From contig NMRA01000177.1 in assembly GCA_002633005.1 (NCBI GenBank), forward strand, positions 698,059 through 762,058: 64,000 nucleotides of DNA, given 5' to 3'. This document shows positions 1 to 64,000 of the stretch, one piece after another; the first letter of the stretch is position 1, and every line of letters begins with the position of its first letter. Under the pieces are notes generated by a model. It did not search any database. It was not told the origin of the DNA and was given only the letters and a program-made list of their open reading frames with translations. The position numbers and the translations under genes are program-made. Source of the stretch: Phoronis australis. Taxonomy: Eukaryota > Animalia > Phoronida.

Positions 1-689
1 TGTGTTGCACGTGAATGCTACGATTGTAATTTGTTTGATTTTTGAGTCTGTTTTGGGTTAATGATTGCTAGTTGTTGACCGCCCACATTTTGTTCAGTCG
101 TGAATTTTCAAGTTCTCAAAATCTTTACCGCTTGCAAGCGGGAAGTTGAAACTTAGCACTAACTTAGCTACCCTCTAGACGCTTTGGATTTGTAAAAAAT
201 CTGGCTGGTCGACACCCAGATTTAATCTAATTTCTATAACCTGAAGAGTTTTGGTAATCTGAATGCACTGTCTCTGAGTTAATAGACACGACCTTGACGG
301 CACTTTCAGTAATCGTAAAAGATGGAAAATTGGCCTTGGAATTAGTTTCCATGGACCGTGTACAACTGAAGGTTTTTGTAGACTTTGACTTTAAGTATCG
401 TCAGATTTTGTATGCCTGAGAAACATAGTGTTGGAGCTGTCAAGACCTGTTTTTTTCGAGCCCAAAATCAGCAAATTTTGTTGAGTGCCACCTTTGACGA
501 GGTGTATGCGCACCATTCTCGAGTTATTCGAGATTTTCTGTTCTGATGACTACTCTTGACTGATTCCGTAATACTGTTTTCTTGGCTTATCATTCACTGT
601 ATTAGACCCTATCGTCATCATAGTTTTTCATCCATTTTCATCAAGTGTACAAGGTTGTGTTTCATAAAATCGATTTTGTTATAGTTGTT

Positions 690-845
690 CGTCGTCATTA
701 TCATGGTCACCATCATTTTCATTCATTTTCACCAATTTCGAGGACATGCATCGTTTATTTTCACCATCATCATCGTCGTCATCGTCGTCGTCGTTGTCGT
801 CGTCATAGGCATCATCATGATAATCATCATCATTTTCATTTCATC
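690..845. repeat. Degenerate (CAT/CGT)n trinucleotide microsatellite
   Basis: Runs such as catcatcatcgtcgtcatcgtcgtcgtcgttgtcgtcgtcat; this explains the His/Arg-rich spurious ORF 645..926. Confidence 0.85.
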
Positions 846-1035
846 TTTCCATTCACTTTGTTAATTTCGCCAAGTGTTTGCTTTTCAGAGCGCTTTCTTC
901 GTTTCGATTTTCTTGTATCGAAGTAGAACATTGCGAGATAAAAGGAGACATTACCTTCACGTCATGAGGCAATCCTGACACTGCACAGCCGGGGATCCAC
1001 GTGAGGTTCTCAGTGTCCGGTTGCATGAAACAGTC

Positions 1036-1425
1036 CCAAATAGGGACTCAACTAAGTTCCCTAAATCTACTGCGCATTTTTGGACTTGTGAAAACATCGA
1101 TTGCCCTTTCTTGCATTTTTAGTTTCATAACTAAAAGACAATTTTTGACTTTGATTCAAACTGAGGGTGAACTGAACGTTGAAATGTCAATGTTATCTAA
1201 AATAAGTAGGGATCTTTTCATGCAACACTCCCAATTTAAGGACTAAGTCCCTATTTAATTTCAATGATCTCTGTTCTCAGTTCTTAGTTATATTATTAGA
1301 AAATGTCTTTAATCAAAGACAAGCTAATGATAGAGATGAAATGATAGAAAAATATTGCATATGTGAGTCCATAAAGACACAAATATGCACAAAGACTTAG
1401 GGACCTTAGTTGAGTCCCTCTTTGG
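1036..1425. mobile_element. MITE-like element with ~29-bp inverted repeats
   Basis: ccaaatagggactcaactaagttccctaa (1036-1064) is the near-exact reverse complement of ttagggaccttagttgagtccctctttgg (1397-1425); the interior is non-coding. Confidence 0.6.
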
Positions 1426-2721
1426 CCACTGGAGCTCACGCTCAGTGCTTTTCAGTTACGCGCAAGACTACAGACCTTGAGCGAGGTTAAGTATGGCGAT
1501 TCTGTCCCACTCGTTTCATCCAAATTTCCAAACCTTTCAAAGCTTTTGTCACTTTTCGGTATTTGTTGTGCAACCACTGTAAAACCAAGAAGGCATCCAG
1601 GTAAAAAGTAAAATCGTTTGTTATCACTTCAAACTGTCTTTTACATTCTGCCTTTCACTCGCAATGACCGAACCTCTTTCAGTAAAAATGAGACCTCACT
1701 CTTTCAGAGGCTCATCTTTCTAAGTGAACCTTTTGTAGGGAAAAAATCCACGAACGCACCCTTTCGGAGAAACTTTTTCGGCGAAGGTATTCTTACATGG
1801 CTTCATCCACCTTCTGAGTGGCAAGATTTATTAAAGCTCACAAGACCGATCTTAGCTGAAACGATAGTTCGACTGTCAATTTGCACACAGTGTGTTAATG
1901 TGAATCGTGAAGACTATTGTTTAACGAACATTAAACTATTTCACGGTCGAAAAACGCATTTTACGATCATCGCAAAATGGGATAGACGTTTTTAAAGTTT
2001 TAATTAGCTTTGACCAGAGCTATAAAACAACAAGATCCGATTTTGTTAGAACTGCCCAATACTCGCCGTTGTCTTCCGGCATATATTCGATGAAATTAAG
2101 ACCGGTGACCAGCCAAATACGCTCACTGAAGGCTACTCTGCTATCTATCGAGAGAGGTTTAGCTCCAACAGCAGAGGTTTGACTGCGACTGCGAGGGCTG
2201 CAGGGATCGTTTCCTCGCTGAAGGACATCTCAGAAAACGACTCTCGTCGATGATGTCCCTTTAACTCTGAATGTGGAAAATTGTTAACTTTACATCAGTT
2301 TCAACCATTTCGCAGTCCTGAAATCGTCACGTTTTCAATAAGTGATGCCCACAAATGTCTTAGCTACCGGGTCCCTAAAGAACAGACAAAGACATTTTCA
2401 TTCTAATACCAGTTATATTGAAGAAAAGTTACACCAATGTAAATAATACTCACTGAAGATGCCTCACATAGAATTTTGTGTTGTTTTTATTTTATTCTTT
2501 TTGCAGGGCGGTTTATTTACATTCCATCGTGACAGCATTATCGCAAACATTGACGTAGATTTATGTGTATTTGTTTGACCTCGAGATTTACTTATTAAAA
2601 TCGAAGGTCACCAGGCAAAGTTTTCTTTAGCCACATATTACCTAACAATTTCTTGATTTGTAAATTCTTCTAATAGAGGCTTTCACTTATTTCACAAAAT
2701 AATAATACGCCAGTCGGTATC

Positions 2722-3339
2722 ATGTTGAGTCTAATCGGTATAGCTTTACTAGCGCTATCTATTGTGTGATTTCAGATCGTAAGGTCACCCAGTCATCAGG
2801 CGGCGAGACTGTCTCGTCTAGGAGTCGCCTAACCCAGGAATGAAAACAGCTTGTGGTGAAAGGCGGCGACATATCGATCAAAACTAGTTCGACAGAGACA
2901 ATTTCCGACAACGGGATAAAATGAAGCCCAGTTATCGAAAGTAGAAGTGGTCGCTTGTTTGATATTACAAGATTTATCGCGTGAAGTTGAAAATATCGCA
3001 CATGATTATGAGAGATAATCTGAGCAAATCTAAGAAAGATAGCATACGACTGGGTTCCAACCTCCAGCGGGAAGTCGGCTTTCTGCAAGCCCAAAATGCA
3101 ATCATGTTCCTGACTGTATTGACTTCCTTTTCTGATGTGGATGTTCACTAGAAATAGGTGTCGCATCAGTGCTCAGTGCTTTCTGCGAACTAAAACCTCC
3201 GCTACGTGGACAATAACTAACTATATGCTTCAGTTACCCAGCTGACGATTAACACAGAATTAAAAGAAAAAGAGAATTATTGCGAAGAGGAAAGTGACCA
3301 ATCTGTGTCTTTGCTGGAAAGGCCAACCTTCGTCGTTAA
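2722..3339 (+). pseudogene. Possible decayed secreted deaminase-like paralogue (many stops and frameshifts)
   Basis: Begins with signal-like MLSLIGIALLALSIV. Across frames it reads RQRQF (cf. NHQY), AHDYE/II*ANLRKIAYDW (cf. HAEIQVLDAL), and CKPK-AIMFL-Y*LPF..GCSLEI (cf. EIHMYTQLSPCERCTNRI). The motif order matches the intact gene, but several frame switches are needed. Confidence 0.25.
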
Positions 3340-3494
3340 GTTATTCGACGTCATTTTTATGATCAATCATGGGCCAGAATAGATCGAAACCGACTAGTTT
3401 CTGCAGGTACTGCTCTATTGGTGGTAAAAGCATGACAGTTTTGCATGGTATCAAATTATAGAAAAAACTTTAAAAAGTCGAATGGAATTTGCTT

Positions 3495-3950
3495 ACAGAG
3501 GAAAAGGCTCCCAAGCGTAACAAATCAAGCGTAGTCTATGGTGTAAGTTCAGTGCAAGGACCCCCATTGCTCAGTCGCTATGTAGGTGAAACAAAATTAA
3601 GTCTTTAAAAATACAACATCGTCGCCGTAGTTACGAGGACACTTATGACTCGGCTATTTTTGGTCACTTATGCGCCACAGAACATGGTTTTGATACTGGT
3701 GTTGTCACTATTCTAGACTGTGAGGAAATTTAGTTCAGAAGGGGTGTCAAGGAAGCTCTACACGAGCGCCCCTCTCTGAACATACTGTCACAGCCTTATG
3801 GGATTGTGTCCTGATCTAGATGCCATGTCGTCTGGCTAAAACGCTACCTATTGACCAGAACGATAGTAACACCACTTGCGAAGCTTATGTCTGTGAGCGA
3901 CGGACGCAACCGTCGCTCACTCAAGTAAGTAAATTCCAGTATTCGACTTT
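3495..3950 (+). mobile_element. Penelope-like retroelement remnant (GIY-YIG endonuclease C-terminus)
   Basis: Broken translation KSSVVYGV...RYVGETK...QHRR...SAIFGHLCATEHGFDTGVVTILDCEE.*FRRGVKEALHER. The VVY/YVGET pair is the GIY-YIG signature. It is paralogous to 18535-18865. Confidence 0.75.
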
Positions 3951-4479
3951 TAATTTTTTTTCTATATTTCTTGTCAATTATTGGCTTACGAATTTTAATT
4001 ATGAAATGGAAATGTCTCAGTGCTTTCTTGAACGGTACGCTATGCGTGTGCTTTGGTTTGGACGTTCGTCGTTAGCATATGATGATCCGGAAAATCCTTT
4101 TGTTGTTTTCAGGGTTTGGTGCCTTGTAATCTTGTGTGCGTTAAAATACACGAATGATTGTTGAATGCACGGATTAAGTCTGTTCTTGTTGTATTATTCA
4201 AAGTGGCTCTCTGCCACTAAACAGAAGACAAACTGCTCATCAGGTATTTTTACGGATTGTTCGTAAAAAAAATCAAATTTCTGTTGACGTCAAAGCATTT
4301 TTCCTTTAGTTTCATCATAGAACTCTAGCCCTGGAATGCCAACTCTGATCTCGCGACCGCTCCGGTTGCGTCGCGCATGAGTGATAGTTGTTTGTATTCG
4401 TTTGTTCCGGTGTGTATATTTGGTGTGGAAATTAATACTTTTCGTAACTCCGCCGTTTTTCAAAGGAATTGCATAAGAG

Positions 4480-4930
4480 CCAAATCATTAGAAAGCCCTT
4501 TGTCAGTTCTTGATGATTATACCAGAAGCAAAAGATAAACAATTTAACTCATAAATAATTATCATTTCGCATACCGGACTGGTTTAGAAATGCTTTTTAA
4601 TTCTAAAAACCAAGAGTGTTAACAAAATGGGAGAAATAACAGCGTGTAATAGTAACACAAAGAAGGAAATGAACCAGTGAGGTTATATAAATCATGAATA
4701 GTTAAAATATCAGGGAAATTTCATGATACAAAAGATTTCATCCCGTGTAAAGACAACGGTTTTAGAAAATGGATGCATGACACTTGCTGTGGATAATTTA
4801 GCCAGGCATTCTTCCAAAATTATACACCTTTACATATCGTAATTGATTGGACTTATGGTGCCATTTGATACAATTATACTGATAAACTACTCCAAGTATC
4901 TATCCGAAATTTTCAGAACTTGTGATAGAT
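4480..4930 (+). pseudogene. Possible second decayed deaminase-like paralogue
   Basis: One frame reads TSEVI*IMNS*NIREIS*YKRF, then a shifted frame reads IPCKD...CCG*FSQAFFQNYTPLHIVIDWTY...RNFQNL*. This is collinear with HAEIQ...TVKEIHMYTQLSPC...IEQFAREHPTVNFYIGYDY...PLKNLW of the intact gene. Confidence 0.3.
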
Positions 4931-7900
4931 AAAAAAACGTGAAAATATCTATCAGGTAGTACTGTGGATAGCTCATCAAATGGGTTGCAGTGTAGGACTT
5001 CCCATAAAGATTAGAAATAAACTTTTTTTCTCCAAAAAGTAAATGTTAGTTATCCTGATACATGTAGTGTAAGTTACCGTAAACACATTTTTACGACTGT
5101 TATGTTACTAAAGAAAGTGGACCCTGGACAATGATAGTAAAAGAGACGATGTTATTTTGAACATCTGTCGCGTACAGTAGTTGTCACGGTCAACATTCAT
5201 GAACGAGAAAAACGGAACAACTTGATTGAAAAGCGGGACTTCAGGATAAAAAGCTGGACATCTAGGTCTAAGTCAAAACGTAAGGATGAAATGTGCTATA
5301 TATCATTAGCGGCAAAATTGAAACAGTATTGGGATAAAAGAGTTTTTATCCCATACGCGTCGAATAAGTGGTATTGCTTTCCGTACTGCACTCCCGGGAC
5401 TACTTTCAACAGTGCCCTCTATACTCTGATATGGAAAGTACTAGGGTACAAAAGGTAGGTCAAAGTCGACTCGACGTTGCAGTAAGTGGCTCTATGACTT
5501 CAAACTTTCCCAAAATAGTTTAAAGTGATACAGTTACAACAGCATAAATAACACTCAACATGCAGTCAGGTCACAAACTTACAAATGGTACAAATCAATT
5601 ATATAACTCCTATGTCTCAATTTTATTTGCTAAAATATCATTACAGTTTTAGTGTTAAACCGACGTCATAACATTCAGCCATTCCCATTGGTTGAAATCT
5701 GGGAAACCCCTTTCAGTTTACTGGTACGTAATATAGCGACCACCTTTGATTTGAATAGTTGCAATTTATTAAAACGGGCAGTGATCGAAGTAAATAAAAT
5801 CAAGGAAATCCCAATCCAGTGGCTAAAGCCCAAACAAGTACAGTGCATAAAGGCGTGTGTAAGTGGTGGCGATGTGATTGGTATTGGACGGAATTCCGTG
5901 TGTCGTTCATCATGTTTCCACAGGGTCACTTTTCAGTGCAGGTGGTGCCGTGTCAGATGATAAAAGATCGTCTACAACTCAGGCCGGCACCGATTCCTCG
6001 AAAACTACAATGTTTAATATTCTTGCTATTTATTTTCAGAAATGTTACAAGGCTAATGCACAATTACCATTGTTATCTCTTTTCAAGTAATAATTAGTTA
6101 CACTCAATACTGTTTTCTTTTACTGGAGTAACTATACTTATAAATTAACGAGCAAGTATTACGCTATAGGTTGTGATCCGTCACGTGGGTTGCCAGTCTT
6201 GGTGAAGAATTAAAAAAAAATTAAAAGAAACTTAAGAATTCAAAGGGTATGGGACAAATACGATATCGGTCGATAGGCGGAATAATTTCAAGTGGGATAT
6301 TTCTTCATCTACGTCACTCTCGGTACGTTTTGTGTATGTATTTCTTCTGTCTTTCAAAAATAGTGAATCTGACAATTTTTCAAGTGATTCTAGTCGGTAA
6401 ATCAACCCTTAAACAGAGCTGAGTATTGACTAAACAAACTCCTGCAATATTCAAACTGAATAATTCTCACATTAACATCCCCCAAGAAGCAGACTCGTCA
6501 CGATCTGTTTAAAGGGTATTTTTACGAATTTTCAAGTTCCACACCTCTTTAAAAGCGTGGCAAATCCAATTTAAACCAATTAACAGATATATGTAGCTCA
6601 CAAGTCTTCTGTTATCACTATAGACTTGTCATTTGTCAGGCCAGTGAAGGTGGCCCCGAGGCAGAGGGTATGTTCGCTGGCTCCTCGAGCCAGTTTTTCA
6701 TCGTCACCTTTACAAATTCCCATATCATGAACGTACGATTCTCTGTTGAAAAGCATCGCCTCTTGTCTCTGTCGAAGCGTTTTCAAATAGTGCAAAAACA
6801 CTCATCGATTCCACCAGGAACGTCGTTTAGCGACAGTGTATTTGCCTCTGACATCTCGGCGGAGCTTGCGATAGGTCAATTCACGCGGCGGACATTAAAT
6901 CCAAAGCGAGGCTCACTGCGATAAACAAAGATTAAGTTGACCTTGCGTGAGTTAAATGGTCGGTCTTTCGAGTCCAACTTGGATATTAAATCTTAAAAAT
7001 GTGTCGATAATTAGCCAAAGAGACGTAGAAAAATATATCAGAGGACAAATCAATGGACCAAAGAGTTGTCTGACGAAAGGGTATATTTTTTTTCCGGAAA
7101 ACAAGGTTCGAAACATGGAAAGTAAATATGACTAAATTAAGGCGATCGCGTTAGGGATTAGGTATTATGCTGAATGCAGTGTTACGCTTCTTCTTGTAAA
7201 TCGTTGATAAAAATGCTTTCTACACGAACCAGGCCATCTGCTCGTATTTTGATGTCATGTGCAATTAGTCACATCTCGTTTAATTTGTTGACAAAGAATA
7301 TTAACATCAAGCATAGCCTAAGTCATGGTGAGGTCAGTAGTGACTACCGGGACTAATAGTTGATTTGTCATTGATCTGAAAGAATAATTGATGTTATTAA
7401 ATATATGTTTTATTAAAATAAAAAACCAGGCTCGTAATTGAAAATAAAAATTATTTGATCACCAGTTCTGCTTTCTTGGTGTTAAAAACTCTTACGTCTA
7501 TTTCTTGTGTTAGGATTCAAATTTGGACCAAGTTGAATTTTAAAATCAAAACACCAAATTCGTTCGTCCAAAGCATATACCTCGTTTTAGAGCTCAATTT
7601 CAGTTAACTGGACAGAACAAGCATAGTTATCATGTTTCTTCAGGGGCCTCGTTTATCCGAGGGGAAAAGTGTTTGTGCCTTCTGAGAGGGCATTCTTTCG
7701 CCGAGAGTGAGGGGAAATCTACCTCCCGATCAACAGCACTCTCTCCCTGTTGCAAGCTCTCATAGGCTCTGTCTCACGTAGCATTTTGTGCTCTTTCAAA
7801 TTGTCACCTGTGTGGTTACAGGTGATTGCGGAGAGATTTTTTCAATCACTGTGGGGAATTTTTAGGCATCGTTGGGGGACTGAGCTAGGCTAGATACCAT

Positions 7901-8164
7901 CTCCAACCTTAAATGCTAGAATGGCGTTAATCAGTCGTGTAAGATATCGGCTACAGGGGTCATCTTCCCATCTCGTTTTTGGGTTATAGAGTCGAACAAG
8001 TTGGGAGCAAGGGTAAAACGCCGTAATGAATTTCGCGTGATTTTTCTATATTTTTAAGAGGGAAATAGGGCCGATATTCGGTCCCAAAATCGAGAGATTG
8101 AGGTCCCTGTCCTTTTTGGAAAGAAAAATCATGTTTCAACCCGTAGCATGGACGGCGCGCANGG

Positions 8165-8236
8165 TCTATAGGCGGTGCACCAAGAGGGCTGAGGAGGCTT
8201 GAGCCCCCCACTTTTTTCAGTGCTGCGCCACCCATG
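8165..8236. repeat. Short interspersed non-autonomous DNA-transposon-like repeat (same family as 62185-62320)
   Basis: ggcggtgcaccaagagggct...gagcccccca-ctttttcagtgctgcgccacccatg matches in reverse complement catgggtggcgcaggtctgaaaaaagtggagc...ccttatggtgcacc near 62254-62312. Confidence 0.55.
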
Positions 8237-9376
8237 CGTAGTCATGAAAACACAGTCTGGCTAGCAGAAGATTTTCCGGTCGTCGGGGTGCTATGATGTT
8301 CGGCAACCGAGATGCGACAAAATATGGCCTAACTTTTCGAAAACATTTATAAATTTTACACGGACATATTTTCCTTCGTCGCGGCGTATGGCAACGACCC
8401 GACGCTTCGAATCTCAACGTCCTTAGGGAGAACAGACAGTTGAGAGTCCGTATTTTTTCAAGCCGTTCAAGCAACAGGAATGCAACTCGATAAGCCAACA
8501 GAGCTATCGTAGCGAGCCTCGTTTTCGAACACGCCTCCTGTCGGCGTGAATTGGGTTCATGGTGCATAGCGCCCGTCTTCTTGTTTTCCTCGCGCCGAGA
8601 CATTTTGCTACCAAAACGCATCACGCCCAACTTAACTAGTTGGCGGTCTGTTTGCGGACAGCAACTTGAATGTTACTTCCCCCCATTTGGTCGATTACTA
8701 AATGAACGCTGAAATAAATTTCGTGTCTTGCTAATCCCTAGTCAAGGCTATAGTTTTACTCGATCGAACGAAAATTCAACATCTCTTCTGTGAATATAAT
8801 TCTGCAAATATTGAACAGGGGTGGAAATGTAGACCACAAACATTTTTGTGAATCTGGTCTGCACGTCACCTGGTGGCCACATCATTACGTCACGTGATTT
8901 TGCCAACAGGTGGCGTGCAAACCAGGCTTACAAAATGTTTGCAGTGATCTTCGTGTGCGAGTGTTGCGAACAGAACATTATCATCTTGTTCCAAAGGAGA
9001 TGAGTGAACAGGAGTCCATTAACAGAGGATCACGTTTTTATAGGTATTTCAGACTCATGCTCAGACAATCTTTACATAAATGCGATCCACTGAAAGGTAA
9101 ACTACTAACAGTCTTTGAATGTTTCTAAAACCGCTTAGACCTAAATAGTTGCGTGATTTTCGTTTTCTGACTAGCGAATGTTCGTAAATCGTGTACTCTT
9201 GCCGTAAGACAAAAAATCCAAAGATAATATATCAAGCTGTCAGGAATTGACATTGATATGATCGAGTGACGCGCGAAACTGTCATTTATGAGCGCGCATT
9301 TTGAGACGCCACTTGTGTAGTTTTTTCTTTGATCGCTTGTTGCTTGTTCTTGTGTTGGATTTCAGGAACTGTAAAT

Positions 9377-12300
9377 ATGTTTATTTGGGTAAGGTAAGAT
9401 ACTAGATTTCTTAGAATGTTTTGAATTTATTGTTACGCCGTTTTTGAAGAACATACTCTTCAGCATAATGCGTTAAAATTTCAAAGCTTGTAAACTGATA
9501 AATCGATATTGCTCTGTTGTTGTATTGACGCCTCTTTTAAGGAAAGTCTTTGTTGACCTTGTTAGTCGTACGTTTGATCGTCGCAACAAATCGCTTTCAA
9601 CTTTATTCAACTTTGGTTGAAATGAGAAGATAAAATACCAATGGAAGCTAACGTTTTTCATCTTAATGACAACGGTTAGAACTCATCGTCGCAGCCACGA
9701 CCTGTCGCACGACCATTGTTGTAGATCAATCCCAAGGCCCGCAACAGTGGTTGCAGTGGCGTTCGGGCCAAAACGTTAACAATACCCAAAGCAATAAGAT
9801 CTAAACTTATTAAGACAATTATAAAGATTTCCGATAATACCCTGACCAGACATTTCTACAGATTTTCAATGACCAAACATGGTCTTCTCCAAAGTAATGC
9901 GTTTTCTGGGAAAATGTTAAATTTACAACACACCAGAAAACGTCGTTATGTCCTGTGAACAAAATAGCCTATGTAGATTTTTCTTTTTTGCCAGAGGTGC
10001 CTTTGTTCAAGGGGCTGTAAGGGAAAAAGGTAATTATGTGACCACTGTTTCTTTGTAGATTTGTAGTGAGCAATACAAAATATGAAAATTTAAGAAACTA
10101 ACGATTAAAACGTCATTTTTTTGCATCATTCTCAAGCTTTTGGTTGTGTAAAGTTGAAAACAAAACGCTCACGAGACTCTCATGTGCCGTTTGCTCGATG
10201 TTTGCGACACGATAACAACTTCGCCGAAGGAATATTTGCCCGGAATTTTAGTTGACATGTAATGAAATATTAGAAACTAAAAATGAAGGGAAATCAATTC
10301 TTGTAATTTGGTGTGAACAGTACGCCACCTTGTGGAAGAACAGCTGACTGAAGAATTGCTGTACGTGAACTTGGAATCCTGCTTAATCTCAAGATTAAGC
10401 GGAAGTGAGTGTTGCGTGAACTTGGAATACGCGAGGCAACTTGACAAGTTCACTCAAATAATCACGTTCATGTTCATAAAAATTTTCACTGCACTAAATC
10501 AAGTTACATTTGAATAAAATAATGTCAATTTTAACCAACCTTTTCAACTACGGGCGATCAGTTTCACCAAACATTAATGGATTTAGCCGTTCACATATTC
10601 CTCCGGTTCAGTTACGGTAAAGGAGAAAATAGTTGACCGAAAGGCCAATAATTACAAACATTCTTTTCACCGAACAAAAATTTCCCCTTTTTACCTTAAA
10701 GGCGAAGGCAACCTTTTTCATGTCACTTTTAGAAAAAATAAGATTCGTTGATTATCCCAGACACATTTTTCACTTAATTACATCTTTTCGTAATTTGATT
10801 AATTGCTCGTCTTCTACTCCGGAAGTGACGTTTTGGGAGGCAAGAGTTTCGCGCCAATTTCTTTTCATTAAAGTCTGACCGTGAGAGCAGTCGAGTCAGT
10901 CATTGTTCTACCTCGTTTATGATAAGTTCGGTCGTCGTTTGCTTTTGTTTACAAGTCAGTCAACATACCACGCTGTTGCTACGTGCCGGGATGTACTCAT
11001 TATCGTCTCACACGCGCTTTGGGTACCTTGCGTCGCTTTCCGAAGGATGACACACGTACTTGGCTAGCTCGTTCATGTGAAGAACGCAGCGCTACCCGTC
11101 CACGCAACGTACAAAGCAATGGAGGGTTACCGAGTGTCTGGCAAGCATTTTCTGCCGTCAGATTATGACAGATATGTACGCTGAATTGATGAAAGTCCCT
11201 GCGAAACAACGCCTGAAGAAGGGTACCATACCGTCGCTGTTGATTCCCGGCAGTGCCCCATCGCCAACCCCGAGAAGTGCGTTTTTGAAGCGAGAAGCCT
11301 CGCGAGCTGTGGCCACTATATACAGTGACTGGAAGCACTTCATCTACTGTTACCCGTGTCTCCGAACGTACCCCATTGCGTGCAATTCCGGGAACTAGCA
11401 GTGATTCGCCCTGTGCTCATCTCTAGCCCAGAGCCTATAAGCAGCCCTGCAGCGATGTTGAGTAGTGGGAGTGAATACAGGCCCAGTTCGACACCCAGTG
11501 AAGAGGACAGTTCGTCATCCAATGAACAGATCGGTGAGCCTAAGTTTGACAAAATTATTGTGGACTTGTATTGGAGCTATTTGGAAGGTGCCAGGTGTGT
11601 GGTGCGGGAGTCACATGGCGGGATGTAAGCAGTTTGGGTGCTCAGATGACCCTTCAGTGGGAGTGTGTCGCGGGACACTCGGGCAAGAGAGACAGTTCTT
11701 CCTCTGTACGTGAGACGATAATGAGTACACCCCAGTACGCAACAACAGCGTGGCATGTTGACTGACTCGTAAGCAAAAGCAAACGACGATCGAACTTATC
11801 ACAACCGAGGTAGAACAATGACTGACTAGACTGCTCTCACAGTCAGACTATATGAAAAGAAATTGGCGCGAAATTCTTGCCTCCCAAAAGCTCACTTCTA
11901 GAGTAGACGACGACTAATTAATTAAATTACGAAAAGCAATAAATAAGTGAAAATATGTCTCGGATAATCAACTAACCTTATTTTTGCTAAAAATGACAAG
12001 AAAAAAGGTTGCCTTCGCCTTTAAAGAATATTCAATTCCTAGTTCACGCAACACTCACTTCCGCTTAATCTTGAGATTAAGCAGGATTCCAAGTTCAAGC
12101 ACAGCAGAATAACGCGAAAAAGAAACTGGCGAACAGGTGGCGCTTTATTTCATGGCGACGGAAGCAAATGCATGTTAGTATAAACAATTTAGCAACAGAA
12201 CAACGATATAACCGTAACTTTAGCATCCGTAACCTATTCGCTTTGCTTAAGAAAGATTGTAAATTTAATGACGTAATTGTTTTGATTCATCAGTTTTCTA

Positions 12301-13241
12301 TTTTCTGTTCTATGTCGTAGTTATGGAGATGGTTGGAGAACAATTGTCAATACCAACTGCAGGTCAGTTCATATCCTTTACTACTTGAAGAAACTACTGG
12401 AGATGAGTGGAGCGGTAGAGGTGGCGGAGAAGGAATTTGACTTCAAGGCGACATCTGAAGGCAGGTTTTATGAACTGGTTATCCAACTGCGTCACCCAGA
12501 ATCAACGGGCACCAGCATGTTTTAGCATGTCAAAATACACTCTTCCTTGGGTAAAGAAAATAGCTCACGTGGCTAAAACTATCGTTATTTCATTACTTTG
12601 CTGCTCAATTTGTGGAGCCCAAATTGTTCGAGACCCATGCAATGTAGCCGATTTCTCAATCAACTTCTCGTTCCAGCAGGTTGTGTACGGTTTAGCTTAC
12701 AACAAATTACCAGCAGCAGCGGCGGCGGCGGCAGCAGCAGCAACCGAGTCGAGTGAACATTAGACTAAACATGCATATGTTCCACATCAGGGGTTGAGGC
12801 AGGGAACCAGTCAGCTGCAATGGCAGCTACCTTCATGATGAACTTAGCCTCAGAACAATGATGTATCAGCACTTTGACAAGGCCTACCTAAGTGTCTAAA
12901 CCCAGCCCAAGTTGCTAGTGTATGAAAATTTGGTTGCCGTTTGGATTTTCTTCATGATTACATGCAACATACAATGTAAGTGGTAAACGCATTGCGAAAA
13001 GTCTAAGAATCATCACTGCCAGATCTTGAAAAAGGGAATATATTTTTCAGGCACCTTCGATCTGTCCGATTACAACGGCAACGTGGTGAATATGCCACTA
13101 CACCAGTGGGAGCTGATGTCGCCATACCTGAAACCACGTGAGGAATACGTCGTCGTCTATACCCACCCGGTCGATGGAACCATACCGGTCTACTCTAAGG
13201 AGCAGAGTATACAGCTGTTCCCGCACTTTTTCGGTGTGTGA
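9377..13241 (+). CDS. C22orf15/CXorf65-family (Pfam Il2rg-like) small protein, 3 exons, ~115 aa
   Basis: Exons 9377-9393, 12321-12460 and 13051-13241 join in phase (348 nt): MFIWVSYGDGWRTIVNTNCRSVHILYYLKKLLEMSG...TFDLSDYNGNVVNMP...YLKPREEYVVVY...FFGV*. This matches the family pattern MFIxVxxG...vNxxC...DLxDxxGxV...LxxRxxYvlV. Intron 2 requires a GC donor (AAG|GCAGGT). Confidence 0.75.
10357..12106. mobile_element. Non-autonomous TIR element with TG...CA ends and 4-bp TSD (Ginger-like), host of a nested Kolobok
   Basis: ~72-bp inverted repeats at 10357-10428 (tgctgtacgtgaacttggaatcctgcttaatctcaagattaagc...) and 12035-12106, with GAAT directly on both flanks. Related TIR fragments occur at ~25230-25313 and ~25555-25614. 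Confidence 0.6.
10700..12020 (+). mobile_element. Kolobok-like DNA transposon derivative with decayed THAP and transposase N-terminus; ~310-bp inverted ends
   Basis: TTAA|AGGCGAAGG...CCTTCGCCT|TTAA (TTAA TSD, AG termini). THAP remnants PRCCYVPGC...RFPKD...W...KHF...LKKGTIPSL, followed by ELFGRCQVCG...G...WECVAGH. Inverted repeats at 10700-11011 and 11710-12020. Confidence 0.8.
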
Positions 13242-13502
13242 GGAATAATGCACTCGGGTGATAAAATTGATACGATGTCTTTAGCGGTTGAAGGGAGCCA
13301 TTGCACCTAGGGAGACAGTTGTTAAGTTTACTCGTTCGAAATGATGTAGCTTAGAACATTCCACATCTCTTAATTGCGATCCGTTTCATAAAAAGCGACT
13401 GAAAAAGCTGCTTTAAACAATATGTTCTGAGTGTTAAAGACTTGAACTTTCTTCAAAGGCGTATCTGGTCTCCCAAAGCACCGTTCGCTTTCTTACCCCT
13501 TG

Positions 13503-14560
13503 TTATGCACCCACGAGTGGGTTCAGCACCCACGAGGGGTTCAGCACCCACGAGTGGGTGCATTATGACGTCATCTCCGTCAGTCTGTCCGTCCGTCCGA
13601 CGACCACTGCTGTATCTCAAAAAACCACCTGATGGATGTTCGTGACAATTTACTTGCAAGCTCACAACACAAAATGGGACGGCACCAGCGGATTCTCGAA
13701 TGAATGACAATTTTAGTGTTTACGCTTGACTCTGTGTCTTCGGAGTTCTTAGCGAATTTTCATGGAATTTAGTAAATAGAAATTTCTTAAGGAGAGAACT
13801 ATACCTTCTTATTTTCTAGCGGATTCAACTTGTTTTGCGCCACCTTGTGACCGTTTTTACTGTTTGCGAGTCTGTATTGTGGCGTCTGTCTCTCTACCGG
13901 CTAAACCACTCGAAGGATGTTCATGAAATTGGTGCATATATTCGTACTGGGAAGAGATCGACTGAAGATGATTTTCGGACGGCTCAGACTGCTGTGGCGC
14001 CTCCTAGTGTGAATTTTTTTTTCATTTGACAAGTGTATTTCAATGAAATTGACTGAGACCAGACATAGGCGACTTTCGGACAGATTGGACTATGGATGTG
14101 CCCCTTGGTGGCAATATTTATTTTGTACGTTTTTCTCCATATCTGCGGAGTTCCATGACGGGTTTTCCTAAAATTTGTCAAATAGGCTCTACTAAAGACA
14201 CGATGACATCTTTCCATTTTCGGATGTTTTTTGCCGTATTCGTGTGCCAACTTGTGACAATTTTTATTATTTTTCAGTCTGTCTTTTTATCGGCCAAATC
14301 ACACCAAGAATCATTTTGAAAACTGGTATATCTGTTTCTACTGGAAAGTGCATCACTCACGATGGATTTTTAACGGTTCCGACTGCTGCGGCTCCCCTGT
14401 GTGGCAAGTCTATTTTTATATGTGGCTCAGTGGATCTCCAGAAATTTGGCATATGTTTCTATCGAGTAGATTGCATCCGACATAGATTTTGGGACAAATC
14501 CGAATAATGCGGTGTCGCATATTGGCAGTATTTGTTTCCTTTTGCCTTTTCTTTGACGCG
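13503..14560 (+). mobile_element. Helentron/DINE-1-like non-autonomous interspersed repeat
   Basis: 5' ttatgcacccac...gtgggtgcattatg short inverted repeat, then a (CCGT/CTGT)n microsatellite, then recurring ttcatgaaatt(t)ggt modules. The same architecture occurs at 30473-31340 and 38320-38670. Confidence 0.6.
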
Positions 14561-15688
14561 GACCAAGTTAATTAATGAATGTTCATAAAACTCAGAAAAT
14601 AAGTTACTTTCACGTGGACAACAGAACCGATCCCGTTTCAAATGGATTTGACCTACGATGCGACCCAGTGGCCTTTCCTTTGTTTTGGTGTCCTTCGTCT
14701 TCTGCCTGCCTTATACTCCAAACTTGAAGAATCATGATGAAAGGTGGCAGGTGTGTTCCTATTGAGGAGAGCAGACTTGCTTTGCACTCCCCAGGGACTA
14801 TTAATTTATTAAGTTTACTAACGTTGTTCCGTTTCACGGGAATGTTTAAAATAATGACCACGTGTTTTATATGCGCTGCATATCAGCGCTCTGTGTTGCT
14901 CTTAACAAGTTTGAATTAAAAGTGGTTGCAATAAACCACTTGAAATTCTCTGACAGCTGTACAACCTTGGCGACTGCAACTAACCAGCCGTGACAAACAA
15001 CTCAATGGTCCAAAGAAATAATGACCTGATATTTCTTTTCAAGCTTGTCGTTTCTTATCTGAGTAAGAAAAACTAAACCGACTCATAACGGACTTAAGTC
15101 AAAAAGTTCTTTTTTGCCAGAAGGCGGCGCGGGTAATAGTAATAATTTATTCTGCTTGTTTAAAAAGCTTCCTCATACGGATTTTTGTTATAATTGCACT
15201 GTACTATCCAAATGGTCTCAGCGATAGTTTAGCAACACAAGAAAATGCGATTTAAATACTCAAATGCAGGCTCATCAACTGAATGATAAGTGCTTTTTGG
15301 CACCACCTTGCGTCACTGTGAGAACTTCAGAAACCGAAGCAGATGTTGTTCCTAGCTGTTTGACTAAAGTGAGGCTTCTCACGGCGATGTACACGAAAGT
15401 CTATCAATAAGTCTAACCGTTCATTAGTTTTGACAACTGAAGATCTCACTGGTCAGAATTACATACATCGCTGGACGGTTGTGCTGTTATAACATTTGCA
15501 GAGCATACGATAGTCAGCAATAGCGATTGACCTATTGCAAGCTCCGCCTCCTGGCGTTATGTCGACAAACAAACAATAAGTTTTACCCGGCAACGTGTTG
15601 TTTGTCGGGTAAAATGGCGGCTTGGAAACGGAAGTGTGTCAAGAATGCTGTGTTCTGATTGGTCAGTTGAGCCGTCACTCAAAATCCT

Positions 15689-15842
15689 GGCGCGCGTTCA
15701 GTAGACGCTAGGACCTACGCTAGGACCTAGCTAAAATCTAGTCAAAGTCACGTGTTCTTATTTAAAATACACGGCAATATCTCACGAAATCTCGCGAAGT
15801 CTTGCTTTTTAGCGAGGTCCTAGCGTTACTGAACGGGAGGCT
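15689..15842. mobile_element. ~150-bp MITE (copy 1 of 3)
   Basis: cgttcagtagacgctaggacct ... aggtcctagcgttactgaacg inverted ends; near-identical copies at 20634-20786 and 21192-21343. Confidence 0.8.
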
Positions 15843-16377
15843 GGCGATAGGTCGTAAGACAAGTTTTATGGCCAAAGTCGTCCGTCAAAATGTTTTTCGA
15901 AGTTTGTAGTCAATCAATTATTGAAAACCGACGTGTTGTCATTTTTGCGCATGATTCAATGCGTAGCTGTGCTCATCGTCATGTTTAGCTCGGCCGCACT
16001 TAAGACAAAAATCGAATTAAGGCGAAATGCACCATTAATAAAGCTCGATAGGTATGCAAATTTTATATGACCTTTTTCCAGAGAAACATGACTGTCTGGA
16101 TGCCAGGTCTCGTAGTAGACTGGACGTCCGCTTAACGCCGCCCCGCCGAAAGTCTCACACATCAGGTCGCAAAACGTCATCAAGTCCCAGCAACCGGCAT
16201 TTGCACAGTCGACATAAATCATCGAAGTCGCGAACGTGTATAGACTCGCACAAAAAACCCAAATCCAAGAGGCATTCGAGACTCCGTCCTGTGTAATTAC
16301 ATGAATTGCCTGGTTCTGGGAATGCACGCCCGCAAGCAGAAGGCAGTGACTGTCACTTTGGACGAAATGATACGACT

Positions 16378-17258
16378 NNNNNNNNNNNNNNNNNNNNNNN
16401 NNNNNNNNNNNNNNNNNNNNNNNNNNNNNNNNNNNNNNNNNNNNNNNNNNNNNNNNNNNNNNNNNNNNNNNNNNNNNNNNNNNNNNNNNNNNNNNNNNNN
16501 NNNNNNNNNNNNNNNNNNNNNNNNNNNNNNNNNNNNNNNNNNNNNNNNNNNNNNNNNNNNNNNNNNNNNNNNNNNNNNNNNNNNNNNNNNNNNNNNNNNN
16601 NNNNNNNNNNNNNNNNNNNNNNNNNNNNNNNNNNNNNNNNNNNNNNNNNNNNNNNNNNNNNNNNNNNNNNNNNNNNNNNNNNNNNNNNNNNNNNNNNNNN
16701 NNNNNNNNNNNNNNNNNNNNNNNNNNNNNNNNNNNNNNNNNNNNNNNNNNNNNNNNNNNNNNNNNNNNNNNNNNNNNNNNNNNNNNNNNNNNNNNNNNNN
16801 NNNNNNNNNNNNNNNNNNNNNNNNNNNNNNNNNNNNNNNNNNNNNNNNNNNNNNNNNNNNNNNNNNNNNNNNNNNNNNNNNNNNNNNNNNNNNNNNNNNN
16901 NNNNNNNNNNNNNNNNNNNNNNNNNNNNNNNNNNNNNNNNNNNNNNNNNNNNNNNNNNNNNNNNNNNNNNNNNNNNNNNNNNNNNNNNNNNNNNNNNNNN
17001 NNNNNNNNNNNNNNNNNNNNNNNNNNNNNNNNNNNNNNNNNNNNNNNNNNNNNNNNNNNNNNNNNNNNNNNNNNNNNNNNNNNNNNNNNNNNNNNNNNNN
17101 NNNNNNNNNNNNNNNNNNNNNNNNNNNNNNNNNNNNNNNNNNNNNNNNNNNNNNNNNNNNNNNNNNNNNNNNNNNNNNNNNNNNNNNNNNNNNNNNNNNN
17201 NNNNNNNNNNNNNNNNNNNNNNNNNNNNNNNNNNNNNNNNNNNNNNNNNNNNNNNNNN
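16378..17258. other. Assembly gap (881 N)
   Basis: Continuous run of N. Confidence 1.
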
Positions 17259-18534
17259 CATTTGCACCCCCCGAACTGCCAAATTGAATCTGGGAAAATT
17301 TTAGGGGGGCATGGCTCCCTTGGGCCCCCTCTAAATCCGCCACTGCTACAGTGAAGGCAGGTAGTGTGACCATGTGCTTGTAATAACTTACATGACGATA
17401 TCTCACGAATTAAAATCTTGCAATTTCTCCAGGCACTCACGTCCACAAACGCATGCCCACTTAGCCCAATTCTCTGTACCGCCCGGCTCCGTCAGTTCAG
17501 TAACCCTGTCACGGTGTCGTCCAGGACATACTTCTCGAGTTGAACGCCACTATACGTCCAGCCGGCGTCTTTTGCTTCTCAGTGTATTTTCAAAACAGTC
17601 AAAGCGTTCTTTCAACTGTGGAAACAAATCATCCCATCGTCACTTGTTGGAAATGACTCGTACAAAAAACTCAGTCTATCTTGTACCTGTGCCGCAACTA
17701 TGTTTTTGTAGCAGTTTTGAAAACAAATTCTTTCCTACTGCTGTTGTCAGTGTTGCAGACAGGCTTCGAGTGAAACTGCAAATGATTTAATTTTCCATGA
17801 CTTGCTACGCAGAGAATCAAAGAGACAAAATTCTTTTCGGCGACTGCAATTTGGTACAAAATAACACTCTTGATTGTATAGAATACAAGCATCAAAACAA
17901 TCCGAATGCGAGAAACCATTCTCACGTCACGATTAAGTTTGGTGGACGCGTGGTGTTTACATGTACGTAACCCTTGCAAGCAAACGCCTTGAGACTTTTC
18001 CTTGGTGTTCGATGACCTTCCGTCTTGGATGGGAAATGCCGAGATATCCCCAAGATACAAAAACAATCCCCGCTGTGGCATCACTACTAAGGCTCCTAAA
18101 TTTGTTTGAGGCAAAGATCTCTAGCAATTTAGTCAGTTTTTATGTGATCCAGAGTACAGCAATACGTAGAAGGGTACCAGTGAAACTGAGAAGCAATACT
18201 TGACTAACGACAATGTCTCCAACTTGCCAGTCACTCTGTCGACTCTACAGGATTCTCTTGTTTTTGAGAGGATTTTAGTAAAGATTATGCATTTTACTTT
18301 GGCAACTTATCCAGCATTCACGAAAAGATAGAGGAGCAATTGAACTTATGACTAATTGTGCTCCTGGACATTTACCCAGATTTGCAAAAAAAAGCAGGAG
18401 AACATAAACGAAACGATTGTTAGTTCGACTAAACTGACAAATTATGCTTGCTTTCTGTATACAAGAGCTACCTGGAGTGTTGAAACGAACCTACGACTGC
18501 AACGCAATTCCGTTAGCAATTTTAGTCATAAAAA

Positions 18535-18865
18535 CGGTCATTAGATGTCACATGTGCGCTACTGGACATGATTTTAATACGGACGATTTTACTATCTTAG
18601 ACTGTGAGGGAGACTGGTTCAAAAGGGGTGTAAAGGAAGTTCTCCATGAGCGCATTGAGAGTCCCTCTTTAAATAAAAGAGGCGGTTTACGATTCGATTT
18701 GTCACACGTATGGGATGGTGTACTGACGTCAATGCCGCGCCGTTTAGCCAAAACGCCACCAATTGGCCAGAATTACGATAACGTCACAAGCCAAGCTGAA
18801 GTCCGTGAGATGAGGACGCAACGTCGCTAATTTTTGTGAGTTTTTATTCCAGTATTAGACTCAAA
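18535..18865 (+). mobile_element. Penelope-like retroelement remnant (GIY-YIG C-terminus)
   Basis: HMCATGHDFNTDDFTILDCEGDWFKRGVKEVLHERIESPSLNKRGGLRFDLSHVWD has the typical GIY-YIG tail H..F....IL..E..W..R..KE...I....P.LN..G. It is paralogous to 3495-3950. Confidence 0.8.
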
Positions 18866-19703
18866 TTTGATCTATTGAAATAACATGCGCAAAAGGTATT
18901 GCGTTAAAGCAAATACAAAATACGACTATATTATAAACCTACTAGCAAAATCTGGGATATCATGAACAGGCAAGGATATACGTACTTTGCAGTATAGATC
19001 AATGACCCCATGACGCCCATACTACACTCATGATGACATTTCACCGTTCACCTACACAACACCATAATCCAATAATTTTCTACAATGGCCCCTGTTCACG
19101 TAAATGTGTAATAAAAAATCCAAGCTGGTCTATCGTAGTCGAGTAAACACCGGCTTTTCAAAATTCGTTCCTTATCAAACAAGCAAACAATACCAAAATC
19201 TGGTTCAGACACATGCTAATGTTAATTAAAAAAAAATGCAGGTCTTGGAAAATTATTTAAATGTGCACATGGTTCTGTTCAGCTCAGACACGGTTGCGGT
19301 GTCGAAAGTAAGGTAAGCGATTTCATCAACAGATCGATGTATGTCACAGATTATCTCCACATACGAATTATTCAGACTTTCCGATTTTTATATATTTTTC
19401 TTTTACAAGTGTCGACCAAAAGTGCGGAGGCTTGAATAGATAAATTTGGAACCCCATGAATACCAGATCTAAAGTGTTTCTTGAAATTATCGGCTTCGGC
19501 CTTATGTCGCTTCTGAGCTGCGACACCATCTTTTCATCAAGAACAGTAGGTGACTTCATCCGGGTTCTTTTTGGTTATATTTAAAAATTATTGCCTTGCA
19601 TGTGAGCGTTGAATCGACGAGAAGACGAGAAAATCCCACAAGCGGTCGGAGTGTTGACCGACGCCAATGTTATTTTCAAGTGTCCTTACCTTTTTTCAGA
19701 ATC

Positions 19704-22446
19704 ATGCTCAACATGAAAGTTGCCAGTTTAATCTTACTGTCAGCGTGCGCTGTCGTAAACGGATATCTCGGTTTGGATAGATTCGACGACAGCTTTATTA
19801 GAGGCATCAGCTCGATGTTCTATTATCGGGGACTACAGAATCACCAGTATGCCGTAGGCGTTTTAAACTCGGGAGGAGACTCTTCGAAAAACCCACTCCA
19901 TCCTTGCTACAGGGAATCGGGCAGCAAATACCTTGACAAGGCCAGGTGGTACACTATGGATGCCCCCGTTCGCTGGCAAAACTTCTGGGCGCGCGAACGC
20001 ATTAAGGGCGACGTGAACATCCATGCAGAGATTCAGGTTTTGGACGCCCTCCCTGGCGTAATGAGACAGTTTGGCGATACTGTGAAGTAAGTTGGGTATA
20101 ACTAAACTATGGGCAATTAGACCCTTCCTGCAACAAAGAACTAATTTTTAATTCAGCGTTCACATGCCGTCTTATCAGGTCGACTGATCTTCCACTTGTT
20201 CCAACAAAAAACAAATGCATTTCAATGATCGTCAGATCTCAGGGGCCCAATTCTCGAATTGTATACTGGCAAACGTTTGGGTCGAGTTTTTAACATCCAA
20301 ACGAGCAGGCTAGAGATTTGAAATTTGCCTTCAGGTTTTAGGCAGGTTTTCAGAATTCTTACCTAAGCCTAATTAAATGAAATCTGCGAGAAACAGCCGC
20401 CTACCATGACATCAATTGTTGCTATCGCCTCAGAGCGACTGATGATATCTATGGTGACAGTTTATGTCGTAAGAACCCCTGCTGATCTGTCATCCTATTG
20501 CCCAATCACATCGATCTTCTCCCTGTGATTTGTAGTTATGGGTCTCTTCATGTTCACGGTAATCGTTGTGATTGGCCAAAATATTAATTTCAAGTAAAGC
20601 CGGAAACTAAGTAAGACGACTTTGCAAACCCTGGCGTGCGTTCAGTAGACGCTAGGACCTACGCTAGGAGCTAGCTAAAAGCTAGTCAAAGTCACGTGTT
20701 CTCATTTAAAATGCACGGCATTATCTCACGTAATCTCGCGAAGTCTTGCCTTTTAGCGAAGTCCTAGCGTTACTGAACGGGAGGCTGATTTTAACGTTTG
20801 GTCTGCCACATTTTAGAGCAATACCACATCCCATCGTGATATCATTAACATTTGAATAGCCGTGCGCGTCTGTGTCCTGCCTTTCGCTATCCAGGTGCTT
20901 CACGAATCACCACTTTTATTGCATGCCCACGATAATCGCACGTGATTGACCAGAATATTGACTTCACAGAAAGGCGGTAACTAGGTAGGACGACATTGTA
21001 AACTTGGTTTTAACGTCTCTTATCTTTTTAATCGAAATGGAACTCGAAATTATAGTGCCGTTTACACCAAAAGTTGACAAAGAACTAGTTGTTTCAGTGT
21101 GAAAACGGCACTGACACGGAGCGAATTGACACCCCGGTGAAAACTTTTGCCACCCGTTTGTGAGGTGGAGCAATTTGCGCTACAACACCTTGCGTGCGTT
21201 CAGTAGACGCTAGGACCTACGGTAGGACCTAGCTAAAACCTGGTAAAAGTCACGTGTTCTCATTTAAAATGCACGGCAATATCTCACGTAATCTCGCGAA
21301 GTCTTGCTTTTTAGCGAGGTCCTAGCGTTACTGAACGGGAGGCTTGCTTCGTGTCAATTATGTGTCTAAACGCGAAACTGGGGCAAGGCGGAAAGGATCA
21401 TCTCTACTGCGCTTGTGTAATGACCTCAACATGGGTTCTTTGTCTCTTCAACTCCCGTGATTTCTAAACCTACGCATGTGTGATACACTCTCCAGCCTAC
21501 AATTTCCGTCTTGCCACAGTTAGTGAGTTTTGTGTGTGAACGGACGCTTGACACCGATCAATTTGCTCCGTGTCAGTTGCGCCGGGCCAAAAGTTGATGT
21601 CTAAAGGGGACTTATGTTTGGCATTTTCTACTCTAGGCCTACTTTTGTGCGAACTCAAGATAAGTGTCTATTATTCTATGCTCGATTACATAAGGAATTA
21701 CGTGGATAATTTATATTAGTCCTAGTTTGCAGTTGATAAACCCAACATTAATGCTAAAATCTCGAGTTTTCACTCTAGTTTGCAGCACGAATATAAAGGT
21801 CTTCAAGTGCAAACGTGGACTAGAAACTCATGTGCATAAACTATAATGTATTCGAGTACAGTCCGATAACCAGCTATCGTGAGTTCGCACAAAAGGAGCA
21901 GAGAAATTGCCAGAAATAATTTCGAGTTCATTTCAAGTACAAAGATTAGAGACGGGGCCCCCTGGCACTCTCTCGTTAGAACCTGGAAACATCTTTACAC
22001 ACCAGGGCTGAGTTGCATAAAGCTTCAAAAGATATCCGCTGGATAAGTTTGATTGTTGCATGACGTCATGTGCATTGTTCAACAATAACAACGTGTCGCG
22101 TGATAGTGCGACGTCATTGTTGCTATACGGCGTTTAACTTTTATGCAACTGGGCCCTGATATATTTCAGAGAAATCCACATGTACACACAACTGTCACCG
22201 TGCGAGCGATGTACCAATCGTATTGAACAATTTGCAAGGGAACACCCGACTGTGAATTTCTATATTGGTTACGACTACGTATTCACGCACGAGGAAGACC
22301 CAACCGGCCAAATAGCTTTGGACTACGCTAAAGCACGCTTTAGACCCTTGAAGAACCTGTGGTTTGATCAAGTTGCTGATCCTACTAAGGGACCAGGGAT
22401 GAGTTGCAGCTATGTAACAGGACGCAATGAAAACACCGTGTTCTAA
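19704..22446 (+). CDS. Secreted AID/APOBEC-like Zn-dependent deaminase (SNAD-like), 2 coding exons, ~219 aa
   Basis: Exon 19704-20086 (donor AA|GTAAGT) and exon 22170-22446 (acceptor TTTCAG|A) join in phase (660 nt). N-terminal signal-like MKVASLILLSACAVVNG; HAE at 20022-20030; EIHMYTQLSPCERC with SPCxxC at 22195-22212; no internal stops; AATAAA at 22466. Confidence 0.88.
20634..20786. mobile_element. ~150-bp MITE (copy 2), in deaminase intron
   Basis: Same sequence and inverted ends as 15689-15842. Confidence 0.8.
21192..21343. mobile_element. ~150-bp MITE (copy 3), in deaminase intron
   Basis: Same sequence and inverted ends as 15689-15842. Confidence 0.8.
21619..21912. mobile_element. 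Fold-back MITE-like element in deaminase intron
   Basis: cttttgtgcgaactcaagata (~21644) pairs with tatcgtgagttcgcacaaaag (~21875), and there are inner imperfect inverted segments. Confidence 0.55.
22003..22158. mobile_element. Harbinger-like MITE abutting the deaminase exon-2 acceptor
   Basis: cagggctgagttgcataaaag (22003) versus cttttatgcaactgggccctg (ends 22158) are inverted termini. Confidence 0.6.
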
Positions 22447-22465
22447 CGGAGTAAATTATTGAACT

Positions 22466-22471
22466 AATAAA
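22466..22471 (+). promoter_or_regulatory. Putative polyadenylation signal of the deaminase gene
   Basis: AATAAA 20 nt after the TAA stop at 22444-22446. Confidence 0.5.
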
Positions 22472-25400
22472 GTTGTTTGGGGTAAGGTAAATGTTCGTCA
22501 TCTTCACCACTATAAAACAAATCAAAATGTTATGAAAATACACTACTACGTATTCTTTACTGTCTCCTAGCTGTGTTTTTCTGTCATTCAAGTGGGGGAA
22601 TTTCAGCCGTACTTTTCGAAGGAAAAATGTTTTGTGTAGTCTTTTACTTTTACGTAGTTTTCGAAGGAAAATGTCTCCGTTTTGGCCTGGTAAAACAGGT
22701 TAATAACCATGATTCTTTTTGTGCGTCTGACATTTGTTTTTTTCACAACGTCATTCATTTAAATGCCTTAAAACAATGTAATAATAGCACGAATTTTACC
22801 TATTCCCATTTATGTCGCAATCTGCAAATGCTGTGTGTTAAAACTGTTCTTCACACTGTGCGCATACAGTTACTTACCAACTAAGTCACCCAATGTCTCA
22901 TTACATGATAGTGACATCCTAAACACAAAAAATATTTATTTACTGCTTGCCTAACATTTTACATCGAACCACTTATCTTGGAGTTAATTTTACTCCAGCC
23001 CATTATATTGATTTTATGCGCCCGCATTTTGGGTGCACACTTCGGTTGCATCTCATCAGATTTGTACCTCTGAAAGTGGGCGGTTGATTTTCAGTGTGTT
23101 TATACCCAATATAGTGTTACAACCAATATAACTAGGTGATTGAACTTATTTAGACTGAACCAAGTAACTCAAAATTTGGGACGTTCCTTTACCTTTTAAG
23201 GTCAAATGCCATTGAATGACTCGCTGTTTTTTGATCCATTATCCTTTTGGTACATTTGAGGGATTTGGAAGATACACGAGGATAATGAGTGATGGCAGAC
23301 ACGTGGGTCAAAAAGACTTAAATGGGTCAAAAGTACCATCATGGGCCAAAAGAACCGTATAATCGACAAACAAATGTTGTGTTCCCTTTGATTGTAAGCA
23401 ACGGTGTCTAGAGCACGTTCTAAAACGGATCGCTACTGAAGTTGCGGCAGCCGACACACGACCTGAGAGTTGTAATGAACTGTATTTATTAATGGAGGTA
23501 AATCCACTTGACAGCAATAGAAACTGTTATAGTGTACAGGGATGCTATGTATGAATGAACTGGCAGTAGTTTGCAGAGCTTATTTATTCGCAGATGTCCA
23601 ACATGGAACGATAAAAAATTTGAACAGAATATATAACGATTTGCAGCACCGGTTTTCAACCGATTACTTGACGGCAATGAACCATTTTATTAGCAAATCA
23701 TTTACTTTGCTAATCAATTTACACAATCTATGTAAGTACACCCGGCTAAACAACAAGATATAACAGTGCAAAGTAGTCTTCACAAGCAGAAATAATCAAA
23801 GGCACCTACTAACAAATAAGAATCAGGTTCTTTCCGGCTATCTCTAGATTAAAAAATCTTATTAGACTGGATTAAAAAATATGGCGCAATCATTACTAAA
23901 GCATAGACTGGGTCAATATAACAGTCATGAAGTAAACACCATACTAATCTAGGTTGAGTATTCTGTTATAGCAAACGGTGTCATACCCAAACGGAAACAA
24001 TCTGGCCGCCGTGCAACACAGGTGCGAAGGTCACCTGTAAGCAACTGCATGGTATGACAAGGTATGCAAAGTACAACAAACTGAGCCCACAATTCATATA
24101 GTATATGGACAGTTCCTCATACAAATACTAAATCAACTCAGAAGTAGACAAATTGCAAACCCCTCCTCAAATGACAACACACGTCCAGATCAGCAATGAC
24201 ACATCCTTTCCGAAGCGCAACAGAAATGATAATGCTGTCAAAAGCAGGTCGAGTTCAGTACCTCTCTTTGGCAAAATACAGAGCCGGTTCCAATCAGTGG
24301 CTTGCACATCTGCTATATTGTGAACATGAACTCACATAATAACATTCTAAAAGAAACAACACAGACCAGTGGCACACTCAAACACGACCCAAGAAAAACT
24401 ACGTGACAACCTGGTTCGACCGAGCCCCCCATTTGACGAAGTGGACAAAAAGGTCCGCCTCAAAGAAACAAAAAGTCCCAGAAAACGAGACAAAAGTCCA
24501 CTAAAAAGACGCAGACGCACGGTTCTGAAGGTGGCACCCCGTTTTTCGTTTTTTTTTTAATCATCCCGATGTTTTGTCAGCAAAAGGTCCACATCGACAG
24601 CAATTCGAGCCCCCCATTTTCAAGGCTGGGTGCGCGCATATACAGGAGGTCTATACGAAATCATAGAACTCTAAAAGCCAACTAAAGCCAACTCCCGCAC
24701 CTGACCTACACGCATCTCAGTGGCGGAATTAAGGGGGGAGGGGGGGGGGGGNCGTAAAGCGCTGCCATTTGAGAATTTGACTAGCCAATCAGAAACGCCG
24801 GTGTAAAAATTTTTCCTGGGGAAAATGAAGTGATACCTGCGTGCTGGCTACCACCTAGCGGCACGCAGGGAATCAGCGAGGGGTTTAACTCGAGTTTAAA
24901 AACAAATGAAAAAATGAAACAGTGACATATTGTCAGTTCAATGAGATGATTTCGTTGTGGAAAATGATTTTGTTTTCTACTTTTATAACCGATTTATGCG
25001 ATCGCCCATTTTAGGCCGATTTGGGGGTCTAAATTCACCCTCTTTCGGTGAAATCAAAACGAGACAACGCTAGAAAAAACGTCAGTGCCGAACATTGAAT
25101 GCATTACAGCGGAACAAAAATTGGTGTCATTTATTTCTCCGATTATGCTTCAAGTAAGATTTTAGGTAATGTCCGATATTTAGGGTCCGTCCGATAATTA
25201 GGTACACTATGTGTAGATGTCGCAAATGGTTGCTTAATCTCAAGATCACTTCCGTGAACTTGGAATAGAAATTTATTCCAACTTCACGCAAGATTCCAAG
25301 TTCACGCACGGCACTATTAGCCAATCCACGCTGTTAATCCAGCTCATTGTCTCAGGTTTCCAGTCACGTCAACTCTTCGCCCACCCACTCATCCCAGTGA

Positions 25401-26573
25401 ACCACCCCCTAGTTTGACAATGGAAAGTCCAAAATCACATACAAAATGGAAACTAAAACTAATTAAAACAGAAAAAACAACTCTCGACCAACTCATGTCC
25501 ACCATTCGAGTCATTGCGAAATTTTATTCAAAAGTTACTCACTAGATGTCGCAAATGCTTGCTTTATCTCAAGATGACTTGCGTTCACTCAAGATTCCAA
25601 GTTCACGTACAACACTATCACACATATCCATCTTGTCAGCTGTTTGTCGAATGACTGTAAGCGCATGCGCGCATTTATCATAAGTGTGAAGTAGATTAGA
25701 AACTTTGTGGTGACTACAGAATTTTTCCTTTGCACGTATTTCAAAAATCATGAATTTTGTGATCCTTTTTTGATAATTCTGGTAGCTAGACGTTGCGAGA
25801 ACTAGGTACTTTCGCCAGGAATTGCTTAAAAGATATTTTGACGAGCTTTCACGTTCCATGTCTCTTTCAGAATCGGAGACCATTTGCTTACCAAATTCAA
25901 TTTATAAAATAGCTGCCTAAATTTCCCAAAGGATAAACTTGTCATAAATTAATTTACTCATGCCAATCTAATTGCATTTCGCTGCTGTACACCATGGTCC
26001 TTGATAGATGGGCTTTTCCCACAGTTGTGTAATTCGCTCAAAGCGTAGGTCACACTTGCCAGCTTAGCAGACTTTGAAAGGGGTTTTGCAAAATTTTGTC
26101 CAAACTTTTGAAAGTTGTCGCCGGGTTACAGAGCATTATTTTGTTTCATAGAACTTAGTGCCCGACTAGGATGGGAAAGTCGTTTGCTAGTAGACCAAAA
26201 CCGGGTTTAGAATCTTTTAAAAATTCGTTAGAAAATACGAAGGTCCGATATGGCTGCAAAAATGTTTCTCTATCTTAACTTATTTCTACATCATAACGTC
26301 GCTAGCCGGGAAAATGACGAATGAGCGTGGTAAAATCCGGCGGTCCATCGCCTTCGTTTTGTGATTTGAATTCTCGTTGAGGGAATAACTGCCAATGAAA
26401 AACTTTACAAAATATTTAAAAGAATTTCATTGTCACTTAAATTTAGCTTTGTATTTAATATTTAATCGCTGTTACTAGTTTTCTTTATTGTTGCCTACTC
26501 TGATAATCAGTGTTAGTAAGTGGGACTTGTTGGCGGCTTTCGTATCCTACCGCTAGGTGTCCCATTTTCCAAG

Positions 26574-29500
26574 ATGTCAGCGCCTGTGGTGAAATGGATT
26601 TGCCGACGTTTGACAAATTTATTGGGCTTTGAAGCTACTGAAGATGTTGCTAGGTGTGTGAATTAACGACGCGTAATTATACTCTCTGTACGATGCATAC
26701 TTTGATGATAGATTTAACCGGACACAATTGACTAAAGCACCTGAACTGTTTCACATCCGTGACTAACTTTTCAGTATTGCACAACATGGTGAAGACGAAG
26801 TGGAACTGAAAGATTTGGTAGCCTTAGTCTAGGAACCATATTGGTTCCTAGCCTTAGTTCAAAGCTGTGTATTGAATATAAAGCTTTGCGCAGATGTGGA
26901 TACTGTCATTACTGTAATTGAAAACTGCACTCTTCCTTGAGTAAACAAAATTATTTACTGGTGTTACAGAAAAATGACGTTCTATCGAATCTATCGTTAT
27001 TCGACTGCTTAAGTTGTCGAACAGAGATGGCTGTGTGGGGTTTTGGCGCCATGAAATATAGAGTCACCTATTGGTCACTTTTTTATCAATCCTTCTGTCA
27101 ACTGTTCTTCTTCCTCGAGGTTCCTAATGTGTCTCAACAAATTATCACAACTGGATTCTTTTCTTTGTATCTTTTGTATTTTAATAAGCAAACCGAACAG
27201 AGTTTGTTGCTCCGAAGGTGCCATCATCTCCCGAGAGATGTCGCTAAAAATTAGGAAATGGCACGTGCATGTGTTCTGAGTGTAGGCCTACTGTTTTCAA
27301 AACGACAATGGACTTTTCTTTGTTTCAAAAGGTGGAGAATTATGGAAGAAAATGATGTTTATTAGATTGTTTTTTCACTTAAATGGCTGCAACGGACAAG
27401 GTGAGTGTTGGTCCACTCTCAGATTTTGCGTGCACCCCCGCCGGTCGCTAGCTCTACATAAGTTTCACGATGAGGTGATGAGCATAACTATCCAGGCGGT
27501 GTGAAATTTCAAAGTCTATTGTCCAGCTTAACATAATGGTTATAGTAGCTGTATTTTGACAATATAGCCTTCATACAGTTAGCTAGCTGGCTAACCTAAC
27601 AGCTGCCGTATCTGGTTTTATTTTTGCCTGCATACTGTAGGTGAAAATCTGTTATTTTTAAAGGTATATTCTGGCCATAGAAGATAAACAGGACCTTGAA
27701 GACTACTTATTGGAGCTGCTTGATGGAGGAGTTCCTGAGAACAGAACTTTCGTCAACCAAGTGCTGGCAAAGTGGACCCCTCCACAGAGAGCTGTGGAAG
27801 TCCCACTTGAGGCTAAGGTACTCCCAACTAGTAATGTGATTGCCTATGCTTGGCATAATGCCAACTGGCCAAATGCGACCTGGCAAAATTCCCAGGTTGT
27901 CAAATGCGAAATGAGGTTTCTAAAACAACAACCCCTATGCTTAGCATATTGCCAACTGTCCTATGTTCCCGGGCAAAATTCTCTGGTTGTCAAATGCAAA
28001 ATGATTTCTCTGAAACAAGGACACCCCTTTGCGCGCTGAATCCTTGGTGGGATAGGGCCATGGTGAAAACTTGACGTTGCTATTAGCGTAGGTGAAGGGA
28101 AAATTTTTAAGTATTTTCATTGTTCATTGGCTCCTTTTTTCAATGCACAAACCTACTGTAATTGGCACAGGTTTCTGAAACAGTGATAGTTTTACAATTT
28201 TACGTCATGGTAAATGTACTGGAAAACAAATGCATAAAACATGGACCAAAAATGAGCTCTAATGTCCGTGATACAAATCAAAGCTCGGCACTAATGACTG
28301 TCTGACTGTCTTGGACAAGTAAACTTGTGATGCTGTTAATAAGTATTTACATACACGCGATGCTTAGTGAGAGGGAGAGAGACCAGAAATCAAAACAGTT
28401 GGAGCTCAAATGAACCATGCTGAGCGTTACCTCAATAGAAATATTGGTTCATTTGAGCTCCAACTGTTTTGATGTCTGGTCTCTCCCTTTCACTACCAGT
28501 ATATGCATTTTGACGTGTACCTGTACAGTCTCTTCTCTACCTGTGTCGCCTGTTTTGAGTCGGTGAACTGTTTCCTTGACAATGATTTAGAGTAATAAAC
28601 CGAAACGTTGGATAGATATATCGTTATTTACTTACACGCTAATTTTAAAGTTCGTGCTTCTGTTCTGGCCTAAATCAAATGCGAATCCTTGGAACAAAAA
28701 TTTGCCAGGTCTCCTTTCTCGAGTTGGTCACGCTACACAAGCATCCTTAATTTCTGATTGTCAACAGTACACTATATATAATTAGTATTGTATATAGTGA
28801 ATTGGCGACGATAGAAGCTAAGGACACTTGTGTCACATTAGAGAATAGACATTGAAAAATAAATAAGAATAGGTACCCCTAAACTGCTGAAAACGATTAA
28901 TGATTTAAAACTTTGTCAAGGTGAAATAGAGTTGTCAGGTAGTGACGCGATAATTAACTTTTGATGCCATGCTTGCAATAAGGGATAACCTGATAATCTG
29001 TTGCCATACCGACTACAGTTCTGTTGCCATACCGACTACAGTTCTGTTACCATACCGACTACAGTTCTGTTGCCATACCGACTACAGTTCTGTTGCCATA
29101 CCGACTACAGTTCTGTTGCCATACCGACTACAGTTCTGTTGCCATACCGACTATAGTTCTGTTGCCATACTGACTACAGTTCTGCTTTTTGGTCGAATAT
29201 GGTGTACTGTTTGTAGAACAATGAAAATAGACTTATTGTTGGAAGTTGTCGTCGAAGTTTACCAAACGTGAATCGTACTGATTGGTCAGTTGGCGAGGTG
29301 ACATTTGATGTTCAGATCAAAAGTGTAAATAATGGGAATGCTGACTTGAGTAACACTTCTATATGTTGGCAGCAAATGTTCTGTGCTGTTGAACAACACA
29401 CTGGAATCTGCCAATTCTAGTTTCTTCAGAGTCCGCTCATGCGTTCGGAATCACCCACTTGTATAGGCACACAAGAATGAAGAGAACATAAACACATCAA

Positions 29501-32500
29501 TACAAATACATCAAATACATTGATTTATTACTGGGTCTTCGATCAGACTCATCCATCATCGTCAAAGGAGAGAAATCACAAGCAACTGTCTCGAAAACAT
29601 AGACACGTGTGAAAAAACGCAAACACGTAGAGACACCTTCCGATGCTGCTGAGAGCAAACACAAGGGACTAAGCAGTCAATGTGAATATGCGGTCTTGCC
29701 TAATGTGTGTTCACGGTTTGTGCACCTTAAGCACTGATTTTTAAATTTGAGTGAACAACCAAGACAAGGGGAAAGGACAGGGTCTGGTCTTCCATTTTCA
29801 AAAACGGAGAAATCATATTGGTGATACATAATTCTGTTTTTTATCATTTTTCATTCAGTCATATTACTATTTCAAAGTGGTTAATGGCACAAGAGTAAGA
29901 CTCAAGGTTGAAATGCACCCACTACTGCACGGATAGTTCTTGGCATTATTAAAATGGCCGCTAGATAAGAATGCGTTGAACATGTATGAAAATGTGAAAG
30001 CATCGTTGTCTCCTTGATAGAAAAGTGTTTGCCACATTTCATAAAAATCTGTCAAGGAAATATAAAGATACACAGGCCAATTTTAAAAATGTAAAATGCC
30101 AATAGGAGGCACAACAGTAATCAGATCGCTCTACCTGTCGTCGAGTTCATAGGCATGCACTTGATCAAATTTCACAAAGAAGCCACGGGGTTTAGGAGAT
30201 ACAGCCACAGATGCGAAAATGCAACTAGGGGTCACCACCGTAGTCGCACTCTTCTGAAAATCACCACTCATGCTCTTGTCAGTAGGATCGCATTTACTTA
30301 TTTTCATAATGATCCTATGAGCTGTTGGGTGCATACAGAGTTGGGCAACAAAAACAGACTAATAGCGAAAGCAACGTAAAGTGTTGAAATGCATCCCTGA
30401 CTATACAGGAGTGTGTGTCATTCCAACTGATTACATAGAAGTCTTTGGCGAAGCTACAATCGGCAGAAGCCATTTTTTATGCGCCCACATATTTATATGT
30501 GGACGCATTATGCCGTCATCTCCGTCCGGGCGGCGTCCGCTGCTCTATCTCCAAAACCCTTTGACATACATTCATGAAATTTGGCACACATGTTCCATTC
30601 ATGAATGGGACGGCATGAGCGAACTTTCGGACGGATCCGAGTACCAGTGTGCCCCAGATTTTCATGAAATTTAATATGTAGGCACCTATTAGTGAGATGA
30701 CGCTATCCTCCCGTTTTCTGATGGATTTGACGTAATTTGCGCTACCTAGTGGCCATTTTTACTGTTTTTGAGTCTGTTTTTTTGTGTCCACCCCTCTATC
30801 AACCAAACTGCTCAAAGGATGATTGTGAAAATTGGCATGTATGTGCTTACTATAAAAAGGACGGTTGACGATGATTTTTCGACGATTTTGACTACTGTGG
30901 CACCTCCTAGTGGCAGTTTTGTTTTTGTTGCGTCTATGGCTGTATCTCCCAAAGCAATTTAGCAAGTGTATTTATATGATGTTGACTACAGATGACGACG
31001 ACTTTTGGACAGATCTGAATGCTGCTGTGCCCCCTAGTTGCAATTATAGTTTTTTTACGTTGAACTCAGTATCTTCAAAGGTCCTCAACAGATTTTCATA
31101 AAATTTTAAGTATAGGCATTTAATGGTGTGACGACAATTTCATTTTATTCTGTTTTCCTTTGTTTCTCTGAAGTTCCTTGACAGATTTTTATGAAATATG
31201 GGAAGTTCCTGTTTTTGGATGGATTTTATGTTTTTGCGCCATCTCGTAACCATTTTTATTATACAAATAAATAACCCTAAAAGCACACCATTTGCAATGC
31301 ATTCGTGGCTGCATTTCAACGCTCCGCGTTGCTCTTGTTTTCCAACAGGGCATGACCTGCGTAAATGTATAACAATTTCAAAACAAAAGTTTCACACTGA
31401 TTTTCAAAGATTTATCGTGTGGTTTTTTCTAGGTTTTCATCATGTTTTCAAAAAAAATGTAGAGTTTTTTCAAATGGATTGCAGCAATAACTGTGTACAT
31501 TTAATGTGCAGGTTTACAGAAAGAAGGAAGCTGAAGACTTCATACCTGCCGCTAAGGACAAGGTCAGCTCTGCTGGTGGTACTGCCAGACAAAAGGTATG
31601 GATGACAGAATAAATGTATGGATGGCAGTAGATATCAAACAACAGTGGGTGGCTGGATTTTGCTTATTTTTAGTGGAGCATTTGAAGGGATCAGACTGAT
31701 GCATTCTGTAGACACATGCTTAAACGTCCTTAAATTATGATTTGAGAAGTCAGAAAAATATGATGGACAAATCTCCCAGCCCTAATGTTGCAGACTACAA
31801 GCAATACATTCTATAAATAGACAGCTTAGTAGAGTCACGCCTGTTGACGAGGTGACAATTTTGATTAGTTGTTGTGAGATCCACATGGTTGCAGCAACAT
31901 TGCAACAGTTGGGGAAATAGAATCTTATGGTGATTTGTAATATTTTGCGACAGATGTTATGAGATTAAAAGGGCCAATGCGATATTCATTTTCTAACCAG
32001 CTAAACGTGGTGAAATGCATCTTTGATGAATATTCGTGTCGAAAGTCATTGAGTAAAGATTGATCAAGTTATGAATGATAACACTGGTTTTTCCGTGAAA
32101 ACTCTCAGGTCAAGTCGAGCCTTACCCAGGATGATGTACTGCCCTCTAGTGAGACTGGGGCAAGAAAAAAGAGCAAGTACGTTGCGCTCTACAGTCAAGA
32201 AGGAGTGGAGAAGACCACAGTGATGCTGAAAGGTCAGTCAGGGATGAGAAACCCAGAATTACAAATCGGGCTCAAAATGATTTACCTTTACCCATTCATT
32301 TTATCAGTTTGCAAACAGTTTCACCAACATCTAAGTCACATTTTCATTTGTTCATATTGTCAACTTTTATATCATGAATACACAATTTGAAAAAGTTCAG
32401 GTGAATGGTAGTTAAACTGTTAATTATTTCTTTTGGAAAATTTTGATTCTGAGAGGTCTAGTACACCAGGTTGGTACTCATACCTTGTAATAACATTACA

Positions 32501-35500
32501 TTGGCTGCTCAGCAAATTAAAAATGTCTGCCTTAGGTTTGCGTAAGACCTTATCGACAACTCTGTGTATGTTGCCAAGTATTAGCAAAACTATAGATTTT
32601 AACCCCGTAAAAATGCACATTTTCTGAAAGTAGAAAGCCTGTAAACATTATACCAATGTCCCACTGAGTGATGTGGCTTTGACTTTTTAGTAAAATTTAA
32701 GCAAAAGAGAAAGATACGTTCATAGCAAAACAACGGTAACAATGCAACAAAATTTCATTAGATATAAATTTTCAAGATGAAATCTCACAAATGGTGGTAC
32801 ATTTTTTACGTATTCTGTTTCTATTTTATGCAACTTTTGAGTTTTATCCAAACACTTTGGAGAACAATACACAAAGCATAATATCTGAAAGTTATCCAGT
32901 CAGCCCTTTCTGATGTATGATGTTCCAAAAATAGTCAAGTTTGGACATTTTCCTATGGTCCTACGTATCCTCCTTTAAACTTTCTCTGTTCATTGCAGGA
33001 CGGCATGTCTGCGAGTGCCAGTGCAGGAAACACAAGTTGATTAGCAACTGTCTGAAGTGTGGCCGTGTTGTCTGTGAACAGGAGGGCTCTGGACCCTGCT
33101 TGTTCTGTGGAACTTTAGTAAGGGATCATTGTTACCAATACAAACGTTTATAAAAAATAATTGCGTGCGGTCTGGCACACGTTGTACCAGACATGCACTA
33201 GCTGCTCAGGTGGGCTCATTGCACTGATCACCTGGATCCATTTTGATGCTTTATTTATATATGATTAAAACCAAGCTGAGGAGCTAGAGACATGACTCAA
33301 TGGTCTAGCAATGTGCTCCAGTGGAACTTGAACCTAAGATCTTGAGTAACGAAAGTGGATACTTATCCTGCTACGCTGCACTGCAGTTATCAAAATAAAC
33401 TAGACAACGTCAGTTTGATGTAGCCTTTACTTTTGCAGCTTAGCATCTACTTTGGTTTAGAATGAGACATTTAATTTCAGCTAAATGTTGTCGACACATC
33501 TTGTGTCAGGTTTTAATCTTTCAATTCGAAAATATTTTTGATATATTCCGTTCTTCTTTGGTACAAACTTAAAATACATATCTATTGTTCTGTGCCTGAG
33601 AATATTGTAGATTATGCAAATGAGTGCGTAGCTCAAATTTGGACTTAATGACCCCTAAACTCCAGCTGCAAACTCTTGTAAAAACCCCAAGTTTTGAGTA
33701 AAAAGATTAGATTCCGAGCACAGATATGTAAAATTTGTGCCTGTGTATCTAGTTATTTATTGTTGCATTTGGCATGTAAAGTGCATGTCTGTTGACTTCA
33801 GTTTTCAATATGAGCAGACTTGTTGCTCTTTCCAAGCCCGGGGGCCTTTTTCATGAAAGTGTTTTGAAACTAAAGTCAGAAGTTTGATCCCAGCACCCTC
33901 GATGACTCGATTTTGCAGCCGAATATTGACTCCTTTCCCGTATGAAATGTATTTAAAAGTCATGCGAAATTCCCCTCATGAGGCCCAAAAGTTTCCTTAC
34001 AGTGATAAAAAAGTTGAGTGGTAGAATTTGAAATTGGCTGCTTAAGGCATTGCTGACGAGGGGTAGTGATTGAGTGATGTAATTTGAAATTAGTGGTAAC
34101 TAAGAGGTATTTCTGCTCAAGAAAAGTTCCCCTCAGAAGGCACAGGCACCTTTCTCCTCAAGTGACTGGTTGTCAAGCTGTTGTCGACCTGCCGGACAAA
34201 TATTCGTGATGTGTGCTGTAAGTTCAGGGAATCGTAGCTGTTGTATGTTGCTCGTTTATAACCAAGACGGTGCATTTGTTGCAGTATGTGACATCAAACT
34301 GTTTCATCCCCGTTGTAAAACCAATGCCTTCACAACCNCCCAAGTTTTGAGTAAAAAGATTAGATTCCGAGCACAGATATGTAAAATTTGTGCCTGTGTA
34401 TCTAGTTATTTATTGTTACATTTGGCATGTAAAGTGCATGTCTGTTGACATCAGTTTTCAATATGAGCAGACTTGTCGCTCTTTCCAAGCCCGGGGGCCT
34501 TTTTCATGAAAAGTGTTTTGAAACTAGAGTCAGAAGTTTGATCCCAGCACCCTCGATGACTCGATTTTGCAGCCGAATATTGACTCCTTTCCCGTATGAA
34601 ATGTAATTAAAAGTCATGCAAAATTCCCCTCATGAGGCCCAAAAGTTTCCTTACAGTGATAAAAAAGTTGAGTGGTAGAATTTGAAATTGGCTGCTTAAG
34701 GCATTGCTGACGAGGGGTAGTGATTGAGTGATGTAATTTGAAATTAGTGGTAACTAAGAGGTATTTCTGCTCAAGAAAAGTTCCCCTCAGAAGGCACAGG
34801 CACCTTTCTCCTCAAGTGACTGGTTGTCAAGCTGTTGTCGACCTGCCGGACAAATATTCGTGATGTGTGCTGTAAGTTCAGGGAATCGTAGCTGTTGTAT
34901 GTTGCTCGTTTATAACCAAGACGGTGCATTTGTTGCAGTATGTGACATCAAACTGTTTCATCCCCGTTGTAAAACCAATGCCTTCACAACCACCCACTCT
35001 GCTCATCTATAGGTATGTACCAGGGAAGAGCGCGAGGTTTTATCACGTGGCTCTAAGAAGAGCGAGAAACTATATCAGCTTCTTACCAACAGCAAGCCTG
35101 AACTTGACACAGCGGTAAATCGCAAGAACAGATTGTTGGAGTATGACAGAACCTCGTAAGTGATCATGGGTTAAAAGTTGTCAGTGACATTGCATCTAGT
35201 ACATGTATTCTCAAGTCAACTAGTTACATTGAATTACAATTGTGAACAGACATCAGTGGTCAGTCGCGGACTATCATTCTGTGCCACAAGTTTAATTTTC
35301 ATAAGGATGCATCTTTCATAGCAGTTGAGAGCCCATGTTTACTCGATTACAAAATTTCCGATGAGCATCATGATGGGGTCACATGAAACTCTTCAAATGC
35401 CTAGTTTTTCTGTACATGGCATAAGCAGATTGACTACTATATCAGAGACCATGGCCAATACTATGATCGGCTAACAATGATCAATAATTAAGAAACTGTC

Positions 35501-38500
35501 AAGATACTGTACTCTCTACAAATACTTCCGTGCGGCAAACATTTTTTTTCTGACGCTTGCAAGCAGAATTTATTTTAAAATGAAAATATTGGTGTGCCAA
35601 ATTTTGTAGAAGTAGGCAGTGATGGTAAACATGTTTATTTTACCTTACCTTATTTGCTAAATTAGAAGATGTGCTGTGGAGTCAACAACAATGCATGTTG
35701 TCACAAGTCGACATCGGTGTCTGGCTGAAGAGTATGAACATATTTGCCTAGCTGTGTCACTCAGATCAAAGAATTTTCACATATGAAATACCGAATTTTC
35801 ATGCTTGCCCTCCGCCACCGTGTGGATCCAGATACCTTGACATGTGTGTAATGCATTGGCCACAATCAATTTATGGTGTGGGGCGAAAAGCACAAGTCAT
35901 TTACTTGGTAGGGTAGGATCTAGAATGGACACTTGTTGGGACCAGCTGAATACCTGGCGACATCTGCCCAATAGACGAATGAATTTTAATCAATGGTTTG
36001 CAACAAGTTTCCTGTCAACTCGCTTTTTGTTGTGACAGTGTGAGGCGAACTCAAGTGATCGATGACGAGGCAGACTACTTCACGACCGACTCCAACCAGT
36101 GGTTGAGTAAAGACGAAAAACATGCTTTGCAAAAACGGGAACAGGAGTTGCGCGAAAAACGTCACGCTTCGCGGCTGGACCGGAAGGTCACGCTAGACTT
36201 TGCCGGTCGACGTGTGCTGGAGGACAGTGAAACTGTGAACGTCTACAATCCTAAGGACGAAGTTGTGCTGCAGGTCTATAACAAAATGAACCCCGAGTTG
36301 TCTGGCGACAGGCTTGTCAATCCTTCACTATCACGAGAAGGGCCAGTGGTAGGTGGTGGTATAATTGTTGAATTATACAACTTGTCAGAGCTTAGAGCAT
36401 GCAGTTTTGACAGTTAATTAGTTATACTTAGGGGGACAGGCATGTTGACGTGTCTGAGACTACAATTATCATTTGTCGAGCAAGTGAATTGTTAACAGCC
36501 ATTCTTCAAATCAGCATTTCAAAAAAGCATGTCACAGTTTTCATTTCAAATTTCCAAAACTGGAAAATTCTCGATAAACATTTTGCATTACCCATGCTAT
36601 AAGTCGGTCTCCTTATAAAAGTCTTCTGATGTAGATCACTCTTTGTTTTAAAATTTAAAAAAATAATCAAATTGTCAACTTTTTGTGAAGTCCTTTCGCA
36701 TTTCATTTACTAACCTTTGACCTGTCCATTTCCAACCCATAAAAGTATACTAATAACATATGTTTTAGAATCCTTGATGACTGAGAGATCTTAATTCATA
36801 CCTTAAAATGTGAGACAATCACTTGTAAGCACGTGACCGCCATTTTTGTTGGAAATCATGTTTACTTTTAACGTAAATTTCTAACGCGTAACTTGCAGGA
36901 GAATTTATGTTTTAGCTGTATGTGTTCTTATTGGCAATACTTAGTGAGAGATCCCAGATTTTTATTTTAACCTCAAAATCAATAATCGGAGAAATGGTTC
37001 CCATGGCAACAGACTATATTATAATTGCGCAAAATTTCATGCGAATCAACGTACTCTGTACAGAGTAATTGATGTTCAAAACTGTTAAAATTGCTGAAAA
37101 TCATCAGCCCTGAAAATGGCTGAGGAAGATATACCGCAAAATTGAAGGTTTATTTTGATTGGCATTGGAACAAAAAGTTAGTTTTATGTGGTAATATTGT
37201 GAAAATTGCATTTTTGAAAAAAATCCAGTCGACCCCTCTGCCATTTACTTGAATTTTAGAAATTATTTCTGTGCTTAGGAAGAATTAACACATCGCTTGG
37301 ATTTTGAGTGATGGCTTAACTGACCAATCAGAACGCAGCATTTTTGACACACGTTCATTTCCAAGCCACCATTTTACCTGACACACAACACATTACTGGG
37401 TGAAACTTATTGTTTGTTTGTCAATATTTCGCAAGGGGGTGCAGCTTGCGATATGTCAATTGACATCTCATTATTGGTATATAATGAGACATGCTTTGAC
37501 TTAATAAGGTTAATAGTGGCTATGGTCTAAGTTTTGATGTATTAAGATATTTGCGTACACAATCAGTAGTAAGTCTCTAATAAATCGGCCGAAATATTTC
37601 ATCATTGAGATTGCTATATTTGTTGTTGTTTTAGTTTGTTGACGCCACTTCTAAGCTGAAGAAGAAGAAGAAGACTAATAGTGTTGACTCCTCTCCTGAG
37701 AAGAGGTCACACATGCGTCTTCAGGATGCTGACCTGCATGAGATGTCTGATGAAGGCATGTGTCTGAGTATGCACCAGCCGTGGGCCTCGCTCCTCGTGC
37801 GTGGGATAAAACTGTGAGTTTCAATTGAACAATGAATTTCTAACTACAGTACGGTAATCCTTCAACTAGTTAGCACTCAAGATGGCAAGCATGTGAAATT
37901 TCATTTTGTTGTTAAGTTGTTTACGTAACAACAGAAGTGTGGTGTTGTTAGAGTTGTAAAGTTTGATTCTTATTGTCCTGTGATGTCAACTTTTTTAATT
38001 AATGTGAGAAGCTGTGAGAGAAGGTGTTGACATATGATTACTTAACATGATTGCTATTCTGAAGTGTCAAAGGCGGAGTTAAAATGGTACAAAGAACTGA
38101 ATGTAAACATAAGATAAGTTTCTTGAGAGGATGTTTAATGCGTTCCATACAACACAACAAGAGACCCTAGACTTAGCTGGTTCCAGTTTAAGTTGTTGAG
38201 GAGGATTTTGCCTACGAATTTCTTTCTAAAACTAATTCAAGTTACAAATGATGACTCTTGCCTTCTGTGGACAATATACAGAAACTTTGAAGCACTTGTT
38301 TTGGGGCTGTGAAACCGTGAACCTATTTTGATGTGAAGACGTTGATTTTTTGGACGGATGTGACAACTTTGGCACCTCTTAGTGGTGATTTTGTGTTTTT
38401 AGCATCCTCGGCTGTATCTCCTTTGAAAGATCTTTGAAATTTTGCGGGTGTTTTCTATAGATGTGACTATGGCTGCCTACGACCTTTCAACAGTTCTCAC

Positions 38501-41500
38501 TACTGCTGTGCCTTCTAGTGGCAATTTTAGTTTTTAGGTTTGCCTTTGCATCTTCAAAGATTTTTGACAGTTTTTAGTGCGCCACTTAGTGGCCATTTTG
38601 ACACTAAGTAACACCCCTAGAAGCACACTCTTTGCATTGCAGCCGTGGGCGCATTTCAACACTCTTGTTTGTTGTAAAGGTAAATGCCGTCCATCCTTCA
38701 CTGGTATCATTTTACATAAAAACTCGTGTTCTTCCGTAGACATGAAGGTCGTACCTGGTTCACAACCCACAGAGGCAGATTGTGGATTGCTGCCACGGCC
38801 AAGAAGCCGTCACCGGAGGAAATAGTGGCGTTGGAACGACAATATCTGCTCATGTATCCAGGTAAGATTGTAGTGATGTTGCTGAGCGGTGCTTCATAAG
38901 TCTGGGGACCTCGGCAAGAAACAAGAGGTGCCCAGTGGCTGGGTTGCAAGTTGGCAAACTACAGAGCTTAAATTGAACGCTGGCTAAGGCTTGGCATTAT
39001 TTTGCCAGTAGTCATTGCCTGCCAACAAGATACACGCCTTTGTCTTTCACCTCGATTTTTGTTTTTTTTGCAATTTTTGTGATTTCTGCATTGGGGCATT
39101 ACGATTTGTGTACCAGCACCAGCCCAAACTTCTTGCTGTGACTGGTGAACATAGGGTCTAGAGCAGTATGGAGATCCACCCTGTTGATGGGCACCCATGT
39201 GCGAGTGCTTTTGTGTTCATATTTTATGTAAATGTGATAGAAGGGTTTGGAAAATGTTAGATTAATGCAAAATATTATGATTTAATGAACATTGCAAACT
39301 TACATTTATCTCAGCATGCAAAATTTAGGTTAGTACAATAAGTACTTCTGAATGAAACGTAATCAATTCTAGGGACAAAAAAATGCGTTTTCAGGATTAT
39401 TGTTGGGTAGGGTAGACTTTTTGAAGCTAAGAACTTTGACCAGAGGTATAGAAGAGCAAAATCGGTTGCGTTTTAATGATTTTTTAAAAGTTGACCTTTC
39501 CATTCAGTCATTCAGTAAAGTTAACTGAATATGCTTAAAATAAATACCGGACTCATTGGCCTCACCAGATTTTAGCTCTAATGCAAAAGGGAAAACTTTG
39601 GACTGCAAGAGATGAGGTTGTGGGTTTGAATGCGTGTTAGGACTGATGTGAAGTACGCAGTGTTGTAATAATTTCAATTGAATGTGCTAATACTNTCTTG
39701 CTGTGACTGGTGAACATAGGGTCTAGAGCAGTATGGAGATCCACCCTGTTGATGGGCACCCATGTGTGAGTGCTTTTGTGTTCATATTTTATGTAAATGT
39801 GATAGAAGGGTTTGGAAAATGTTAGATTAATGCAAAATATTTTGATTTAATGAACATTGCAAACTTACATTTATCTCAGCATGCAAAATTTAGGTTAGTA
39901 CAATAAGTAATTCTGAATGAAACGTAATCAATTCTAGGGACAAAAAAATGCGTTTTCAGGATTATTGTTGGGTAGGGTAGACTTTTTGAAGCTAAGAACT
40001 TTGACCAGAGGTATAGAAGAGCAAAATCGGTTGCGTTTTAATGATTTTTTAAAAGTTGACCTTTCCATTCAGTCATTCAGTAAAGTTAACTGAATATGCT
40101 TAAAATAAATACCGGACTCATTGGCCTCACCAGATTTTAGCTCTAATGCAAAAGGGAAAACTTTGGACTGCAAGAGATGAGGTTGTGGGTTTGAATGCGT
40201 GTTAGGACTGATGTGAAGTACGCAGTGTTGTAATAATTTCAATTGAATGTGCTAATACTCATTTCAGACAAAGAGCTAGATTTCCCCACAGAGTATCCGA
40301 TCGGCTGCCTATTGGGTTGTGTGGACGTAAAAGACTGTTTACCACAAGAGGAATATGAGAAACAGGTAAAATCTCGTTGTTGAAACTGTAAATATACACG
40401 GTTAATATTGAGGTGTTGTGGGTGATATATCACTGGCGTCGCTGGTCTCGTTATGTGTAACGTATTTAGGTAGCCCCTTGACTAAATTTTAGAAAGTCTG
40501 AGAGTTTGGTGACTGATATGAAATATCCAAATCACCTTATTCATCATATGGAACTCCCAATGCCAATTAGATCAGTTTCTGTTTTGTAAAAAATCTTCAA
40601 GCAATCCAACTGTCAACACTCAAAGATTTCTCAATGGTAGAGGAATAGCAGTAACTTGAAATGCTTAAATGAAGTTGTGTATTAAATGCTTTGTCCATTG
40701 GTCCTGGACTGAGCAATAGACCAGTGTCAATGACGTTATGGTTTTGTTCACTTTGACAGGACAGACCAGATGTCCTGTTTGTATTTTGCATCTTATTTGA
40801 TTGTACATTGATTTGTTACTCACACTTAATGACCATCTCAGTAGGCAATAAATAAGGAAAGTGTCTACCAATTTGAGACGTATTGTACTTACTGGTATTT
40901 GGTCTTTTTCATGATTGTTATTATTCTTAATATAATTCTTATAATACAATTATTGTGATTATGATTATGAATATATTATTCCTTATTGCAGTACCCTCGG
41001 GGTGAGTCGGGGTCACCATACGTGTTCATCTGTGAGAACCCACTGGAACTTGTGGTCAAGTTCCCCATGAAAGGCAAACATAAAATATGTAAGTTTCTTT
41101 CCGTCCCATCCTTCCCAGGATTTTCGTTGTTGATCATAACACTAAGACATTGATTTACACCTACCACACTTACAGCCTTCTGAAATAGGGTCATTAAATG
41201 CTCAGTTGACCTGTCATGTTTATTGTCACTGTCAAGATCTCGCCTGCACTGTCTTTGTCAGAAGCACAGATTTTGTAAAGAAGTTGACCTCAACGATTTT
41301 CTTTCCATTGTTCTAGAGGGTACAGTTCATTTGATGCAAACTGGTCAGTCAAAAGAATGTCCTAGGCCTGCTATCTACACCACGATACTCTTTCCTTCAC
41401 ATTAAACTAGTATTTAGAATGCAGGTTGAGTTTCGTCAATCAAAAGTTGTCACTGAAGTATAAACAATTCGTAATTTTCAGCCCTGTTTGTGTTCGCCTT

Positions 41501-42336
41501 ATTTTACTAAGTAATCTGTTTAAATTATTTTTGAAAAGTGGAGTTGGTTTCACCGGAGACCTCGTCACGCTCTACTGTGGCCATTTTAGGTAGTGACTCA
41601 CTACAAATATTTAAAATAAGAAATTCAAGTAAAAAAATCTTTAGTTAAGTTGAGTTAAGTTTGAAGATATTAATTAGTTGTGCTGAATTAGCATTATTCT
41701 GGGCTTAAGTTTCGACTAAATTAAGTTGTGTTAAAATTTGTTTAATCAAATTTTCAACTAAAAATGTATAGAGTATCTGTAAAAATCTGGGAAAAAGTTT
41801 GTAAAATGCAAATTGATGAAGCAGCAGAAAATGAGGTGCTTTCTTGGACCAGACTGTTAACTTCATGTGTGTACAGACATTGAGCGATTGAAGATTCCCA
41901 TGTGGTCACCTAAAATTACATTTCATCTGCCTTTTCATTTTTCTTTTGTTTCTATCTGTGTCTCAATATTCACCGAAACGCTTAACATAATCTGTGAACA
42001 AGCAATGTTAGCATACAGTTTGATTTTAAAATTTTTTTCCATTAGAAATTGATGTCATGGTTTAGTCTGATGTTTTACATTAATTTAATTTACTTACTGG
42101 ATCATAGTTTTCAGAACTATACATTGTACTACACTCTGTAGTCTATGAATGCTTTATGACCTGTTTCTGTTGTAAAAAAAAGCTGTGTTTCTTAACTGAC
42201 AAAAGGTCAATTACCATTCATGTACATAGATTACATAGATTTTATGCTGTTTTCTAATTGCTTGTTTGCAGATAAACTAGATTCATCAATGCATCAGGGT
42301 GCTAAAAAGGGACTTCGGTTTGCTTTGAAGAGTTAG
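26574..42336 (+). CDS. TRIP4: Activating signal cointegrator 1 (ASC-1), 12 coding exons, ~524 aa
   Basis: GT-AG exons 26574-26653, 27664-27817, 31512-31595, 32109-32232, 32999-33117, 35013-35155, 36039-36348, 37635-37813, 38740-38861, 40268-40365, 40992-41088 and 42272-42336 join in phase (1575 nt). It has the N-terminus MSAPVVKWI..YILAIED..DYLLELL; the C2HC5 zinc finger GRHVCECQCRKHKLISNCLKCGRVVCEQEGSGPCLFCG; RLLEYDRTSVRRTQVIDDEADYF; and the ASCH domain CLSMHQPWASLLVRGIKLHEGRTW..HRGRLWI..YPIGCLLGCV..GKHKIYKL. Confidence 0.96.
28366..28494. repeat. Near-perfect hairpin (~50-bp arms, 27-nt loop), TA-flanked MITE-like, in TRIP4 intron 2
   Basis: agtgagagggagagagaccagaaatcaaaacagttggagctcaaatgaacca pairs with tggttcatttgagctccaactgttttgatgtctggtctctccctttcact. 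Confidence 0.75.
28997..29184. repeat. 23-bp minisatellite, 8 copies
   Basis: Unit tctgttgccataccgactacagt repeated head to tail, with no spacers. Confidence 0.95.
30473..31340 (+). mobile_element. Helentron/DINE-1-like repeat in TRIP4 intron 2 (inverted partial copy at ~29990-30400)
   Basis: Starts ttttatgcgcccac...gtggacgcattatg...tccgtcc and ends ...gcatttcaacgctccgcgttgctcttgtt; shares modules with 13503-14560 and 38320-38670. Confidence 0.6.
38320..38670 (+). mobile_element. 3' part of the same Helentron-like repeat, in TRIP4 intron 8
   Basis: gcgccacttagtggccatttt...gcattgcagccgtgggcgcatttcaacactcttgtt matches the 3' end of 30473-31340. Confidence 0.55.
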
Positions 42337-45295
42337 TAAGTCATTGTGAACAGAGCATGTCGACCTCAGTGTGTCAACGTGAGATGAATTAATTAACATC
42401 GGACAGGTACTGTTGCATTACCGTTGCTCAAGAACAGGGTTGCGTTCGCCGTCACAAGACAATCGCGAGACACTGCCGTTGAGAAATTGTTGCTTGTGAA
42501 ACAGGAACGGTTGTTTTTCTCTCAAAATTTCGCATTCCAGTCTCACCTACCTATTATTTTGGTGACGGCCATTTTGGTAGTCTACTTCTAGTAATGTTGA
42601 AACAGTTGCATTTCACTCTTGTGGTTTCACCAAACTCTCACGAAACTTACTCTACTGAACACACCCCATCGTTATGGTGGTGGTCACTTGAGCAATAACA
42701 CCAATGTGTCGCTATGAGAGGAAACCATCACATATTTTTTTCATTAGCTTACCAAACTTATGTGCCGATAAGCTGTTCGTGTTTCTTTGTTCGTTGTTTG
42801 TGTACAGAAACAGATGAACAGTACGGACATATTCGTCTTATGGGAAGTTGGATATAAGTTTGCCAAAGCACCCCTTATGTTTGTATTTCCAAACTTTTCG
42901 TATTCTTGTTTGAATTTTATTTGTGAATGTTATGGAGCTCTTACTATTCAGGTTTGCACTCTTGTAGGGTGTTATGGACATAACGGCCTATAAAAGAAGA
43001 ATACTTGCTGGTAAAGCTCTCACATGTGAATGCTCAAATTTGTTGTTCAATGACTCTTAACCTTTTCCTTAGATGACATTGAAAGGTCAAACTCAAGTCG
43101 GTTACAGCTGTCATTGGGCTTGTTATAGAAAGATCAAAAAGCCGATTGGTTTTCAGTGGATTTAAGTATTGTGTTATTAGTATCACAAAAAAAAACACAA
43201 ATACCCCATTTGAAAATCTAAAAAACCTTGAAAATATAAATCATGAAGTAAATTTTTCTAGCTGGTAGTGAAGCACTATCCTAACATATACTCCTGCCTA
43301 AGTAAACTTAAAGGATGATCAGTGGTTTTATAGGCTGTAAATCAGAACTGTGTCCTGTAAGTCATTCAAAACAATTGGAAAAAAAGTTAGTCATGAGCTT
43401 GTAAATTTCTGGCAAACTTAGGAGAGACCCCCGTGAGATGAATGTCATAGTGTTGTGCATTGATTTCCTTTTCAAAGAAACATGGTCAACTTAAAAAAAT
43501 TATGCGCCTACATGTACACATGTGAGTGGATATTGCTGCCATCTCCGTTTTGTGTCTGGCGATCTGAGCTGGATGCTCATTGTCTGTGGCTGTGGGTTTC
43601 TCCTTAATTCTTTTATGGAGTGTCATGAGAGTTGCAGGTGTGTTCCTATGAATATCTTGAAACTATGCTTGGAACATAAAATTAAATTGATCAGTGTAAG
43701 TGTAGCAGTTGCCAATGTGAGCTTTGTATTAATCACAGTTTCATTGCAAGACATAATACAGAGAAGTATGAGCAAATCAACAAACTTAAAATATCNTCTT
43801 ACTATTCAGGTTTGCACTCTGCTAGGGTGTTATGGACATAACAGCCTATAAAAGAAGAATATTTGCTGGTAAAGCTCTCACATATGAATGCTCAAATTTG
43901 TTGTTCAATTACTCTTAACCTTCTCCTTAGATGACATTGAAAGGTCAAACTCAAGTCGGTTACAACTGTTATTGGGCTTGTTATAGAAAGATCAAAAAGC
44001 CGATTGGTTTTCAGTGGAGTTCAGTTTTGTGTTATTAGTATCACAAAAGAAAAAACAAACACAAATACCCCATTTGAAAATCTAAAAAACCTTGAAAATA
44101 TAAATCACGGAGTAAATTTTTCTAGCTGGTATTGAAGCACTTTCCTAACATATACTCCTGCCTAAGTAAACTTAAAGGATGATCAGTGGTTTTATAGGCT
44201 GTAAATCAGAACTGTGTCCAGTAAGTCGTTCAAAACAATTGGAAAAAAAGTTAGTCATGAGCTTGCAAATTTCTGGAAAACTTAGGAGAGACCCCCGTGA
44301 GATGAATGTCATAGTGTTGTGCATTGATTTCCTTTTCAAAGAAACATGGTCAACTTAAAAAAATTATGCGCCTACATGTACACATGTGAGTGGATATTGC
44401 TGCCATCTCCGTTTTTTGTCTGGCGATCTGAGCTGGATGCTCATTGTCTGTGGCTGTGGGTTTCTCCTTAATTCTTTTATGGAGTGTCATGAGAGTTGCA
44501 GGTGTGTTCCTATGAATATCTTGAAACTATGCTTGGAACATAAAATTAAATTGATCAGTGTAAGGGTAGCAGTTGCCAATGTGAGCTTTGTATTAATTAC
44601 AGTTTCATTGCAAGACATAATACAGAGAAGTATGAGCAAATCAACAAACTTAAAATATCATGATTACAAGAATTATACCTATGCCAAAAATTTGGTAAAA
44701 TACAAATAAAGTCTTTTCAAGGATACTTAAACATGGTTCCAAGGCGCACTGTGGGAAGCACTGGACACGGGATGTAAATCAATAAGCAAAAATACAATCG
44801 TGCCCAAATGAAGATTGAAGTAGTAAGTATGAATACTTCTATCGAAAATTGAGTGTTAATTAACAGTTGTCACTTTAAACAATCGGTGATCAATGCAATG
44901 GGCCCACATGCGCGGCCTGCGCACGTATGGAACAAGGTGTACCAGACCGCCTGCAATTATTTTTTTAAACAATCAAAACAACTGAAACAGTATATTCTTA
45001 ATACTGTCTAAGAATTTGATACTAGTTAAGGTCTGTCAACAACTCTGGGTCAAGGTTTATAAATTTTAAGAAAGACTTATTCGAATGTAAAAATTAGACC
45101 CGTCTATAACAAATCTGTACAAAATTGAAGATAACATCTGCAAGTTTAATAAAATGCAAAATATTTTGTATTCAGGCATAAAGAATTACACCCTGCGAAG
45201 TCATGATTTAAAGTGTTATACAATTTGGCTTCAGTTATTTTCACTACAGCATCACTCTGTGTCTTCTTGGTCACTACTAACGTCTTCGGCAGAAT

Positions 45296-46730
45296 CTAAA
45301 ACCGGCATAGCATTCCCTGAAAACAGCAAAAAGCTACATGAACTGAACTGGCTGGTGGGCATGCTGCATACAGAATTCTTTTTTCTAGAGCCTTTTTGTT
45401 TCTTTTCTTTTTTGGAACAGGTTCATCATTATCATCACTAAAATAACATAGAGTCACAATAGGTATGTTACTGTCATGAAGCATATCAAAAATTTGAAAT
45501 GAATCTGATCAGCCATTTCTGAGATACAATGTTCCAAATTTAGGTTATTTACTAAAACTTGTCATACACTTCTTACTGTAAAACCTACCTTTGTAAGTCA
45601 TCAAAACGAGTGGGACTTTTCCACCTACAAATTAACACATAATACCATTAACTAAAAACCCAGGTAACGAATATATCAAAATGTTTGTGAACTCAGTTTA
45701 ATGTAATGAAAACACCCAAGTGACTACACACACGTAAGTACATACAACCATATGATGTTTGGGTTAAATACACGAGTCTGAGAGTATACATACGTGAATG
45801 CACACGATCACATGACTTCCCTTATGAATATACACAGGTCTGAGAGTATACACACGTGAATGCACGCAATCACATGACTTCCCTTATGAATATACACAGG
45901 TCTGCGAGTATACACACGTGAATGCACACGATCACATGACTTCCCTTATGAATATACACAGCCAACTGGCTTCCTATATGAATCCATAGGCTACCCTAAA
46001 GAAATTGTCAATCAAGGAAATGTACATATCTATGTTAAAATGTGTATCCTAACTGCCACCATTTGTAGTAGCACTTCGAACATCAAGGACATTGATAAAA
46101 TTGAGTTGATAAAATGGATTTATGCATATTGTCATTAAAAACACTATCTCCCTTATGAAACTCCAACCATGTTTTTCGTTTCAGAATGTTGCAGGAGTTT
46201 CTAAGAAATCACTCACGATAGAAGTGAATATTAAAAATTGCTCAACATAGAAAACTTAACCTCCTCTTTCCATCGTCATCAGTTGTGGCCACATCCGACT
46301 GCTCTTCGGCTTGACGCCATTTCCTTTCGCCTCGTAATTTTCTACATAAAGAACAGTAATTACTAAAAATGACACCACTTCTAAAAATTGAGAATTATTT
46401 TTAAAAAGTACAACTGATGAAGTTAGGCACTATAAAATGAATTGGTCAAGTTTCTCACAGCTATTAACAGAAGTTTAAACAATTTCCAACTGAGATTTAA
46501 GCATGGACTTAATATTTTATAATTGCACTTACCGGTAGCACATGTAATTTCTGTAGGGTTTAAGGCCCAGTCCACCTCAGGCTGCCTCTTCTGTTCCACC
46601 CACTGCCTTTAAAAGTTCCATTCCTTTCAGAAAGCTGGAAGGTGGCCAACTGCAACTATCCCCTTTCACCCAACATATGGACACTATTTCTACACTGCCC
46701 TCATCAGTGAAATACACAACGGCATACTTT
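45296..46730 (-). pseudogene. Spliced transposon accessory-gene remnant (DUF4806-type / EnSpm-associated N-terminus), frameshifted
   Basis: Exon 46730-46533 reads KYAVVYFTDEGSVEIVSICWVKGDSCSWPP..LLKAV[fs]EQKRQPEVDW. Exon 46341-46261 reads NYEA[fs]RKWRQAEEQSDVATTDDDGKRR. An exon near 45440 reads DDNDEPVPKKKR. The YAVVxF...V..W....WPP pattern is typical of this family. Confidence 0.6.
45776..45961. repeat. 62-bp tandem repeat, 3 copies
   Basis: Unit gtctgagagtatacacacgtgaatgcacacgatcacatgacttcccttatgaatatacacag at 45776, 45838 and 45900. Confidence 0.92.
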
Positions 46731-48343
46731 CTGAATGCCAACAACTATTAATCAGTAACACATTGAAATAGTTAAACTATGACATTGATGATACTGCTTC
46801 AGACCAAAAAGTCAAGAACAGTTTATAGGCAGAAAGCGGTTGATGAAAAAGCTTGCACCCGATGTACTGTAGGAACAAGATTAGATGATCTGTCAATACA
46901 ATACGAAGGATATTCTACATAGCGACTGTTTATTGAACCATGTTTACAGAAATTTTTAAGTACACATGAATAAATGAATGATAATGCATATCTAAAATCA
47001 ACCACGGTAGTTTATGCCATACGTCTTGTTTTATTCAGTTCAGAAACAGTTACATAAATCTGCTTCTAAAGCTTTCTTTTCTCACTACACAGCACTAATT
47101 TACATAATCCATAATATAAACTCAAAATGATTTTTTACAAAATCAGAAAAATCAAGAAGACGGAATCTGTAAAACGAAAAATTCGCCTTAAAGTTGCAAA
47201 ATAGCAGTCTGTCAAGACCAGAAGTGGTGCCATAACTCCCAGTTTGATTGCATAGGAGGCAAATATACGGACAAGTCTTTCCTTGGCAACAAAACTACTT
47301 TAGCTGAAACTAGAGACAGCAAAATTTTCACCAATACCATGGCTAAGATTGCTAACAAGCCAAATGTTGAGTTTTCTTTAGTCGACAGGAAATTTAAAAG
47401 TCATCTTTGTCTCAAAACACTTGACAAATTATAATCAGTATCTGGATAGCCAGATGTATGTTTTCGGCTCCATGATCAACCCACTCGTACAGTTTTCCAA
47501 CACCAAAAAAGACTGGAAGCTTTGCCAACGACTTCATCTCATGCCCTGTGTGCTCACACTGCTGCACTTTTTGCCACTAGTGAGGTCCCAGCATCAGGGT
47601 CTTTATTGGCAGCCGTCTTTGGATCCTGTTCATATGTGTAACAACTGAAAGACAAAAAATAACATGTACCTTACGGAAGATTTTACATGTCGATATCTTA
47701 TAAAATAATCAATAGTTTATGATTTTCATTAGACCAGGGTCCACTGAAATCTTTGTACTCGAAATTGAAATTATTTTTGACATTCCGTTTTATTTTTGAA
47801 TGAACTCAATATAATGTATCTTATTATTCTGCGAAGCTGTCGGTAGCACTGTCGCCGACGCAAAACTTTCCATTGGCACTCAAAATAAAATATCCAATTC
47901 TAGACGAATGAGGCAAGATACAACACCAATATGGTAGATTCTGTCCCCCACGCGTGACGTCATAGGTGTTTACGACTTACAACCGCCAAAAACACACTCG
48001 TGGACTATTAGACATGAGCAGTGGATCGTGGTAATGTTGGAAACACTGAGTGAGCACAGCTAAAACGAAATAAGCATAAGAGCCCCTACATAATCTTTTG
48101 TTCTATTCATGTTTAACCAATGAGCCAAGATTAAGACTTAGTTTCTTCATGTCATTAATCTTGCTTGCACGTTCTGTTATCTTCAATCAGAAACGGCATT
48201 GACGGAGGCTCAGCAAATATACGATTTTACCGTTGACATAACCAACCGCTGTGTTTATCTCGGGAGAAAATGCCTACTGGGGGAAAACCAGTGCACGAAA
48301 GTGGGACACATTAATTTATGTATTTAAGCCCTCGAAACTCTAA

Positions 48344-49273
48344 CAGCCGATTTCATAAAGGTGGTTTAACAAAACCAGCTTTAAGACTTAAACGTGGTCT
48401 TCCTTAACTTGGTCTAATTTTAGACCTGGCTTGCATTTCACCAACATGGTTTAATAGTGAAAGCCTGGTTTTGCTAGACCAGAGAGTCGGTTCAGTAAAA
48501 CCAGGATTAAAGTATCAAAGGCAACCCACTGTGTCGTGCTGGGTAAACCCAACAAAGAAAATTGAAGTGCTTCAATGGAACTGTGATCACGTGGGTTTCA
48601 GTGACAGCTAGCACACAGTTGTTGGTAAAATCGGTGCAGTAGTATTTTCCTGATGGCTCTGGCATCAATAAAATGAGTAGAAAAAGGTCGGAAAACTTTT
48701 CTCCTGAGGAAAAAGTTTCCTCACAGAACTCATTGCAGAAAAATTTGGTGTCATAGAGAACAACAAAGTGACGCCAAAACAAGTGCTTATCTGTCGCAGA
48801 CAGATAAGCACTTGTAGCTCTGGCGTAATACGTACTCTGGTTTCTCAGAGTTAGAGGTGCTAGTCGGTTTGTGATCAGTCTTATGACGTCTCTCATTGTT
48901 TTGCCATTCGAAACCGGTTTTTGAAGTCTGTCTCGCTCTAAAATTGCGTCGGTGACGCACGCCGCGACGTCTTTCACCTGCTCGATAGAGCACATGTATA
49001 TCTCTCAAGTCTGAGTCAGCCATCTTTAAAAGTGTTAAACCTAGCTCTGACCAGGTCTAAAGTTAAACCTGGTGTAAGGTCTTAATACATGTCTAAGAAA
49101 CTGGTGAAATGAAAAGTGTCTTAGACCAGGTTTCAGCAGGAGTTAAATCAGGTTTTACTAGACCAATGGTCTAAAAGTTAAACCACCTTTATGAAATGCG
49201 GGTTATCTTTAAACCTGGTCTAAGTCCACTTTAAGCCAGGTTTAACTTTAAACCACCTTTATGAAATCGGCTG
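48344..49273. mobile_element. Internally deleted PIF/Harbinger DNA transposon
   Basis: TAA|CAGCCGATTTCATAAAGGTGGTTTAA ... TTAAACCACCTTTATGAAATCGGCTG|TAA: perfect 26-bp TIR and TAA TSD. Myb/SANT-like start MSRKRSENFSPEEKV[fs]LTELIAEKFGVIENNK on + at 48673, converging with an Arg-rich ORF start on - (49023). Confidence 0.88.
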
Positions 49274-49459
49274 TAATAGTCCCTATTACGACTGGTTCAT
49301 TATTGTGAACACGTCTCAGTGAGTAGGCCTTTAACCCATGCCCGGGTGTCTTATGTACTTACCGATAATATGGTGTTGTAAAGAAAAACTAAAGTGGTAA
49401 TTATCCAATTACTAACAATCTTGTACTAGACTTTCTTAACACAATCTTTACTTCAAGCT

Positions 49460-49725
49460 ATCACTCCTTGTGTTCCTCAGGGATCACGTGATGGTTGCTC
49501 CACTTTCCTTTCTTGTCTAAGCACCAATCTTGAAATCACTGATGACGCTGCTCCACTCGTCCCAGGGCTTTCAAGTCAAACGTGTGGACTCCTATCCTTT
49601 GCAGTGTGTTTGAATGGCTTTCACCAAGTACCTTATATCGCTCAATACTCATAAACCACAAATTTGCACTGTTTGTGATTGCCAACTACGTCAGCAGCAT
49701 CTCATTAACTCTTGCGTGAAATTTG
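49460..49725 (+). mobile_element. Degenerate non-LTR retrotransposon 3' fragment (I-group-like RNase H / CCHC end)
   Basis: PQICTVCDCQLRQQHLINSCVKF fits the C-terminal CxxC-x6-H-x4-C knuckle; there is a weak RNase H-like trace upstream. Confidence 0.4.
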
Positions 49726-51249
49726 CCCATCCTATGAGCGGAAGAGGTAGACGATTTTGTACATTTAAAGAGTATGGTTATCAGAACGTATGTAATGCAA
49801 TGCAGTGAATCAGTACGGGTAGATGGCTGGTGGCGATGGCAAACCTCTCTAATATACAATGCTCGTCTCTTACTTTGTGCCTTATTCAAATAGTTTCAGT
49901 TCATATAAACAAAATAAAAATTCACTTCCCTCAATCAAACATGTGCATGCATGCTGATGTGAAAATTTTAACACACAAGCATGTTTTTAAGTATCAAGTG
50001 ATTTAAGTAAGTGAAATATGTCAGGTCAAAGCGTGATTATCTGACAACATTTTGACAACTACGTGCACTGGTTTTGGTCTGGAACTCAACTCATTTTGAA
50101 ATCCGAGCCCTACTTCGTGACTTCCGTAACCTTGATCAACTAAATCAGTTGGAAAAACAACTCCCATTTTGTTTGTAAGACCAAGACTACTCATTCATGA
50201 ATAATATCTAATAATACTTAACACTCAAATTGAGCCCCCGAATTAGGACATTTACACATCCAAAAACATACAGTCTGTGGGAAAGGTAAAAAGAAATTTT
50301 CAAGGTTGTAATTTGTACAGAAGGTTGTAAAGAGTCTGGTGGAAGTTACCATACAAGTCAATAATTATGCATAAATTATGCTAATTAGCCCATTAAAAGG
50401 AACAAGTCTGAATTTCAGTGATTTTCAATGATTATATTCAGCATAAGCACACAATTTGCTTTTAGACAGTTAAATTCCATTCTAAATAATTTGTCAATCA
50501 TTTCTCAGGTCATTACTTGAATACTTGAAAAATATGCAAATTAGTAATCCAAACTGTCCATCCAAAAATTTCACAAAAATGGCCGTTTTCCTCTAACTTG
50601 TAGATAACTGGAAAGGTTTCAAACAAACAATAAGCAGACATTTACATAACAGATAGGTAAATATGAGGTTCATTTTAGCATAATAAATTACTTTCAAGTG
50701 TTTTGACAACTTAATTTGCATATCATTAGCAATTCAAAATGGCCGCCGCATGACCCAGAGTGAAAAACATAGCACACTTTGAAACGCTGAGGACTAAAAA
50801 GTATTTATCCAATCAATTTGAAACTTAGCAAACTGATTTATACTAACGAGCTGCATGTTTTGAACTAGAGACATTCCACTGGGTGTCTTTGCTCGGGAAT
50901 TACACACGATATTTCATATTTCTGCTAAAAATATCATTCAACCCTCATTTAACCATAGCTGAAATGAAATTAGGTTGGACTTCACTTTCAAACTTAGTTC
51001 ATAACATGTAGAATAGTACTGTGAATCTACCCTGACAATTTCAAGCAATTAGCTTTCATACTTATTGAGATATGACGTTTCAAGTCTGCTTTGGTAGGCG
51101 AAAAATACAGTATGGCCAAAAATCGCTGTTAAAGTAAGAAAACGACAAACATGCGTATAAAAATGAACACAACAGCTTGTAATCAAAGAAAGACCAAAGA
51201 TTATGAGCAGCATTTGACAGTTATTAAATAAAATGTCCCAGTCTATGTC

Positions 51250-51795
51250 TCAGAATCCTCCTGGTATGTAATTATTGTCGCCACGTTGCCCACGCGCTGC
51301 ACGCCTCTGCCGAATAACGTCATTACGTCCAGCAATGTAGGCATTGTCAAGGCGGATACGGTCAATGTTTGCAAGCCCACTGAGAGTCCAGTAGCCAGGT
51401 ATCAGGCCCAATGTTTCAAAAACATTCACTCTGCCTAATTCACCTTCATTATACACAATCGCTGCATCAAATACAGCCAGTTCAAGGCGCTTTCTACCAA
51501 CGAAGGTAGTTTTGGGGCAACGCTCCCAAACCAGATTGTGGAAGCTTTCGTTGGCGTTCTGTGTGCCACCGTGAGCGCACTTGTGAAGTAACTCCATGTC
51601 AGACAAAGATACAAACACTGGCCTAATTGCTTCACAGACATAATGTGGTAAGGCATTAGCATTGGGATCACCGCGTCCAGATTTTGATGGGCACCAGTCA
51701 CCACAGGCTTGATGATCACGATTGCGATGTCTAAATATTGCCCAGATGGCATTGTACATTGCCTGTACATTTCCAGCATTTTCGCGTATGGCAGC
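51250..51795 (-). pseudogene. Duplicate 3' part of the DDE transposase (probably an alternate haplotype across a single-N join)
   Basis: ORF 51250..51759 is near-identical to the C-terminus of 52384..53070 (CGDWC..KCAHGGTQNANESFHNLVWERCPK); it stops at the N at 51796. Confidence 0.7.
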
Positions 51796-52383
51796 NAGGT
51801 AGGTTCATTTTAGCATAATAAATTGCTTTCAAGTGTTTTGACAACTTAATTTGCATATCATTAGCAATTCAAAATGGCCGCCGCATGACCCAGAGTGAAA
51901 AACATAGCACACTTTGAAACACTGTGGACTAAAAAGTATTTATCCAATCAATTTGAAACTTAGCAAAATGATTTATACCAATGAGCTGCATGTTATGAAC
52001 TAGAGACATTCCATTGGGTGTCTTTGCTCCGGATTTACACACGATATTTGATATTTCTGCTAAAAATATCATTCAACCCTCATTTAAACATAGCTAAAAT
52101 GAAATTGGGTTGGACTTCACTTTCAAACTTAGTTCGTAACATGTAGAATAGTACTGTGAATCTACCCTGAGAATTTCAAGCAGTTATCTTTAATACTTAT
52201 TGAGATATGACGTTTCAAGTCTGCTTTGGTAGGCGAAAAATACAGTATGGCCAAAAATCGCTGTTAAAGTAAGAAAACGACAAACATGCGTATAAAAATG
52301 AACACAACAGCTTGTAACCAAAGAAAGACCAAAGATTATGAGCAGCATTTGACAGTTAATAATAAAATGTCACAATCTATGTG

Positions 52384-53655
52384 TCAGAATCCTCCTGGTA
52401 TGTAATTGTTGTCGCCTCGTTGCCCACGCGCTGCACGCCTCTGCCGAATAACGTCATTACATCCAGCAATGTAGGCATTGTCAAGGCGCATACGGTCAAT
52501 GTTTGCAAGCCCACTGAGAGTCCAGTAGCCAGGTATCAGGTCCAATGTTTCAAAAACATTCACTCCTTCTAATTCACCTTCATTATACACAATCGCTGCA
52601 TCAATTACAGCTTGTTCAAGGCGCTTTCTACCAACGAAGGTAGTTTTGGGGCAACGCTCCCAAACCAGATTGTGGAAGCTTTCGTTGGCGTTCTGTGTGC
52701 CATCGTGAGCGCACTTGTGAAGTAACTCCATGTCAGACAAAGATACAAACACTGGCCTAATTGCTTCACAGACATAATGTGGTAAGGCATTAGCATTGGG
52801 ATCACCGCGTAAAGATTTTGATGGGCACCAGTCACCACAGGCTTGATGATCACGATTGCGATGTCTAAATATTGCCCAGATGGCATTGTACATTGCCTGT
52901 ACATTTCCAGCATTTTCGCGTATGGCAGCGCCATAATGGCCTTGAATTTGCTTAATTCCTTTCTTTGTCAGTTTTCTTACTCCACCAATACCTTTAGTCG
53001 TTCCTCCCCCACGCAGTCGAATCACTTTCTTCTTCAGTTCGCAAACTTTATCGCTTAGTCTTTTCCCCATCCGCTTCTGAATGTGACCAGTGCACTCCAG
53101 TTTACCAATATCAACATTCCCTTGGTAAACAGGAGGATCTGCAGATACAACAGGTTTGAATGACTTACTGTCCCCGTCCCTAAGTACTTTGTATATCGCA
53201 CATTGTAGTTGGGCAGAGATCGACGGAAGATGGCAACAATTCCAGCTGGTTCCATCGCGCCAGCACTACCTTCATGATTTGATTCACAGCCAGTATCCTT
53301 CTCCTTCCAGTCCTGAAAATCTTCCTCACTTTTTCGCTTCTTGTTTGTGCTAAAACTATTGCAGTAGTTGGACAAAGTCTGCACATCAATCACTTTACTG
53401 CCATTTCCGTTCACTGAAAGAACAGTGGCTATTCCGTTCTTGCTCGAAAAACCTCTCCTTTGCCACGTACCGTCACACGATACTGTTAGATCAACTACGT
53501 CATTTGATGAAGAGCCAGGGCTAGCAGTTGCCCTTGCTTCCACAATTGCACTTGAGAATGATCTCTGTGCTACACTTTCTGTTGCTCGTTGAATCTTGTT
53601 TTTGTGCTTGTTCCAAATTGACGGAGTCTGCGCAGGTGACATATTCATGTTTGTG
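52384..53655 (-). mobile_element. DDE transposase pseudogene of the family usually annotated 'Mutator-like transposase'; 5'-truncated, one frameshift
   Basis: VSCDGTWQRRGFSSKNG...NHEGSAGAME...FRRS...RYTKYLG[fs]DGDSKSF...ECTGHIQKRMG...TQNANESFHNLVWERCPK. The D-D-E triad is recognisable, with a frameshift at ~53175. Confidence 0.85.
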
Positions 53656-55268
53656 ATTGTTCTCTGAGAGGTTTAGGACCTGGGCAAGTGTGGCCAACTG
53701 CTTCCTTAACTTGGTGGACGTGAGTAGTTGTGGTTGTTGCGAATCACACTGACTTGCCAGTCGCTTCCCCTGTAAGGGTGCATGGCACTTCCCGGTTTAG
53801 CAAAAAGAAGATTGCCTGTCATTCCGGCAGCACTTCGATGGTCGACAAGGAAGTGCAAGTTGTCCATCATCCCTGTTGTCAGGATGACAGTAGCGTTTCT
53901 TCCTCGCTTTCCAAGGGTTTCTATCCTGACGTGAGTTTAACAGAGTTGCTTTTCAAATGTGGAAAGAGTATTTCCCACCACAGGGTCTAGTGTTCTCTCA
54001 ACAGTTGCCTGCTGAAAAGAAGACAGGGTCATTCGTTCAGACTCGCCTGTTCCTTTTCGATTGAATAGGATAACTTCAGCCAAACAGAGTTTGGCAAGAT
54101 TTCCATACGATTCTACACTTGATGACATGTTGCGGCGTTCCACCTTGATACGTTCTTTAATGTAGCTGCTCAGTTTAACTACGTCATCCACAAGAGGCAG
54201 CAACTGTTGTCTATTGTGCTTTTCGTGGGCTAGGGTGGACAGGGCTTTCGAGGACACAGCGTCTTCCCACCCAATTGAGTAGAGCTTCATGAAGGTATCT
54301 GCCCTCTTTTTCATCACCATGTCATCATTTTGAGAGCATTAAGGCTCTGTAATGAAGCACATTTATCAAGACTGTGGCCAATCTTGAGCGCAAGTGATGG
54401 TGTTGAGTATTTAGATGAAGCAGCCTGAAAACCAGCTACCTCTTTTGTGGCAGCTACCACAAAGTCCTAGTTTTGCTGCTCAAGACAGTCTTCTAGGCTT
54501 CCAATATTTGGAGACATCGTGCGAGCTTTTATTAGGAGACAGCCAAGCTCTCTCAACTTCTGCGATATGTAATTTATGCGTTGGCTGTGATGGCCGTGTT
54601 TGTCAAAATGAGAACCACAAGTTGTCTTTCTCGACAACACTTCGCATGCTGTCATTCTTCATTCACAAAATTACTCTCGTACAATTCTTTACGCACACAT
54701 TTTTTCATGGGCAGCAGCATCTGACCACTTGCTACAGCTCCACCTGGTTTCTGTTTGTCTGTTGAAGCATGTTTACAACGACGCTGGTGCTTCCATAGAT
54801 GCTTGTATACATTCCCTTGCAGAACTGACAGGGGACAAATTTTCCACCACTTTCAGTGATTTTTCCAGTTGACCTATACTTCAGAGTGATATTACCCTTT
54901 CCTTTTTCTAGTACATCATAATTATGGTGGTAGTCGCCTTTTTTCACTACCACATCCCAAAGGCGCTTCCTTTCTTTTGACAGCTTTGGCAGTGCAAATA
55001 TTTTCACCACTTGCGGATCATCTTTATGCATTATTGGTATGTGTCTTGCAATGTTGGGATACAGCTTTTCGCAAAAAAGACAAGCATGTCTTTTCTTGCC
55101 CTTCGTGCTAGTTGACTCCACAACAATTACTCGTGGTGAATTGAGCACTGGGATGATGTTGCTGGTCTCGCTGCCCTCGCTGTAGCTGTCTTCGACTCTT
55201 TCTTCTTTTGAGGCATGGTCTTCTGTCTCATTGTCATCGCTTTCAGTTGATTCAGAATCACTGCTCAC
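53655..55268 (-). pseudogene. Tyrosine-recombinase-like large-element protein pseudogene (Zn-finger N-terminus, FNRK..GE, GKRGR, TKLRK motifs)
   Basis: Fragments in order: HACLFCEK..IARH..MH...GDYHHN...PCQFCKG; SQKLRELG; TPSLALKIGHSL; LPLVDDVVKL..LAKLCLAEVILFNRKGTGE; *THVRIETLGKRGR; LTSTKLRKQLATLAQVLNLSE. There are several stops and frameshifts, and it is truncated before the expected final GH..H..Y motif. Confidence 0.65.
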
Positions 55269-57240
55269 TGTATATTCGGTACCAGAACTTTCTGAAAAAG
55301 AAAACTTTCAAAAGAAATACAATTAAAGTTGATTGGCAAATAGGAATTTTCCATTGTGTTTGGTCGAGGTTTTCCGTCTTTAACCCAAGGTTGGTGATCA
55401 TGAATAGACCCGCATGCATCGTATGCATGTTCTTGCCCTTGCGCCAAAACCCATTGCAATTCTACCCACAAATGGTCTATTCCAATTAATTGTAATAGAT
55501 TTAGGTTACTGTGCATTGTGTAAAATGAACATCTAAGATGTCCAGAATACGGCTATGTGAAAAATTATTCACTGTTCATGGAATGCTGGTAATTCACTAT
55601 TCTTTGGACAAAGTTTGAACGAACAAATCAGTTCCATTTTGGTTTTAATTAAATGCCATAGTGGCCAATCCATAATTATTCATATAACTTGTCCCTATGG
55701 TCAAAGTCATGGTAGTTCCAGCATCCCTACTTACTACTGTTTGGTAATAACATTAAAGCAATGAAAACTCCAAGAAGCCGGGAATCCCGATGAATAGTGC
55801 TGAATGTTTTGTATTGCTATCGAACTTTTCACATGTTGCTGTGAAATGATTCTTGTGGGTTATCAATTCAAGTGATGACTCACACGATTGTTTTTTCATT
55901 TCATAGTACACATTTTATGCGCCAACACTTCTCATCTTAATAGGAACAATTTGAGATCAATTTTATGGCAATACTGGTCTAAATCAAAAGTTAGTTTCTT
56001 TGATGGAAAGCAGGTTTATTGCCGCTTTATGAATCAACAATTTACCGCAGTGTTCTCCACCATCTGGCACTACTGGTGCTTCTCGTTCACTACTAGCCTG
56101 GTCGCAACTTTTCTCCTGAAAGCCACAAAATACTTGACTACCTCGTGTGTCATTCAAAAGCGCATTGCATTATCAATGAAATACGAGTAATTTTTGACCA
56201 ACAGCAGATTGCCAATAATGCTTCTTCATGAAAAAATTGTTGTTGCAAATGAAGAAACTGCAATTCAGGTTATTTACTTTAATTGTGCAGACTATATATC
56301 TATATCTATATATATGGTGTCCCACACTTTGAAGGGCTATTTTTCCCAAGTTTATTATTATAGAGCATTGATAATGTAATGTTATATTAATATTTGGTGA
56401 CAATTTCATTGCGACATGTTTTATATTTTTGATGGGAAAATTTTTTTAATAACTTGTATAATATAGCTGCATTTGCCGATATGACCATCTAGAAAGGAAC
56501 CTGTCACATGGGCGGCCTGAGTATTCTACTAAAATTGTTCCGGGGGGGNNNNNNNNGAGATGGTTACCTAATCCGTTATCAAAGAAAGACATGACATTGG
56601 TGTGTATGTGCGTGAGAGTACTTTTGTGTGCTCTTACATGATTGAGCGTGCACTTAGGCTCATTAACTTTGCGTCCAGAACTTAAGACTGACCTTTCAAT
56701 GTTGTCAACAATATTTAGTGTAAACATTGTAAAAACTGAGGTCTTCAGGGTCGACTTGTGCATGTATTGTTCTCCGAAGAATTCGGGTTAGATTGTATTT
56801 CCATTCACTTTGACTACGAGCATTTAAATCCGGTGTTGGTTCGAAATGTATTGTGAATAACTGTATTGCATTGGTTGCACTGTAGGAATGTAAACAATAG
56901 TTACACTGATACATGTTGAATTTGTTACCTCCGTGACCAAGAAACATTTGAACAAAATTTTACTATTGTCATGTTGCTAAAGACAGTGGACTCTGGAAAA
57001 TAACGATATTCATAATAAAGAGAGAATGTTATTTCGTTCACCTTTTGCCTAGTTGTCATCATGAGAGATTGAAAAACGAGACAACCAGACTGAAAAGTGG
57101 AACATCCGGATATATAGCGGGACATCTGGGCCTATGCCAAAAGGCAGGGTGAAATGAATGCCGCAACACACAAAACCTTTCGACATCGTCTTTTTTCAAA
57201 TGGGAAAATGCAGGTACAGCAAAAGTCCCTTTTTTCTTTT

Positions 57241-57850
57241 GGGAAATGGCTCGGAGCAATTACTGATTCGTTGTCTCGTTTTAGAATTCACCGCACAGTA
57301 CCACCAATTGGTCCACTGTGACCACCTGCCATACATTTAATTATTAGAAGAGGGCAACAAGCTTTCGTTCTATGTAAAAAAGACAATATTTTGTGACATA
57401 AATCGTTCATCAGCCTTATGAACATTCGACCATGCAGTGCTACGTGTGCATGTAGCACTGGGAAAATCCGCATTGATAAAAGCAGCTATAATGTGTTGAA
57501 GTAGTGAGCTACAGATAGTTGTATTCACCAGGAACCAGGAATCAACATTCTAATTTGGAAAGGAATGTGTACTTGCCGCCAGGAAATACGTGCCCTTTAA
57601 ACAGCGAGGACTTTATTAGTGAGGGGTCTAATCCGCACGTGCTTTGCATTGCTACAAGTGGAAAGTTGAATTGCCAAGTATCTGGCGTTCGCCTTTCCCT
57701 GAAATAGTAGAAGGAGATCGTGTAAAAGAGAACTGTAGGTGATGTAAAGCAATAGCACGTCGCTATTCCAATCCAAAGAAGCTATCTCATGCCAGTCAGG
57801 TTTCGCCTCCAATGAAATTCCGTAGTCGCTATACTGCAGCATTAAGTGAA
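57241..57850 (-). pseudogene. Decayed extracellular-domain fragments (TSP1 repeat plus possible F5/8-C discoidin)
   Basis: 57333-57241 reads YGRWSQWTNWWYCAVNSKTRQRISNCSEPFP (TSP1 WxxWxxW..C...R.R..C..P). ORF 57597..57842 reads LQYSDYGIS...LFQG...AKHVRIRP, loosely discoidin-like. Stops flank both fragments. Confidence 0.4.
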
Positions 57851-58217
57851 TTTCATGTTTTCTTGAACAGCGTTGTTATTTACATGTAGGTCTTCATACT
57901 TTAGTGTACCCATCTACTTTGTACGAATACAGCCGTCTCAAAACAAGAAACAGAATGCATTATAAATTTATGTGGCTCAATCGAAAGTTAGGTAGTCGAG
58001 ATCACAGAAGGTTTGAATAACTGTTTTAATAGTAGCGCTTTTGATTTTTAAAACGCAGCTCACTGCCTAGCAACAGTATAACTTGTACTTTTGATTTCTG
58101 TCAGTAATGAATATTCTTTTTTATAATTGCTATATCTGCCTGCATAAAATGGTTTTGATCTGCATGCAGTAATCGTACCACTTCATGTATTATTCGTAAC
58201 ATTAATTAAACGGTTAA

Positions 58218-59916
58218 AGGAGAATTTCACCTAAAAACAACCTATTTTGTATCAATTTAGATCGAGTAATTCTACTCGATAACGTCACGTTCGGTTGCGT
58301 TACCTGATACCTGACGGCAGACGGAGGTGCTGAAATTATCCAATGACGTCATTGGTTTCAGTCTGTTCAGCAGTTCACAACTTGGGTTACTGGTGTCAGC
58401 TTATCGCATGAATTCATCGTTTAACACCAATAAATCACCAGACTTCGATGTAAAACCCTTAAAAATACACCGAGTTCTTATAAAAACGTGTTGTTTTATT
58501 TCGCTGTTATGTATTTATTGGTGTTTGGACATACCGTAGGCTACAAAGTTCGGCAGGCCAATTTACCAGGCCGTAGCAGGAGTTTGGGGTCTGTTCGGAG
58601 ATAAATTCGAAGTATTCTTCCTTGAAATACAGACAGGAGAACCTTGATCTGTGTTGTTTAGACTTGTGATTTTTTGAGTTCTAAACTCACAACACGCTCG
58701 TTATCCCAGCCAGTGGCTCGGAACCCGATCAGGCCCGTCGTGGCCGGACTGACTAGTTATCCCGGCCAGCCGCTCGGAACCCGATCAGGCCTGTCGCGGC
58801 CGCCCGGACTGGCACGAACATAAAACAGCTTGAGTTGGAAACTAAACCTCCAGTCATTAAAAGACTATAATACTGAGCCAAAGAAATAATGTGCACGTTA
58901 TCATTTATGGGAATTCATGTAGCCACGAAACTGAAAATCTATACTTACTTGTCGGGGGCCGCGAAGTCGGGTTCTCCTTTCACAGACCGTCAGGGCAAAG
59001 GTTGTACAGAAACAATGCTTTGAATAATGTATTTGTATTTCTAAATAAAGATTCCCCTAACATGTGACCATATCATATAAAATCGAGTAATTGTTTCACA
59101 ACAGCTTTCTGTCAACAAACACTGAATGAGCTTGCGCTCACACGGCCTCGGGTGCCCGGTCAATTACCTTCATTGCCGGCATCAAAAGCCGGTAACGCAG
59201 TAGTTTCTTCATTGCAGGCTTCTCAACACGAATACGGCAAAGGCATTACGAATTGTATCTAATGAGACATACTTTGTTTCAGTTTTATATAAGCAGTGGT
59301 TAGGATGACACTAATTCATTTTGAAACAGAACGCAGAATAATAAACGTCTACATGGCAAATCGCCCAGCGCAAATCCCGACTTGGTCAAGAGCTCATCCG
59401 ACAAACACTGGTCGGATCGTTAGTTTTAACAGGCTATAAGTTCGAACCGGAATACACTGATCAAGAAATACATGTACTAGACAGTCGCCGTGAACATGCA
59501 CAGGCAACGGAACGTATGGATAGATCTTTGGTAAGCCGGAATTCGTCAGAGAAATCACTGTCGACGAAGTGCCGGCCACAGACACGGAGATGTTTCACGG
59601 CCTCGTACTTGCTATTAACAGCGTACCTTTTATTCTTCAATACCGCGAGCCACTTCCTAAGCATTTCGAGGAAGTCGTCAAACGATATACCCGCTTTCTT
59701 CGCAGCTTCATACTGTAGTTCGGACAAGCGGGAGCGATGCGCCGCAATATAGCGGCATTCACTCTGCAGACGAACCACTGACGTCGCTGCGTCGTTTTTC
59801 ACCTTCCTCTCAGGTTAACGCTACATCTCTCGGCAAGGTGAGGTCGACCGTATCAGAGGCGATGTGGATATATTAAGACGGTAAAAAAGACTAATTAAAT
59901 CTGGTGGCATTCTCCT
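58218..59916 (-). mobile_element. Kolobok-like DNA transposon derivative with THAP-domain remnant
   Basis: TTAA|AGGAGAATTTCACC ... GGTGGCATTCTCCT|TTAA (14-bp imperfect TIR, TTAA TSD). Minus-strand ORF 59461..59802 contains LRKWLAVL...LRVCGRHFVDSDF (THAP W...CxxHF). There is an internal ~57-bp tandem duplication at ~58700-58812. Confidence 0.78.
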
Positions 59917-61582
59917 TTAAAGAAGCCCTGACCAGACGTTACGTTATATATTCACATGGGGTTGAAATAACCACTGCAGAATTGATTTCCATGAATACCC
60001 TTTCTTCCAGATTTTTGCAACAGCCCAGTCTCTGCGTCATTTACCAATAACACTGTAAAGTTGATGAAGAGCTACTGTAACTACTTTGGAATTTGAAAAA
60101 CGCACATTTTCGAAATTAGCTGTTGAACACGATGACATAGCACAATGTAAGAAACAACCTACCATTTCGTCAGGTGATCTTTGTTTGACCGCGGCAAAGT
60201 CGAGTAGCATGGTTGAGACAGCTGCGCTTTTGAAAGTTGAACATTGACGCGTCTGAGATGTCCTTCTGCTTACCCAAATGTCTGCAATACTAAAGGGGAA
60301 AGTTGGATTTTTGGTGATATCTGCTAGAAATCCCAGGTTAACTTAGAGATATCTCTCACTTATAATTTATGTTCCCAGGAAACTTGGCGACGACCTGATT
60401 AGCGATATGGTCTAATCTGAACTTCGTGACCACTTTGGAGGGGGGTGGGTGGACAGTTGGGGGAAACTCAAATCAGCTTGTGCCACCTGCAATATTATTT
60501 ACTTTTCTACGGGCTTGTTTTCAACATATTTCAACATATTTCTGTTCAACACTGAAGTCGGGAAGTCCAACCACGGAGTTTCCTGCAAATTGTTTCAGCA
60601 TTTTCCTTCATTGAGCCAGTGCATTGACACTTAGCAGAGAATTTTTTCTGCCTACTGGTATGGCAAAATTTGCTATGGTTTTTAAGTATCGTTGATTCAG
60701 AAGGTTAAAAACGCTATACAAGAATGGACCGATTCCAAGGGTAATTTCATATGAACCGAGTGAGAACAATGTTGCAGCAAAACGACAAAATTGCTGTTCT
60801 TCGGAGATTAACATGTTCTTACCTTCACTGAAGCACTGGGACTCTGTATTCGCTTTGTTGTCAGAGATTCGTGGTTTCAGTAGGCTGGTCGATCAGATCG
60901 CGAATAGCTACATGTGACGTGCAGGAAGCTTGCTATAATTCACGGCGTAGTCGTTGACATTACACCAAAATGGAAGTTATCGTTCCTCGCTTCAGCCAGT
61001 TAGAGGACAGAAGCGTCAGTGGACGTGTATCAACGATGGCTATAGACTGGGAAACACTACTGACTAAATAACAAAACGAAACTTAGCTTTACCTTAACGT
61101 TCCAGGTTTCCACCAACGCGCATGCGTAGATGCGTAATCGGAATGTTGCATCACCGAACCGTGTACAAGCAGTCCATAGAAGGTTTGGAAAGAATTCTCG
61201 CTCGTTAGCAGCAACGTACATACACACATGCTCGGTCATCCAAACGAAGTTCACAGCGCACACGTTAAACACACGAGCACACGTTCATGAACATTCGATG
61301 TACACGTCACAGTATAAGTAGAAAATCATGAGTGTGTTATGAGATTGAAAGAAATGTCATAGATCAAATAACCAAAAAAAAATTAACTGTTGCATACATC
61401 TACGGGTATTAACGCAATTATGTATCGGGTGTAAGTCGTGTAGATGTGCCGTACATGGAGTGTAAAGAAAACGCGACGTTATTCAGTTACTCGGGCTGTT
61501 GTTTCATTGCCAATCAAATGACATGATGGTTAAACTACAGGAGGGCATTTATTATATCTCCACAAGAAGACTGGTGACTTAC

Positions 61583-62924
61583 TTGAACACTTTTCCACGA
61601 CACAAACTGATATGTCCATGTCGTTTTCCTCACAACCGACACCTCCAAATGCTGGGGCTGGGTTCGTGCAGGTTCGAGTTCTGTTTCGAAATGAAAAACC
61701 GCATTCCGACGAGCAATTCGACCACTGCGACCATAAAGTCCAGTTTCCATTGATGGGGCACGGGTAAGTATTGCAGACGATAAGTTCAGAACTGTTTCCT
61801 TGGCAGTACAGCCCCCCATGTGAAGGTGAAGGACTCGAGCAATTCCTTGATCTGTTATATGACCCTCCGCCGCAAGAGACACTGCATGACGTCACATTTA
61901 TCCAGTCGGACCAATGACCGTTCACTGGACAATGCGAAGTATTGCATGTGATCGTCTCCTGTGCGCTGCCTACGCAATCACGGCCGCCATTCATGGGATA
62001 AGGGTTCGTGCAGTTCCGCTTTCTAATTCGTGAACCTCCAGCACAGGTAAGTGAACACGCCGCCCAGTTCGACCAAGCTGTCCAACTCCCATCAACTGTT
62101 TTGAGGATAAGTCAAAGTAAAAACGAAATTCTCTAACGAACGCTGCAAGTGTCTGATTCTAGGTTTTACTGTCCGTGTTCGAAATGGGCGGTGCAGCACT
62201 GAAAAAGTGGGGGCTATAGCCCCCAGCCCCATTGTGGTGCACCAGTATGGAACCATGGGTGGCGCAGGTCTGAAAAAAGTGGAGCTACAACTCCTAGCCC
62301 CTTATGGTGCACCACTCATGCTTTTCACCCTAATTTCGTCTATCTACCTGTTGCTGCTCAATTATACTACGCTAAGCGCCGATTTAGCAGCATTTGTAAA
62401 GTTTAATCACACATGTTCACATATGCTGTGCGTTGACGAAAGTAACCGAGTGCTAAGTTCTTTCAAATATCTTGATGTTGTAGTCATAGAAATATATATT
62501 TACATGAACAGTGTCCCGTTACGTACACCGTGTCTCATGCAACACTAAAAACACGCGGGAAAGGTTTTCCTTCCTGGGTCTACATGTATTGCGTGTACCA
62601 GTAATGAAATGACGCAAGCACAAACCCCACCCCTGAATTCGAGGCTCACCACACACAATGAAATTCTGGTTCTTTGATGTTATGTTTTGTTTTTTCATCG
62701 TGTGACCATTCTCGTTCATCAACAATATATCTACTGTATTGGAAAAATATGCCTACCGATTGGACAGTCCTTGTAAGATACTGGCGGTCCGAGGCAGTGC
62801 CGACCTGTTTGTGGCACCGGGTTCGTACAGTTTCGACTCCGAATTCGGGTAGTGTCGGTCGGCACAGTGCAACTCGACCAGGCTCCCCAGTGCGACCAAC
62901 CACCATATTTACTTCTTGGAGCAT
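61583..62924 (-). CDS. Thrombospondin type-1 repeat protein (hemicentin/coadhesin-like), internal exons
   Basis: Phase 1-1 exons 62924-62757 (YGGWSHWGAWSSC..RIRSRNCTNPVP..GRHCLG..C, 1 TSP1) and 62095-61583 (513 nt, 3 TSP1: DGSWTAWSNWAACSLTCAGG.., NGHWSDW.., NGNWTLWSQWSNCS..), with canonical AG/GT ends and open frames. Confidence 0.85.
62185..62320. repeat. Two tandem short non-autonomous transposon-like repeats in the TSP1-gene intron
   Basis: atgggcggtgcagcactgaaaaagtggggg.. and catgggtggcgcaggtctgaaaaaagtgg..; same family as 8165-8236. Confidence 0.5.
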
Positions 62925-64000
62925 CTACAACAGCGAATGCGTGTAGGTAAGTTACAGCAAAAGTTACTAGGTCCATTAACAACCTCTTTATAACATGTCA
63001 AGTTTATTATTCCACCAGTCTGTTTACATATATCCGTTTCGTTCCATCTGTGACATATTAGGTCGGCGGTTCTGGTACTAATTCTTAGGTGGCAATTCAA
63101 AGTACAACAATTTCTGTTTGCAAATTGTACTCTCACTCCTTCATAAACGATACTTTTCAAAAGCTTAACTGGCATTGACACTACAAGTTACATTTACTTG
63201 AAGACTGTGGCGTACACTCGGAGGATCGCGATTCCCGCCCCACTAATGCGACCGTACCAGGAAAGAAATATAATTGCGTTACAGTCTACGAGTTGCACCG
63301 TGAGGCTTCTGAAATTAAAGTGGTCGGGGCCGGCCGGCGGTTGGTCGGGAGTTGGCGGCGATAAATTTTGGTGCAGTCTAAGAACTAAACTGGCATAACG
63401 GTCGACAGTGTAACTGGTTTGCACAGAGGGTGGAATTGGTGACTAACACAGTTTGGTNGGCATTTTACTCAAAGGTTTGTGGAAATCTCAGGAATTTCCA
63501 CCTATTCGAAAAATGAGGCGAGGTTTTTTGGGTCGGTCTATCACCACCAAACGCGATATGATTATCTCCAATCAGTTAAATCAATTTAGGATATTTTCAT
63601 ATACATAGTTACTCAAAAAAGCATATACCTAAATTAGTAAATCTCATTCAAAATAACATTACAAGAACAATGAACTGGAGGTCAACATCATGCGGGTCTC
63701 GGACCTGATGCCACCTGCTTGGGTACTGTTGTCTGGATGAGCAAGGGTCAGCTTCTGTTGTTACATAATATGTCAACACAACTAACTAGATGGACACAAA
63801 TCTTAAAAATAGACATTGGTTTATAGGACATGTTCCTCAAGACAGTCATTATGCCTGGACCTGTTTTAAAGTATAGTGCAACAAGGGCTTCACCTTATTG
63901 TGATACAACAAGTAAAACCTGACTTTTTATTTCATTCTACTGGAAACCATAAATGACCTAAATTAATTTAATTGGTTTAGTTTATGTGACAATCAAGTTC

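Follow-up and report, generated by a model that had tools for sequence, protein, structure and literature searches.

A split gene for a predicted secreted AID/APOBEC-like deaminase in a non-vertebrate host

The locus described here raises the question whether two open reading frames, which a first-pass annotation had joined into one gene, encode a secreted AID/APOBEC-like deaminase (AAD), and if so to which of the known deaminase groups the protein belongs and what it might do. According to the available text of PMC11004436, the activity, substrate, and role of secreted AID/APOBEC-like deaminases are still an open problem, and in animals the SNADs are described, in the accessible parts of PMC5889660, only from jawed vertebrates and sponges, with shark added by PMC9207270. 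The literature covered, which consisted mainly of titles, abstracts, and passages with a thin share of subscription journals, contained no SNAD beyond these two groups and no SNAD activity. A member expressed in some other invertebrate lineage would close this taxonomic gap and put the SNAD1-type architecture at a much earlier date.

Gene structure, transcription, and genomic context

In the 64-kb window, which is the whole stretch of DNA that was analysed, two coding exons on the plus strand (19704-20086, aa 1-128, and 22170-22446, aa 128-219 and the stop) join in frame to 660 nt encoding 219 residues with a single terminal stop. They flank a GT-AG intron of 2083 nt (20087-22169, plus strand) that contains many small inverted-repeat elements, with the splice donor AA/GTAAGT at 20087 and the acceptor TTTCAG/A ending at 22169. 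The first exon is assigned the predicted signal peptide, helix 1, strand 1, an insert, strand 2, and the HxE motif, and the second strand 3, PCxxC, helix 3, strand 4, loop 7, and the C-terminal part. The intron thus parts the HAE half of the active site (H107-A-E109) from the PCxxC half (P138-C139-x-x-C142), as had been noted from the letters alone, and the coordinates and motifs of the in-phase, stop-free product were also as claimed, with RNA reads crossing the junction. The protein length of about 219 residues holds for translation from the first ATG at 19704 (MLN-MKV), but the MKV start that had been quoted corresponds to the second in-frame ATG at 19713. Similarly, the description as a two-exon gene stands for the coding part but probably not for the transcript. 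A pyrimidine-rich splice acceptor (19690-19699, plus strand), with its last two letters at 19698-19699, stops 4 nt short of the first ATG, which makes a third, 5' non-coding exon upstream of the coding exons likely, with GTAAGC at 19314 as the candidate donor. At the other end, the proposed poly(A) signal was found as a candidate AATAAA at 22466-22471 on the plus strand, and the read depth drops from about 60-80 to about 6-10 across the bin 22426-22576.

Reads were mapped on positions 18500-23000 from a contig set that is RNA by guess (X1) and from three runs of raw RNA-seq reads from a single study (X2, X3, and X4), of which 18-19% were sampled. The 20086/22170 junction was confirmed, the GT-AG intron being skipped exactly in all three raw-read runs. 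The exact joint is present in 18 reads of X2, 15 reads of X3, and none of X4, and reads that splice identically but carry one silent change at 20084 number 118, 96, and 219, respectively. In addition, an alternative joint at 20074 is used by 12 X4 reads and by a contig of X1; in this contig 12 letters replace 12, so that the frame is kept. First mates over the exons map almost exclusively to the minus strand, which in most stranded libraries means that the RNA derives from the plus strand. The read depth is about 60-280 in the exons (the top values include a flanking repeat) and 0 in the non-repeat intron bins (20161-20613), and in X2 and X3 it is about 1 at 19104-19405 compared to about 100 in the exon. 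We regard it as practically certain that this is a real gene.

Most reads are 90-95% like the window and X1 contains 6% of the window's words, and therefore the organism named in the label may be a relative. The RNA runs may represent a related population or species, or the reads may represent paralogues. At least three sequence types were found among the reads, which are paralogues, pooled alleles, or both, and such a plurality fits a polymorphic or multi-copy defence gene, as expected. For the analysis of variants, nine coding-sequence variants among 40 listed of 453 were taken together with the junction change. Eight of these ten are synonymous, where 21% would be expected (P 1e-4), or 33% if only transitions are considered (P 3e-3). 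The reading frame is under purifying selection. The ten variants examined, being mostly synonymous, give no sign of positive selection such as an arms race would be expected to cause.

On the same strand lies a TRIP4 gene (26574-42318) that looks intact. A nested position of the deaminase gene within TRIP4 was considered and rejected, because the first TRIP4 exon at 26574 lies 4.1 kb downstream. TRIP4 extends over 15.7 kb, has long introns, and shares 51-67% identity with 21 comparison proteins, which were chosen among 120 listed of 206 matches. In the unrooted tree of these 22 sequences the host is split from the vertebrates with a support of 0.999 and is placed outside the molluscs, a group with a support of 0.688; no cnidarian, echinoderm, amphioxus, or sponge TRIP4 is named among the matches listed. 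Further neighbours are a gene with thrombospondin repeats as well as Mutator elements and small inverted-repeat elements, and the scan of 103 stretches of the window brought up no gene recognisable as immune. A bacterial contaminant is ruled out by the spliceosomal intron and the animal neighbours. The 64-kb window does not contain a second deaminase copy: in six frames, HAE triplets occur four times and the strand-3/SPCxxC pattern once, and the HAE triplets at 28416, 39318, and 39883 and an SPCxxC at 29772 were rejected as other deaminases for want of partner context.

Deaminase domain and export signal

The zinc-binding signature reported for the protein is intact, with H107-A-E109 (20022-20030, plus strand) as putative zinc ligand and catalytic glutamate, and C139 and C142 of the PCxxC motif (22198-22212, plus strand) as putative zinc ligands at canonical spacing. 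The distance of 31 residues from HxE to PC is the same as in both domains of KAJ9578442.1, a partial two-domain AID/APOBEC-like deaminase of the cockroach Diploptera punctata. Against these two domains the spliced protein obtains scores of 107 and 97 in alignments that are gapless over 74 and 70 residues and cross the exon junction; neither score is reached by any of 500 shuffles, and exon 2 alone scores 81 and 79. The cockroach protein is the sole true AAD among the three matches that phmmer found for exon 2 in 1.84 billion representatives, the other two being rejected as tandem repeats without the motifs.

In Pfam, exon 2 has 11 matches, each of them to a deaminase family. Four of them lie above their cut-offs, namely SNAD4 (PF18750) with 31.9 bits (cut-off 27), NAD1 with 28.6 (27), APOBEC1 with 27.1 (27), and APOBEC_N with 25.1 (25). 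APOBEC-type models in general score 19-33 bits compared to 14.8-15.4 bits for dCMP_cyt_deam_1. The earlier statement that neither reading frame alone looks like an enzyme is thus too strong as regards exon 2. For exon 1 Pfam has no family at E<=10. The SNAD1-3 models match neither exon at E<=10, and SNAD1 does not match any of four sub-stretches either. In the PDB search the top 12 rows for exon 2 are APOBEC3 chains, all weak with E of 0.02-0.1, and two weak chitinase rows for exon 1 were rejected. AlphaFold2 predictions of the separate halves, made without alignments, have pLDDT values of 31.6 and 38.4. The RNA-supported splice, the Pfam matches, and the gapless alignment across the junction together support the AID/APOBEC-like class as first proposed, and from these sequence comparisons we are highly confident that the protein would adopt a deaminase fold.

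The specificity can be approached through loop 7. In the gapless alignment to the cockroach protein, F166 (22282-22284, plus strand) falls on a loop-7 Tyr, the position of Y130 in APOBEC3A, and according to the available text of Krishnan et al. (PMC5889660) an aromatic residue in this loop limits the pocket to a pyrimidine. The enzyme is probably specific for cytosine. At the end of strand 4 there is a Tyr where APOBEC3A has the basic R128, and the mature domain is neutral with 23 Lys and Arg and 24 Asp and Glu residues. This charge and the missing R128 equivalent give no sign of a strong nucleic-acid-binding surface. The second zinc site of the APOBEC4/Cnidaria-algae clade, to which a Cys/His of loop 1 and an NC motif belong, was not found in the protein, which has no NC motif and two spare cysteines in its mature part.

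Close relatives were found in none of the protein, contig, and structure searches, so that there is no conservation profile. Word-indexed protein searches gave 28 candidates for exon 2 (lengths 161-2000) and six for exon 1 (lengths 69-223), none of them at E<=1e-3. Contig scans with exon 2 yielded six loci from 210 stretches in metagenomes, one from nine in viral contigs, and none from 195 in prokaryote genomes. Two of these loci (L001 and L007) are short chance matches without PCxxC, and the 27 residues matched by L001 are also those matched by the others (L002-L006). The best ESM Atlas scores of 0.78 and 0.76 are leads only, NCBIfam gave no families and Rfam no matches, and one weak match in PADLOC was rejected.

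The N-terminus has a Lys followed by a hydrophobic core, with a best 11-residue hydropathy of 2.62. The eight best hydropathy windows all begin within aa 2-10, and no other segment of the protein is as hydrophobic; a (-3,-1) cleavage site lies after G20, in VNG. Hydropathy and the (-3,-1) rule are the evidence for the signal peptide (aa 1-20, 19704-19763, plus strand) that had been proposed and is predicted here as well. A KDEL-like end and a second hydrophobic segment were both looked for in the 219 residues and are absent. Judged by these features, export of the protein is very likely. The two cysteines noted outside the zinc site were confirmed as Cys68 (19905-19907, plus strand) in the loop after strand 1 and Cys207 (22405-22407, plus strand) in the C-terminal segment, which are candidate disulfide partners in the mature protein. 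A further one, Cys15, lies inside the predicted signal.

Ancestry and proposed function

The hallmarks of the clades SNAD1-4 were taken from Table S1 in the available parts of PMC5889660. In a visual comparison with the SNAD1 alignment from the literature, the protein resembles SNAD1 in the signal peptide, the short first helix, and the G-x(1-2)-N-x-QY[AS] pattern of strand 1, here with QYAV in the putative strand (aa 48-51, 19845-19856, plus strand). It also has the Cys in the loop after strand 1 (C68), an insert before strand 2, and NFWAR for the N[IV]xAAR of strand 2, followed by HAE and later YTxxSPC. The aromatic loop 7, a length of 220-250 residues, and two to three exons are further likenesses. 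About 40 residues separate QYAV (48) from NFWAR (93). By composition, QYAV has a chance of about 6e-4 over 60 sites, for a motif that was picked after being seen. All ten places with "Q Y A V" in the accessible supplement text of PMC5889660, in which column breaks can hide matches, are vertebrate SNAD1 rows after Fig. S14. However, SNAD1 has Cx3C instead of the Cx2C found here, a Cys at the start of strand 3, and a C--CxxC--C tail shared with SNAD2, in contrast to one Cys (207) after the active site here, and it is known from vertebrate hosts whereas the present host is a non-vertebrate.

These differences leave some room for a classical cytosolic-type AAD that gained its signal peptide independently and whose likeness to SNAD1 is convergence or chance. 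The mechanism could then be the same and the ancestry different. The back half, whose alignment to a classical AAD of an insect is gapless and which has Cx2C and a short helix 3, would suit such a descent, as would the SNAD1-3 models without a match and the absent SNAD1 cysteine signature. However, QYAV at strand 1, the preceding G-x-x-N-x, and the Cys after the strand follow the SNAD1 order, which also includes the long insert and the NxxAR-like strand 2. In addition, the protein has neither of the motifs of the cnidarian/lophotrochozoan/echinoderm (Lop-Ech-Cni) classical clade, which are a WP in front of strand 1 and an NYS in front of CxnC. We consider this descent rather unlikely. A SNAD1 ancestry can itself be put forward only tentatively: the protein might be the first SNAD1-lineage secreted deaminase of a non-vertebrate, non-sponge animal and found a fifth SNAD clade that bridges the sponge SNAD4 and the vertebrate SNAD1-3. 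If this is true, invertebrate immunity would have an ancient branch of exported, multi-copy mutators that annotation has overlooked, and the protein would offer a compact two-cysteine model for finding what any SNAD deaminates.

Because of the complete zinc-deaminase site and the predicted export signal, the protein is likely a secreted C-to-U editing enzyme. For the whole reading we lean, by analogy, towards an immune effector against viruses or microbes. The protein would enter the ER, where a signal peptide of 17-20 residues would be cleaved, and the mature 23 kDa domain would bind zinc via H107, C139, and C142, while a Cys68-Cys207 disulfide may form. E109 would then serve to deaminate cytosine in invaders' single-stranded nucleic acid, with F166 closing a pyrimidine-sized pocket. 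Based on fish SNAD1 and invertebrate AID-like enzymes, this could happen in the secretory pathway or its vesicles, in body fluids, or, after uptake, in infected or foreign cells. Fish SNAD1 occurs in both blood and seminal plasma and reacts to infection, as described in the available text of PMC11004436. The small size and the few cysteines make the protein a practical candidate for a first assay on a SNAD; any usefulness in base editing is speculative. AID/APOBEC-like enzymes have a general ancestry from bacterial toxins, and nothing beyond this was found in support of the toxin-like role that had also been suggested.

The main functional rival, which seems unlikely to us, is a secreted enzyme that deaminates free cytidine, deoxycytidine, or the corresponding nucleotides, serves salvage, digestion, or nucleoside signalling, and is not a mutator. 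Such an enzyme would be compatible with the neutral charge, the lack of a residue equivalent to R128, and variation that is mostly silent, and in extracellular fluids nucleosides are more readily on offer than naked single-stranded DNA. However, the sequence context is that of the polynucleotide AADs, and the APOBEC-type models outscore dCMP_cyt_deam_1. It is also improbable that the protein is a nucleic-acid-binding protein that is catalytically silent or retained in the ER or membrane: according to the accessible texts, APOBEC2 and APOBEC4 keep the motifs yet are without clear activity (PMC5956068) and some SNAD1 N-termini are predicted anchors (PMC11004436), but here all four catalytic residues are intact, and the (-3,-1) site follows the hydrophobic core with neither a KDEL-like end nor a second hydrophobic segment.

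Comparison with other secreted and classical deaminases

SNAD4 of the sponges has in common with the protein the signal peptide, Cx2C, the best Pfam score, and an acidic stretch ending loop 7 (here HEED at 168-171), and W192 in LWFDQ is a candidate for the Trp that SNAD4 has at the end of strand 5. It differs by a Trp in loop 7, where F166 is found here, and by a charged Lys, Asp, or Glu before CxnC, where the protein has Ser (QLS-PC), and the long insertion separating strand 1 from strand 2 sets the protein apart. SNAD4 also ranks first in Pfam for the cockroach protein, a non-secreted classical AAD, and therefore this rank is not diagnostic. It is very unlikely that the host is a sponge and the protein a divergent SNAD4. 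The length, long introns, and identity of TRIP4 speak against this and are presumably less sponge-like, a judgement for which the tree contains no sponge. The top Pfam rank above the cut-off would fit a divergent SNAD4, as would the signal peptide, Cx2C, and the acidic stretch after loop 7 according to the accessible Table S1 of PMC5889660. However, the loop-7 Trp and the charged residue before CxnC are missing, the cockroach AAD shares the Pfam rank, and the two SNAD4 alignment rows in the available material of that paper are without the QYAV strand and the insert.

The aromatic residue and Thr in strand 3 before CxnC (here YTQLSPC) are shared with SNAD3. SNAD3 has lost the signal peptide, which is predicted here, and carries a large alpha+beta insert after strand 5, whereas in the protein 53 residues follow loop 7. 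The secreted AADs of dictyosteliids, by their description, also combine a signal peptide with an AAD domain and have an insert near strand 1, but their four-Cys C-terminal domain and loop-7 Trp are both absent here. The AIDL proteins of sea urchin and brachiopod (Liu et al. 2018, PMC5956068), which were compared by description, are AID/APOBEC-like and from invertebrates as well. Some of them deaminate cytosine in E. coli assays according to the accessible text, in whose main part neither "secret" nor "signal peptide" occurs. The cockroach protein, an arthropod classical AAD, shares the gapless catalytic core of 70-74 residues, the spacing of 31, and Cx2C, but it is about 27% identical, partial, and of two domains, and its clade is not described as secreted. 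The name SNAD that had been given to the protein thus holds as a description, for a predicted signal peptide in front of an AAD domain, but the defining features of each of the clades SNAD1-4 are missed. By its sequence the protein is a member of no named SNAD clade as defined, and it appears to be composed of a SNAD1-like front half joined to a classical Cx2C back half.

Repeats in and around the deaminase intron

The intron of the AID/APOBEC-like deaminase (AAD) gene (20087-22169, plus strand) contains a small inverted-repeat element (22003-22158) with arms of 26 nt that ends 11 nt upstream of the splice acceptor. Because the element stops this close to the acceptor, the pyrimidine tract is very short. 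Despite this short tract beside the element, RNA reads are present that join 20086 precisely to 22170. In addition, a 162-nt element is found in three copies, two in the intron (20625-20786 and 21183-21344) and one at 15682-15845, which are 93-94% alike and carry internal inverted repeats. On the copies inside the intron, reads accumulate from the plus as well as the minus strand.

Flanking genes and mobile elements

An assembly gap of 881 bases (16378-17258) is located 2.4 kb upstream of the deaminase gene. The fragment at 18438-18830 (plus strand), to which a Pfam scan assigned no match, is reminiscent of the terminal part of an endonuclease from Penelope-type retroelements, and both strands are represented among its reads. 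Further upstream, 12286-12522 (plus strand) matches the Pfam family Il2rg weakly, at 22.4 bits versus a cut-off of 27, and may be one exon of a conserved gene of small size.

Downstream, the multi-exon TRIP4/ASC-1 gene extends over 26574-42318 (plus strand), with at least ten exons placed by tblastn and Pfam. Near-identical translations reveal local duplications of several hundred bases at 43495-44709 (plus strand) and 39318/39883 (minus strand). The minus strand also carries a fragmented Mutator-like transposase (51250-53672), whose 3' part is present in duplicate, frames at 53937-55307 that gave no match in the Pfam scan and that are reminiscent of Crypton-like elements, and a weak THAP domain match below the Pfam cut-off (59461-59814). 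Thrombospondin type 1 repeats are found at 61530-62997 (minus strand), three within a single open frame and a fourth upstream of them.

The cockroach comparison protein

The comparison sequence from the cockroach Diploptera punctata (KAJ9578442.1) comprises two AAD domains in tandem, each followed by a hydrophobic stretch. These stretches could be membrane anchors, and the protein may represent a fused gene model.
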